DNA of 64,000 bases from Callorhinchus milii (lineage: Eukaryota): assembly GCF_018977255.1 (NCBI RefSeq), contig NW_024704743.1, positions 5,768,001-5,832,000 on the forward strand. The letters are read 5' to 3'. The notes beneath the pieces were generated by a model. It had not been told where the DNA came from, did not search any database, and saw only the letters and a program-made list of their open reading frames with translations. Positions within the stretch are counted from its first letter, which is position 1. Each line of letters starts with the position of its first letter. This document shows positions 1 to 64,000 of this stretch, one piece after another. Both the position numbers and the translations under genes were made by a program.

Positions 1-600
1 CTGCTTGTGGGGACATTTCTGTGCATCATGAGGCTGCTGCATTCTTCCACAAATACACTTCACATTAAATCCTGTGAAGCGCTTTGTGGTGATGTGAAAG
101 GCGCTAAACCACATGGAAGAATTATTATTATTATTATTATTATTATATTATTATTATGTCCTTTGTGATTTGCTGAGCTGGGGAAATAGCATAATATTTT
201 GCAGGTTTAACACCACAACTTTCTCAAGGCATGACATGAAAAGCTTTTTTTTAATTCTATTCGGCAGGAAATATTAGAGTGAAAAATGTGACACTCAATA
301 TAATAGTTATCGTTATAATAAATATCAGATTGACAAATTTAACCTTCTACACGCATCCCCAACTTCCCCACATTAAGAGCCTTTATTTTGTGCCACTTCA
401 GCATAACCTTGGGAATTTCCAGTACGGGCTACTGCAATGTGCTTTTGAGACATTTTTCCTAAGTGAAAGATGCTGTTGGCATTGTCGTAATAACAGAACT
501 CCTGATTAATACTGATAAAAGGTCTCTATTGTAGAAGCTATTGAAATAATTGTGGAATAAATACATTACAGTCAGAAATATTTATGTATGACTGCTATTC

Positions 601-1030
601 ATAGAATCATAGAATTATAAAGCAAGGGCATTCAGCACATTGTGCCCGTGCCAGCTCTTTGAAAGAGCTATCCAAATTAATCACATCCCCCTGTTCTCTC
701 CCCGCAGCCTTGCAAATTTGTCCTCCCGAAATATCTATCCATTTCTTTCTTGAAAGTTGTTATAGAATCTGCTTCCACCGCCCCTTCAGGCAGTGCATTC
801 CAGATCTGAACAACTCGCTGTGTGAAAACATTTCTCCTCATCTCCCCTCTGGTTCTTTCGACGATTATCTTAAATCTGTGTCTTTCTAGTTACCGACCCA
901 CCCGCCAGTGGAAACAGTTTCTCCCGTTCACTTTATCAAATCCCCTTCATAATTTTGAATTAAATACCTCTACTAAATCTCCCCTTAACCTTCTGTGCTC
1001 CAAGGAGAGCAATCCTAGCTTCTCTAGTCT
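601..1030 (-). mobile_element. CR1-type LINE 3' end fragment in a GAD2 intron
   Basis: The reverse complement resembles the end of CR1 ORF2 plus 3'UTR and has an ATTCTATG-type tail at 601-614. Similar pieces occur at 53390-53980 and 63670-63830. Confidence 0.75.
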
Positions 1031-1112
1031 TTATTCACTTGATTCTGACAAGTAAATCTTCCATCCATTCTTTCCTGCTAAAATATATATTTTTTCAATT
1101 CTGCCTGTTCAG

Positions 1113-1202
1113 CCACAGCACACTAACGTCTGTTTCTGGTACGTACCTCCCAGTGTACGTTACATACAAGACAAAGAAGAAAGGAGGAATTTGCTCATGA
1201 AG
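1113..1202 (+). CDS. GAD2: Glutamate decarboxylase 2 (GAD65), penultimate coding exon (90 nt, phase 0/0)
   Basis: Acceptor cctgttcag| and donor |gtgagt flank PQHTNVCFWYVPPSVRYIQDKEERRNLLMK. PQHTNVCFWY is the GAD2-type motif (GAD1 has PEHTN). This exon is not in the ORF track. Confidence 0.92.
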
Positions 1203-1721
1203 GTGAGTCAATTTCAATATATTGTACACACACGCACACGAGAATTCGACATTTTCAGTACAAATGAAACAGAGACAGAGAAAACAACAAACTTGTGTTA
1301 TTGTAACACCTTATCATGTCTAAGTGTCTACAACTGCTTCTGAATTAGAGGCTTATAGAGAGTATTGAACACCGTCACGATTGGCTGGGCTGAATGGTCT
1401 GTAAGAGCCTGTGTAACTCTTTGTAAAGTAATTATTTTCAAATGCAGTGAGTTAACGGGACAGCCATTTGCACCAACAGGGTCCCAATAACAGGCATATT
1501 CCAACCAACAATTAATCTGGAAAATTGTTGGCTGGGGTACTGACAGAAATATTTTCACGCAATGTCATGGGTTCATTAACTGAAAACAAACAGATGAATC
1601 TCAGTTGATGTCTCATCTGTAAGGCAGCAGTTCTAACAATGGAACAGTACTCATACAATCAAAGAAGTATACAGCACAGAAGGAGGCCATTCGGCCCATC
1701 GTGGCTGTGCCTGCTATAGTG

Positions 1722-2031
1722 TTTTGCCCACAAATATACAGTCAATTCACTTTACAGTCTATGCTGTGAAGCGCTTTGAGACGTCTAGAAGACGTGAAAA
1801 GCGCTATATCAAATGCAAAGATTATTATTATTATTACTGTACTATAGTGGTACATTTAGAGATGTATCTTGAAAAAGAAGGGGGAGAGTGGGACTCTAAA
1901 ATGTATGGCATTGAATATACAGTCAATTCACTTTACAGTCTATGCTGTGAAGCGCTTTGAGACATCTAGAAGACGTGAAAAGCGCTATATCAATGCAAAG
2001 ATTATTATTATTATTACTGTACTATAGTGGT
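1722..2031 (+). repeat. 5'-truncated SINE 3' fragment duplicated in tandem around an inverted 70-bp insert
   Basis: 1733-1851 is repeated at 1914-2031. 1848-1917 is the reverse complement of 2103-2172. Confidence 0.9.
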
Positions 2032-2549
2032 GTGTCAGCTGAGACTATGACCTCAAGTCTCACCAATTTCTCCACGGTCTTATTTTTGTCTGAAATTAGC
2101 AGTATTCAGTGCCATACATTTTAGAGTCCCACTCTCCTCCTTCTTTTTCAAGATACATCTCTAAATGTACCAGCTTTGGACATCTTTTCCCTCCCCATCC
2201 CCTCAGCTTCCACCCCCAGCTCATCCAACATTGTGAAGCACTTTTGAGACATCCTCCCAACGTGGAAGGAGCGGGATAAACATAAATTCTATTATATTGT
2301 GAAAGCAACTTGATAGTGTTTTTCTTCTTAAGACGCTGGCAAGTTGCTTCCCTAATTCAGATACTTCCTTTTCTTCCCTTGTTTAGGAACTGTAGTTAAA
2401 CTGGTTATAAAATGCATATTAAAGTAGTTTTATTGTCACATATTGGTTCTGTGTGACCTTCTGCAACCCTGCCACCTGGCTGGTGTCATCGCTGGGCTGC
2501 TGACTTCAGAGTGAGATTTGTCAATCTAACGTACTTTTGGTCATTTCAG

Positions 2550-2723
2550 GTGGCCCCACAGATTAAAACCAGAATGATGGCATTTGGGACCACAATGGTA
2601 AGTTATCAACCACAAGGCGACAAAGTTAATTTCTTCCGCATGGTCATCTCAAACCCAGCAGCAACACAGGAAGATATAGATTTCCTGATTGAGGAAATCG
2701 AACGGCTCGGACACGACCTGTAA
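2550..2723 (+). CDS. GAD2: Glutamate decarboxylase 2 (GAD65), final coding exon
   Basis: Branch-like CTAAC at 2526-2530 and acceptor tcatttcag|. Encodes [57 protein letters not shown], the GAD C-terminus. MVSYQP and DKVNFF are GAD2-like. In frame with exon 1113-1202. Confidence 0.93.
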
Positions 2724-3920
2724 CTGCAAGGGCAAGGCATCCACGATAATACAACGGAGTTGTTGCTAATGTGTGAATGTATTTAATTGTTTATCTCCCC
2801 CCCCCCCCCCCAAAGTGACTCTGGTTTTGACCAGTGGCCAAACAGAGGTTGGAGCTGAAGGCTTCCTATGTGGAATTAAGGGTGTTGCAAATTATTTAAC
2901 GCCATTCTCAATAGTCTGAAATAGCAAGAGCTTTGAATCATAAGTGACAGGCAGCGTCCCAGAAACATTGATCTAAGGCATTAAGTAATTCCGATATTGA
3001 AGTCAAAGTGATGCATTAATAGTAAGTAAAGCACTTTAAAATTCACTTGGATATTTTATCTTATTGATGTAATATCCATCTCAGCATGCATAATGCACCA
3101 ATAACAGGCACCATTTCAAGTCATTACTGTTTTTAAAGGCTGACAAACTTTTTTTTCTGCATTTTTCCTGGAGTTTAGCAGAGCTGCAAAAGATTTCAGA
3201 TCCAAAGCCCATGAGCCTTATTTGTGATTTTGTTCTCTTTGTCTAAATGCAATAAAAATAATTTTAAGGAGAGTCTTCCTCTCAATCCAACCTAGTTTGC
3301 TCTATTTGATGTATATATTTATATATATTTATATATATATTTATATATATTTATGGTCAGCCGCACACGGAAACCCATCAAAACCAAGCTGAGAATTCCA
3401 TGCATCCCATGTATTAGAATGGAATGGGCACTCTCTCCCTGGAGGCTTGCATCCTAATTCCCTAATTCCGGAGAGTATATATAGAAATATATTTAAGGGT
3501 TCTGCATTAAAGTATCAAATTCAATATAATATTTATTTTGGTAGAGAAAAAAGTTGCTTTAATACGTTTAATTGCCAATATTTGAATATGTGAGTTCAAT
3601 GTTTGAAATCCTCCGATCAGAAGTTTACATGAACGGTGTGTTTCTGTGATGTTCTTCTTGATGTAAAGAAATACACAAAGGACTATTCTGTTGTTAACTG
3701 GAGATCTATCAATGTCCGTGAATGTGTCTCCTTTGTAGAACTTTTGAGTAATGTCTAGTTTACCTCAGATTGAGGCTGTGCACTTCAGAATCAAGATGTA
3801 CTGTGTTGACTTGACAATGGTTTAATGTACTGGTATGCTGTTTTTACACCATATTCTTACTAGGTAAATGTGGTTTTGGTACCTGGAGACTGTGAATAAA
3901 CACTCCGTCTTGTCCTCCAC
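2724..3920 (+). other. GAD2: GAD2 3'UTR (approximate end)
   Basis: AT-rich, mostly unique sequence after the stop codon, with AATAAA at 3251-3256 and 3895-3900. Confidence 0.6.
3895..3900 (+). promoter_or_regulatory. Candidate distal poly(A) signal of GAD2
   Basis: AATAAA at the end of the unique 3' region, followed by GT/T-containing sequence. An alternative proximal AATAAA lies at 3251-3256. Confidence 0.55.
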
Positions 3921-5497
3921 ACCCAACATGCTGTCAATTTGTGTTAAGATCTCAGTGCAATCACCCCCATGATACAAAAATCATTTTCGCTATTTGCCAC
4001 TAAATTCTAGAGTATAATAATAATCTGTCTCACCTTCGGTAGTCAGGCCTTTTTGCCCCCACCTTCCGGAACTCCCTCCCTCATTTGCCTCATTCCTTCT
4101 CTCGTCTCCTTTAAGGTTCTTTTTCAAGACTTTTCTCTTTGACCACGCCTTCAGTTATTTTCCCACCCCTTTGGCCCCCACCCCTCCCGAATCCAACCCC
4201 CAACTCAGGTGCAAACCCTTGACTGTCCAGCGCTTTGGGACATCCTCCTGACATGAAGGACGCTATATAAACTCAATTTGTTGTTGTTGTATGTTGTTAA
4301 AACATCGCAAAGTGCTTCACGGCAATTATGGTTAAGCGTAATGACTGTACTTTTAGGCAAACATGACAGTCGATTTGCTCACAGCAAGTTCCCTCAAGCA
4401 GCCAGTAAGTGTGTGATCAATTCTCTGGAGGATTATTGGATATGGTGTTATGGCCACATTCAATTAAGCGAGACAATGTGAAGGAATAAAAAGCTCAGCA
4501 AGCCCTTCACTGCTCTTCAGCCTGGGAGAAATGAGCTACCTGTAGTTTAACTCAGGTTTTTTTTATCTCCATGCTGTTGTATTCTTTGTCTCCCGAAGGC
4601 ATTTCATTTCACAAAGGATTTAATTTATCTTATTTATGCTCTTAGCTACCCTAACTTCGATGACGACAAACAACAACAACTTGCCTTTTATATGGGGCGG
4701 TGTCTCGGAGCGCTACAACCTTTAGTCACCTGGGTATTTGCACATCAAGATCCCTCTGCTCATCTATTCCATTCAAAATCTTACCGTTTCAATTTTAATT
4801 TTATTTCCTCATTCTTCCTATCAAGATGTACTACTTCACATGTTTTGGCTTTGAACAGCATCTGCCATCAAGCTGGCCATCTGCGAACTTATGTGTTTTG
4901 ATGTACTCCTGCAGTTTTGCACAATTTTTATTCAAACTGCAGGTGAGAGTGTGTAAGTGCGCAGATCCCCTTTAAGCAGGTGTGTTTTTCTTATTGAAGC
5001 TTAATATAAATTTCCACTTGTTGGGTTTGGAAAGAGAAAATTGTGTAGCTGTTGTGGTCACATCCTTGTAACGGCATAGGCTGTGCATTCCATGTGTTTA
5101 GCAAGATCCTCAGACTCGCTTATAAAAGTGAAACAGAACAAAAAAAAATTGTGCAGTGATTTTCTTGCATCCGATGAAAATATTGCAGTGGTTCCTCCTC
5201 TTAAACAATCAACATGGAGCCTTGTGTTGGAATCTGAATAGTAAACACTGTGTGTCCTTGCTGTCCTTGTTGTATATTCAGCCAGACACAGGTCCAGAGT
5301 TACCTGCAATAAAGATCTTGTGTTGAGCATCCTCTGCCTTTTCTTTGCCTTGAAGTGCGAATTCTACATTCGAGGTTAGCGAATCGATCCCAAACAGCAA
5401 GATGTGGAGTCTATCAACTGCAGGAGGAAAAAACATTGGGCCCAATTTAGAGCTGGTACACCTACACCAAGGCCTAACCCTAGTGCAATTTCACATT

Positions 5498-6780
5498 AAC
5501 AACAACAACAACATTACATTTGTATAAAGCCTTTCATGTCGGGAGGACGTCCGAAGACGCTGGACTATCGGTGCTTCTGACCCGAGCTGGGGGTCGGGAT
5601 TGGGGCAGGTGGAGGGCAGGAGGGGCCTGGAAGGAGGGTGACCGAAAGCACGGTCAAAGAGGAGGGTCTTCTGAAGGGTCTTGAAGGAGGCCAGGGAGGG
5701 GGCAAGCAGAGGGACTGGACTGGAGTTCCATAGGGTGTTTGGAGAGTGGCTGAAGGCCCGCCTGCCAATGGTGAGGCGGGTGAGGTGGAGCACGTGAAGC
5801 AGGCGATAGCCTGCTGAGTGGAGGGAGCGGACAGATTGGTAGGGGTTTAGGAGGTCACAGAGGTAGAAGGGAGCAAGGCCATGGAGGGCTTTGAAAGGGA
5901 GGTCCAGGATCTTGAAATGTAACCTCTGTGTAATGGGAAGCCAGTGGAGTCGGGCGAGGATGGGGGTAATGGGGTCGTGGAGCTTGGTGCAGGAGAGGTC
6001 CCGGGCTGCAGAGTTCTGGATGATCTGCAGCCTTTGGGGGGAGGAGTTGGGAAGGCCGACAAGTAGGGAGTTTGCGTAATTGAGCCTGGATTATGAATAT
6101 GTGTATGAGGGTCTCGGCAGCCTGCAGTATGAGACAGTGGCAGAACCAGGCGATGCTTTGGAGGTGGAGGAAGGCAGAGCGGGTCATGGCACAGATGTGG
6201 GGTAGAAAAGACAGTTGAGGGTCAAACAAGACACTAAGGTTCCGGACTGGCTTAGCGAGGTGGAGTGTGCAACCAGGGATGGTGATGCTGTCAGCGTCTG
6301 AGGTGTGGAGACGCTGACGGGAGCCAATCAGGAGGGCCTCAGTCTTGTTGATGCTCAGCTGTAGAAAGTTAGCTCTCATCCAGGACTTGAAGGGCGAAAC
6401 CTTGGGCAAGTTTCCTTACTCCACACGCCTAATAATAATCCCTCCAAAAACAAAAAAGAATAATAAATTGGTCATTTTCAATCCACGACTGTCTGTGGGA
6501 CATTGCTGTGCGCAATTGGCTGCCGCGTTCGCCCACAAATACACAGTCAATTCACTTTACAGTATATTCTGTGAAGCGCTTTGGGACGTCTAGAAGACTT
6601 GAAAAGCGTTATATCAAATGCAAGGATTATGATTATTATTATTATTTTTATTGATGTCTGTCAGGAGAGCAATGGTCCTAGAGTCAAGGGTGGAGGCAGA
6701 GAGATAAGAGTTGTGTATCATCCACATATGTGTGGAAGTTGACCCCATGTCTGCAGATGATGTCACCAAGAAGGAGCAAG
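5498..6780 (-). mobile_element. L2-clade LINE 3' fragment interrupted by a SINE (6391-6650, + strand)
   Basis: Translations include WMRANFLQLSINKTEALLIG, VRNLSVLFDPQLSF and GRRAFSHSPNTLWNS, with a (TTG)n tail. L2 sequence resumes at 6651 after the SINE, with TTGA on both sides. Confidence 0.9.
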
Positions 6781-7729
6781 AACATCATATCTAGCATCCT
6801 AAGATGCTATTTTTAGCGGAACTCTTATGAAGGAAAGTCGCTGAACATGTACGAAATAGAGGCATCAAATTCAGGGCTACTGACCGCTCATTGAGGTACA
6901 CACCTCATTCTATTATTAATACATAATAATATTAATAAAGAAATCAAGCAGGAATTAATGTTAAAGTATGTTCTGCTTCTGTATATTCTCCAAGTCCTTG
7001 ACTGTCCAACTCCTTGAGGTGTCCTCCAGACTTGAAATGAGCTATACAAGTGTAATTTATTGTTTGTTGTTGTTGTTGTTTGTGAGACTCCCCAGCTCCT
7101 CCCTGCACAGGTTGCAGATTATCCAAACCTTTGCAGCCCGTGTCCTCTCCTGTACCAGGCTCCATGAGCCTATCACCCCATCGTTGCTTGGCTTCACTGA
7201 CTCCCCATCCTCCAGCGGTTTAAGTTCTTTCTCATATTTCAATCTCTCCACGGTCTCAACCCACTCTACCTCCACTACCTCCTTCACCACTCCTTTCGCT
7301 CAGCTGTCACTGCCATTTGCCCGGCTCTATCTATACCGCCATCGGTGGCAGGTACCCATTCTCTAGAACTCCATTCCCAAGTCCTCTGACTGCCTTCCTC
7401 CCCTCTTTCAAGTTACATTTCAAAACAAATCTCTTTCACCTTATGGTCATCTTTCCCCTCCTCATCCCCCCACAGCTCCCATCCTCAGCTTCCTGCACCC
7501 TCACGTCTATTGCCTACCCAGAATTTTCAAGCACTTTGGGACATCCTTCCGATCCGATAGATCCTATATTAATGTAGTGTAAGAATGGATTTGGTTTTGG
7601 CTCATGGGCATAAAATTACCCCATACATTTCGATTGCATCAAAGCATTGATGCTGCAACAAGTACAAATGTTAACATTGTTGATAACTTCGGTTAACATT
7701 AGGTGAGTCATAATAATACTATTAATAAT

Positions 7730-8065
7730 CCTGGCTTTGATATAGCTCTTTTCACATCTTCTAGACATCTCAAAGCGCTTCGCAGAACATACTGTAAAGT
7801 GAATTTACTGTATATTTGTGGGCGAAACGTGGGAGCCAATTGCTCACAGCAGTGTCCCACAAACAGTCGTGGATTGAGCAACCAAATTATTACCCCCGGA
7901 AAGGCGATGAGCCAATCGACTAACAACTCGGTTCCTACTTACTGTTAGGTAAACAGAGGCGTGTGGAGTAAAGAAACTTGCCCAACATTTCGCGCTGCCG
8001 GGAATCAAACCCAGGTCTCTCGCTTGCGAGGCGAGTGCTCTAACCACTAAGCTACAGGACTCCAC
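7730..8065 (-). mobile_element. tRNA-derived SINE, long form
   Basis: Head GGAGTCCTGTAGCTTAGTGGTTAGAGCAC, internal GCCTCTGTTTACCTAACAGTAAGTAGGAACC block, L2-like stem-loop tail and (ATT)n. Confidence 0.9.
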
Positions 8066-8134
8066 AAGTCATAAATATGAATTGTTGAAAACAATTATTA
8101 TAAATCTTCCCTATTTTATTCTTGAATGTTTGAT

Positions 8135-8429
8135 ACAGCGCTTTTCATGTCTTCTAGACGTCTCAAAGCGCTTCACAGAATATACTGTAAAGTGAATTAA
8201 CTGTATACTTGTGGGCGAAACGCGGCAGCCAATCGCGCACAGCAGTGTCCCACAAACAGTCGTGGATTGAAAATGACCAATTTATTATTGCTTTGTTTAG
8301 GAGGGATTATTATTATTATTAGGCGTGTGGAATAAGGATACTTGCCCAAGGTTTTGCCCGGCCGGGAATTGAACCCACGTCTCTCGCTTGCAAGGTGAGT
8401 GCTCTAACCACTGAGCTACAGGACTCCAC
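8135..8429 (-). mobile_element. tRNA-derived SINE, short form
   Basis: Same head and tail as the long form but lacks the internal block. Confidence 0.9.
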
Positions 8430-10607
8430 TTCCACTTTTAGACTATGTGAACCTGGAACAATGTGAATAGATATAAATATCAGCAAGTCAATGCGACTAG
8501 CAGTACAAATCACAAAAGCAGCTCGCATTTATACAGCGTCCTTTACATGGGATAGCTTTTGCACTGTACAATAGCAAGATTGGATGCCAAGAAAGGGAAT
8601 GGGTGCTGGGGGACAACGGCTATAGACGGTCAAAGGTTGGTCTTAAATTCGGATTTAAAGATAAAGAGAGAGCAAGGCAAAGGGATTGATTACTTGGGTT
8701 AACTCTATCGAAACTGATGATACCACAAGATACGCAAAAGCAAGTCTTGCTGCTCCTATCTCCCAACGATGTGATTTATCTTACTGCTATCGCTAGCACC
8801 TTTAAGGCCTGCGTGAGTCACATTAGCATTGAATGGTCCTGCAAAGCATTTTGCCTCGAGTGAGAATTCAATGACTGCAGTTTAGTTGGAAACAAAGAGC
8901 TCATCCCAGCATCGCCAATCAGCCAGTCTTAACCACGTTTGATCAGCAGAGGGCAAGAGCATTCCATTACAGTAACTGACATTACTGTTCAGAAACTCTC
9001 AACAGATTTCTAACCATTGTTGCATTCAAAAGAAGCAAGACTCAAAACTAACATGGGATTTTATCCCACGTCCCAAGGTGCTGGACAATCGGTGTTTTGG
9101 ACCCAAGCTGGGGGTCGGGATCGGGGACGATGAAGGGCAGGTAGGGGGAAGGAGGGTAATCGAAAGCACGGTCGAAGAGGAGTGTCTTGAGATGGGTCTT
9201 GATGGAGGCAAGGGAAGGGGCGAGGCGGAGGGACTGCGGGATGAAGTTCCGGACAGCAGGGGCAGAGTGGCAGAAGGCCCGCCCGCCAATGGTCAAAAAC
9301 AAAGCGGACATATTATCTTTACCCATGCTCTTCACTGCTCCTTTGTTTAACACATATACATGTCCATAATCGTTTCAAGTTTCCTCAAATGCTCATCAGC
9401 TTTCATCTATGCACTCAATGAGTTATTGATTTGTTTTTAAGTTAATGAGGCATATTTATTCTTCTTCTATAAATTAAAAGCAGACCAGAGCATACATTAT
9501 AATTGTAATAGTTTGCAGTAAAGAAACATCTTATCAACATGTTGTAAATGATAATAAATCTGACTCTTCCCCCTTCCCGCTCCCACCCTCATTCGTGTTG
9601 CAATTAAAAGTCACATCAAAGAGTGTGGAAAGCAGATTAAACTACAAACTGATTTTAGCTTGGAATTAGCCATTGTTTGTACTAATAGGGAATGACATAA
9701 CACTCATAAACCTCTCAAGTTTGCAATTGACCTCAAATCCATGACGTGCCGACTATTGACGATCAGTCACTCATCACAGACTCACGGAGACTCGGAAGCC
9801 GTTTCAGACTGCAATCAATGATCGTTGTACTGAACAGTGAGGTGCCCGGTTTGCTGAAGCGGACAGCCTATCTTTTAACTTAGGCAATGAAAGAGACTGT
9901 GAAATAAGTGCCCGCAATTGTGAGGTGGCTGGATTACCGAGGTGACCGGGAACTGGGTTTGTACTGTACAGGCCTGACGTGAAAGACGCTATACAAATAT
10001 AATTTGTTGTTATTGCTGTTTGGTGCTGGGGAGTGCAGCATTCTCAGAAATGCTGTTTGTCAGAAGAGACATTAAAACAGGACCCCATCTGGCTGTTTAG
10101 GTAGAAGTTAAAGATCCCATAGAACTGTTCAAAAAGAGAAAGGGTTTCTCCTGGTGTCTTCGACAACAAATCTTCCAGATAAAATTGATCATTCACTTAA
10201 TGGCTGTTTTGCGGGACATTACTGCATGCAAATCAGCTGCCATAAATGCCTAAAAAACACAGCCTTTACACTTGACAGGAATTACCTTTGAAATGATTTA
10301 GACATTTCAATATTATAGCACTATGGCAAACAGGGAAATAAATGGTTAACAAAGCATGAGAAATAACCTTACCCAGGAGGTTATTTCAGGACCTAAATAA
10401 TAATGCTAACCATACACAATAATAATAATAAATGTTGCATTTGATATAGCACCTTATCACATCATTGTCTTATCACATATTGTCTCAAAGACCATCATAG
10501 CATTTATTGTAAAGTGTGGTGACTGTATTTTGTAGGGGAATACAGCAGACAATTTGTGCACAGGAATATTTCACAAATAGCCATATCCACATATAGTGCA
10601 TTCCCTA

Positions 10608-10932
10608 CAATAATAATAATAATAATAATCCTTGCATTTGATATAGCGCTTTTCACGTCTTCTAGACGTCTCAAAGCGCTTCACAGAATATGCTGTAAAG
10701 TGAATTGACCGTATATTTGTGGGCGAAACGCAACAGCCAATTGCGCACAGCAGCGTCCCACAGACAGTCGTGGATTGAAAATGACCAATTTATTATTGTT
10801 TTATTTTGGAGGGATTATTATTAGGCTCTGTGTGGAGTAAGGAAATTTGCCCAAGGTTTCGCCCTCTGCCTGGAATTGAACCCAGGTGTCTCGCTTGCAA
10901 AGCGAATGCTCTAACCACTGAGCTACAGGACT
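10608..10932 (-). mobile_element. tRNA-derived SINE, short form
   Basis: Near full length with A/B-box head and (ATT)n tail. Confidence 0.9.
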
Positions 10933-11399
10933 ATATCACCAACACTCCAAGAATCTTTCCAGGAAGTGGAGGTGCGAAGCTCAAGTGGCTGCTCCTTACC
11001 TCTTTGCAAACCAATTCAGGGGGATTCCAAGTGTTGGATATATGAATGTGTGTTCACAAGGTCAGCATGTAGCAATGTGCAAAGGCAGAATATTCGTCTC
11101 CCTGGAACGCAGCACATATATAACCAGTGCTCTTCTCACATGGCAAGTTCAATGAGTCTAATCTGACTACAGTTAAAAAAACATCTGCACACCAACTGGA
11201 TCTGTGGTTCTATCAGAAATAAACTGTATGGGCAGAATGCCAAACCTTCATTTCTGCTCAGTTAGGATCTGTCAATCCGGATTTACTCTCAATTCAATTT
11301 TTTAACTGAATTGCCTGATCTATAAAAGTAAATATTATGGGGGGAAAAGGAGCCGAAAATAGCAAAGAGAGAAAAGAGAAATAATCAAACAGATGGTAG

Positions 11400-11750
11400 G
11401 AGAGTAGATAACGTACATTTCAGAATTGGAAACATATGGGTTGAAGAAAAAGTACAATATAATTGAAATAACAGAGACGTGGTTATGCAAGAATGTTGAT
11501 TGGAGATTAAAATACCAGATTCAAGAGTAAATGGAAGGGATAGGCATCATAAAAACGACAATGGTGGAGCAGCAACACAGGTAAAAGGGATCATAGTGTC
11601 CATAAAAAGAAATTCTACTTGTGCCTCGGGTGCTACAACAGAGAATTTATAGATTTAAATCTAGAGGAGTAAAAGTAAGAAGGCTGTTGGGCTCTATTAG
11701 GATTATAGGATGTTTGTGGTAAACAGGGGAAAGCTGAGGAGAAGGGGAAA
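11400..11750 (+). mobile_element. Degenerate CR1-type LINE endonuclease fragment
   Basis: Manual translation gives ELETYGLKKKYNIIEITETWL and, after a frameshift, RDRHHKNDNGGAA, matching the APE endonuclease ITETWL and RDR..GG motifs. Confidence 0.6.
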
Positions 11751-12589
11751 GAGGCACTCTGCTCATTCTTATCTCTCATCAAGGACAGCAAGGTCCAATG
11801 TAGGTTGACCTTACATTGCTCCAGGGAGAGAATGTACATTCCATCCCATCCCAGAAATGTCCATGGGTTGGCAGTCTCAGTCTGGTTTGGGTACTCAAAT
11901 GTGGTGTTGAATTTCCGACACCCAGCTGACCCAAAATAACGTATGCCACTTTGTGCCAGTATACCAGTTTCGAGTCAAACGAGAAAATAAGCAGGTGCCA
12001 GTCTTCACAAGTCACATTCCTACTTTTGCCCAGTTCAGAACAGTCACGTTGTGATCGATTCCCACATGTGTCAGACACCCAGTTGACCAAAGAAAATCCT
12101 AAAATGAACATTATTGTCTACATCAGGATAACAATACTGCCTCTTATATTTGGTAATAGCATCTATAGCATTGCAATGTTGCAACATTTCAAAGCACTTC
12201 ACAAGTAATTGCTCTAAAGTGATAACATTTGCAGGCAAATTTTTATAATATCAGTACTGAACAACAACAACAAGATTACATTTGTATGTAATGTAACTTC
12301 ACGGCGGGAGGACGTCCAAATAATATGTCAATATAAAAGGATATTTGTGAAATCCTATTAAAGAAGCTTAAAAGATAGTGGTAACAAAATAACAGTTTCA
12401 TGAAGGAGTTGAACATCAATCAATATAGTTTATCTATCCAATTTCTCATGAGATTCTTTTGCTGTATCTATCTCAAAATCTTTTCGATTTAGAGAAAGAT
12501 AATCCTGAAGCCTTCTATTTGGTAGGAACTTGTTTAATTCCCTTTTTGAAAAACTTTGCAGTTTCTTGTTCCATCACAAGAGTGGGCCT

Positions 12590-13090
12590 CCGGATCACAA
12601 GATTGGTTTGGATGAAGAAGGCCCATCTGACTTCATCCCTCCAGAATACCCACCCACCCTACTGTCCTTCCACCACAGCATCAAGCTGTGCGTCCAGTTT
12701 CCTGGCGTCAACCACCCTTCCTGGCAACTTGTTCCAGTCATTAATTACCCTCTGAGTAAAGAAAAGCTTTGTGGCTTCTGCTCTGAAATTACCCTTCATA
12801 ACTCTAAACCTATGTCCTCTTGTTCTACTGCTGGGTGCCAATTCCCCGTTTAGTAAAAGCAAAGTCCCCTGTTATTCCTTATTCTCCTTCTTTCCACATT
12901 TTGAAGAAATGAGCTTCTTTGTTCTTCCATTTTTTTACAAATCAAGAAAAAACATCTGATTGCAGATTTTCCAAATCCATCATAATCATACATACCTCGA
13001 TCGAGTCCCCATCAGTCTTCTCTGCTTCAGAGAGAAAAGGTCCACGATAACCACTCTTTCCTCGTAACTCTGTCCACTAAATTCTGGAAC
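12590..13090 (-). mobile_element. CR1-type LINE 3' fragment
   Basis: TRGHRFRVMKGNFRAEATKLFFTQRVINDWNKLP is the typical CR1 ORF2 C-terminus. Confidence 0.85.
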
Positions 13091-15189
13091 TTATTTAGTA
13101 ACATTTAGCTTGACTGGCTCCGTCCTCCTGCTTGTCCCTTGTGCCCTTCGTTCCAACATTTGGCAGCCGCGCTTTCAACCGCCACGCCCCAAAACTCTGG
13201 AGCACTCTCCCTCAATCCCTCTGCCTTGCCCTCTCCTTGTCCCACTTCAGGTCGCTTTGACCGCTCCCCCCAGTTCATCGTCCCGCTCCGTCACTATTAA
13301 AATGATAGTGAAATGACCCCTGTAGGTTAGCTACAATGGTTCAGGATGATTTATAATGCCCTAATCCCCATGTGCTGTCTATTTGAAGGGAAATCACTGT
13401 CAAAATCATGGCCATTCACTGCCAAACGTGTAGTATAAACACATTATTGCAGCCTTGCTCCTTCTCTATTATACATATATTACCGAAATCAAGTCCGACT
13501 GGATCCCCAGCTTCAAATCGCGTACTTGTTTAAACTAAAGGCTTCAGACAGCTGGCTGAGATATCCTGTAATGCAGAACTGCACAATGTGTTTGCTTTAA
13601 GATGACGTGCCCTTGCCAGTCGAGGGGCAACTCCTAATGCAATTCACTGTGGGGCGTTTGATTCGATCATTGCACCGTGGAAATGTTAATACCAGCAGAG
13701 ATCAAATCAAACAGCGGCTGACTGCCCGCAAATCTGGAATGTGAAGATAAGTGCTTTTGCTGCATGTCATTTGGGGATTTATTTTCTCTGCGGCGTCTGC
13801 ACTTCGGAATTGACTTCAGATCAATTCCACACTCACTCACACATGATGCTAATTTGCAGCTTTAGAGTAAGAAAAAGACTTGAGAGTAATGGTCCAGCCA
13901 GTTACACCATGTACCCATGGGAACAATTCACAGAATGTACCTTTTCCAGTCATTTATATGATTTTGATCCCAAAGCGATGTGTTGACTGCAGTAGGGTTG
14001 GAAATCACTTCTAACTAAAGGAGGAAGAGCGAGAATAATTATTGATACAATTAAAAAACAATTTTAAGGCTTGCCTCACTTTGCCCCACACCCACCCTCT
14101 TAGACCCCAGGTTTGGGTGTCCAGCCAACCGTGCAAAGTGCTTTGAGATGTCCTTCCGTTGTGAAAGCTGCTTTATGAATGTAAATTGTATTATAAATTG
14201 TATATATTGCATTGATATCTACTAGCGACATTGTTTTTAATAACTAGCCAACTAAGCAATCACAATCTTTCCTATCGACACGTCTAAGCCATATTCAACA
14301 CGCTACTTAGTGTGACTCCTTTGAATATGTCAGTTTGTTTAAAATCTTTCTACGAACGACTGAGTCTGCCAGTTTCCCAATTGGTTTCAAAGTGACTCTA
14401 AAAACTGAGAACAGAGCTCAACTTGGTGGGAGCATTTATAGGAAACAGCCCTATTACTAGTGACTCTCTATGTCATTATGAATGTATGTTTGTGAATGTG
14501 TTATTAATAATTAGCAAAAACAATTCTTAAGCAATTATTTGACCCAAACACTACACATTTAGTCAACAATGAACAAACCCCAATTGATCTGTTCATTTTC
14601 ATCTTTAATTTAGTCCAATTCATGTTTTGTTTTGTCCATAAAATAAATCATTTCCATTTCTCAGGCATATTTCCTCCAAAATGTTGATACTTACAATGTT
14701 TCCCTTAAAACACACTTTCAGTTTCTCATTGTACATCCAATCCTCTCAGAAAGTTAAATTAAACTCATTCTGTATTTTCTGTAGTTTCAAGCAAGCTCTG
14801 TGGTTCAAACCTGAAAGCATTAAGCACACGGTAAAACAGACTGCAAGAAGTGATTAACATGCGACGGCAAATGATAATCATACCCCCTTAAAGTTGTCAT
14901 AATTGTCATGTTCCCATACAGTTGTGTTAATCTCAAGATAACGGGCTTTATCAGTTGTCACAATAAATGGGAAAACTTGTCAAATGACAATGGAATTAAA
15001 TAACAATCTTGCAAATGAATTTAGCGTTGTCATACAGTGGTTGTAAGGAGGTTTTGATCGTACACTAGAAGATAAGATAACTGCAGAGGCGAGCGTCAGG
15101 ATGCTGTAATACTACATTAATGGGCTTGAAAATGTGACGTTCAACATGAGACACGTGTTTGCCGAAATTCATGCCCTCTGAATGAAAGG

Positions 15190-15935
15190 CACCTCAGGTG
15201 CTGACAGCATCAACCTACATGGATGCACACAAAACCACGCTGAGCCAATGTGGAACCTTGGTGTCTTGTTCAACTCTCAGCTGTCCTTTAAACCCTACAT
15301 CCGTGCCTTGACCTCTTCAGCTTTCCCCCACCTCAGCCACATTGCCTGCTTTCACTACTATCTTTCCCCTCAGGCCACTGAGATTCTTATCCTCGCCTTT
15401 ATCACACGCAGGCTTGACTCTACCAACTCTCTGCTCACTGGATTTCCCAATTCCTCTCTTCACAAGCTGTAGACAATTCAGAATTCTGCAGTTCATGTCC
15501 TCTGCTGCACCAGGCTCCACGAACCTATCAGTCCCATCCTCGCCCGGCTTCACTGACCCCCAGAAGATTGAGCTCAAGATACTTATCCTAACATTTTAAA
15601 GTCCTCTATGCTCTTGCCTCACCCTATCTCTGTGACCTTTTAAAGTCTTACTTACCCACTCACTCCCTCCGCTCAGCAGGCACTGGTTCCCCATCCTGCT
15701 CGCCCCAGTAGTGGTCAAGCCTTTCTGCCTCAGAAAAGCTTGACTCCAGTCCAGTGTCCCTTCGCCTCACTCTTTCCCTCGCCTCCTCCAGACTGCACTT
15801 TTTGTCATCTTCCTACCCCCACCCCCCTTGGAACCCACCCCTCCCAAATTCAACCCCCACCTCTGACGCAAACCCTCATCTGTCCAGCACCTGGAGACGT
15901 TCTCCCAATGTGAATAAATGCAATTTGCTCTTGCT
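15190..15935 (+). mobile_element. L2 LINE 3' fragment
   Basis: NLGVLFNSQLSF...FITRRLDSTNSLLTGFP followed by a degenerate L2 tail. Confidence 0.85.
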
Positions 15936-16589
15936 GCTCTTGTACAATGGTTTGATAAAACCATATATATATGGTTTTATTCCTTCACTGAAATTCCTCA
16001 AAACATTTTATGTGAATTTTATCACGCTGTGTGCAAATTGACTGCTATGGTTTACCTGTAAATACAATCATGACACTTCAGTTTCCAAATTTAGCTGAAG
16101 TAATTGTTAGCCAGGATGCTAGGAAAAACTCGCTTCTCTTTTCGGATAGTGCTATGGTGTGTTTAACATCCACCTGAACAGACAAACTGGGCCTCGGTTT
16201 AATATCTCATCAGAAGAACGGCACCTCCAGTTATGCAGCACTTCTCCAACACTGCTTTGGATTGTCAACTTAGACAGGGAGTTCAAAGTCCCAAAGTGAG
16301 AGTGCTATCGACTAAACCAGATTGACATCTTCAGGGGAGCTTCGGGGATACCTCTTATTGCATATATTGTATTTGATATCACATCTGTAAGCATCATTCA
16401 GTGTCACGTTGGTTGTAATACAAGAAAATAGAAATGCGTAAGATTAATAAAGTCATTAAAATCTGTAATAACATTCTATTATTGGTCTCTACCTCACTCC
16501 CTCTGTGCCCATTATAAATGTAACTTAATGACTCCTGGAACTGTCAACACAATCTATCTCATATTACAAAAGGTCCATATGCTCACCAC

Positions 16590-18335
16590 AATAACAACAA
16601 CCACAACAACAACACATGACATTTGTATAGCGCCTTTCATGTCAGGAGGACGACCCAAGGTGGTGGACAGTTAGGGATCCGCACCCGAGCTGGTGGTTGG
16701 GATCAGGAAGGGTGGAGGGAGGGGAGAGTAGGGGTAGGAGGGTGACCGAATGCACGGTCAAAGAAGAGGATCTTGAGACGGGCGTTGAAGGAGACAAGGG
16801 AGGGGGCGAGGTGGACGGAGTGTTGGATGGTGTTCCAGAAGGTAGGGGCAGAGAGGATGAAGGTCCGCTCGCCAATGGTGCGGCAGGCAAGGCGGGTCAC
16901 ATGAAGGTCAGAGCCTGCTGAGTGGAGAGAGCGGACAGATTGGTAGGGTTAGGAGGTCACAGAAGTAGGGAGGAAGAAGGCCGTAGAAGGCTTTGAAGGT
17001 AAGGATCAGGAACTTAACTGTATCCTCTGAGCGTTGGGGAGCCAGTGGAGTCGGGTGAGGATGTGGGTGATAGGATCATGGAGCCTGGTGCGGGAGAGGA
17101 CATTTTGCATTGCATGGATGTGATGAATGCGTGGATAAGGGTCTCTGTGGCCTGCAGTGAGAGACAGTGGCGGAGCCGGGCAATGTTGAGGAGGTGGGGA
17201 AAGGAGGAGCGGGTCATGGCACGGATGTGGGGGATGAAGGACAGTTGAGGATCGAACAGGACGCTGAGGTTCTGTATTGACTCCGTGAGGTGTAGAGTGC
17301 ATCCATGAAGAGTGATGCTGTCAGCGCCCGAGGTATGGAGGAGCTGACAGGAGCCAAGCAGGAGGGTCTCGGTCTTGTTGACGTTCAACTGGAGAAAGTT
17401 ACTCTCATCCAGGACTTGATGTCCGACAGCCAGTCTGTGAGGACAGCAGTGGTCCTGGAGTTGAGGGTGGAGGCAGAAAGATAGAGTTGGGTGTTATCTG
17501 CATACATGTGGAAGTTGATACCATGTCTACAGATGATGTTACCAATTGGAAGCATGTAGATGTTGAAAAGGAGGGGATCAAGGACAGAGCCCTGAGGGAT
17601 GCCACACATGATGGTGTGGGGGCTGGAGGAGAAGCCATGACCCGAGACAAAGTGGAGACGGTGGGAGAGGTAGGATTTGAACCAGGAAAGAGCAGATCTG
17701 TGAAGATTGAGCTGAGAGGAGAGGTGGTTGAGGAGGATAGAATGGTCTACAGTCTTGAAGGTAGCAAAGAGGTCGAGGAGGACAAGGAGGCAGAGAGAGC
17801 CCTGATTGCAGGTGGGCAGAATATCGTTAGTGATTTTCACCAGGTCTGCGAGCAGCACGGAAACCCGATTGGAAGGGTTCATAAAGGGAATGGCAGGAGA
17901 GTAAAGAGTGAAGCTGGGACATGACGATTTGTTCCAGGGCTTTGGAGAGGAAAGGGAGGTTGGAGATGAAGAGTAATGATGGGTCCAGGGAAGGGTTTTT
18001 CAGGATGGGGGTGATGAAAGTTGTTGTTTAAGGGGATGAGAACAGCGCCAGTGGATAAAGAGAGGATGATGATGTCGGTTAAAAGAAGAGCCAGGAGGTG
18101 GAGCTGGGAGGTTAGGAGAGGGGTGGGGATGGGGTCGAGGGAGCAGGTGGTGGGCTTGATTTTTCAAATGATGGAGGTGAGGGAAGAGGGGGAGACAGAG
18201 TCGAAGGTGTGTAAGGAGGGGTGGGTCAGGGCCGTGGTGTGAGGGGAAGGTGGGGAGGTGGTAGCGGTAGACGGGGGAGAAGCTAGCTGAGCAAATCCCC
18301 TCGATTTTGGACTCAAGGAAATCCAACACTACCAC
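16590..18335 (-). mobile_element. L2 LINE, 5'-truncated, with reverse transcriptase (frameshifted)
   Basis: RT motifs LLVLLDLFATFKTVDH, GIPQGSVLDPLLF and HMYADNTQLY, then LHWLP and a (TTG)n tail. Confidence 0.92.
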
Positions 18336-19399
18336 ATGCAGAGGAGACAAATGATACCCTTGTCCAGCTAACATCGCAAGTGGTGAAACTGCTGACTGCT
18401 TCTCACTGGCTAACAAAACATCGTCTGTCAGACCTGCCTAATCCTACTGTTTCATGGACCTCTGCAGTTGACTGCACCAACGGCAGCTGCTAAAGTGGTT
18501 GGAAACTGATTTCACAAAGTTAACCTACTGTGAACAAATGTTGAGCTAATGAAGTCTGACTCCGCTCTTTATGTGCACAGTGTTGCATCCTTCCTCAGAC
18601 ACTATTTAATCGCCGCAGATGTGTTTTATCCACAAATATTGCATGATCTAATGCTGTTGGGAACGGATATTTGAAGTGTTGGGATGCTGACAGGCTTTAA
18701 AATATTGTCCTCTGGACACGACGGGTATTTTTAGCCTGAAAGTCACTATATTTCTCAATAGAATCTTTACTTTGGAAACCTAAACTCACAGTGGAGGTCA
18801 CCCCCAATGTTGAGAGAAATGGGACTGAAAAAGATCAACTAAGAAGCGACGGATAGGTGACAACAAGTATAGGTTTTAAAATTTAGAAAATTTGTTTTAC
18901 TAAAATAAAATAAGAATAATTTGATATAGCGCCTTTCACAGAGGGAGGACGTCTCAAAACGCTTCACAGGATAGACTGTAAAGCGTGATGACTCTATTTT
19001 GTAGGTGAAACGGATAGGAGAGAATCGATAAAACTAAAAACGGTTGCAGTTAAAATCAGCAACTTTATATGTTTGAAGTAACCTTCTGCCATCATTACTG
19101 TACGTCAAATTCTAATTAGCTTTTATTGCCAGCTTCCGATTTAAGTCAACGTGTTTAATTACAGATTTTTTAAACTATAACTGAATTTTTTATATAAGTT
19201 GAACTTTGCAATTTTATTAATGTGAGGTGCCACACCATTTGGTAGCACTCTCACCTCTGGGTCAGAAGATTGCTGGTTCAAGTCCCGAGTCAGGAGTTTA
19301 AGATCATAGCCTAAGCTGAAGTCCACGCAGTGCATTGTCAGCGCCGTTTATTTTTGGATGAGATGTTAAACCAAGGGTCTCATCTGCCTTCTTTTAAGT

Positions 19400-20680
19400 G
19401 GACTCTCAACTCCCCCTCCTCTGCCCACGGCTGGCAGACACAATAAATCAGTTCCTCCCCTCAGGCTACTCTCGATCCCTTCGACCTCACTCACTATCAT
19501 CCCATTTCAAACCTGCCCTTCCTGGCCAAAGCCCTGGAGCGCGTTGTTACAAATTCTGCATACTCCACTCCCTACTCGAACCCCTCCAGTCTGGTTTTCG
19601 CCTGGCCCACAGCGCAGAGACAGGGCTCATCAAAGTAACAAATGCCATCCTCTCTCTCTGTGACCAGGGCTCCCTTCTACCTGCTCATCCTCCTGGATCT
19701 GTCCGCCACGTTCGACTCAGTCGACCACACCATCCTCCTTCACCACCTCTCCTCCCTTATCCACCTTGGTGGGACCGCATTCGCATGGTTCAAGTGCTAC
19801 TTGACTAACCACCAGCATTTCATCTCGGCCAATGGTTATTCCTCCCGGCACCGCCTGGTCACCTGCGGGGTACCCCAAGGCTCAATCCTTGGCCCCCTTC
19901 TTTTTCTTATCTACATTCTCCCTCTCAGCGATGTCATCCACAGTCATGGGTTCAACCTCCATGCGGATGACACTCAAATCTACTTCTCCTCCAGCTGTGA
20001 CCTCCCAGTCCACTGATGTCCTGTGAGCTTGTTTGACAGACATTAAAGCCTGAATGAGCACAAATTTCCTGCAGTTGAATGTCGGCAAGAAGGAAGCCAT
20101 ACTCTGACTCCCATCAACGTCTTATCTCCTGCGGGTCTGAACTCCTCAACCTCTCTGGGCTCTCCCTCAGACTCTCCAAAACTCTGCACAACTTAGACAT
20201 CAGGTTCAATCCCCAGCTTTCCTTTCTACTACACATCCGTTCCCTACCAAGACCCCATTTGTCCACCTCCTCTATATGCCCACCTCCGTCCTTACGTCAC
20301 AGCCACAGCAGCCGAAACCCTCATCTACATCTTTGTCACTTCCCAGCTGGACTTTTCTAATGTCCTTCTCGTTGGTCTCCCCAGTTACACCATAATGGCT
20401 CTGCCTCCTATTTGCCCCTCGTGCCCTCCGTTCCACAGTCGGTGGACGTGCCTTCAGCCACTACGCCTCAAAACTCTGGAACTCTCTCCCTCAATCCCTC
20501 CATCTTGCCCCCTCCTTCCCCACCTTCAAATCTCACTTAAAGACCTTCCTTTTTGATCTTGCTTACGGTCACCTCCCCCCTCCCTCTCCCCCTGGTTCAT
20601 TGTCAATCTCCGCCGCTGTGAAGCGCTCCAGGACGCTACCCCATGTGAAGGGCGCTAAATAAATGCAACTTGTTGTTGTT
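19400..20680 (+). mobile_element. L2 LINE RT fragment, second subfamily
   Basis: QSGFRLAHSAET, LLDLSATFDSVDH, GVPQGSILGPLLF and HADDTQIY. Its tail (GCGCTCCAGGACGCTACCCCATGTGAAGGGCGC plus (TTG)n) differs from the other L2 group. Confidence 0.9.
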
Positions 20681-22209
20681 GTGGATATTCAAACCAGCAC
20701 ATAGAGAACAAGGAAGAGATGCCCTCTCAATTAGTCTGAGCTGGATTTGAGCTTGAATCCTGGAAGTGAAAAGAATAGCATGTTAATTCAGTCCTCTGAA
20801 ACAGCAACAGAAAATCACCAGGTCATAAGTTACCAGATAAAAAACACAGTCATTGCAAAACTGCTAACTTCAAAAATTGGTAAGAATCACAGTGGGATTC
20901 CTAATTTAGAAACTGCTTATTCAAAAAATATTGTGACTGAAAGACATCATTTTGGTTGCCTAAATTTGCTTGACATCATTACTGAAGACACCTGTAAGTC
21001 AAAAAGTGCAACGAATGTTCAGTACTTAAAACGTTAATCCACTTCACCAGCTTCAGATTCAACCCATCAGACTTTCACATCAGCGTACTTAATAGAAAAA
21101 ATAAATGTGGTTCAGTTTGGTCCTGTCATCCTTTGCTGATAAAAAATGTTTCAGATGTTACAGATGGGGTGCAATTAAGGAACTGTCTCATATGTGAGAC
21201 ACGTTGTGATTGATCTTGGCTGAACAAAAACGCGAGTGAGACAAATAAGTTTGTTTCTGGCTTTGTTTGAGATTAAATTATTTCAATGTGTCACTTCTAC
21301 AGGCACATTTCTCCATTAACCCTTGACTCTCACTGACTCTCGATACAGAGAATAAAGGATGCCTGCAAGTGAACACAAGGCAACGCTCTATCGCTTACTG
21401 GGTTATGTGACACTGTAGACTGGGAGCCTACAGGACAGAATTTAAATGGCTAACTTGAAATTGCTGGAACTCATTGTTTGTAAGAAACATTCGTTTTGTA
21501 ACGTGGTCTCGTTTAATACAAGAAAAATGATCAGGAGGAAGGTCAACAAGTTTGGTTCCACTTGGATGAGCCATGAGGAACGTGTAGAGGAAATATCTCA
21601 GAGTGAACCTAACAGAGGTATTTAAGATGCTAAATGGGGTAAAGAAAGTGAACCCAGAACAGTACCTTAAGCTGGACCATGGCAGGAAGCTCACGGGGAA
21701 ATCCTTGGTACCTGCCATCCACCTAGTGAGGGCTCGAACCCACGCTTGTCACATGTCAAAGAAACAGACATTGACTGCTCTCCCAGGGGGGAGGGGGGAG
21801 GGAAAGGGGGAAATGGGGGAAAGGCAGGTTAAGTAAACATATCACCTTGGAGCTGAACCGGGCTGGAAGTTCTGGGAAGCCCTAGGATTACAGTAATTCT
21901 ATTTTGTGCGCTGTGCCTCAATGATGCTACAATGAGAAATGGAGTTTTGAATATAGGCCGTGTGATTGATATTTACATTAGTCAGAATGATGAGTTCAGC
22001 CAAGACTTATATTGTGACTACCATCTGTCATTGATTGCTCTGAAGGAGATAACAATGGATCTACAGAAAAATACCAGGGCAATGGAGTGCAAACCAGATG
22101 TAGATGATGCATGGATAAGAGTAGACTCACTGTAGAAAAAGAAGAGAGGAAGTCAGAGAGATAACAGAGAATAGATCAAGGGGCGAGGGATCATAATAAC
22201 TCCGGATAA

Positions 22210-22605
22210 TAAAATAATAATAATCCTTGCATTTGATATAGAGCCTTAGCATGTCATCGAGATGTCTCAAAGCGCTTCACGGAATATACTGTAATGTGAA
22301 TTGACTGTATATTTTGTGGGTGAAATGTGGCTGCCAAATTCGCACAGCAGTTTCCCACAACCAGTCGTGAATTGAGTGACCAAATTATTATTATTTTATT
22401 CATTATTTATTTAGTTTAGTTTTGAAGGGAGTATTAAACCTGGAAAAGCAATCTTCCAATCGATTAACAACCGGGTTCCTACTTACTGCTAGGTAAACAG
22501 AGGTGTGTAGAGTAAGGAAACTTTCCTAACATTTTACATTGTCCGGGAGTTGAAGCCAGGTCCTCTCGCTTGCAAGGCGCGTGCTCTAATCCAACGCTAC
22601 AGGAT
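22210..22605 (-). mobile_element. tRNA-derived SINE, long form (diverged)
   Basis: Head, internal block and tail are all recognisable. Confidence 0.85.
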
Positions 22606-24939
22606 GCTACGCCATAGAGAGAATGCACGTTCAGTCTGATTAACAGACTACGGGGTAAAATTTGCAGTGTTAAGCCTGCACATTGGCATCAAGAGGCACT
22701 AGGTGGCAGTGTAGCCCTCCAAGTAAGTGGACTCTTCAGAACAAATGACTGTGACTTTTGATGATAATGATCCTTGCATTCGACATAGCACCTTATCACA
22801 TGATCGAGACCTCTCAAAGCGTTTCACGGGACACACTGGTGTCACTGTTTGTGTTTTGTGGGTGAAATGCAGCAGCCAATTTTGCACAGAGCAATATCGC
22901 TCAAACAACCATATTGTGAACTGATATCACTGAAGTTATTACTGAAACTGTAGGCCCTAGAGTGCTTACGTTTTATTTGTATAATATTTATGTTCCAAGG
23001 TCGATCCGCCGAAGAGGGAAGAAATCCATACTCTCCTTGACCAAAATGGTACTTTGTACCAATCAAACTGTCTTACGCCTGAAGACCTTAGTCTTCGACT
23101 ATGCTTACAGTCACATCCCCCCTCCCCCCGGATCGGCATCAGGCTCCGCCACTGTTAAGCGCTCCAAGGTACTACCCCGCCTGGAGGGTATTACATAAAT
23201 GCAAGTTTTTGTTGTTTTTGGTCTAGCCCCAAACACAGAGACGCCATTATTTTTCTTAAAAACCTAAATAGAGTTTAGTTCGAAAAATGGTTTGTTTTTG
23301 ACACAGGTTTAGTTAATGTTCACAAGGCTGCCAGACGATCAATGTGTTTCACGTACTCCTTGTGACGTTAAATGTCCTTTGACTGGTAAGGGCAATGATC
23401 AAACATTTCCTACAGGAGGCTAATTGAATGATCTGTCGCCTATGACATTGCTCAGTTCCTTTGTCACTTCTTATCCCAATTATCCTTTAATCAAACTAAG
23501 ACATGTGAGACAGATTGTCCTCCCTGGTGATCTGGGAAAACAAACTAATGGCTTTTTAAACTTACTGCACTGGGTGGAAGCTATAAAAAGTTGAAGCAAT
23601 CTGCACCCACCTACTGTTAGTTTATACGACGAGCCCACCAGGAAAGAGCTATTGTTATCTTTTGCTATTTACAAAGCTTTTTTGTTGTTGTGTAGTACGG
23701 GCGGGCTTCTATTTGGTTTCTGGCTCCACATATCTGTGGTGGAAACAATCCCCTTGAAACCTGTTTTTGATTTAACGATTAGCTTTGACCAAACTTGAGA
23801 TTCCAGGCTGGAGTCAGGCGATCATCATGCGATGGTCAGGATCCTGGAACGCACACCATAATGATCAGTGGGGAGGTGCTGCATTAGATAAACCGAGCCT
23901 CAGCCTCTGAAGGAGTCTGAAGAGGTTGACGAGCTTCCATTAGAGAGTATCACCAATGTATTTGCATCTGAGTCATTTATAATAATAATCTTTGCATTTC
24001 ATATTGCAACTTAGCAAACTAACTAACGTCTCAATGCACTTCATGGGATTTACTGCAACGTGCAGTGACCGTGTAATTGTAGGTCAGCACAGCAGCCAAT
24101 TTGCGCTCAGAAATGTTCCACGCACAGGCATGAAGTAAATGAACTTTTTTGTCTCTCTCGCTCTCTCTCTCTCTCGGGGATTATTGGCCAGGACACTGGG
24201 AGAAACTGCCTTCTCTTTTCAATTACTAGCATGGGATCTTTAACATCCACTCGAACAGGAAGACTGGACCTCAAGTTAAATATCTCATCGCTAGGCGTAT
24301 ATTTAAATTGATCTATATTCTAAATTCAAATAGATACTGGGTCCAACACACACTCTTTTACTTTTACTTTTACTTTATAGCTGTGAGCAAATTGGCTGCT
24401 GTACTTCCCGATAAATTTTGTGAAGTTTTGAGACGCGTTTTTGACAGGAAAGTCGCGACATCAAATGCAAGGATTCTTATTATTAATAATAATTTCATCC
24501 CTATATTTTAGAGAAAACAGAAATAGTCACAAGTTCACACTACTGTTTGGTAAGTCCAATAACACTTTATTATAGAAAATAAAATACAAATGTTTGGAAA
24601 GATATGACATATTTTTTAAAATTCCTATCGCCATATATACCCTATATGTTGCTTAAACTACCGTGTTTATGCAATAAACAACACAGAATAAACATATGTA
24701 TTTTGATAATAGTCATTTGACGTGCTTGTGTTGCATTCGATTCACTTGCAGAATAAAACTTGTCAAAATATTTTAAAAAGACGGTAGCAATCAAAACTGA
24801 TCAAGATTTTGCAGGACATTTTGGCACAGGGTTTGAAAAACAAATACACGCTTTTTAATCTCAAGCAAATGAAGTTGGGAAAGGGGCTCTACAAATATAT
24901 TTGTTGTGGTTGTTGCACCAACACGTTTGCTATGAAACT

Positions 24940-25750
24940 TCGTATCTCCCGATGGCTTCTCCTGCTGCGCCCACACCTTCCTCACCTTCTCAGCTCAAGT
25001 GCTGACAGTATCAATCTACCTGGATGCATGATCCACCTCACGAAGCCAGTGCAGAACCACAGGGTTTTGTTCAAATTTCAACTGTCCTTTAAACCCCACA
25101 TCCGTGCTCTGACCCATTCAGGTTTCCCCCACCTCCACAGCATTGCCTGCCTCCAGCACTACTGCTTCGCTTGAGCAGCCGAACCCCCTTAACCGATTAC
25201 ACTACACCAACTCTCTGCTCACTGGACTTTCCAACTCTTCCCTCCACAAGCTGCAGATCATCTAGAACTCTGCAGCTCGCGTCCTCTCCCTCCCCTATCA
25301 CCCCCACCCTCGCCCGGCTCCACTGGCTCCCCATCCTCCAGAGGATTGAGTTAATGATGCTTGACCTCACTTTTAAATCCCGCCAGTTTTTCCCCTCCTT
25401 ACCTCTGTGACTTCTAAAACTTTACCAACCCGCCTGCTCCCTCCACTCAGCTAGCAACGGCCTGCTTCACATCCCCCACCCTGTCTGCCCCACCAGGGCT
25501 TTCAGTCTTTCTATCCCACAATCTGGAAGGTCATCCTGGAGTCTCTTTGCCTCACCTCTTCCCTTGCCTCCTTTAACGCCCATCTCAAGACCTTCCTCTT
25601 CGGCTGGGCCTTCAGTCATCTTCCAGCCCCCCCTCCCCTCCACACCACCTTGACTCCCACCCCACCCTCCTGAATCTAACTCCCAGCTCGACTGTCCAGC
25701 ACGTTGGGATGTCCCCTCGACATGAAAAGCACCATATAAATGCAATTTCT
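24940..25750 (+). mobile_element. L2 LINE 3' fragment
   Basis: [19 protein letters not shown] motif and L2 tail. Confidence 0.85.
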
Positions 25751-26039
25751 TGTAATTGTTGTGATTGAGATCGAAGTACCCAAAAGGACTGTTCCTTGTT
25801 CTTCCTAATAACTTCTAAAATTCATGTGACAACAACCATCAGTTAGTTCCTCTTGCGAATCTTCGCTGAAACAATTCAATTTAAAACACAAAATCCTGGA
25901 AATGCTGCAGGTTAGAAGAATTACATCTGAATCCCTGTCTTTCTCTCTCATGTGTGGAGTGACATGCTGCTGTCATTTACGTTTCAAATTTCGCAATTGC
26001 TAACATAGCTTCCCCACTAATTTCTCTTTTAGGACATTA

Positions 26040-26530
26040 GAGGGTTGGGACAAGGGAGGGTGGTGGGAGGGTAGGAGGGTGGCCGAAAGCACGGTCAAAG
26101 AGGAGGGTCTTGAGAAGTGCCTTGAAGGAGGCAAGGGAGGGAACGAGGTGGAGGGAATGTGAGGTGGAGTTCCAGAAAGTGGGGGCAGAGAGGCTGAAGC
26201 CTTGACCGCCAATGGCGAGGTGGGCCGAGCTCGGGGAAGTGGAGCAGACCAGAGCCTGCCGAGCAGGGGGCTTAGCAGGTCACAGAGAAGGGGCAAGGCT
26301 GTGGAGGTGAGCACGAGGATTTTGAACTCTATCCTTTGAAGGATGGGGAGCCAGTGTAGCCGGGCGAAGGTGGGGGTGATGGGGTCACAGTGCTTGGTGC
26401 AGGAGAGGACACGAGCTGCAGAGTTCTGGATGATCTGCAGCTTGTGGAGGGAAGAGTTAGGAAGGCCGACAAGCAGGGAGTTGGCGTAGTCGAGCCTGGA
26501 TGTGATGAACACATGGATAAAGGTTTCACC
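26040..26530 (-). mobile_element. L2 LINE 3' fragment
   Basis: [17 protein letters not shown]...[12 protein letters not shown]...[15 protein letters not shown]. Confidence 0.9.
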
Positions 26531-28833
26531 CAACAACCACACAGACCTTTCACCAGCGATTACAAAACAGTAATTAGAAGCAGGTCCCTGGCTGATGTTC
26601 CCTGAGACACTGAGACCAGCTGTAGAGCTTCCACCCCTGCTCACCCTGGGATCAGCTAGTTCAGCATAGACCAAAGATTGAAGCTGGAAACTTTTCGGTC
26701 TTTACAGCTCAACACCACAACCCAATATCCTTTATGCACTGATATATTGAGGGGCGTGGAGGGTGAAGAGTGGAGGGGGAGGTTAAGGTCACAGAAACAA
26801 CAACTTGCATTCACATAGCACCGTCATGATTTGTAGGTGAGTGTGAAGATCTTGAAATCAATCCGGTCTGCAGCAGAGAAGTCTGGCAAAGACTGGGGAG
26901 ATGGGGGTGCAGTGTCTGAAATAACTTATATTTTACGCATCACAGCCACAGTTTGCCCACAGCAAAAAAAAACATGTTTCTACCGATGGAAGTAATGCTT
27001 ACAAATAAGATTTGGCACCTTGTCACATCGTTCAGATGTCTCAAAGAATATACTGTAAAATGAATCAACGGTGTATTTTGTGGGCAAAACGCAGCGGCCA
27101 ATTGCACACAGCAGTGTCCCACAAAGAGTTGTGGATTGAGTGACCAAACTATCATTTATTTATTTTTGATGGGATTATTAACCGCGGAAAGCAATCCGCC
27201 AATCGACTAGGAACCCGGGATCCTACTTCCTGCTAGATAAACAGAGGCCTGTGGAGTAAGCAAACTTGCCTGAGGTTTTCTTACTTAAAATAATTTTGAG
27301 TCACTACCGTGATAAATATAATAGGGACAGGGAGAATAGTTATATAGGGGATACCAGCAGTGCCCACTTTTGTAATGTTTTTTACACACCCAGTGGGTGA
27401 CGGCTTGTCAGAACTTGCTGTTGGCCGTCAATGTTTCCGTTTCAAAAGTGGTGCTGTGATGATGATGAAGCACGACAAACTCCAACCCAGGAGAGGAAAA
27501 GGTCAATGGAATTAGATGATTACACCTTCAAACAGCCAGCACAGGAGAGAATGACTTTCTGCGCTGTAAAGTTCTACGGTTCTATGATTCTAACAGTAAA
27601 GTGAACGACTACTCCACAGAAGGGCTGGAGTTGTGTTCTGACGGACCAGGACTCCCAATTATACCAACAACATGCATTTTCCACATACAGTACAATGTAG
27701 GATAAAGTCCCCAAATGCCTTACAGGAACAGTGTGGACATACAGGGATCTGGGAATCTGGGAAGGTGTCACGGTCGAGGAGGTAGCTTTTTTAATGAAGT
27801 TTTTTAAAAAAAGGAGAAGGGACGTGATGTAGAGTGACCCAGACTTAGAGTTCCACCTTTGTTACACAGTGCCTAAGCTCATCAACTGCTTATAACTGTG
27901 ACATGTACTATCTGTTATTGGCACCACTGAAATGTTAGATTCTTATAATGCAATTCAAATTTACCTTAAACAGACCTTTGATGGCGGGAGGACATCCCAA
28001 GTCACAGAACAATCTTGGTTTTTCACTGGAGCGAGGGGTAGGAGCTGAAGGATGGCGAGAAGGGGAAAGATGAGAGAAAGTGCCGTCAAAGAGGTAGCTC
28101 TTGACATGGACCTTAAAAAGGGTGAGGGAGGGAGCTTCTTAGCACAATTCAGTGAAAAACACACTGATGATTGCACCTTTGGAAATTCTGTCGATATCTC
28201 CATTGATTTTCCTTTATCCCGTTACTTTTCCCCTCCCCCCACCCAAAAATAACCAAACCTGAGGCCAACTATGGCAACTATTGACCTAAAGCCCTGCCAA
28301 TCGTGGGATTAATATTGAGTTACACCACTACTTGGCGTTGGCTCATTCAATTGCCAGGAGGTTCAGTGGCTGCCAGAGCAAATGCGAGCTCAACTATTTT
28401 GACAGAAGTGGGGGGAAGAGAAATGTAAATAGACACACACGAAGACATCAGAAAAATGAATTTTTCACCCCATGTTCTATTCTCTGCCACGTAGTTACAA
28501 TGCAAGTTCACCTCTAGCTCTCAGCGTTTTTGTGGTAAGTTTGAGTCCTCTTATTTATACACCTATTTCCAGAACTCTGGGTCTCCAAGTTATTCTGAAA
28601 AAAAACAACCACTTGATGATTCCGTTCTTGGTAAAAGCCAGATTATTTGAGATATCCCAGCTATGTACGACATGCCTTTCTTTGACCAGTGGAGAGCTTC
28701 AGTTGGCTGCACTAAGACTGGCCGGAATCTGAAGCCAGGGTCCATCGTGAATCCAGTCGTCCCTTATCAGCTCAAAGCACCAATCGCCCTATACATTCGT
28801 GGCGATATAGAGGAACTTTGTCAAATGAATGAT

Positions 28834-30344
28834 TCAGGACGAAACCCACAAAAAGGAAAGGTTTGTCCCGCGCTCATGGGCGATCTGGTTTATCCGCCCT
28901 CGGACACAATCCAGGGAGATCGAGGCCATCGTGCCGTTCTGGACGGCAAAGGAAGTGCGGAGAGAAACACTGGTCCATTGGCTGCCCTCGGGCATCTGCC
29001 CCCCGATCTGCTGTGCCAGTGTGGCCGGCTGGGCCTGGCGGCTCTGCAGTCTGTACAGAGTGACTCTGACGATGCTGCAGGAATGAATGAGCTTCAGGTT
29101 CAAAGCCACACTGGCCACTCCCTCATCGCGGAACAGGACGCGCTCCCGCGCAAACTGCCCGTCCGTCACCAGCCGCACCTGACTCGCTTCTGTGGCCGGC
29201 AAAACCTCCTGAAACCGGAGCGATCTGTTCCTCACGGCCCCCATCGGCAACCCAGCCTTGCAGACCCGCAGGGAGAGGGCGGTGGAAACAGCCGAGGGAA
29301 TCCAGAGGAGGCTGAACACGCTGATCCCAGGCACGACCCCAAAATAGCGCACGCTGCACTGCGCAGGGGAGAGGATCTCGAAGCTGATCATGTCCCCGGT
29401 GTTAACCTGGGCAACTCCGGAGGCAGATATTGATGTGTCTCTGTAATTCACGCCAGTTTTATAAACCTGAACCAGCTCTCGGTTCGTTCCGTTCCTGTTA
29501 ATGTAGGAGATCAAAGTGAAGCCCTCTCCAATGCAGGTGTGACCCATGGCATAGAGCGCTTGGTGGTACACGAACCTCACCACTCCCTTCTCCGTGAAGC
29601 GAATGGCTCTCCCCCCGTGGCACAGGCTGATCATGTAGGGGTCAGAGATGGCGATCACCTGGAAGACGGGTCTGTAGTTGCTCTGGTAGTGCACCGAGGT
29701 GGTCGTGTGAGCGCTCATGGCCACAGCGCCCGTGTCGTGCGAGAGCCAGAAGAAGCTGAAGGGAGCGCGCAGGTGGTAGACACTCAGGTCGTGGCTTTGA
29801 TTGCAGTGTTGGTTGGGGCTCTTCAACACCAGTTGGATTACGTGGCCGGGCTCCACTTCGGCAGAGCCGCTCACGCTCGTGCTCTGGTAGTACTTGCCGT
29901 CCGGCTGCTCGATGCGAGCCCCGCTGAGGTCCCGCCCGCCCTCGCTGTCGTTGAGCTGGAGCGTCAGCTGAAGGAAGTTCCTGCAGTGGTGCTTGACCGC
30001 AAAGTTGTAGTCGACCCAGATCAGGCCGTGCTGCCCGAGCACCAACCGTCCGTCCTGATTGGTGGCGAGGTGCGACTTAGGCTGCCCTTCGATGGCCAGG
30101 CTCAGGCCCAGGTCGACCTCCCCACCGGCTACTTCGGTGCTCGCCCACCACGATCCCGAGAGCCGGGCCTCAGGCGATCGGCCACACACCGCGTCGCCGT
30201 GCGCGGAGCATCGGAAAGCCACAGCCCCCTCGGGGCACAGCGAGCAGGCCTGGCACTCCTGCATTTCGCTGTTGAAGAAGTAGCCGTGGCCGCAAAAGCC
30301 CGAGATCACGTCCCTCTCCACGATCCCCAGGCACCGGAATCCAC
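28834..30344 (-). CDS. Unnamed secreted multidomain protein, final coding exon: end of EGF, TNFR-type Cys-rich domain 2, three tandem C1q/TNF-like domains
   Basis: Acceptor gttgacag|GT (phase 1), 1511 nt open to TGA, GC/CpG-rich. Contains CGHGY...CQACSLCPEG...C....D..C. Three ~150-aa repeats end FSFFWL, FSLLWI and LSFLWV. Confidence 0.9.
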
Positions 30345-30429
30345 CTGTCAACACAGCGGAGCACACAGGCCGGTTATCAGGGCCGAGCACAAGGATCTCC
30401 ACGGTTATAAGAACACCAGGAATACCCAC

Positions 30430-30496
30430 CTGGAGTGTTGAGGCACTTGACCTGATCACCACAAAGCTCTGCTGACTCCAGACACTCGTCCTTGTC
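30430..30496 (-). CDS. Unnamed secreted protein, 67-nt micro-exon (N-terminal part of a calcium-binding EGF-like module)
   Basis: aaatttag|GAC...CCAG|gtgggt encodes DKDECLESAELCGDQVKCLNTP(G). Phase 0 in and phase 1 out match both neighbours. It lies in a different frame from the ORF-track ORF. Confidence 0.88.
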
Positions 30497-30973
30497 CTAA
30501 ATTTCAAATCATACAATTAATAAGACGGGCACGAAGTGTTAAGCAACACGTTATTAAAGTATTAAAAGTACTGCGTTGTAACAGCTAGGCTCACACATCC
30601 CGGATACCCGGAGTGTGTGTATAATCCAGTAGTGTTTAAGTGCTCCGAGACGCTACCCTGCGTGGAGAACACTATATAAGTGCAAGGTGTTGTTGTAGTG
30701 TGTCTATGCATGTACGTTTATACAATACTAATACGCGTATATGTTATATTTGTGTGTATATGTGGGTGTGGTGCGTATACGCATGCGTGAATGTGTATAT
30801 ATGCGTACGTGTATTATGTGTGTGTATGTGTGTGCATGCGTTTGAATGTGTGTGAAGTGTAAGCGTATTGCGTGTACATATGTATGCGTGTACGTGTTAT
30901 TCTGTATCGACAGAGAAGTCAGCAAGCAGCTTAGCGCTTTCAGACAGCAGTGCCAGGCTGTGGAGCGGTTCAC

Positions 30974-31512
30974 CTGACATATGCGGTCAGCGGTTTGCGA
31001 GCACTCCGAGAGCAGATGAAAGCCCGCCGGACACAGGGTGCACTTCTCACACTGGGGCGGCATCTTGTGCAGATCACAGAACTCATCGGCGCTGCACAGT
31101 GCGCACTCCGTCAGCCTCCCGCTGACGTCCAGCACTTCGGCATCAACGTCCACGGTTTGCACCGCATACTCCTTCCGCAGCTGAGTTTGAATGTGGCCCT
31201 GCAGTCTGTGCAGGTGAGACTCAAACTGATCCTGGATTTCGGCTTGCAGGCTGGAAAGGGACGTTAGCTTAATGCTTTCAGAGAGCATGTGGTACTGGAC
31301 TTTTACGAGCTCCATCTGCTCGAACATTTTCCTCTGTTGGCCGAGTATTTCTCTTTGTTGGTTGATCAGAGCCGTCTGCTGTTCAGTCAGACTGTGCTGT
31401 AAGTCGCTGATCATTTTCTGCTGGCTCTTCAGCAGCTCCACGAACTTCTCCTGTCCCTTTGACAGCTGGAGCTGCAGAATTAGTGCGTCTTCAGACGGGA
31501 CTTCGTTGTCTC
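30974..31512 (-). CDS. Unnamed secreted protein, coding exon 2: coiled coil and TNFR-type Cys-rich domain 1
   Basis: cgtttcag|GA (phase 1) to CAG|gtgaac (phase 0), 539 nt. Gln/Leu heptads are followed by CSADEFC...CEKCTLCPAGFHLLSECSQTADRICQ. Confidence 0.9.
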
Positions 31513-32749
31513 CTGAAACGCCATGAAAGTTTTAAGCGTGAATGTGACGCTGCCACTGAATAAATGGGTGGGTGGGTGATTGGTTGGGTGAATGCACACA
31601 TGGATGAAGTGCATTTATTTCGCATTTCACCCACAAAACATACAGTCAATTCACTTTACGGTATATTCTGTGAAGCGCTTTGAGACGTCTAGAAGATGTG
31701 ATGAGGCGCTATATGAAACGCAAGAATTATTATTATTATTTGTGTTTTCAAATCATCACCACAGTTTTTCATCGTACTTGTAATTTCAGCTTCCCTCTGC
31801 TTTGTGATTCGTAGGAGAAGATAGGGAGATAAGGAGGTGCTCGGTCATGGGAGGGATTTAAAGGTGCCGACTGAGGTGATGGGCATTTGAGAGGAATCGC
31901 AATTGCAGGGTGGAATTCCACGATTTCAGTTGCAAACCAGAAGCCGAAATTAGGACAGCAACTTTTGAATGAGAATGCTGTGCCGCATTTTCAAGCTTGC
32001 TGTTTACTGCAAGCTCTTCAGATCACATCTGAAGACCTTCCTCTTTGACCGTGCCTCCGGCCCTTTTTCCCTGGCTCTGTGTCAAGCTACGTCACTGTTA
32101 AGCGCTCCAAGATGCTACCCCATGTGAAGAGCACTATATAAATGCAAGCTGTTGTTGGAAGTCTGAAGTCTGATCTTATGGAACGTACGGTTATGGAATT
32201 GCCCTGTACTTGTTAAATCACAAATAAAGGTTCTGCAAAATAGTAAGCAAAAGTTCTAGAGAACGTGTTCAGTTCCAGTCTAGTACTGGGAAGCATTAAA
32301 TTGTTGAAGGTGCCATCCATCAGGATAAGACTTTAAACCTGGGTCCCACCTGCCTCCTCAGGTCGGTGTTAAAGTTCCCATGACAAGAGAAGGAAGTTTC
32401 ACCAGAGCAGTTGTTGGAATACTTGGTGAAGTATGTATAACGTTTGTCAGACTAGCTGGAACTAATGTGGAAAAATCAAAACATGTAGCACAGACCTCTT
32501 GAGTACAATTTCTGCAGCAGTCACATAATATATTATGCAGTATAAGAATGCAACCACTCTATACAAAAGGTCAGGTAACCTGTGCATAAAGGAGTATTCA
32601 GGGTTTTTTGTTGGTCAGCCAGGTGTCTGACACATGTGAAAACCCATCTTAAGAGTTTCCCAAACAAACTGAAAGTTCTACATAGGTACGCCAATTACAC
32701 ATGGGTATTTGAATATTCACGTAAAAAGATGTTTTTAAAAATATATATA

Positions 32750-33003
32750 TAATAATAATAATAATCCTTGCATTTGATATAGCGCTTTTCACGTCGGGAG
32801 GACGTCCCAAAGCGCTTCACAGAACACACTGTAAAGTGAATTGACTGTATATTTGTGGGCGAACGCGGCAGCCAATTGCGCACAGCAATGTCCCACAAAC
32901 AGTCGTAGATTGAAAATGACCAATTTAATTATTGTTTTTGGTTTTTTGGAGGGATTATTATTAGGCGTGTGGAGTAAGGAAACTTGCCCAAGGTTTCGCC
33001 CTG
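32750..33003 (-). mobile_element. tRNA-derived SINE, short form, 5'-truncated, CTCCC-loop variant
   Basis: Body nearly identical to 37771-38097. Lies in an intron of the unnamed gene. Confidence 0.9.
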
Positions 33004-34093
33004 CAATATATATTGCAATATATATTGTTTCCAGCAAAACAAATTGACTTACTTAATCCCCCCAGAACAGGACAGTAAAAAGCTTGCTACATTAATAATA
33101 TTATAATCCTTGCATTTGATTTAGCATCTTATCAAATTGCCCAAAAGTCCCAAACTAGTTAACAGGATTTACTGTAGAGTGTAGTGACTGTGCATTTTGC
33201 ATGTGAGCATGGCAGTCAACTTGGGCACAGCAATGTCTCGCAAATGTCAATTTTATCTGGTAGATTTTATCTGGTAAGGAAAGATACTGATCATAATAGG
33301 ACAATCTAGAAAATCGGGTCCAAAACACAATAGTCACAAAATGGATTTGTTACATTAATTGCAAAATTTGTTTTAGCAAGAATACATTTGAGAGCAATAA
33401 ATAAGAGATAGACATTATCAATACCACTCCACCAAATGAATGAATGAATGAATGAATGGGTTAGCCTGGCCCAGTTGATAGCACTCACACCTCTAAATCA
33501 GAAGGTTGTGGGTTCAACCCCACATTTGAGTCGACTGACAACAGCAGCAACAAAATTACATTTGTATGGAGCCTTTCACATTGGGAGGCACTGGGCAGAA
33601 AAGAGTTTTGGACCCGAGCTGCGGGTTGGGATCGGGGAGGGTAGGGGGGGAAGCAGGGTGATCGAAAGCACGGTCGAAGAGGAGGGTCTTGAGATGGGTC
33701 TTGAAGGAGGCAAGGGAGCGGGAGAGGCTTAGGGACTGTGGGATGGAGTTCCAGAGGGTGGGGACAAAGTGGCAGAAGACTGACACTCCCAATACAATGT
33801 TGGGGGAAGCATTGGTTTGTCAAAAGGTAATGTCGTTCGGGTGACATTAAACCGAGATTTCATCATCCTGTTCAACAGCAACAACAAAATTACATTTGTA
33901 TAATGCGTATCACGTTGGGAGGACATTCCAAGGCGCTGTTCAGGTGGACATTAAAGATTCCTTGGTACTATTCATAAAGAGGAGAGTTTCTTCCCGTGTC
34001 CTGGCCAACAATCCGCACGTACAAATTAGCTATTATTTTTGTTGTATTTTTAATGAATAAAAAATCTGTGCAGAATAACCACTTGTCACTTAC

Positions 34094-34709
34094 CTGGTTT
34101 GATGTCACAAGTCAGCTGGACTCCCAGGGCTGCTCCTCCCAGCTCTGTGGCAGGATAGCCCGAGGCTGGGATCTCGCCTATGAACTGAGCTGCTGTGTCG
34201 GGTATGTGTGTGTAACTCGGCTGCCTGGGAGTGTCTGATAGCAACGGGACCGAAACAGGGGGACAAAGCTCTCCATTGCAATGAGATCGGGGTTTGGGCT
34301 TCAGGCGGATCCTGAGAGGCAACTTGCATTCAATCCCTTTGCATTCTTTGGAGTCGTTTGGCTGCAGGGTCTGGCAACTGCTCCCAGTGCAAACGCCTGT
34401 GTCTTCAGCCACTGCCACTCTCACATGCTCCTTCCTGGTGTTGGGATCCAGGATGGATCTGGAGCTGGATGTTTGATGAGCCCGAGAAGGTGGGATCTCC
34501 CTGTCCTGGAGGTTGCCTACATTGGCTCGGAAGGGTCTGAAGACCCTGGTCTGGCACTGAGCTCCTGTGCACAGCCTATCCCCCTGCCCAGCGCTCGCTG
34601 TGTAACAGTAAACCCCTCGGCAGATCTCAGCGGTGGTGCCACTAACTCCTGGTCCAGGACAGGTCAATGGGAACAGGAGGAGTAAGAGACGCTGCAGTGA
34701 CAAGGACAT
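34094..34709 (-). CDS. Unnamed secreted protein, first coding exon: signal peptide and five CxGxxC motifs
   Basis: Acceptor ttatcacag| at 34753/34752. ATG at 34709 in AGCATG context. Signal-peptide-like MSLSLQRLLLLLFPLTCPGPGVSG. Donor CCAG|gtaagt at 34094 (phase 1). Confidence 0.88.
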
Positions 34710-35188
34710 GCTTTGTCTTGGGGCAAAGGAAAGACTGATTCCTCCTCCTGATCTGTGATAAAACACACAAAACATGTTTTTTTTCCAAAAAAAATCCTAA
34801 ATTCAAATAAATCAAATTTAGTCATCTCTGAATAATGTTATATAATCTTTGTATTTCTCTCAACCCCCCACTACCAACACCCCCCCCCCGCCCCACCACC
34901 TCCCCACACACCAAAGAAAAGTCAGCACATCCCCCCACACAAAAAAAACAGAACTGGTTTAATATCCACAGTCTCACATTTTTGGGGGGAATTTTTAAAA
35001 CATTAGGGAAAGAAGGGGGCAAGGCGGAGGGTTTGAGGGAAAGTATTCCAGAGTTTACACTTTTGCAACTCATCCCTTTTTTTTTGGGGGGGGGGGGATT
35101 TAAAAAAGAGTGAATGTGCCAAATTATTAAATTATTATCAGGAGAGGGGAAAAATTGTGACGTTGAAAGAAATAAAGGATCGCCTTAC

Positions 35189-35390
35189 CTGCAAAGGGAG
35201 TTGATTCTGCAGCTGGAACTCCTGGATCTCTTCTCAGTGAACTTTATTTTTATTTTGATTATATTAAAAAAAAAGTCAAAACTCTTTTCGTTGCAGCAGT
35301 GCAATGTGCATCTCCTGAGTGGAACTGAGGACTGGATGTGAATGGGTGGCATTCCACAAGTAATAAGGATCAGGGAGAGGAGGGTGTGTG
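35189..35390 (-). other. Putative non-coding first exon (5'UTR) of the unnamed gene; 5' boundary uncertain
   Basis: Strong donor CAG|GTAAGG at 35189/35188, about 440 nt upstream of the coding exon acceptor. A TTAAATA TATA-like motif lies at about 35416-35422 on the - strand. Confidence 0.5.
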
Positions 35391-36304
35391 TGTGTGTGTG
35401 TGTGTGCTCCCAAAACTATTTAACCCCTTAAGGGCCGAAGATGTCTCTTGCAGGGATTGTTCATTCCCTGGCAGTTTCCCAGCTCTCCGACTTGCTTACT
35501 CCCTTCCCTCCCATCCCCGCCAATTTACAACCCTGACTCCGCTAGACTGGCCCTGGCCTCCTGCTTGTCCTTTGTGCCCTCCGTTCCACCATCGGCAGCC
35601 ACAATTTCAGCCATTACACCACCAAACTCTGGAACGCTCTCCCTCAAACCCTCCGCCTTGCCCCCTTCCTTCCCTATCTTCAGGTTGTGCCTGAGTCCTT
35701 CCTCTTCGACCGTGCTTACAGTCACCGACCCCCGGTTCAGCATCTTGCTCAGCCACTGTCAAGCTCTCTGAGACATTACCCTACATGAGGGGCATTATAT
35801 GAATACAAGTTGTTGTTGTTATTTCACACACAATCCCAACCCCCACCTCACCCAACAAAAAAGGTGGTTTGAAAGAGCAGGAGAAAGTGCAATCACTTTT
35901 ATTTTTTTAAAAAGTGTGCATTTCTGGTTCGAAGAAACAAGGAAAAAGTTGCTCGAGAAAAGGTTAACTTGTCTTACGAAAAAGTCAGCCAAATTCTGGT
36001 GTCACCTCTTTTGTTTGAACACAGCGATGTAACATCATCCCCGTTAATAACCCCTCAGTCCATTGAATCATTTTAATCGGATACAAATTCCTGTTGGAGG
36101 CTTGTGTTTTGATGTTAGTTTCACAGGGAAAGAAATTTCCTCAAGGCACATCACTGGCTCAGCCCTGAGGAGACCCCACTTATCTCCCCTCCAGGAAGGA
36201 GGGTCACTAGGTTATTAGACATCTGACAAGGGCAGGCAAGCATGGGAAGCATTTTTGTCCCTCCTATCGACATGAAACAACATATAAATGTAACTTCTAT
36301 TGTA

Positions 36305-36960
36305 ATACTCTTTGGCTCTCGTCAACGTCTAAAATCTCACGGCTTTCACCTCCTCCACCTACCCAACCTCCACCTAAAACTCTCCGAACCCGTACGCAAC
36401 CCAGGCGTCAGGTTCGACCCCCAATTATTCTTCCTCCCCCACATCCGGTACCTCACCAGCACCGCTTTCTACCACCTCCGACGCATCGCCCGTCTCCGCC
36501 AATACCTCTGCCAAAAAGCCGCTGAAACCCTGGTCCATCCCTTTGTCACCTCTCGGCTGGACTACTCTAATGCCCTCCTCACCGGTCTCCCATACACTAC
36601 CATCCATAAAATCCAGATTATTCAAAACTCTGCCGCCTGCATTCTCACCCGCACAAAACTCCGCTCCCTGATCACCCCACTGACCTCTTCTCTCCTCAAA
36701 ACAGCACCCGTTGCCTTCGTTCCTCCAGGTCTGGCCTCTTCCTCCAAGTCCTCCTCTCCATTCTCAGTGGCCGTGCCTTCGGCCACGATGCCTCGAGGCT
36801 CTGGACTCCCTTCCTCACTCCCTTCGCCTCGCCCCCTCTCTTCCTATTTTCAGGTCTCGGCTGAAGACCTTTCTTTCCGACCGTGCCTTTGGTCACCTTC
36901 CTCCCCCTCCCCCTGGCTCATCCCCGGAATCCATTACTGTGAAGCACTCTGAATGCTTCC
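36305..36960 (+). mobile_element. L2 LINE 3' fragment
   Basis: HLRRIARLRQYL...FVTSRLDYSNALLTGLP...IQNSAACIL. Confidence 0.9.
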
Positions 36961-37145
36961 TAATTTCCTAATAAAGTAAGCAGGATGAGTTCCTCCAGTG
37001 AGAGAGTGCGTGTTCCAATCCAACAATCTATCTCTGGGATTTCCATGTGTAGGTGGGAGGCATGGATTTCTCAGCTTGGTTTGGATACTCTTAAGCACAG
37101 TGACGGGTTTCCACATGCGTCAGACATCTGGCTGACCCCAAAAGA
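36960..37145 (+). repeat. Unclassified ~200-bp dispersed repeat (best-preserved copy)
   Basis: Alignable by eye to 3355-3470, 11815-12095, 32605-32700 and 59050-59230. Ends GTCAGACATCTGGCTGAC plus an A-rich run. Confidence 0.75.
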
Positions 37146-37770
37146 TGGAAAAAAGGAGCCTAAGTTTGCCTTTGCCCTCCATGATGATCCGGGAGAAGAA
37201 GAAGGATTTGGCCAAGGTGAGAAAAAGACATGAGATTTTGGCTTAAGCTTAAGCTCGACAGTATCCAGTGCCTTGGGATGATGCCCTGACGTGAAAAGCA
37301 CTATACAAATGTAATTTGTTGTTGTTATTGTTGCAAACCAAATTGCAGCACCATAACTCTCTCAGAATAATACATGTGTATTAATACTGGCACCTTATCA
37401 CATCATTGAGACATCTCAAAGTGCCTGGCATGATATATTATAAAGTGGTGTGACTGTATTTTGTGGGTAAACCATTGCAGCCAATTTGTGCACAACAATG
37501 TCCGACAAACAACTACAAGATTTCATTTATAGAGCGCCTTTCACGTCGGGAGGACGTCCCAAGGCACTGGACAGTTGGGTCAGGAACCGAGCAGGGGGGA
37601 AATGGTCAGGGTGAGGTGATGAGTTAGTGATCAATTTTATTTTGGAGAATTGCTGGCCAGGACACCAGGAGAAACTCTCCTTTTTTCGAATAGTGCCATG
37701 ATTGCTGTGTTCACTTATCAAATCAGTTACTACCTTTGGCAATAATTCCTTTGAGATGTTTTGATGCGAT

Positions 37771-38097
37771 GTGGAGTCCTGTAGCTCAGTGGTTAGAGCA
37801 CTCGCTTTGCAAGCGAGAGACCTGAGTTCAATTCCAGGCAGAGGGCGAAACCTTGGGCAAGTTTCCTTACTCCACACAGAGCCTAATAATAATCCCTCCA
37901 AAACCAAAAACAATAACAAATTGGTCATCTTCAATCTACGACTGTTTGTGGGACATTGCTGTGCGCAATTGGCTGCCACGTTCGCCCACAAATATACAGT
38001 CAATTCACTTTACAGTGTGTTCTGTGAAGCGCTTTGGGACGTCCTCCCGACGTGAAAAGCGCTATATCAAAATGCAAGGATTATTATTATTATTATA
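37771..38097 (+). mobile_element. tRNA-Ala(TGC)-derived SINE, short form, full length
   Basis: A box TAGCTCAGTGG, anticodon arm CTCGC-TTTGCAA-GCGAG, B box GTTCAATTCC, CCTTGGGCAAGT (CORE-like) body, L2-like stem-loop and (ATT)n. Confidence 0.93.
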
Positions 38098-40479
38098 AGG
38101 CATGATAAAAACCCAAGTTCACTCCTGGTGTGTTTGAACACACGGACAGGCACACAGGACCTAGGTTTAACGTCTTATTATTATTATTATCAGAAGGATA
38201 AAATCTCCAGAAAGTGTAGCTGGTCCCCAGCACTGGATTGAAGTGAGTGTCAGCATAGATTTCAAGTCCCAACAAGGTGCACGAACTCGCAACCTTCCAG
38301 CTCAGAGGCATGAGTGCTACCAACGGAGTGAGATTGAGACACCATCCAAAATTAGCCATTTTATTTTCCCCAGTTATATTGCATCTTAGCATTAACTCAT
38401 CATGTTTTCTATGTGTGGTAGACGTGAAAATTATAATACAACATTTATTCATGCTGGATATCCTGTATGTATTTGATTTTGAATTCTGCTCCTGAAACTA
38501 CTTCCAGTAGGTCATTTTGAATGGCTGCACTGTGGTAGCCATCCACTCACTGTAAACATCACATTAAGGAATTATCACTGTGGCGATAAATCTCTAATGT
38601 GATAGTTTGTGAACGCAAAGGGTTAATCAACGAATGTGTCTGGAGTCGGTGAGTCTGATTCAGTTGATTACGATCACAAAGGCTTGAGATTTTAGCACTG
38701 GCTGTCAGGTCATAAACAGTGTTCAAACAAAGTGGTCAAAAAGGAGGGTTTCAAATACAATAGAAAGAGTGAACTTGGGTTTTTATTGTGCCTTATCATG
38801 TCAAAAGATCTCAAAGCAAGTTTAAGTAATTACTTTCAAGGGCAGTAACTGATTTTACAGGTGAATACAGGATCCATTAAATACACAGAATGTTTCCCTC
38901 GAACAACTGTTAGGTGAATTAGCTCATTTATCAGGAGGATTGATGACCAGGACACTGGGGAAACACCCTTCTGTTTCAATAGTGTCAAGAGATCATTAAC
39001 ATCCACCTGGAGACAGAACTTTGGTTCAACATCTCATCTGAAGGACACATTTCTGACGAGATAACATTCCCTCAGTACCATTCCATTCAAATAGTCTGAT
39101 GGGAATTATTTATTTTGCAGTTGACTGGCAGCTTTAATTTGGAAAGACAGCAGCTTCTGTTTCTCTGAGACTGACTTGTGACTATCTTCTATGTGTGCGT
39201 ATGGTAGGGTTGTGGTTTGTGGTGTCTCCGTGGAGCTGAACTGGATCCAAATGCCATGTCCTTGGAAACAATATGACAGAATTGAGTCAACCCTCTATGG
39301 CAGCTTGTGGTCCAGTTCCCGAGCCAGTTTGGTGTACAGTATTCCAACGCTGCTCATGATGGAAAAGTCAGCCGAGCTCACTGACAACATTTGGGAGCAG
39401 GGATTTAAGTAGGTAAAGTGATAATTTCCTTCATAATTGGGATATTGATATGTGAAAGTTGGTTGCCACATTTGTCTACAAATACACTTACATTTTACAG
39501 TGTGAAGTGTGTATATCAAATATAAGTAGTATTATTAATGGAAGTTTTCTGAAAGATACAAATTTACTTTATATCACTGAAAATAAGTAAACTTATAATA
39601 CACTGGTACAATGAGTAAAGTATTGCAGTGTTTAATGTTCACTAGCACAATTTTCCTAAAAACAATGATTTTGAGGTTCATCAAAGAATCTATCCCAAAG
39701 GGGTTTTGAATTTGTGGAGCAATGTCAACTGCTCTGAACTTAGAAATACTGTACTGAGCCATCATCCAGAGGCATCAGATTGAAGGCGCTAATTTTCAGT
39801 GTTTGAGACCAAGACACTTTGATCGGTCAAGCCAAACCAACCCAACTCAGGGCAGAATCATTCAGCCAGAACTAGAAAGAAAATTTATAGCTTCACGATC
39901 ACAAGCTGACTTTACACAAGGAGCAGAAATGATAATTTGTCAGTGTGTTTAAACACAGAGCAAATTGTAAGTTTTTAACAGTGTATCCTATTAAGCTCTC
40001 TGAGGCAAACTCCCGATGTGAGAGGCGTTATATCAAAGTTAAGAATTATTATTAAATTTATGATGAGCTTAATTTCATTTATTGTTATAAAGATAGCTGT
40101 CTTTTAGGTAATGGGGGATAAGCTATTCAAGAGGAATTCAAGAGAGAATTCAAGAGGGAATTAGGTGGCTATTTGCAAAAGCAATCAATTGAGCGCTATG
40201 AGATTTGGTTTGTGTGTGATTTTGTTTTTGTATCGAGACCAGCTAGATGGAACACAATGCTTTTTTTCCATTTCTATGTTTAAATTTCCATTCCTATATT
40301 TATATTTTTCCCATTCTCTATATCCACCAAAACAGAAAATGTGCAATTCCAAGTCACGGGGACACCACTGATGACACTTCTTACATGTGTGCTGTGCGCA
40401 GGATAGTGTGCTGAAGTAAACATCCTACGAATTGCATATGTGGAATATGTGCAAGAAGCATGGGTGATGTCTCTCAGAC

Positions 40480-41420
40480 AGCTGAGTTAAATGGTTGTGG
40501 ATTCAAGGCTCACATTGGGGCATTGAGCTCACAGTCCAGGCTGGCATTCCAATGCAGTGCTGGGGTGTGCTGCATTGTGGAATATGCCGTACTTTGGTTA
40601 AACCTGCGTGTCTGCTCAAGTGGATGTTATCACGCAAACTCCCTGCTTGTCGGTCTCCCCAACTCCTCCCTCCATAGGCTGCGGATCATCCAAACTCTGC
40701 AGCCCGTGTCCTCACCAGCACCAGGCTCCTCGACCCTATCACCCCCATCCTTGCCCAACTCCACTGGCTTCCCGTCACACACAAAGGATCAAGATCCTGG
40801 TCCTCACTTCCAAAGCCCGCCCATGGCCTTGCTCCCCCCCTACCTCTGTGACCTCCTAACCCCCTACCAACCTGCCTGCTCCCACTGCTCAGTGGGCTCA
40901 GGCCTGCTTCACGAGCCCCGCCTCGTCCCCCCACCACCCTCTGGAACTCCATCCCACAATCCCTCTGCCTCGCCCCATCCCTCGCCTCCTTCAAGACCCG
41001 TCTCAAGACCCTCCTCTGCGACCATGCCTTCGGTCACCCTCCTTCCCCTTCTGACTTTCACCCTCCCCGATGCCAACCCCCAGCTCGGGTCCAAAACACC
41101 GATTGTGCAGCGCCTTGGGATGTCCTCACGACATGAAAGGCACCATACACATGTAACATTTGTTGTTTGTTGTTGTTGTTGTTGTTGTTGTTATTACAGA
41201 TCCCATGGAATTGTTTGAAGAGAAAAGGGAGTTTCTCCCTTTCTTCTGGCCAACCATCCTCCAAACAGAAAAATGGTCATTCACTGGGTGCATAAGGACA
41301 TTACTGTGTGCAAATTGGTTGCAGCAAATACATAATCACTATACTTTACAGAAAAACTCTGTGAAGCCCTTTGCGATGTTTTGACATGATAAGTTGCTAC
41401 ATCAAATGCAAGGATTATAT
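40480..41420 (+). mobile_element. Deu-domain SINE interrupted by an L2 3' fragment (about 40630-41195)
   Basis: The Deu-like consensus GTGGATGTTA-AAGATCCCATGG is split by the L2. Uninterrupted copies lie at 45800-46110, 57050-57360 and 62220-62760. Confidence 0.75.
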
Positions 41421-43689
41421 TAATATGATAATACACAATCAAATAAAAGTCAAATATTAAATCAGCAATAGCCCAGTTATCTCTCTCTCTCTCTCTCTCA
41501 TGATCTTTTACGTCTCCTAGTGGCTAGACTAAGTACAGCTGTGAGATTATCACAGGACCAAAGATACAAGGGGAAAGGGGCCGGGAATTATCAAGGAGTG
41601 AAAGAAACACAAGAAAAAAACAAAATGAATGTTAAACCATGAATAGAGCAAGTCAAAAAAGCAAGTTAATGAAAGACTAATGGGGGGAGGGGAGGTAAAT
41701 TTCATAATCAGAAATGATGAGAGTTAAACCCAGATCCCTTCTGCCCTTTCAGGTTGTTGTTAAAGATCCTGTTACACTACTGGGGAAAAAAGAAGCATGT
41801 TTTTCCCTGGGTCCAGGCAATCAAACCCCCAAACAAAGTTGGTCTTTAACTTTCAAATGCAAGAGCAGTGAAAATATCGAGCCACTAATAGGATTACGCT
41901 TGAAAGAGCCAGCACACACACAATGGGCCGAAAGACCTTCTTCTATGCTATGAATTTCTATATTCAAGGTTTTTTTTTTGTGGGACATTGCTGTGAGTAA
42001 ATAGACTGCAGAGTCCACCTCTGCTTCTAGAAACACACTGACTACAATTGACAGAAAACTTTAAATTCAACATTGTAGGCGCTGTATAAAAGCGCAAGGA
42101 TTATTTATTAGTAATATAACTAAATATGTTTCCAGAAGGTGACATAAAAATGTCTTTTATCCACCAAGGAATATAAAGATTTGCAATGTATATTCAGAAC
42201 TTTTGCATACTTCCGTAATTGTGAATCAACAGGAAACACCCTGGCCACAAAGAGAAGTGCATGAAGTTAAATTATCAGTCAACCACTTGGGGTTACAAAA
42301 AAAATACAGTCTACCAAAACAGATTTGAAAATTACCTTGAAGCCCGGAAAACAAACAAGGTAAGTGCCAATACATTTTGAATAATATTTCTAGTAGCGAG
42401 AATTTTTTTTAAAAAACAAAATAATCTTGAATTTTGAAATGTAGCCGAGCACATGAAGACAGGTGCATGCCCTGCAGGTCTCAATTGAGTCCCATGCTGA
42501 CTAAAATTTATTCAGATCTCTATTTAACTCAAAGGTTAAAGGTTTAGAATAGCTGACAAATGTGGGTCAAACTCGGAGGACGTACCGTGGAACCTTTACT
42601 TTTTGCGCCAGCATTTGTTTGCACAATGTCTCAAAACTCAGTTTGCTGCCTTATATTTTCACTCAAATCACATTGGACTGCACTTGCCTATTCTATATTA
42701 ACAAATGTAGACATTACTTCCACCCTGCCAAATACGGTATTGGAGGCAGAGTCTATTGTGGGTTTCAAAAGAAATTAGACAGTTATTTGAAGGATAGAGA
42801 CTTAAAGGGTATGGGGAATAGAGTGGGACAGAGGGATTGAATGAACAGCCTGTTCTGAGAGCCAGTGCAGACACGAGGAGCCAAATGGCCTTCTTCTGCA
42901 CTTTAAATTTAAATGATTCTATGTTCGAATTTAAACAACCCCATTTAATTTAAGGCAAACATTTCTGAGCCACAAGAACAGCAACAATATTGGGCGAGCG
43001 ATAAATGCCGGTTATACAGTATATGTTTTCATGCTGTCATTAGAAATATGTTCATAACCACAATTGCCCAGAACTTAAACATTGTGGTTGTTTGGGTCCA
43101 AATTTATTTTCTACTTCTTCCTTATTACATTAATGAGGATGTCAAACATTTCTCTTATTCAAGAGTTTTATTCATACTCTCTGGAACAACTTCCTTCCAA
43201 GAGTCCCATTGCCTCACTTCTCCTACCCCAGTTTTAAAGTTAGCCTTAAAAAGTTTATGATTGTTCTTGCATCTCTCGTCGCTCCCCCACCCCTTCCCAA
43301 ACCCGATCCGCCTGAGTTCCCCCCTCCTCCCCTGTCTGTTGTGTGAATCACCTGGAGATGCCCTTCCGTTGTTTTTGTTGTATTCAAGGTTCTTTACTGT
43401 GGAGTTCCTACTATAACCATAGCCTTCAATCGGAGGAAAAGTGATAGTGCAGTGTGAATACCACAATTAACAACAAACAATCCTGTGAACGATGTTTAAA
43501 ATTATCCAAGCCTAGTTGGAGGTTACTTGCTAGTTAATCCTTAAAAGAGTTGAATTGCAAAGTTGTGGCTGTTCATTATTATGAGAACATAGAAATTATT
43601 GGTGAAGTTAAGAGTTTTATACTTTGTGAAAACCCATGGCATTTCCTTCAACCAGAACTATATTGAAAGGTGCTTTACAAATGTAATTT

Positions 43690-43728
43690 TGTATTGTATT
43701 GTATTGTATTGTATTGTATTGTATTGTA
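43690..43728. repeat. (TATTG)n pentanucleotide microsatellite
   Basis: Direct reading. Confidence 0.95.
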
Positions 43729-44164
43729 TAGAGCCAGTCTCTTTCCTTATGTCGTTGAGCACAAATGCAGCTTTTTGCTTTCCCAGATGAATTCTAGGCT
43801 CATTTCTGCCCCACCTGTGAGTGTGTATGTTGGCACACACCACGTGTAAATACTTCTGGGATGTCCGTGTGAAACATTGCCTGCATGAAATTGTGGAGTG
43901 GCCGATTTAGATCCCCTGTTGAGATGATAAACTGTAGAGAAATGAAATATAAACCATTTATTGGCATGCAGTGAGTGAATAACTGCAGTAAACAGGCCAA
44001 AGAGGAGGACAAGAATACATCATCCGACTAGAATGTACGGATCCCATTCCTGGTTCCTGTCTTCAATGGAGAGATCAAATATGTTCCGTGCCAAAAAGCA
44101 CACCGTTATACGGTATTATGAACTGATGTTAGAGATCAGCCAGGCTCATTTGGTGACTCTTGCT

Positions 44165-44950
44165 CAGAGCCAGATTAAGGGATCGTGGGGCCTTAAACCA
44201 AATCACATTTGGGGCCCTTTGACCTTCGCCAGCTAAATATACGACAATGACCTTATGATACTTTCTTGCGTGACTTCGTAGTTGCTGGCTTTTGCCTGGC
44301 TCCCTCCCTTGCCTCCTTCAATACAATATAAAATAATATTTGTATAGCGCTTTTCACATCGGGAGGATGTCCCAAGGCACTGGATGGTCAGGGATTTGGA
44401 CCCGAGCAGTTGGGATTCAAGGCACGTCTCAAGACCCTCATCTTCGACTGCGCCTTAGGTCACCTCCTACCCCTGCCCTCCATGCTCTCCACCCCTCCTG
44501 ATCCCAACCCCCATGCTCGGGTCCAAGCCCCTGATTGTCCAGGGCTTTTTGGATGTTCTCCCGACATGAAAGGCGCTCTACACATATCATTTATTGTTGT
44601 TGTTGTTGGTGCAAACATGTCAACTACATGATCATATCATGCTCAATAGACAGGATTGTGAGCGGATTCAATCTCTCCTGGGTCATTGCAGATCCGAGTG
44701 TGTTTTTGAATGAGGCTCATATTTGAGAACCAGAGTTCCAGTGTTACTGGTAGTTATAAGCACATACGAAGAGCAACTGCCACGTCAGGAAATGTTGATT
44801 CCACCCATGATTCTATTGCATCTACTTCTGCATTTTTCGCGGCATTTTCTCCGACTTATTATCTGATACAAAATATCCAAATTTGCACAAGTTCGTCCAC
44901 ACTGTCTGCATCAGTATCTTCTTTCAGCGACACTCAGATAATCTCCGTTG
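44165..44950 (-). mobile_element. hAT-superfamily DNA transposon fossil (3' end), interrupted by L2 fragments at 44286-44609
   Basis: Minus-strand translation gives FPDVAVALRMCL*LPVT...MTQERLNPLTILSIEHD...VDMFA|TTKSRKKVS*, the hAT C-terminal dimerisation region. A TIR-like CAGAGCCAGATTAAGG starts at 44165. Confidence 0.8.
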
Positions 44951-44959
44951 CTGCTAGAC

Positions 44960-45775
44960 ATGGCTCCTGGGCTCCAGCGGCCTCTGACCTCCCCTGACCT
45001 CCTTGGAGACGTGACGCAGACCTCCAGCCCCACCCCTCTCGCTGCCACTCACCGCCCAACCTCACCCAGGCTGCGCGAGGTGCCAGGCAACGCGGTGAGT
45101 GACAGCAAGAGGGGGGGGGTTGGGACTGTAGGTGCGAGTCATACCTCCAGCTCTGCCTCCCTTCCCGTATCTCTCCACACAGCCTCATTGGGGAGAGCAA
45201 TGGGAAGAGAGGCTCAGCCCAGGAGGTCCGTACCTCACAGCGAACGCAGACGAAACCCTCGTCCACACCTGCGTCGCGTCCCGGCTGGACTACTCCAATG
45301 CCCTCCTCGCTGGTCTCCCCAGCTCCACTCTACACAAAATACAACTGATCCAGAACTCCAGAACGCTGCTCGGATACTCACCCCCATCACACCAGTCCTT
45401 GCCAGGCTCCACTGGCTCCCAATTGCTGAATGGATCGATTTCAAGATCCTCTCACTTGTTTTAAAATCCCTTCATGCCCGCGCATCTCCCTACCTATCGG
45501 ATTTGCTTAGCCCCCCCCCCCCTCCCCCCCCACTCCCCCACCAGCTGCCTCCGCTCGGCCGGTTCCAGCCTCCTGGCCGTGCCTTCAGCCACTATGCCCC
45601 GAAACTCTGGAACACTCTCCTTCCCTCCACACCTTCAAATCCCGCCTAAAGACCTTCCTTTTTAATCGTGCTTACGGTCACCTCCACCCTTCCCCCTCCC
45701 CCTGGCCACTGTGAAGTGTTCCGGGACACTACCTAGTGCAGGGCGCTATATAAATGCAAGTTTTTATTGTTGTTC
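44960..45775 (+). mobile_element. L2 LINE 3' fragment (rearranged)
   Basis: VASRLDYSNALLAGLP and [23 protein letters not shown]. Confidence 0.85.
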
Positions 45776-48774
45776 TTCCATGTCGGTGACTTTGAACTCG
45801 CAGTGCAGACTAACACTCCAGTGCAATGCTGGAGAAAGATCTGCATCATCGAACATGCTATCCTTCAAATGAGACTCTTAACCGAGGTCCTGTCTGCCTG
45901 TTCAGGTGGATGTTAAAAAATCCCACTGCACTGTTCGAAAAGAGAAGGGAGATTCTTCCAGTATCCCGGCCAACAATCTTCTGGATAGAATTGATAATTA
46001 ATTTCATTTCCAATTTGTGGGACATTGCTGTGTTCAGATTGGCTGCCACGTTTGCCGACAGATATTTGGTCGATCCTCTTTCCAGTAAATTTGTAAAGTG
46101 CTTAGAAGTGTTTCACGAATATGCAATATTTATAATCGCTGTAGTTAGGTTTCAACTTCTGATTCAAAAGGTTATGAGTTACACAAGACTTGGAACACAT
46201 GCAACCCGGACTATGAGCTCAAAGTCCCAATATGGTTTGCTTTTGTGTTCAATTATTTTGATCCTTCAGAGAGTGTGCTAAGTATTTTTTTTGTTCATTT
46301 TAAGAACTATTTTCTGCACGAGTGTCGTAGGTGAGTGGTAAAAGTTTGGCTCTTCTTGAGGTAAACATTCAGAAAACATTATTGCAAATTTGAGGTTGGA
46401 GCTTCTGTCCAACCTGAGAAGAAAATTACCCCCAAGGTTAATTTAAGGAATATTTTACCCGTAAATTGTAGAAAAGGGACACTAGCCATTTAAAAAGGCT
46501 GTGAGACACCGTAGGACCCTTTGCAAAATAAGTATTTTGTCAATATTATTAAATAAGATTTTAAAAATGACCAAAGGTAAAACTCAGTTTAATGTCTGTC
46601 CACTCTTTGAGCCCACAAGAGTTTTATTTCTTCAAATACTGGTGTCAAATAGGAATTGTGTAGAACCTTTCATGCTACAGGTGTCTAAACACCAAGACAA
46701 AGTACAAATGCACAGGTTCAAAGTTTAGAACAAGATAAAAGGTGTCCCCTGCCTTTCTGGTTGTTGTGACCTTGTTGTACAGATTCAGAACATGACTGCT
46801 CTGCGCACAATAGCACCTTGGATTAAATGATTTATTGCTTCAACTCGGTCAGCTCATGTTCAATTTACTAACCATAGAAAAGAGGAACTGTTTTTCTCAG
46901 CAGGAATTGTGATAAACGTCCATTTGGTGACATTTTAAAACAGTTCATTTTAAGGCAGATCTAAGCTTTTTTGTTAACAAAATACACAGTCACGCCATTT
47001 TACAGTATATTCTGTGAAGTGCTTTGAGTTGTCTCAACGACGTGATAAGGTGCTTTATCAAATGCAAGGAATATTATTATTATCTCTTTGGCAACGCCAT
47101 TGATCACTTTTCGATTATTCCATTTCTTGCTTAGTTCCACTTCTCCCTTTGTTAAGTCCAATACTTTGAAATGCTATTTTATATAAATGGCCCTACATAA
47201 TGTGAATTGTTACTTATGGCTCTTTTTGATGCCGTTTTATACAAAAAAACTTATACTCTCATCCAAACAGAACTAAGAGAGAGTCAGATAGATAGTTGGG
47301 AGGTAAGAGTATTAATATTAATTCTTGCATTAGAAATAGCCCCTATAATGTCAAAACGTCTTAAAACACGTCACAGGTAATTGCAGTCAAAGGAAGTAAC
47401 TTTGTATTACACGGTAGTTAAACAAACATGGTAGTTAATTGCACACAAAAGGGTCCCACAAAGAGCTATGAAGTGAATAACCAATTTATTTGCAGGATTC
47501 AAGGCCTGAACACTGAGAGAAACTCTTCTACTCTAATAGTGTTATGAGATTTTTAACATCTGCCTGTTCAGCCAGACAGGACCATGTATTGTTTCATCCA
47601 AAGGCGACATCTTGGACAATGTAGTGGTTTCCTCAATAATTCATTGGAGTTTCGGCTGGAATGTGTGTTCAAAGTCCTGACATGGTGCTTGAGAGTGCTA
47701 ACAACTGAGCAAGCTGACACCTATTTAAGGGAATGGAGAGAAGATGCAGAAATAATGAGCTGAGTGGCCCCCTCCTGGGCTGAAAATATCCATGTGTCTA
47801 TGATTCTGAAAGTCATTAGAGAGATAAACAGATGCCATCAATTAATGAACTGGGTTCCCTACAGCCTATGAAATTCACGACCAAAGCACAGCGATGGATT
47901 TCTGCATTTGTCAGTCATCCAATGGACCAAAATAATGAAATGTCAGGCTTGATGGACTGAATGGCCTCTTCCTGCTCCTGCATTGCTAGAACAAAAGCTT
48001 GGTTACTAATGTGAGCAGTTGTTGGATAATAATAATAATAATAATAATAATAATCCTTTGCATGCCTTATCACATCATCAAGAACGTCTCAAAGTGCTTC
48101 ACAGAATATACTGTAAAATAAATTGACTATATATTTTGTGGGAGAAACGGGGGAGTCAATTGCGCACAGCAGTGTCCCACAAACAGTCGTGGATTGAGTG
48201 ACCAAATTATTATTATTATTATTTTTGACATTTTTAAACTATTATTACTCCCGGAAAAGCAACCACCAATCATAATAATAATAATCCTAGCATTTGTCAT
48301 AGCAGCTTATCACATTGTTGAGGGGTCTCCAATTGCTTCACATAATATACTGTAAAGTGAATTGACGGTGTATTTTGCAGAGGAAGAGCTTTGCTCAGTG
48401 AATGCGTGTGACGTAAGGAAACTTGTTTAACGTTTATTCTTGAACGTTAATCTTGTGATATACTTCCCTAATGCCTTTGATGGTAAATGCATCACGGGTG
48501 TCCGACCGCAAACCACAAAATTGCCAGATTTAATCCCTTACCAATGCTGAGTTAGTTCATCTCAGTCGGAACAATGGTGAAGTTGCTTAGACATCAGATC
48601 TAATATTACATCCAAACAGCACTCATGCAGTGTTTTGTAATGCCTCAAAACCCAGTGCCACTCTTGCACAACTAATAGGACATACTTCCCTTAAACATTA
48701 CATTTATACTACCTGACAAGATCTCATTCAGAAGACGGCACCTCTGACAATGCAGCGCACGCACAGTACCACAG

Positions 48775-49150
48775 GTGGAGTCATGTAGCATATTGGTTAG
48801 AGCACTCGCCTCGTAAGCGATAGGACGTGGGTTCGTTTCCTGGTGGGGCGAAACGTTAGGCAAGTTTCCTTACTCCACACGCCTCTGTAAACCTAACAGT
48901 AAGTAGGAACCCAGTTGTCAGTCGATTGGCGGATCACTTTTCTAGGGGGAATAATCCCTTAAATAAAACTCAATAAAAAATAATAATTTGGGTCACTGAA
49001 TCCACAGCTGTTTGTGGGACAATGCTGTGCACAATTGGCTGCCGCATTTCACCCATAAAATATACAGTCGATTGACTGTACAGTATATCCTGTGAAGCGC
49101 TTTGAGACGTCTTGAAGTCATGATATGGCACTATATCAAATGCAAGCATT
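48775..49150 (+). mobile_element. tRNA-derived SINE, long form
   Basis: Head, internal block and tail are present. Confidence 0.88.
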
Positions 49151-49782
49151 ATCATATATATTATTAGTACTGCATTGGTCTATGAGCTTCTAGTTTGATC
49201 AAGAGACGAGAGTGTTTTCAATCAAGGCAAAGAGACAGGCAAAGAGATGAGGAGCTGTCAGGCATAGTGCTGCCTGGGGTAAGAATGATCTAGTTTAATG
49301 TTACGAAAACACACTAGTTTGTTGCTCCGTATGTCTGACTCTAATTAAACGAACTCACAAGTTCCCACTTCTGATTATAGGAATGTGCATGTGTGCAGAA
49401 AAGCGAGGATGTGATCAAGCAGAGCTGTGCTACCACCCATGGTTGACTGTCCTTTACTGGTTTCCTTTGATGGATGTGGACAAGTACAGTGATGGTTATA
49501 CATTTTACGCAAGAGTAGATATATAAAAAGAATTATCTGTAAAATAAAAAATGCTTGAAAATTTCTACAGGACTTCCCTTCTAGCATGCAATCCTGAGCA
49601 GAATTGTTTAATTCCTTTTGGAGGAATGCCTTCAAAATCAATAGCAGCTGCTTGGAATTTCATGTAGTTGATCACAAACTACAGTATGCTAGTGAAGTGG
49701 TAGTGACTGCATTGTGATATTAGTCCAGTTGCCCTTCAACTGTCTCCAACTCAGAGCAGTTGATAATATACATCAACTCATT

Positions 49783-50102
49783 GTGGAGTCTTGTAGCTCA
49801 GTGGTTAGAGCACTCGCTTTGCAAGTGAGAGACCTGAGTTCAATTCCCGGCAGAGGCGAAACCTTGGGCAAGTTTCCTTACTCCACACACCTAATAATAA
49901 TCCCTCCAAAACCAAAAACAATAATAAATTGGTCATTTTCAATCTACGACTGTTTGTGGGACATTGATGGGCGCAATTGGCTGCCACGTTCGCCCACAGA
50001 TATACAGTCAATTCACTTTACAGTTTATTCTGTGAAGCGCTTTGAGACGTCTAGAAGACGTGAAAAGCACTATATCAAAATGCAAGGATTATTATTATTA
50101 TA
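49783..50102 (+). mobile_element. tRNA-derived SINE, short form, full length
   Basis: Near-identical to 37771-38097 but with a TAGAA loop. Confidence 0.92.
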
Positions 50103-51849
50103 AGGTCTGGAGGTTCAAGTGGATGTTAAAGATCCTATGGTACTGTTCGAAAAGAGAAAAGAGTTTATTCTGGTGTCCTGGCCAACAAATCCCCCAAATA
50201 AAATTAGTCACTCACTCCAAGGTTGTTTATTACTGCCGCATGTCGCCCACAAAATAGACAGTCAAACCACTTTACAATACAACCCGTGAAGCGCTTTGAG
50301 ACAAATCGATGATGTGTTAAAGCGTGTATCAAATGCAAGGATTATTATTATATTATCTCCCAATGCTTAGCTACCACAGGACCTCTCCTGTGAAATCCTT
50401 CGAGATATTTTCCTGCGTGTGAGTGAAAGTGCGAGTTGTTGTAATAAAGTATAGAATGATAATTTACCCAATGCTCTGTACACAATGCATCAATCAAGAG
50501 GTGAAATTCTAGGTATTTAGGAGTCAGTAATGATTTCATGTAAGGTAGGATTTCAAATTCCCAAATGTCATGTGGATAAATTAAGACCATGTTGTTTCTA
50601 TGCTTCTAGATAAAATGAAAGGTATTAAGCATGACAGTTTAAAAGTAACGTTAGAATTATGATTAATGAAAGCTGTTAGAAGTTGTTTTGATATTGGGCT
50701 GCCAACTGTTACCATCAAACATATGGTTGGAAGTTCCACCTGCAAATAATCTGACTCGTATGGTATGACCCAGTCACCCCTTGACTCTGCCACTGTGGTT
50801 TTGACAAAACCGCCCGTTCTGCCCATTGAACTAATAATAATAATTGGCTAAAACTGTTGGATAATAATAATAATCATCATCATCCTTACATTTAGTATAG
50901 TAACTTTTACATGAGGGGAACGTCTCAAAGCGCTTCATGGGATATACTGCAAAGTGGAGTGTGCTTTTGGGGGCAAACGAGGTAACCAATTTGTGCACAG
51001 CAATGTCCCACAATCAGCCATTGGAGTGAGTGACCAATTTTATTTTGGGGAATTGTACATACTGAAGGAGAAAGGAATAGAAGGATATGGGAGAGGGGAA
51101 TAGGAGAATATAACAGGAGGATATAGGAGAGGGGAATAGGTGCGGTGGAACTCATGTGGAGTATAAATAACCAACACAGATTAGCTGGGCTGAATGGCTT
51201 GTTTCTGTGGTGTAATGTTCTATGTTGTCACTTTAAATTGAAATTTTTAAGTGCAGTGTTTAAAATTACATTTTAAAATGGCATTTTTTCTTGTTTAAGT
51301 TTGTTTTAATTCATAAAGCAAATGCAGTCAGTGGGTTTAGTATTCAGGCTGGTGTGGTCTGAAACAAGCCCTTGAAAGCTCTCAAAGTCAAAGTAAACCA
51401 CAACAATCATCTTTTTACTATCAGTGCTTAAGAAAAAGTCTAACTCAGCAAGATTCTTAGTGAGTTTTACAATGTAAACAAAAGACAACATATGTAATAA
51501 GGAAATTATTATGATTGAGTAGGCAACTGTTACATCAACAATGAGGTATCATGGTGAAAAAAACAATGTCTCATAACATATTCAATGGATATTATTAGGA
51601 TATGAAAAGAAAGATGATCTGGCGATTTTATAAAACGTTTACAAAGCTTTTACAATGCAATAACTCCTGCATGCATGTTCGTAACTCATTGCAAACTTTG
51701 TAACTAGTTAATGGTAATATTTGAACATGATATTTATAATATAATATAATATAATATCTGAGCAGTTACACCAAGCTGCCAAAATAAATTCCACTCTGCT
51801 CTGAACAATAAAGCAATGTAAGCTCTGTCCCGACTAAATCACAGCTACC

Positions 51850-52495
51850 GTAGAACCATATAAATATACAGCACAGCGGAAGGCCATCCAGCCCATTATT
51901 TTGGTTGGTGTTTGTTCCTTGACAAAGCCTTACTCCATTTCCAATTCGTTCCTCTTACCTCGTACACTCCAATATCCTTCCTCTGCAATGCGCTTGTAAA
52001 ATTCTTTATCAAGTGACTCCAATTGACTCTACTCTAACAGCCTGAGCTGGAAAATCAATCCATACTCTGACCACTCTCTGGGAGAAGTTTTTTCCAAATC
52101 TCTCCTTTTACTCCGTTAGATACAATCTTGAATTCATGCCCTGTTGCCCTTGATTATCCTACCAGTGTAAAATAGGTTTCTGGATTAATTCCCTCAACCC
52201 CTTTTATTATCTCAAATAACCTTCTTTGTTCTAATGGGAGAGCTCCTAATCTCTCTTGTCTTGTTTTACAGTTTATCCTTTCATCTCTGGTATCATCCTT
52301 GTGAACTTGCACTGTATCTTGTCCATTTCTGTAATATCCTTTCTTGGTGCACACAATATTCCATCTGTGCACACAATATTCCATCTGTGCCCTCAATGTA
52401 TTATACATAGCTCTCATCACTTCCTTATTCTTTTGAATGGTTTGGAATATTAATAGCCTTCCCTATCTGTAATCCCACTTTCAATGAATTACTTG
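51850..52495 (-). mobile_element. CR1-type LINE 3' fragment (old)
   Basis: RQERLGALPLEQRRLFEIIKGVEGINPETYF matches the CR1 ORF2 C-terminal region. Confidence 0.7.
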
Positions 52496-52496
52496 G

Positions 52497-53388
52497 GGAG
52501 TCCTGTAGCTCAGTGGTTAGAGCACTGATAATAATCCCTCAAAAAAAAATTGACTGTTTGTGGGACACTGCTGTGCGCAATTGGCTGTCACATTTCACCC
52601 ATAAATATACAGTCAATTCATTTTACAGTCTATTCTGTGAAGCGCTTTAAGACGTCTAGAAGACATGAAAAGCGCTATATCAAATGCAAGGATTATTATT
52701 ATTATTATTATCATTATTATTACTTGCCTCACAAGTGAGAGATCTGGGTTTGATTCCCAGGCAGGACAAAATGTTGGGCAAGTTTCCTTACTCCACACGC
52801 CTCTGCGTACCCAGCAGTAAGTAGGAACCCGGTTGTTAGTCAATTGGTGGATCGCTTTTCTGAGTGTAATAATTCCTTCAAAAATAAACACTATTATTAA
52901 TAAATTGGTCACTTCGATCCATGACTGTTTGTGGGACAACAACAACAAAATTATATTTGTATTGCGCCTTTCACGTTGGGAGGATATCTCAAGGCGCTAG
53001 ACAGTCAATGTTTCGGACCCGAGCTGGGGGGTCGGGATTGAGGGGTTGGCGGGCCGCGGAGAAGCAGGGTGATCAAAAGCACGGTCGAAGAGGAGGGTCT
53101 TGAGATGGGTCTTGAAGGAGGCAAGGGAGAGGGCAAGGTGAAGGGACTGCGGGATGGCGTTCCAGAGGGTATGGGCAGAGTGGCAGAAGACCCACCAATG
53201 GGGTCGGGGGACGTGACGCATGCCAGAGCATGCAGTGTAGACACTGCTGTGCGCAATTAGCTGTTGCGTTTTGCCCACAAAATATACAGTCAATTCACTC
53301 TACAGTATATTCTGTGAAGCGCTTTGAGATGTCTCGAACACGTGATAAAGCACTATATGAAATGCAAGGATTATTATTATTATTATTA
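52497..53388 (+). mobile_element. Nested cluster: long SINE interrupted by a truncated SINE and by a minus-strand L2 3' end
   Basis: Head 52497-52526, inserted SINE about 52527-52720, host resumes about 52722-52936, L2 (-) about 52937-53238, host tail about 53240-53388. Confidence 0.8.
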
Positions 53389-53636
53389 ACCATTACCCTG
53401 TAGCTGACTGCTTTTTATAGCATTTGTCTAGTTTCCTCTTGAAGGCCAATATGGATTTTGCCTCTCTACCACTCCTGTTTGCTTGTTTACTAATTATCTT
53501 AACTTGCTGCCCTCTGGTTACTGACTCACAAACCAGTGGAAGTAATTTCTCCCTATTGACTCTATCAAAAACCCTCATAATTTAAACACCTGTATCAGGT
53601 CACCCCTCAACCTTCTTTGTTCCAGAGAAAAGAGTT

Positions 53637-56017
53637 ACATAAGAACATAAGAAATAGGAGCAGGAGTAGGCCATTCGGCCCCTCGAGCCTGCCCCGCCAT
53701 TTAATAAGATCGTGGCTAATCTTCTAACCTAATTCCATTTACCTGCCCTATCCCCATATCCCTTAATCCCTTTCGTTTTTAAAAATCTATTGATCTCAGT
53801 CGTGAATATGTTCAATGACTGAGCATCCACAGCCTTCTGGGGTAGAGAATTCCATAAATTCACTACCCTCTGAGTGAAGAAATGTTTTCTCAACTCAGTT
53901 CTAAAAGGCTGACCTATAATCCTGAGACTATAACCCCTAGTTTTACATTCTCCAACCAAGAGAAACAGTCTCACTATCTACCCTGTCAAGACCCTTAAAA
54001 ATCTTATAGGTTTCCATAAGATCATCTCTAATTCTTCTATATTCTAGAGAATATAGTCCTAGTCTACTCAACTTCTCCTCGTAGGTCAACCCCTCATCCC
54101 AGGGACCAACCTAGTGAACCTTTCTTAGATAAGGAGACCAAAACTGCACACAATATTCCAGGTGCGGTCTCACCAAGGTCCTATACAATTGCAGTAAGAC
54201 TTCCCTACTCTTGTACTCTGACCCCTTTGCAATAAACATTAACATGCTATTAGCCTTCCTAATTGCTGCTGTACCTGCATACTAACTTTATGTGATTGGT
54301 GTACAAGGACACCTAAATCCCTCTGAATATTAACACTATCTCGTCTCTCCCCCTCTAAAAAATGATCTGCTTGTCTATTTTTTCTACCTAGGTGAATAAC
54401 TTCACACTTCCCCACATTATACTCCATCTGCCACCTCCTTGCCCACTCAGTTAACCTGTCTATATCCCTTTGCATCCTCCTTGTGTCCTCCTCACAGCTT
54501 ACTTTCCCTCCTACCTTTGTATCATCTGCGAATTGAGATACACGAAGCTCTATTTCCTCATCTAATTAATTGATGTAGACTAAACAGTTGCGGCCCAAGC
54601 ACTGATCCTTACGGCACTCCACTAGTCACAACCTGCCAGTCTGAGAAGGCCCCGTTTATCCCCACTCTCTGTTTTCTGCCTGTTAACCACTCTGCGATCC
54701 AACCTAATATATTACCCTTAATTCCATGCGCCCTAATCCTATGTAACAATCTTTTCATGTGGCACTTTATCGAATACCTTCTGAAAACCTAAGTACACTA
54801 TATCCATTGGTTCCTCCCTATCTAACCTGCTAGTTACATCTTCAAAAAATTCTTAAAAGATTTGTTAAACACGATTTCCCTTTCATAAAGCCGCGTTCAC
54901 TCTGCCTAATCATATTAATAATAATCCTTGCATTTATGACTGTCTAAGTGCCCCACAATGGCATCCCTAATTATAGACTCTAGAATTTTCCTTATCACCG
55001 ATGTCAGGCTAATTGGTCTATAGCTCCCCATTTTTTTTCCCCCACCCTTCTTAAATAGCGGTGTTATGTTTGCGATCATCCAATCAACAGGAACCATTCC
55101 AGAATCCAGGGAATTCTGGAAAATCAAAAACAATGCATCCACTATCTCTGCAGCCACCTCTTTTAAAACCCTAGAATGCAGGCCATCAAGTCCAGGGGAT
55201 TTATTAGTTTTTAGTCCCATCAATTTCTCTTTACTGATATTAATTTCTTTAAGTTCCGCACTAACATTAGTCTCTTGGTTCCCCACTATTTCTGGTAAGT
55301 TTTTAGTATCTTCCAACGCGAAGACAGAAGCAAAGTATTTGTTATTGACTCTGCTATTTCTTTATTCCCCATTATAATTTCTCCTGTCTCTGCCTGTAAG
55401 GGACCCACATTTACTTTTGTTAATCTCGTCCTCTTTATATACTTGTAAAAGCTCTTACAATCTGTCTTTATTGCTAGTTTATTCTCATATTCCATTTTCT
55501 CCTTCTTAATCAGTTTCTTGGTTATCCTTTGCTGATCTCTAAAGCCCTCCCAATCCTCAGGTTTACAACTCTTTTTGGCAATATTATAGGCCTCTTCTTT
55601 TAATTTTATACTTTCCTTAACTTCTCTAGTTAGCCATGGTTGAACCACTTTTCCTGTGGAATTTTTATTTCTCAAGGGAATACGCGTTCATTGGGAATTA
55701 TCTAATATATCTTTGAACGTTTGCCATTGCTTGGCTACCGTCATATCTTTTAAACTATTTTCCCAGTTTATTTTAACCAAATCGTCCCTCATACCTGCAA
55801 AGTTGGCTTTATTTAAGTTTAAGACCCGTGTTTCAAACTTAACTACATCACTCTCTCAAACTTGATATTAAATTCCATCATATTATGGTCATTCTGCCCT
55901 AGAGGAGCTTTAACGTCAAGATTACTGATTAGCCTTGCTTTGTTACACAATACAAAGTCGAGCATAGCGTGTTCCCTGTTTGGTTCCTCAGCATACTGTT
56001 TTAGAAAACTACCTCTA
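53637..56017 (-). mobile_element. CR1 LINE, about 2.4 kb, 5'-truncated, degenerate ORF2 (end of endonuclease, RT, C-terminus, 3'UTR)
   Basis: KSPGLDGLHSRVLKE, YRPISLTSV, WQMEYNVGKCEVIHLG and RKHFFTQRVVNLWNSLP, with a TTCTTATG-type tail. Abuts another CR1 fragment at 53390-53636. Confidence 0.93.
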
Positions 56018-57994
56018 ATGCAGTTCCAGTTCCTTCAGTCTCTACTCTTAGGCCAAACCACTCATCCCCAATATTATCCTCGTAAACTAATACAGCAACT
56101 GTGGGAATTGCAATGTCAGAGTTTCTCAATGGAGATTCAGTCATGGTAACTGGCTCAGAACACATAATTGTGGAAGTTATGGAAAGGTCATCGTTGTTAG
56201 CATCAGTGTTGTCTGAGCATGCAGAGCTGCAGTCAGGCTGTAGTCCAATATCCACTACTCCATCCCAATCCTTCCTCACTCATTCTTGCAATGCGTAGAA
56301 TGTCATGGGACAGAAGGCCATTCAGCCATTGAGTCTGTCTTGAGATTCAAATAAAGAAATATCCATTTAGTTTCACTCCCTGCCTTTTCTCCTTGCAGAA
56401 TCCCTGCATTTGACATCAAATATCTCAAAGCCCTTCATGGGATTATACTGTAAAGTGTGGTGACTGGGTATTCGTAGGCAAATGCAGCAGACAATTTACA
56501 TACAGCAATGCCCCACAAACAGCTTGTACTTTGAATTGTGAATTTGGCTGGCACTGAGCCCTGAATCCAGTTCTTAGAAATGTATTGCAAACCAACGAAT
56601 AGTTTGGACCAGTGGTTTTAAAATCCTTTCTTTTAAACAAAACCATAAGGAAATATAACTTTCAGATGGTGTTTAGCCCTAACATGGGGTGTACCTACTG
56701 TGATCTGGACTGAGATGAAATGAACTGCAATAGAAAAACTGCAGCTAAAAATTAATCTGAAAGTTATAACTTAGTACAGACGGGATTTCAAGGAGGATAA
56801 AAGGAAAAAGCAGAAGTGAGCAGCCTCGTTGGGTAGATTTGGGGAAATAGAAATATTTTATGTTTTTTGGTTCTCTTTTCTCAGGTAATCTGTAGCAAAA
56901 ATAACAGGGGTCGTTGCTTTGGCAACTGTAGAAAATCAGTATTCTATTATAATATTTAATTAGTAATATTTAACAACAACAACTTGCATTGACAATAGTG
57001 CTCTTCATGCAGGGTAGCGTTTCAGAGGACTTGAACATTACTTTCCAGCAAGATGGCCGGCCTTCAGATCAGGCATTAAACAGAGGTCCCACCCGTCTGT
57101 CCAGGCAGATGTTAAAGATCCCATGGCACCATTCACAAAGAAAAGGGAGTTTCTCCCAGTGTCTTGGCCAACAATCCTCCAGATAAAATTGAACATTTAC
57201 TTCATGGCTGTCCATGGGATATTGCTGTGCACAAAATTGGCTGCCTCATTTGCCTATAAATGCATAGTCACTGCATCTTACAGTAAGCCTGTGAAGTGCT
57301 TTAACACATCTTGCTGATGTGAAAGGCGCAATAGCAAATGCAAGAATTATGATTATTATTAATAATAAAGAGCAAAAAAATTGAGCATAGTTATACTAAA
57401 TACTATGACAAACCAAGTCTTGTTTTTAGTTTTGGAATCAATCTTCGTTCACCAAGCTTCCCTATGGAATATTGAAGGTAGCCCATCAATAATTACAATA
57501 AAATAATCTTTGCATTTGATATAGTGCCTTTCACGTCAAAACAAGATAAAGCACTTCAGAGGATATTACAAGAGCAATGGCAGTGTATTTTGAAGATAAT
57601 GCAGTTGTCAACAATTTCAACACAGTAGTCAACACAGCAATTTCCCACAAACAGACATGAAATAAATTTTATCCATGAGATTGTTGGCCAGGACTCGGGG
57701 AGAAATTTCCTCTTCATTTCAAATAGTACCATGGGAACCATGCTGCCTAGTTACATTTCTCTTTAATTTTGTTAGGAAGCTTGAGTATATAATAATAATG
57801 TGAGGGACATCCTAAAAGTAACGCCTCCTTGCTATTTTCGCAAAATTCTTTAATTGTTAACTTACAAAACTTAACATACAATAATAGTCCTTGCATTTGA
57901 TATGGCGCTTTATCACATCTTCGAGACGTCTCAAAGCGCTTCACAGAATATATTGTAAAGTGAATTGTCTGTATATTTTGTGGGTGAAAAGTAG

Positions 57995-58212
57995 AGGCAA
58001 AAGAAGATTTTTTAAATACACCAGTGCACTTAATTTTCCACAAAGTAAGCCTCACAATCTACACAATTGTGCCACTGTGGAACCAGTGTCAGTGTGTCAT
58101 TACAGTAAAATGATGTGCAAATGGCCTCTCTGGTTTCCTTGTGAAACACAATTAACATTCGTGGAACCCACCGAGCACAAACTTTAGCGTAACCAAGGTT
58201 ACCAATAATCAC
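57995..58212 (-). mobile_element. Internally deleted mariner (Tc1/mariner) transposase remnant
   Basis: LGYAKVCARWVPRML (mariner WVP motif) is joined in frame to LVPQWHNCVDCEAYFVEN*, a mariner-type C-terminus. Flanked by SINEs. Confidence 0.8.
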
Positions 58213-59892
58213 CTCTATAATAATAATAATAATAATCTTTGCATTTGATATAGCGCCTTATCATGTCTTCAAGACTTCTCAAAGTGTTTCACAGAATATA
58301 CTGTAAAGTGAATTGAAAGTGAATTGGCGAAACATGGCAGCCAATTACGCACAGAGGTGTCCCACAAATAGTCATGGATTGAGTGACCAATGTATTATTT
58401 CTTATTATCAGGCATGTGGAGTAAGGAAACTTCCTTTCCTTTCTCAAATTTCGCCCTCCCGGGAATCGAACATTCTCACTTGCGAGCTGAGTGCCCTAAC
58501 TGCTGAGCTACAGTTCTCCATGGTTGAGTTACTCAATAAAGAGGAATATTCTCTTCCTGTTCTTATGTTCTTAATCAACAAATAAATAGTGGTCAGAAGG
58601 AATTATTACCACCAGAAAAGCGATTCGCCAATCGACTAACAACGGTGCCCTGTGTCTCCATTTAGTTAGAAGTAAACAAAACTTTCACAGCAGGGATGAG
58701 ATATGTAAAAGTATCTTTTGCATTTTTTTCCGTTACTGTACCATTTATCATTCTTCACTAAATAAATAGGAGGCATTACTTTTATCGTGTGTCCCTCGTA
58801 ATAATCCTTACATATGGTATCCTGCGTTTCATGTCAGGTAGGCATCTTAACACATCATTTTATTGTAAAAATAATGATTGCTGCAGCACATTTATGCACA
58901 GCAATATCCCACAAAAATGTGAATGGCCAATTTTATTTGGGGAATTGTTGTCCAAGGCACAGAGAAGAACTCCCTTCCCTTTTCGAATAGTGTCATGGGA
59001 TCTTTAATGTCCATTCAAACAGGCGTACAGGACTTCAGTTTGATGTCATTTTTTGGTCAGCTGGGTATCTGACACATGCGGAAATCCATCACCATGCTTA
59101 AGAGTATCCGAACCAAACAGAGTTCCATGCATCCCACCTATACCTGGAAATTCCTGGATGAAATGTGTTGGAATTGGAATGGAATGCATATTCTCTCCCT
59201 GGAAGGACACATCCTGCTTTACCTAATCCCAGATAGTATTAAACACAGGTTGGCAAGAGCCAAGACTTGGGGACCCCAGTGTTTGCATTGGGATACTGAA
59301 TGAGTCTAAAATCACATAGCTTGCCATTGAGAATGCTGCCTGGCAAGCTTTCCTGCTGTTTGTCCAGTTAGGACAACTCTCGGGCTTTGGCTTGCAGGGT
59401 TAATGGGAGCTGAGTGGGAAGACATCAAACTGAAGTCCTGTACGCCTGGCACCAGTTACTGGTCTACCTTTCCAAGTCCTGCCAATGAGCCAGCCTGACC
59501 GGGCCCTGGAATACTGCGAACACACCTACCAGGAACTGGACTAATGAGATCACCACAGAAGGCTGGCTCAGTTCTGATCTTCCATTGCCAAACATGTCAC
59601 CTTGGAGCCAGCTCAGCTCCAAGAAGACCCTGCTTACCCCACAAAGAGAATAGTCCGTATAGCATACCCCAACCCAATATGAAAAATGAAGAGTCCGCAG
59701 AAATTGCAAGCGAAGGGGATTAGACCTGATAGCAACAGTAGGCAAACTAGCACAAGTGCAATAACCAACTTCAGTGTTGTAAAAGTTCTATGCTTTTATG
59801 ATATCAGTTATGTCGCAAAGTTTCACATTTTTAGCTCAAAGTTGTGGCTGATGTTGGTAAGTAGGAATAATACTTATTGGATAAGTAATACC

Positions 59893-60572
59893 TCCGGAAT
59901 ATCGCCAGACTACGGCACTACCTCACCCCTCACGCTGCTGAAACTCTGGTCCACACCTTTATCACCTCAAGGCTGGACTATGGGAACTCTCTCCTCGCCG
60001 GCCTTCCCGGCACCTCCCTCCACACTGCAGGTCATTCAGAACTCTGCAGCTCGTGTACTGTCCCGCACCAGGCTTCGCGACCACATCACTCCCACCCTCG
60101 CTCGCCTCCACTGGCTCCCCATCCCCCAGAGGATCGAATTCAAGATCCTCATCCTCACCTACAAGGCCATTCACGGCCTCGCTCCCTCCTACCTCTCTGA
60201 CCTACTATTCCCCTACCTACCTGCCCGTACCCTCCGTTCCTCTGGCTCCGGTCTGCTCCACATCCCCCGCCCCAACCGCCCTACCATCGGTGGCCGGGCC
60301 TTCAGCCTCTCAGCCCCTAGGCTCTGGAACTCCATCCCCCAGTGCCTACGCCTTGCCTCCTCCCTTTCCTCCTTCAAGGCCGGTCTCAAGACCTTTCTCT
60401 TTGACCGGCCTTCAGCTCCCCTCTCGACTCTCTACCCCCTCCTCGCTCCCTCCCTTCCCTCACCCTGACCATTTCCCCCCTGCTCGGGTTCTGACCCAAC
60501 TGTACAGCGCCTTGGGACATCCTCCCGACGTGAAAGGCGCTCTATAAATGGAATCTTGTTGTTGTTGTTGTA
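59893..60572 (+). mobile_element. L2 LINE 3' fragment, relatively young
   Basis: Long open stretch [12 protein letters not shown]...[15 protein letters not shown]...GGRAFSLSAPRLWNSIP...FKAGLKTFLF, with an intact stem-loop tail and (TTG)n. Confidence 0.93.
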
Positions 60573-60784
60573 TTGCTAATCTAATGTTCAGGGATACGTC
60601 AACAAACTGTTCACTTAAGGTCTGTGCAGGGGATGGAGAATTGGGGAGAGAACATGTATGAGGAAGTAGGGTGGAGGTCTCTATGTAAATATAGTGCAAA
60701 AAATGCAGCACTCATAGATATTAAAAGTATATGGTGATAATGTTTTTCTGCAGAGCTTCTCACTGAGGGACACAACACACCCCA

Positions 60785-61100
60785 TTATAATAATAATAAT
60801 CCTTGCATTTGATATAGCGCTTTTCACGTCTTCTAGACGTATCATAGCGCTTCACAGAATATTCTGTAAAGTGAATTGACCGTATATTTGTGGGCAAAAC
60901 TCGGCAGCCAATTGCGCACAGCAGCGTCCCACAGACAGTCGTGGATTGAAAATGACCGATTTATTATTGTTTTGTTTTTTGGAGGGATTATTATTAGGCG
61001 TGTGGAGTAAGGAAACTTGCCCAAGGTTTCGCCCTGCCTGGAATTGAAGCCAGGTGTCTTCACTTGCAAGGCGGGCGCTCTAACCACTGAGCTACAGGAT
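60785..61100 (-). mobile_element. tRNA-derived SINE, short form
   Basis: Head and tail as in the other copies. Confidence 0.9.
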
Positions 61101-61109
61101 CCACGACAT

Positions 61110-61730
61110 TACAACCACCACAAAATTTGTAAAGCGCCTTTCACATCAGGAAACGTCCCAAGGCGCTGAACAGTCAGAGATCAGGACCCGAGGGTGGGCG
61201 GCAGGGTTGGGATGAGGGAGGGCAAAAGGAGTAGGAGGGGGCAAGGCTGTGGAGGGCCTTGAAAGTGAGGACGAGGATTTCGAATTGCATCTGAGGGATG
61301 GGGAGCCAGTGGAGTCAGGTGAGGGTGGGGGTGATGGGGTCACGGAACCTGGTGCGAGAGAGAACACGAGCTGCAGAGTTCTGGATGATCTGCAACTTGT
61401 GGAGGGAAGAGTTGGCGAGGCCGACAAGGAGGGAGTTTCCGTAGTCGAGCCTTGAGGTGACGAATGCGTGTATGAGGGTTTCTGCGGCCTGAGGGGTGAG
61501 GCAGTGGCGGAGTCGGGCGATGTTGCGGAGTTGGGGGAAGGCAGAGCGGGTCATGGCACGGATACGGGGGAGAAAGGACAGTTGAGGGTCGAACAAGACG
61601 CCCAAGTTCCTAACTGGTTTGGTGAGGTGGAGTGTGTAACTGTGTATGCTGATGCTGCCAGTGCCTGAGGTGCTGGCGTGACCCAATTTGGAAGGCCAGG
61701 TCTTGCTGACATTTAGCTGCAGAAAGCTGA
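61110..61730 (-). mobile_element. L2 LINE 3' fragment with internal deletion
   Basis: VRNLGVLFDPQLSF...[20 protein letters not shown]. Confidence 0.9.
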
Positions 61731-64000
61731 ATTCTTTCTACATTAGTTACATATTGTGGAACAGCTGATGTGAAGATCTAGAAGTAAGCATCGAAGTGAG
61801 CGACAGCCTGTGAGTGTTTATCTTTGGCACAACTGAAGTGGGTCATTTGGTTTAGCTGACCTTCAAGGAAGGATTCTTTTCTTGACTGTAGATTTTGCAG
61901 CTCCTAGTAGTCGAGCACTGTGTGTTTATACTGCACCACATGGCCGCAAAAAATTTACTATAAATTGCAGTCGAGAAACAATGCACTTCCAAATTGCACT
62001 CAAGTCACACACCAAACATTTGGTAGTTTCAAGAGGTTTGAATTTGCATCTGCTCCAGTATAAAGGCCAGACTGGGAACCAATGCTGGCTCCACTTACCC
62101 AATAATCCCTGAAGAATCCAATCAGTCCAACAGATGGCCTGAGGAAATAAGGAGCATTTTTGGTGTTATTTTGATTTTTTTGTTGATTTTTTTGATATTT
62201 TTCTCCTTACCACATGCGGCTTCCACGTTGGTTTAACGTCTCATCTGATAGCACCTCCAACAATGCAATGCACCCCCAGCACTGCATTGGAATGTCATCT
62301 TAGACTATTCGAGTTCACATCCCAATGTGGGCCTTGAACCCACAACCTTCTGACACAGAGGTGAGAGTGTTACCAACTGAGCCAGGCTGGCGCATTCACT
62401 ATAAAGTGAAGTGTATGTATTTTGTAGGCAAACTGGCAGCCAATTTGTGCACAGGCTGCCCATAAACCACCTTGAAATCAATCACCAATTTTATTTTGCG
62501 GATTGTTGGTCGGGATACCAGGAGAATCTCCTTTCTCACTTTGAATAGTGCCATTTGAATAGACAAACAGACGGTTGAACATCTCACTCAAAAGCACCAT
62601 CAACAATGCAGAGCACTCCCAGCACCACATTGGAGTATGAACCTAGAATCTAGATTATAAGAATTCAAAGTACTCAAAGTGTGGCTTAATCTCACAATCT
62701 CGAACTCCGAGGCAAGTGTGCTACCAATTGAATCAGGCTGACACCTGTGCAGCTGCAACATCCTATAGCAATAAATTGCCAATTGCCTTCGGAAGAGGTG
62801 TAGAAATAATTGGCAGAGTTAGAAAGCTTGCTTTTTTTTGAACAGCATCTCCTGTAAAGTAGCACAGAACAATCACAAACTGCACTAAGCATGGAGAGCC
62901 ACAGAAGGCTAGATGGTTTGAGAGAGAGGAAACATCTTGCCTTCTGTTAAACCGATACTACTTTTGGTGAAACACATTTCTACCCAGCACCACAATTCAC
63001 AATTTTCCGGCTGTGATATTTCCTTTTCAAAAGATGTTTTTTTAAAAAGAATTTAATGTTTCCTCTGCAGCTGCAAACATTTGTAACTGTGAAACTGGTC
63101 AGCTGAAATACCACACTGTGATATGCTGGCTATTGCTTGCAGACCTGAGCTCCATCATCAGGTTTTAGCAACAACAATCATAGAATGGTTGATAGACTTT
63201 TTTCAAAAAGCATTCTCCCGCTTTCTTTCCCTATATATCATTTTCAAAGGTAACCTCTCATGAAGTGTAGTGACTGTATATTTGTAGGCGAATAACTTTT
63301 CACACAGCATGCCTCACACACAGCTGTGAAGTGAAGTACAATTTTATCTGGAGGACTGTAGGCCAGGACACTGACAGAAATTCTTATCTCTTTTCGCAGT
63401 GACGGTATCTTTAATGTCCACTTGAACAGACAGAGAGTAACTCAATGGGCAATGCAGTGCTCCTGGTGTCAGCCTAGACCACAAGCTTTTTAAAGGAGAT
63501 GGATGTTGTTATCTAATAGGAGTGAGTGGAACACTTTAAGTTCATCAGGGTGTGGCTATCTGGTGGTGAAGAGTGCACAACTTCCTTGTTAGGCTCCAGT
63601 GTCAGCAAAAAACACACACACAGGTTTACTATTATCAGTCAGATTCAGAATAAAGCTCTACCCTGCAAAACTTAGAATCATACAATCCTACAGCACAGGA
63701 GACGATTCGGCCCATGGTGCCTGTGCCGGCTCTTTGAAAGAGCTATCCAACTAGTCCCATTCCCCACTCATTTCCCATAGCCTTGCAATTTTTTTCTTTT
63801 TCAAGTAAATATCCAATTATTGAATCTGCTTCCGGATTTCAAACCAACACTCACTGTTGGAGGAATATGATATTTGCATTTCCAAAACCACACATGTTTT
63901 ATGACTAAGTGAGGGAGCCATTTTAACTTTGAGTTATGGCTAATTGTGGATCAGTATATTCTCATAGCAAGTGCTATTCTCGGCCTAACTATTCTTCTAT

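Follow-up and report, generated by a model that had tools for sequence, protein, structure and literature searches.

Several C1q/TNF-fold proteins, including EDA, adiponectin and the EMILIN/multimerin proteins, are bundled by collagen or by a coiled coil into multivalent displays, and multimerin-1 combines a coil, EGF and C1q in a layout reminiscent of the protein described here. Such C1q-domain proteins are not known to carry TNFR-type CRDs; secreted proteins with such CRDs include OPG and DcR3, each with four in tandem, and most TNF receptors bind their ligand through adjacent CRDs. NELL proteins comprise a coiled coil, a laminin-G/TSPN domain, VWC repeats and six tandem EGF domains. Most TNF ligand superfamily members are described in the accessible text of one paper on TNFSF evolution as type II transmembrane precursors (PMC7674686). 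The accessible parts of further sources describe tandem domains within one chain for CTRP4, with two (PMC9952994), for oyster smultiC1q proteins, mostly with three (PMC6835236), and for invertebrate multi-THD chains, with three THDs in Darwinula A0A7R9A6L1 and four to nine in Hydra (bioRxiv 10.1101/2024.07.27.603686).

In the window, a 64,000-nt stretch of elephant-shark (Callorhinchus milii) DNA, splicing and translation of four minus-strand coding exons yielded a 910-aa ORF with a single, terminal stop. Exon 1 (34709-34094, 616 nt) encodes the signal peptide, five CxGxxC motifs and a conserved Cys201 motif; exon 2 (31512-30974, 539 nt) encodes the coiled coil and CRD1; micro-exon 3 (30496-30430, 67 nt) encodes an EGF(Ca) half-module (aa 386-412), the end of which lies in exon 4 (30344-28834, 1511 nt) together with CRD2, three TNF/C1q-fold repeats and the stop. 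The three coding introns (2581, 477 and 85 nt; phases 1, 0 and 1) each have GT..AG ends. Heterodontus nell3 aligned with the spliced product over aa 23-910 at 68.8% identity, ungapped across all three junctions, and with exon 1 at 56% identity (197 columns, E 1e-66). Given this junction-spanning alignment, the splice model goes beyond chance and the gene is real as judged from sequence. The model proposed in an earlier sequence-only reading (616+539+67+1511 = 2733 nt) was thereby upheld with its GT-AG sites and matching phases, and the fourth intron proposed there, in the 5'-UTR (34753..35188, minus strand), has canonical GT..AG ends, with the donor at 35188 and the likely acceptor at 34753, and remains a candidate. 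No splice joint was found among 15 of 1720 read joints, and three of the four read runs were DNA-like across the introns. Five of the nine coding polymorphisms listed change an amino acid, too few for a selection test. A plus-strand ORF of 260 aa (28651-29433) had no Pfam match and was taken as an antisense shadow. From the neighbourhood ORFs of at least 55 aa (444 before repeat filtering, 190 non-repeat), 148 were scanned, giving one Pfam match, to a reverse transcriptase, and no recognisable neighbouring gene.

By full-length alignment and tree position, the locus is the cartilaginous-fish orthologue of nell3. The sequence-only reading had called the gene unnamed, which proved wrong: orthologues are annotated as nell3/NELL3 or, in zebrafish, si:ch211-37e10.2, with a teleost paralogue, si:ch211-252f13.5, and a chicken member, XP_040552568.1. 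Its gene model, domain order, secretion and triple TNF/C1q-like repeats were borne out. No full-length match to a characterised protein, which would have removed its novelty, turned up: every match carries the label 'uncharacterized', and searches by gene, clone or orthologue names outside subscription papers and supplementary tables yielded no paper, the 20 listed of 191 papers from a substring match being unrelated by title and abstract. The literature likewise returned no tissue, partner or phenotype information and no paper on loss of nell3, and the accessible portions of two papers on TNFSF evolution (PMC7674686, PMC12843592) mention no triple-domain gene under the terms tried. Database entries for nell3 give TNFR_c6/EGF only and leave the three-domain head unannotated. 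The locus is already in databases and the gene is known; within the literature searched, the novelty lies in its structural identity and architecture.

Full-length identity is 69% with Heterodontus, 54% with Danio and 56% with Monodelphis. In a quick tree, the Callorhinchus protein was sister to those of sharks and rays (SH-aLRT 97), and the tree followed the species phylogeny with one teleost duplication, the long invertebrate branches being unsure. The family is chordate-wide, extending from amphioxus, tunicate and lamprey through fishes to marsupials, with no placental-mammal name among the 240 matches listed. In lamprey, in Styela and in most Branchiostoma clusters the repeats follow the same CRD-EGF-CRD core, and every full-length homologue seen has exactly three repeats. 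Identity among jawed vertebrates is 55-68% per repeat and 61-65% for the CRDs; this repeat conservation suggests a conserved partner.

The database name implies a genuine paralogue of NELL that would serve as a ligand of Robo or in neural tissue or bone. A coiled coil and a calcium-binding EGF-like stretch are indeed common to NELL1/NELL2 and nell3, and the family profile matched EGF fragments of NELL2 (E 5e-14) and NELL1 (E 6e-6). However, the match is confined to profile positions 302-376 of 877, adhesion GPCR E5 matched better (E 8e-20), and nell3 has one truncated EGF unit against six in NELL1/2. Pfam found no laminin-G/TSPN or VWC domain in 13/13 homologues (E 0.05), comprising 12 of nell3 type and a 13th that adds only a kringle, or in the four exon products (E 1). 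This reading, already largely refuted by domain architecture, is extremely unlikely, and the name NELL3 is misleading because the resemblance is restricted to about 70 positions.

At the N terminus, a putative signal peptide (aa 1-24; 34638..34709, minus strand) was assigned by hydropathy, with an inferred cleavage site, and a similar hydrophobic stretch is present in 81/96 near-full-length homologues. The five CxGxxC motifs lie at aa 30, 47, 107, 123 and 144, in a region (aa 30-149; 34263..34622, minus strand) that has low confidence and is likely disordered in the orthologue model; their number ranges from two to five in jawed vertebrates and is zero in invertebrate chordates. A long Gln-rich helix, predicted as a coiled coil at about aa 212-321 (31166..31495, minus strand) from helix 235-344 of the Heterodontus model and the hydrophobic pattern, has weak periodicity, closer to 3.67 than 3.5. 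There are seven N-X-S/T sequons. No transmembrane helix was found, the best 19-residue hydropathy being 1.76 and lying on beta-strands of the model, and a post-signal transmembrane stretch is absent in 104/107 family sequences. The signal peptide, the five CxGxxC motifs, the five sequon types (NDS, NQS, NGT, NRS, NLS) and the lack of a membrane anchor had all been named from sequence beforehand, and each was recovered here.

Downstream of the coil lie TNFR-type CRD1, with eight Cys (aa 342-384; 30977..31105, minus strand), and CRD2 (aa 425-461; 30184..30294, minus strand). Both match Pfam TNFR_c6 (PF00020), CRD1 at E 2e-7, above the cutoff, and CRD2 at E 4.3e-6, slightly short of it. The micro-exon matches EGF_CA (E 0.0067), yet the unit lacks the C5-C6 pair in 104/104 pattern-matched sequences, 3/107 being outside the pattern; the two CRDs and the EGF-Ca match proposed earlier thus stand, with the EGF reduced to a truncated module. 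This half-module and a short helix separate the CRDs in the Heterodontus model. Two TNFR-type CRDs without a transmembrane helix recall secreted OPG and DcR3, and the family profile weakly matched CRDs of DR6, DR5, TNFR2 and DcR3 (E 7e-5 to 0.012), so that the protein might be a soluble decoy whose CRDs trap a TNF-family ligand while the head anchors the complex. We consider this quite unlikely: unlike in OPG/DcR3, the CRDs number two, are non-adjacent and are joined to a ligand-fold head, and they are no more conserved than that head. CRDs alone retrieved nothing below E 0.05 in a PDB sequence search.

The C-terminal head comprises three repeats on the minus strand, D1 (about aa 470-608; 29743..30159), D2 (about aa 615-757; 29296..29724) and D3 (about aa 761-909; 28840..29286), D2 being the most conserved (68% among jawed vertebrates). 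They are mutually homologous by hhalign (E 4.5e-7, 8.2e-10 and 9.6e-8; reversed-profile controls 0.18-0.42), a relationship to which self-BLAST was blind and which required profile comparison. AlphaFold2 modelled the exon-4 protein with a mean pLDDT of 84.4 and a pTM of 0.83, in agreement with the model of the full-length Heterodontus orthologue, in which most head blocks exceed 80. For both models the six top Foldseek rows, far ahead of the next, were engineered single-chain trimers (4zch, E 6e-18; gC1q 5hzf/5hkj; adiponectin 4dou; Cbln1 5kca). Superposition on 4zch, a single-chain APRIL-BAFF-BAFF, took in D1, D2 and D3 together (Z 38.0, 399 residues, 3.1 A; in a second superposition Z 38.6, 402 residues, 2.9 A), and the predicted model also superposed on single-chain gC1q (Z 33), sequence identity to the structural matches being 7-19%. 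The three repeats, assigned to the TNF/C1q fold by model, superposition and homology, are thus predicted to close into one pseudo-heterotrimer within a single chain, although AlphaFold, in predicting this packing, might be drawing on trimers already known. The earlier guess of triple C1q/TNF-like modules is in this way supported by structure prediction.

The two linkers between the repeats keep a constant span of 8 alignment positions in 107/107 sequences, and one equivalent Cys pair in each repeat is invariant across the 107. Conservation is higher for strands assigned to the inner sheet (0.73) than for outer strands (0.60). The inner strands showed no significant hydrophobic second face (0.39 vs 0.32, p = 0.25). 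Such short, length-invariant linkers, the constant number of three repeats and the confident cis packing in both models argue against repeats that stay open, each forming a trimer with the equivalent repeats of two further chains, as a three-chain rod of stacked homotrimers. Three strands are conceivable for so long a coil, and the accessible part of one source lists trimers and higher oligomers for CTRP4, which has two C1q domains in tandem (PMC9952994), but we regard the rod as very unlikely.

TNF ligands such as CD40L, EDA and APRIL/BAFF have a jelly-roll fold and trimer geometry in common with the nell3 models. Unlike them, nell3 has three different domains per chain and its own CRDs, with an N-terminal signal-peptide-like stretch in place of the type II anchor, and it has neither a PF00229 match nor a conserved furin-type site (4 RxK/RR motifs over 91 sequences), so the head probably stays attached to the stalk. 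C1q-domain proteins resemble nell3 in secretion and in the predicted gC1q fold and trimer, but nell3 has no PF00386 match, no collagen and no sequence link to them in the profile search. The Pfam searches for both families covered exon products (E 1) and 13 homologues (E 0.05), and the head profile, searched against PDB sequences, retrieved 3 weak, unrelated matches and no TNF chain. The multi-THD chains, as far as the preprint text goes, likewise carry several TNF-fold domains with predicted heterotrimer closure, but they are lineage-limited and the Darwinula THDs each have a transmembrane region, whereas nell3 is secreted, chordate-wide and equipped with a CRD-EGF-CRD stalk (bioRxiv 10.1101/2024.07.27.603686).

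Among scaffold, decoy and matrix protein, we favour a scaffold or adaptor, and we give about an even chance to nell3 being a secreted multivalent adaptor/ligand, bundled by its coil, with a single-chain trimeric head on a CRD-EGF-CRD stalk. An internal triplication before chordate divergence would have produced the three C-terminal repeats, which are predicted to fold in cis, so that each chain would carry a whole trimeric head whose three inter-domain clefts differ from one another; this head would sit on the CRD-EGF(Ca)-CRD stalk of a secreted glycoprotein. Because this head would need no partner chains, the coiled coil of about 110 residues and the conserved Cys ahead of it would be free to bundle several chains, and the heads thus shown together may bring conserved partners at the cell surface or in the matrix into clusters or cross-link them, much as bundled C1q/TNF-fold proteins do.

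A soluble pattern-recognition or lectin-like protein, whose head would bind microbial or self glycans with avidity added by the coil, appears unlikely. Recognition families typically expand, but the jawed-vertebrate gene looks single-copy, slow-evolving and species-tree-like, and mollusc proteins are absent among the named profile-search matches. In its favour, amphioxus has six clusters, one carrying a kringle, and the nearest ESM feature cluster, a lead only, is that of a 377-aa C1q-domain protein (score 0.92, 63% C1q members). The oyster triple-C1q secreted proteins (21 genes, mostly three domains; PMC6835236) and HcC1qDC6, whose domains bind LPS and peptidoglycan (PMC5519582), offer parallels in the accessible parts of these reports.

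Single-domain matches lean towards TNF ligands (CD40L Z 17.0, EDA 16.7, APRIL 16.3), with the best C1q domains at Z 14.6-14.9, about 2 Z units under the top TNF rows. From amphioxus to marsupials, ligand-fold and receptor-type modules moreover remain together in a single chain. An ostracod triple-THD chain has been modelled on its receptor as a heterotrimer, according to the accessible preprint text (bioRxiv 10.1101/2024.07.27.603686). The head might be a TNF receptor agonist whose clefts are occupied by CRDs of the same protein, either in cis or across chains of the oligomer, until proteolysis or a partner frees them; we judge such a self-inhibited cytokine improbable. CRD2 ends about 8 residues ahead of the head's first strand, with a Cys-to-Trp span of 13 in 97/107 sequences. 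In TNF-TNFR geometry the C-terminus of a docked CRD is directed away from the trimer base, and so short a tether hardly permits cis docking. The lack of a conserved furin-type site and the low identity to TNF ligands also speak against this cytokine. A predicted complex of the head (Heterodontus aa 490-938) with CRD-EGF-CRD (360-487) scored 0.00 twice, with the alignment unused and the controls unfolded, and is neutral. There is only a small chance, in our estimate, that nell3 is an overlooked chordate TNF-type signal, a heterotrimeric ligand made of one secreted chain, with its CRDs as the gate, and lost in placental mammals; TNF-family censuses would miss it because sequence profiles do not see the head.

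The prediction is of a whole TNF/C1q trimer made from one conserved vertebrate chain and joined to TNF-receptor-type modules; the vertebrate single-chain trimers among the PDB matches are engineered constructs only. If true, the TNF/C1q superfamily would gain a cryptic branch and, were nell3 a CRD-gated ligand, engineered single-chain TNF agonists would have a natural counterpart. A loss in placental mammals, if it holds, would explain the neglect of the gene and make it one more ancient secreted factor lost in eutherians. Zebrafish, with two paralogues, Xenopus and chicken are accessible vertebrate systems. Triple-domain chains as such have an invertebrate precedent.

The window locus is a real gene, catalogued and named before this work and functionally unstudied. 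Four coding exons were rebuilt on the minus strand at 34709-34094, 31512-30974 (ending in a Pfam TNFR_c6 match), 30496-30430 (a micro-exon with EGF_CA, Pfam) and 30344-28834 (with TNFR_c6, Pfam, at its start), separated by three GT-AG introns of 2581, 477 and 85 nt and joined into a frame of 2733 nt (910 codons plus stop). Alignment with Heterodontus nell3 (68.8% over aa 23-910) was ungapped at all three junctions, confirming the splice model externally at the level of sequence. This is the four-exon, 910-aa model proposed in the sequence-only reading, whose motifs, sequons and cysteine positions were also found at the same values. The same reading had called the gene unnamed, which no longer holds, as orthologues are already annotated nell3/NELL3 in databases. 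In the sequencing run X1, guessed to be RNA, one contig departs from the genome at 31511, adjoining the exon 2 acceptor, and a second departs at 30340 with 83 unplaced letters (4 + 67 + 12), the length expected of a spliced molecule; DNA-like runs read straight across both positions. These contig ends give a weak hint of read support for splicing. A candidate fourth intron lies in the 5' UTR on the minus strand. The polyadenylation-type hexamers closest to the stop are at 27795 (1.0 kb past) and 27164 (1.7 kb past) on the minus strand, and X1 contigs spanning 27457-28878 could be 3' UTR.

The exon 4 product was compared with 7117 longer candidates, of which 201 matched, and with 8000 of similar length, of which 194 matched. 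Among the best 120 of each, the top matches were shark 'uncharacterized protein nell3' (69-71%), followed at 50-65% by ray, sturgeon, amphibians, turtles, birds, crocodilians, lizards, marsupials, monotremes and teleosts. Homologue clusters included chicken NELL3 (XP_040552568.1) and zebrafish nell3 (si:ch211-37e10.2). Some orthologues carry wrong automatic names, 'leucine-rich repeat-containing' in lizard and snakes and 'prokineticin-2' in turtle (P0060, P0065, P0149, P0307). Judged by its architecture, NELL3 is not a member of the NELL family: NELL1/NELL2 matched the 107-homologue profile only at positions 302-376 of 877, where adhesion GPCR E5 scored higher, and Pfam detected neither laminin-G nor VWC domains in nell3 homologues. 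A NELL-like ligand, with its resemblance limited to that segment, is thus extremely improbable. The EGF unit keeps its calcium motif in 107/107 sequences and lacks the last disulfide in 104/104 matched sequences.

The last 445 residues of the window protein, the head, had no match in Pfam or PDB sequence searches. Profile-profile comparison showed its three repeats of ~145 residues to be homologous (E 4.5e-7, 8.2e-10 and 9.6e-8; reversed controls 0.18-0.42), and AlphaFold2 modeled them as three beta-sandwiches (mean pLDDT 84.4, pTM 0.83). The best structural matches were without exception engineered single-chain trimers, led by APRIL-BAFF-BAFF (E 6e-18; Z 38.0 over 399 residues at 3.1 A), with gC1q, Cbln1 and adiponectin at Z 33.1, 32.2 and 31.6; the Heterodontus full-length model gave the same match (Z 38.6). 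Since the rigid fit spans all three domains, the head model has trimer geometry rather than that of beads on a string, and an assembly of stacked homotrimers appears quite improbable. Per domain, the lead of TNF ligands over C1q domains is ~2 Z units (17.0 vs 14.9), too small to assign the head to either branch. The packing may carry an AlphaFold bias towards known trimers. Independently of the structure model, an invariant cysteine pair is present in every repeat, and neither inter-repeat linker changes length in any of the 107 aligned sequences (107/107). A point against the trimer packing is that no significant excess of hydrophobic residues was seen on the side facing the trimer (p = 0.25). 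As regards the fold alone, the head is very probably a self-contained pseudo-heterotrimer. An ESM Atlas structure search of P0283 also returned two clusters aligning over several domains: a 743-aa Ig C1/C2 plus TNF cluster (56 members), which may consist of engineered fusions, and a 529-aa TNF cluster from Chordata (63 members), possibly a tandem-THD protein.

In the Heterodontus model, residues 1-228 were of low confidence, followed by a long helix (235-344) and a confident CRD1-EGF-CRD2 stalk (blocks 72-94). Conservation was highest in the 27 residues surrounding the cysteine that directly precedes the coil, where jawed vertebrates share 85% identity; the tunicate and most amphioxus sequences have a similar Cys motif, suggesting that this segment acts as an oligomerisation knot. 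Each of 81 N-termini from jawed vertebrates carries 2-5 CxGxxC motifs, 17 of them having five; the motif was absent from 15/15 invertebrate chordate sequences, indicating a later, variable addition. Three head sequons are conserved (83/91, 91/91 and 91/91), and no conserved furin-type site was found among the 91 sequences. In Branchiostoma floridae P0329, the N-terminal 90 residues carry a Cys-x-Tyr-hydrophobic motif ahead of a long coil, which we take to resemble the oligomerisation start of angiopoietin-like proteins.

Sequence comparison thus establishes a conserved, secreted-type protein with a set module order. We propose that the head closes within one chain as a predicted pseudo-heterotrimer, that chains would bundle via the coil and conserved cysteine, and that several heads, displayed on calcium-stiffened stalks, could cross-link conserved extracellular partners. 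We give this multivalent cross-linker an about even chance of being correct, its bundling and cross-linking steps being inferred. A self-inhibited TNF-type cytokine is unlikely; given TNF-TNFR geometry, canonical cis docking of the CRDs on the head is disfavoured by the short CRD2-head tether, which does not count against docking in trans. A role in recognition as a lectin is equally unlikely, and action as a decoy receptor is improbable.

In the portions of the reports compared, chains with several such domains are described for oyster smultiC1q proteins (several C1q domains, mostly three; PMC6835236), mussel HcC1qDC6 (PMC5519582), mammalian CTRP4 (two C1q-type domains; PMC9952994), and proteins with three THDs in an ostracod and several in Hydra (bioRxiv 10.1101/2024.07.27.603686), all multi-domain chains like the nell3 head. 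What appears new in nell3 is the joining of a predicted single-chain TNF/C1q trimer to receptor-type CRDs; within the main texts of the openly available literature compared, as far as these were covered, a secreted chordate protein with a triple head and TNFR-type CRDs is undescribed, and literature searches of the same scope found no paper naming nell3.

In a quick maximum-likelihood tree (last ~505 residues, 37 rows), the window protein and the sharks plus ray were sister groups (SH-aLRT 97), pointing to a probable holocephalan host; the tree recovered tetrapods and ray-finned fishes, with one teleost duplication leading to si:ch211-252f13.5. A head-profile search over 1.84 billion representatives gave 30 matches; of the 20 looked up, all named ones were chordate (pike, lamprey, Styela and six Branchiostoma clusters) and shared the CRD-EGF-CRD core, one Branchiostoma sequence having a single detected CRD. 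No placental-mammal name occurred among the 240 listed exon 4 matches (best 120 of 201 and best 120 of 194, many rows nameless), where an intact orthologue near 60% would be expected, and all eight members of the marsupial cluster were marsupial. Twelve short head fragments (P0332-P0340, P0342, P0343, P0392; unnamed ENA/Logan proteins) look degraded or frameshifted and have amniote orthologues as their highest-scoring matches, frequently those of marsupials or monotremes; they could be pseudogene remnants left where nell3 has been lost. From these listed matches we infer that placental mammals may have lost nell3. Among Branchiostoma proteins (P0325 / P0358), one paralogue, auto-named PLG, carries a kringle (PF00051, E 9e-23) ahead of the coil, and another cluster has a member auto-named HMCN1. 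P0322 and P0326 (LOC118405630) are isoforms with a common N-terminus and different divergent heads, suggesting tandem duplicates spliced onto one leader; TMEM41A-like proteins share their cluster via a fused gene model.

No host gene besides nell3 was recognised within the 64-kb window, whose DNA is repeat-rich, about one third matching itself. Decayed LINE-like reverse-transcriptase fragments were identified by eye at 5491-6415, 17014-18437, 19398-20016, 26000-26701, 36227-36952, 40415-41218, 54242-55687 and 59683-61737, with a Pfam RVT_1 match at 54242-54565. Intron 2 of nell3 contains an imperfect (GT/AT)n microsatellite at 30690-30900, with a period of 10 at 30792-30854.

Follow-up and report, generated by a model that had tools for sequence, protein, structure and literature searches.

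The gene and its transcripts

The window, which is the whole 64,000-nucleotide stretch of Callorhinchus milii DNA that was analysed, carries on its minus strand a gene whose four GT-AG exons splice into an open reading frame of 910 amino acids. By sequence comparison, this gene is the orthologue of nell3 / si:ch211-37e10.2. The exons, in window positions, are as follows:

34094..34709, minus strand: exon 1, coding (open reading frame, ATG, GT donor, phase 1)
30974..31512, minus strand: exon 2, coiled coil and first cysteine-rich domain (open reading frame and contig ends of run X1)
30430..30496, minus strand: exon 3, N-terminal portion of an EGF module of the calcium-binding type (open reading frame and EGF_CA profile)
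28834..30344, minus strand: exon 4, from the fourth cysteine of the EGF module through the head to the stop codon

Contigs of run X1, a run taken by guess to be RNA, join exons 3 and 4 with intron 3 precisely removed; loose ends from the same run match the 3' end of exon 1 over 30 letters and, weakly, the end of exon 2 over 10 letters. Intron 3 is unspliced in one contig of run X2, no contig in runs X1 and X2 covers the whole transcript by itself, and the gene is not covered in run X6. The splice joints of run X1 place both TNFR-type cysteine-rich domains (CRDs) and a triple repeat of TNF/C1q type in the same 910-residue polypeptide, as an earlier sequence-only reading of this DNA had proposed. 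An artefact or pseudogene was ruled out by the open frame, the splice joints and the orthologues.

Family identity and distribution

The exon 4 product is 71% identical to the Heterodontus protein called nell3, and identity ranges from 53 to 71% among the 120 matches listed. A quick tree of 29 rows places the gene as sister to five elasmobranch orthologues. The gene has been kept in sharks, fishes, amphibians, reptiles, birds and marsupials. Relatives also occur in monotremes, lamprey, tunicate and amphioxus, and teleosts have a paralogue, si:ch211-252f13.5; the domain layout is common to members from amphioxus through marsupials. No placental copy is among the matches listed, and this apparent loss would account for the neglect of the family. 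Matches of the 29-match homologue search were looked up with the exception of P0134, P0144, P0122, P0123, P0125, P0126, P0132, P0145, P0146 and P0148. The conservation figures below refer to 120 orthologues, to 149 rows that include distant relatives, or to 12 distant rows.

Source labels read 'TNFR-Cys domain-containing' or uncharacterised. For nell3, only TNFR_c6 and sometimes EGF_CA are given in the precomputed Pfam column, so these sources leave the triple head unannotated. A word-based search with an amphioxus head returned its self-match alone. Literature searches, which covered papers outside their supplementary tables, found none on nell3, si:ch211-37e10.2 or si:ch211-252f13.5, and nothing relevant on natural single-chain or tandem TNF or C1q trimers or on amphioxus TNF/C1q architecture.

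N-terminal region and secretion

The N-terminal part of the protein contains the following features:

about 34709-34638, minus strand: likely signal peptide (judged by eye, without a predictor)
31169..31450, minus strand: predicted coiled coil, residues 227-320 (heptad pattern)

The N-terminal stretch resembles a signal peptide, and the product is likely secreted. Identity as a membrane receptor was rejected. Hydrophobicity over 19-residue windows peaks at no more than 1.76, and the highest-scoring window falls in a predicted strand. A conserved furin-type site was not seen in region 126-145, with RxxR in 8 of the 120 orthologues. Exon 1 also encodes a low-complexity region, with 11 cysteines within short repeats, and a highly conserved LTCD motif (conservation of the motif at 196-226, 0.95 in the 120 orthologues). 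The coiled coil has eight heptads, hydrophobic at every seventh position in 100% of the 120 orthologues and with Gln at the other core position of five successive heptads in 98-100%; it likely bundles the chains. The sequence-only reading had not noted this Gln-layered segment. C1q-domain proteins are secreted and have a trimerising collagen or coiled-coil stalk N-terminal to their head; of these traits, the present sequence shows coiled-coil heptads.

The triple-repeat head

The C-terminal head consists of three repeats, recognised by profile-profile comparison and modelling:

29740..30159, minus strand: head repeat 1, predicted TNF/C1q jelly-roll, with DE-loop sequon N539
29296..29724, minus strand: head repeat 2, predicted TNF/C1q jelly-roll, with DE-loop sequon N692
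28834..29286, minus strand: head repeat 3, predicted TNF/C1q jelly-roll, with the stop codon

Profile-profile comparison confirmed the repeats (E 5.4e-6 for repeats 1 and 3, 3.7e-5 for 1 and 2, and 0.013 for 2 and 3), and the lengths of the linkers between them are fixed in 149/149 and 148/149 rows. The head model (pLDDT 86.5, pTM 0.84; strand names assigned by hand from the DSSP order) predicts a natural single-chain pseudo-trimer of ten-stranded jelly-rolls, in agreement with the TNF/C1q fold read from the sequence. The best four structures in both PDB searches were engineered single-chain trimers: 4zch (APRIL-BAFF-BAFF; Z 38.1, rmsd 3.1, 399 residues aligned), 5hzf (Z 32.8), 5kca (31.8) and 4dou (31.5), and the row after these reached only 16.1. 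The head therefore appears to be a natural counterpart of the single-chain TNF/C1q trimers built by engineers. Joined covalently, the three unlike repeats would present three different grooves, to which the coiled coil would add multivalency.

Single repeats match known structures at Z 14-16. The best matches are to APRIL, CD40L and EDA-A1 (Z 16.0-16.1, rmsd 2.1-2.3), so that TNF ligands are matched slightly better than C1q (16.1 versus 14.4). Pfam TNF (PF00229) scores 12.6 bits (E 0.14) on repeat 2 of the window protein, against a cut-off of 23, and its best scores, 12-14 bits, occur on that repeat and in 2 of 46 homologues. Pfam C1q (PF00386) is matched neither by the three repeats of the window protein nor by any of the 46 homologues; the weak Pfam matches on the head are to TNF alone. 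No TNF or C1q chain is among the best 60 of 89 matches of the family profile to PDB sequences, and a language-model feature match to a 377-residue C1q cluster (0.92) is a lead only.

These likenesses raise the question of whether the head acts as a genuine ligand of TNF type, whose three unlike grooves would bind cell-surface TNFRs and whose coiled coil would cluster them, making the protein a soluble, pre-multimerised agonist. The single-domain matches and the Pfam TNF scores agree with this idea, as do the AA' loops, which are conserved in repeats 2 and 3 (0.78 and 0.83 in the 120 orthologues), and the need of TNFR signalling for higher-order clustering, as discussed in PMC8484739. However, the protein lacks a type II transmembrane anchor, its TNF matches fall far under the cut-off, and its DE loops carry glycosylation sequons or differ in length (repeat 3, 9-20 residues). 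Its paired cysteines are located in the CD loop and in the G strand/GH loop, whereas those of classical TNF ligands join CD and EF. Members of the TNF superfamily are type II membrane proteins with one TNF domain that form non-covalent trimers; the present protein has three repeats per chain and a signal-peptide-like N terminus. A TNF-type ligand is accordingly considered unlikely.

DE-loop conservation in the 120 orthologues is 0.64, 0.89 and 0.42 for repeats 1 to 3, the value of 0.89 reflecting the sequon itself. The sequon is present in 105/120 orthologues in repeat 1 and 120/120 in repeat 2, and in 0/7 and 2/7 of the amphioxus/tunicate rows; because it is missing from most of the latter, the glycan argument is limited to vertebrates. 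The CD loops (0.93/0.92/0.88 for repeats 1/2/3) and EF loops (0.88/0.93/0.79) are conserved in the same 120 orthologues, which may merely reflect packing round the pseudo-threefold axis.

The CRD-EGF-CRD stalk

Between the coiled coil and the head lies a stalk with these features:

30974..31105, minus strand: CRD1, TNFR-type cysteine-rich domain, C342-C384 (Pfam TNFR_c6)
30295..30344, minus strand: start of exon 4, fourth EGF cysteine and 12-residue insert (cysteine spacing)
30184..30294, minus strand: CRD2, six-cysteine TNFR-type domain (Pfam TNFR_c6)
30160..30183, minus strand: short linker from CRD2 to head strand A, about 8 residues (spacing and conservation)

The sequence-only reading had located the two CRDs exactly: 31105-30974 codes for C342-Q385 and 30294-30184 for C425-C461. 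CRD1 has eight cysteines rather than six. Of the two, CRD2 alone lies directly before the triple repeat; between it and CRD1 comes an EGF_CA-type module (D386-C412), which that reading had not noted. The TNFR_c6 HMM, on which that reading had let its CRDs depend, supports both: with the cut-off at 29.4 bits, CRD1 passes at 31.5 bits (E 2.4e-7) and CRD2, at 27.2 bits (E 5.3e-6), falls about 2 bits short. Two TNFR_c6 stretches are present in 42 of 46 scanned homologues, and the two CRDs together score 38-49 bits in orthologues. The pattern is not due to chance, because all 14 CRD cysteines are each conserved in 99-100% of the 120 orthologues.

In the model of the Scyliorhinus orthologue, CRD1 has the CRD fold, matching DR5, 4-1BB, DR6 and TNFR1 at Z 4.8-5.9 and rmsd 1.0-2.1 (DR5, Z 5.9, rmsd 1.8 over 47 residues; DR6, Z 4.8, rmsd 1.0 over 37). 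The fold of CRD2 is assigned from the HMM and the model, because the structural match list barely covered it; its pLDDT is about 60-68 in the exon 4 model, where half of the EGF is missing, and about 90 in the stalk model. Protein P0135 is without the second half of CRD2. Since P0193, in the same cluster, has both CRDs, P0135 is treated as a gene-model artefact rather than as proof that CRD2 is dispensable.

A canonical EGF has six cysteines, with a C4-x-C5 spacing of 1. Here the spacing from C4 to the next cysteine is 12 in 123 rows, 6 in 24 and 16 in 1 (n = 149 rows), and the cysteine pair that follows C4 belongs to CRD2, so that this is not a six-cysteine EGF and has no canonical C5-C6 loop of its own. 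The Pfam EGF match runs into the first hairpin of CRD2. The EGF_CA profile is matched in 44 of 46 homologues, and the calcium consensus is kept in the orthologues (D386, D388, E389 and F410 in 120/120, N405 in 119/120). The stalk is likely disulfide-bonded and probably calcium-stiffened.

With cysteines excluded, conservation in the 120 orthologues is 0.71 for CRD1, 0.62 for the second half of CRD2 and 0.52 for the linker; the first hairpin of CRD2 reaches 0.78. This hairpin and the AA' loops conserved in repeats 2 and 3 would suit a partner that binds from the side. In the 12 distant rows, identity is 25-27% in the CRD segments, 30-35% in the head repeats and 40% in the EGF, which exceeds every other part of stalk and head. 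The last cysteine of CRD2 is 11 residues from the strand-A Trp in 129/149 rows.

The co-occurrence of receptor-type and ligand-type folds in every full-length member examined would suit a self-liganded or self-assembling protein, in which a CRD docks on the head of its own chain, of a bundle neighbour or of another molecule to give auto-inhibition or a head-to-tail lattice. CRD1 superposes on the CRDs of DR5, 4-1BB and DR6 at 1-2 A, the well-conserved CRD2 hairpin is shaped like ligand-binding hairpins, and the bundle would bring the heads of other chains near. The geometry is nevertheless unfavourable: a tether of about 8 residues (< 25 A, by scaling from 14 residues = 40 A) holds the C terminus of CRD2 to the side of the head where the chain termini lie, which is opposite to how receptors are oriented in solved complexes. 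The single-CRD BAFF/APRIL receptors (BCMA, TACI, BAFF-R) use an aromatic-DxL motif in the first hairpin, and this motif is found in 0/149 rows in either CRD. A description of the motif was not found in PMC10046288. The ligand-binding surface of CD27:CD70 is made by contiguous CRD2 and CRD3 (PMC8484739), whereas in nell3 the EGF_CA module splits the CRDs. Moreover, the non-cysteine residues of the CRDs diverge faster than the CD/EF loops of the head, and two of the three DE loops in vertebrates bear N-glycosylation sequons. Self-liganding is thus distinctly unlikely. Equally doubtful is its boldest form, in which nell3 would be a natural ligand-receptor fusion whose CRDs dock on a neighbour's head, acting as a calcium-sensitive auto-inhibited ligand or an extracellular lattice in an ancient chordate system lost in placentals. 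Either receptor binding or self-interaction, if true, would be new TNF/C1q biology.

The CRDs of p75NTR bind neurotrophins, and p75NTR is the best PDB sequence match for CRD2 (E 0.007). The stalk might itself bind a partner outside the TNF family, with the protein bridging a stalk ligand and a head ligand. The family profile also matches DR6 (E 1.7e-6), and the EGF keeps its full calcium consensus and its identity in distant rows. However, the matches are weak and reflect cysteine spacing, and the calcium ligands by themselves would account for a highly conserved EGF, which leaves this reading quite improbable. Least probable is that the protein acts as a soluble decoy for cytokines of the TNF family, in the manner of DcR3, OPG or the poxvirus Crm proteins: it is likely secreted and oligomeric, with TNFR-type CRDs, and DcR3, OPG and CrmE are among the weak matches, but known decoys have four tandem CRDs and nell3 has two, set apart. 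The stalk model superposes on no whole TNFR ectodomain (TM about 0.3, rmsd 13-20 A), and a Foldseek search with it gave no match at E up to 0.001.

Proposed role

We favour, at somewhat better than even chances, a secreted, coiled-coil-bundled protein with a one-chain asymmetric trimer head of TNF/C1q type, in which CRD-EGF-CRD serves as a stalk and not as a receptor for the head. Since each chain would supply a complete 'trimer', bundling by the coiled coil would present several such heads together. This would allow high-avidity binding of an outside partner, which could be a cell-surface protein, a glycan or matrix. The contact would most likely be made by the conserved CD/EF/GH loops, on the far side of the head from the stalk, as in C1q-family recognition proteins. 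The product is most likely a secreted, bundled, multivalent recognition protein. Among the explanations offered by the sequence-only reading, a purely structural co-occurrence of the folds fits best. The retention of the stalk from amphioxus to marsupials suggests a role beyond spacing.

Comparison with known systems

The engineered trimers 4zch, C1q head 5hzf/5hkj, Cbln1 5kca and adiponectin 4dou resemble nell3 in having three trimer-packed jelly-rolls per chain and short H-to-A linkers; for 4zch, the construct details in PMC4712316 give five-residue linkers engineered between the repeats. Unlike them, nell3 is natural, its three repeats are divergent and without Pfam TNF/C1q matches at cut-off, its identity to them is 11-14%, and it adds a CRD-EGF-CRD stalk and a coiled coil.

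The TNFR ectodomains and decoys (DR5, DR6, 4-1BB, p75NTR, DcR3, OPG) have the CRD cysteine pattern in common with nell3, and the predicted CRD1 fold too. In contrast to that superfamily, the two CRDs of nell3 stand on either side of an EGF, the chain carries neither a transmembrane nor a death or TRAF-binding part, and a ligand-type fold lies on its C-terminal side. TNFR-type CRDs are also found in a moss receptor kinase (7a0k).

NELL1 and NELL2 are secreted, as nell3 likely is, and share with it a coiled coil and calcium-type EGF, the profile match being on the EGF stretch only. The NELL family has a laminin-G/TSP-N domain, several VWC domains and six EGFs. Membership of nell3 was rejected: the 46 homologues have no laminin-G or VWC Pfam match, there is one EGF, and NELL chains match the EGF only. 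The name nell3 is misleading, and the databases that carry it miss the head.

Other triple heads are known outside a TNF signalling context. The smultiC1q proteins of oysters and other bivalves are secreted and, in the architectures outlined in PMC6835236, mostly have three C1q-type domains in one chain, with or without a coiled coil. They differ from nell3 in belonging to an expanded family with recognised C1q domains, and that outline describes no CRD/EGF stalk; the likeness shown is one of architecture. The viral/phage BFVD models A0A1X9VNK7 and A0A6J5LW36 are predicted one-chain triple jelly-rolls (TM to the nell3 head 0.69 and 0.62; viral models against the whole head, 0.5-0.7). These C1q/BclA-like heads, known as predicted models only, are 9-12% identical to nell3, and the triplications are probably independent. 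The surprise of a one-chain triple head is thus limited by its occurrence in oysters and viruses, and what is new is a chordate family that combines it with a receptor-type stalk.

Gene structure and surrounding DNA

The window consists of eukaryotic DNA rich in repeats and carries the nell3 (si:ch211-37e10.2) orthologue; no second nell3 copy was found within its 64 kb, and no other obvious genes were seen in the remainder. The features are:

34709-34094, 31512-30974, 30496-30430, 30344-28834, minus strand: nell3 coding exons 1-4, open frame, GT-AG introns
34637-34125, minus strand: N-terminal short repeats of paired cysteines, no Pfam match
31450-31169, minus strand: five consecutive Gln layers in the predicted coiled-coil core (Q237-Q265), 98-100% conserved
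5494-6415, 17014-17999, 19398-20016, 26000-26701, 36227-36952, 54918-55687, 59683-60465, 61318-61737: eight broken reading frames that, judged by eye, resemble pieces of LINE retroelements

The spliced frame encodes 910 residues, with intron phases 1, 0 and 1. Intron 3 is precisely skipped in contigs of sequencing run X1 (RNA by guess) and is retained, unspliced, in one contig of run X2. Loose ends of X1 contigs match letter for letter where exon 1 stops (30 letters of its 3' end) and, as a weak match, where exon 2 does (10 letters of its 3' end). The orthologue alignment crosses all three exon junctions, and no contig spans the full transcript. A short high-copy repeat in intron 2 (30636-30697) is matched by many contigs in all three runs.

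Family identity and range

Heterodontus 'nell3' shares 71% identity with the exon-4 product; across the best 120 of 194 matches, which extend from sharks to birds and one marsupial, identity is 53-71%. In a quick 29-row tree the window gene branches beside five elasmobranch sequences as their sister (support 100), a position that points to a chimaera-like cartilaginous fish, and the teleost paralogue si:ch211-252f13.5 is nested within teleosts. Used as the query of an exhaustive search, the head drew 29 matches; the ten looked up were six clusters from amphioxus, one match each from a tunicate and a lamprey, the pike paralogue and one fragment. With a marsupial query, the best 120 of 303 matches include dunnart and platypus and no placental sequence, and the 12 members read from their clusters represent seven species of marsupial and two of monotreme. 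Judging from the protein matches listed, the placental lineage likely lost nell3. Two fragments (P0142 and P0138) resemble head repeats 2-3, with conserved residues missing and apparent frame breaks; these may be decayed copies in lineages without the gene.

In amphioxus the family comprises six clusters or more. One paralogue (P0129 cluster) carries a kringle domain N-terminal to the coiled coil (E 8.9e-23). P0127 and P0130, isoforms X2 and X1 of Branchiostoma floridae LOC118405630, have divergent bodies and identical N-terminal regions of about 70 residues, reflecting either one first exon spliced onto both of two paralogous bodies in tandem or a merge made during annotation.

Membership of the NELL proteins was rejected: there is no laminin-G or VWC match in the 46 homologues scanned, and NELL chains align to the EGF module only. 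No paper naming 'nell3', 'ch211-37e10.2' or 'ch211-252f13.5' was found, nor any account of the family, its triple head, or TNFR-type CRDs and a TNF/C1q head in one chain; supplements and subscription journals lay outside the search. nell3 represents a real, conserved and apparently undescribed chordate family of probably secreted proteins with predicted C1q/TNF-type heads.

N-terminal region and predicted coiled coil

A likely signal peptide is followed by a cysteine-rich low-complexity region, a nearly invariant motif (residues 196-226, conservation 0.95) and a heptad repeat; no transmembrane-like hydrophobic window was found in the protein. Of 120 orthologues, 111 have either 9 or 11 cysteines between residues 25 and 226, and the paired cysteines could link chains by disulfides. 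One core position of the heptads is hydrophobic through eight heptads and the other is Gln through five (98-100% of 120 orthologues); the Gln layers may fix oligomer state or register.

The CRD-EGF-CRD segment

The sequence-only reading proposed two TNFR-type CRDs, and its positions (CRD1, 31105-30974; CRD2, 30294-30184) proved exact, with TNFR_c6 scores of 31.5 and 27.2 bits (cut-off 29.4). Two such stretches occur in 42 of 46 homologues scanned, and CRD1 has two extra cysteines. That reading also placed both CRDs directly N-terminal to the triple repeat and missed an EGF module between them, which matches EGF_CA in 44 of 46 homologues and retains the calcium consensus in 119-120 of 120 orthologues. 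After its fourth cysteine, 6, 12 or 16 residues precede the next cysteine in family rows, compared with one in canonical EGF modules, and the Pfam match extends into the first hairpin of CRD2. The module's last loop is best read as provided by that hairpin. In a stalk model of the Scyliorhinus orthologue P0003 (pLDDT 86.8, pTM 0.76), CRD1 superposes on CRDs of DR5, 4-1BB, DR6 and TNFR1 (1.0-2.1 A, Z 4.8-5.9); the whole stalk matches no receptor ectodomain overall.

A predicted one-chain trimer

Profile comparison detects three head repeats, each with ten main strands in the exon-4 product model (pLDDT 86.5, pTM 0.84). The top structural match is a single-chain trimer, APRIL-BAFF-BAFF (Z 38.1, rmsd 3.1, 399 residues), followed by other engineered single-chain trimers (C1q head, Z 32.8; Cbln1, 31.8; adiponectin, 31.5). 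Single domains score far lower (APRIL and CD40L, Z 16.1; EDA-A1, 16.0; C1q and C1QL1, 14.4). The modelled fold appears slightly closer to TNF than to C1q. By sequence the head belongs to neither family: the window repeats and 46 homologues give no Pfam C1q match, and Pfam TNF matches are weak (12-14 bits), in repeat 2 only, in the window and 2 of the 46. Inter-repeat linker length is constant in 149/149 and 148/149 rows, and the linkers are comparable to the five-residue engineered linkers of 4zch, an APRIL-BAFF-BAFF trimer, in the available text of PMC4712316. The two cysteines of every repeat sit in its CD loop and its G strand/GH loop, unlike the CD-EF disulfide of classical TNF ligands (PMC8484739, available text).

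A single chain would form a full trimer-like head, so that the coiled coil would not be required for head assembly and would instead multiply heads.

Stalk or receptor?

Several observations slightly favor the view that CRD-EGF-CRD is a stalk and the protein a multivalent recognition molecule. The most conserved exposed head loops, CD (0.88-0.93) and EF (0.79-0.93), lie at the end away from the stalk. Counting against the stalk reading, this apical conservation may reflect structure, and good conservation extends to the CRD2 hairpin (0.78) and to the AA' loops of repeat 2 (0.78) and repeat 3 (0.83).

The head might instead be a ligand for TNFR-family receptors, and the slight TNF lean of its modelled fold would point that way. 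In TNF ligands the DE loops form part of the receptor groove. In nell3 the DE loop bears an N-glycosylation sequon in 105/120 (repeat 1) and 120/120 (repeat 2) orthologues, and that of repeat 3 varies in length and sequence (0.42), which counts against a ligand role; that role seems unlikely. The sequons are mostly missing from amphioxus and tunicate rows (0/7 in repeat 1, 2/7 in repeat 2), against the stalk reading.

Self-liganding or polymer formation is a shade less probable still. CRD2 is tethered through its C-terminus, by about 8 residues, to the end of the head that bears the chain termini, opposite to how receptors are oriented in TNF-type complexes; CRD-head binding between chains of one bundle is not covered by this argument.

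Retention of the entire stalk since the chordate ancestor counts against the stalk reading and hints at a role besides spacing. In its favor, the CRD segments show weaker conservation than the head, both in vertebrates (0.62-0.78, cysteines left out) and by identity among 12 distant rows (25-27% versus 30-35%). That the stalk binds a non-TNF partner seems improbable.

A decoy function, to which the TNFR-type CRDs might lend themselves, is the most doubtful proposal. In favor of the stalk reading, none of 149 family rows carries the aromatic-DxL motif that single-CRD BAFF/APRIL receptors have; this motif was not found in the available text of PMC10046288. The groove in a solved TNF-type complex is bound by two adjoining CRDs (PMC8484739, available text), whereas those of nell3 are split. 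The apical CD/EF conservation, the DE loops, the split and less conserved CRDs, the reversed tether and the missing motif together argue for the stalk and multivalent-recognition reading.

Comparison with known systems

By language-model features, the nearest neighbor is a 377-aa C1q cluster, which serves as a lead only. A TNFR-type CRD is found outside TNF biology in moss CR4, by structure match. One-chain triple heads are not unique to nell3. Oysters have 21 secreted multi-C1q genes, mostly with three domains, with or without a coiled coil (PMC6835236, available text). Predicted viral models match the whole nell3 head at TM 0.5-0.7, suggesting that viruses too have natural one-chain triple jelly-rolls. 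The giant-virus and phage predicted structures matching the whole triple head are BFVD A0A1X9VNK7, A0A6J5LW36, A0A3G5A5X5 and A0A3G4ZPZ6 (TM 0.47-0.69).
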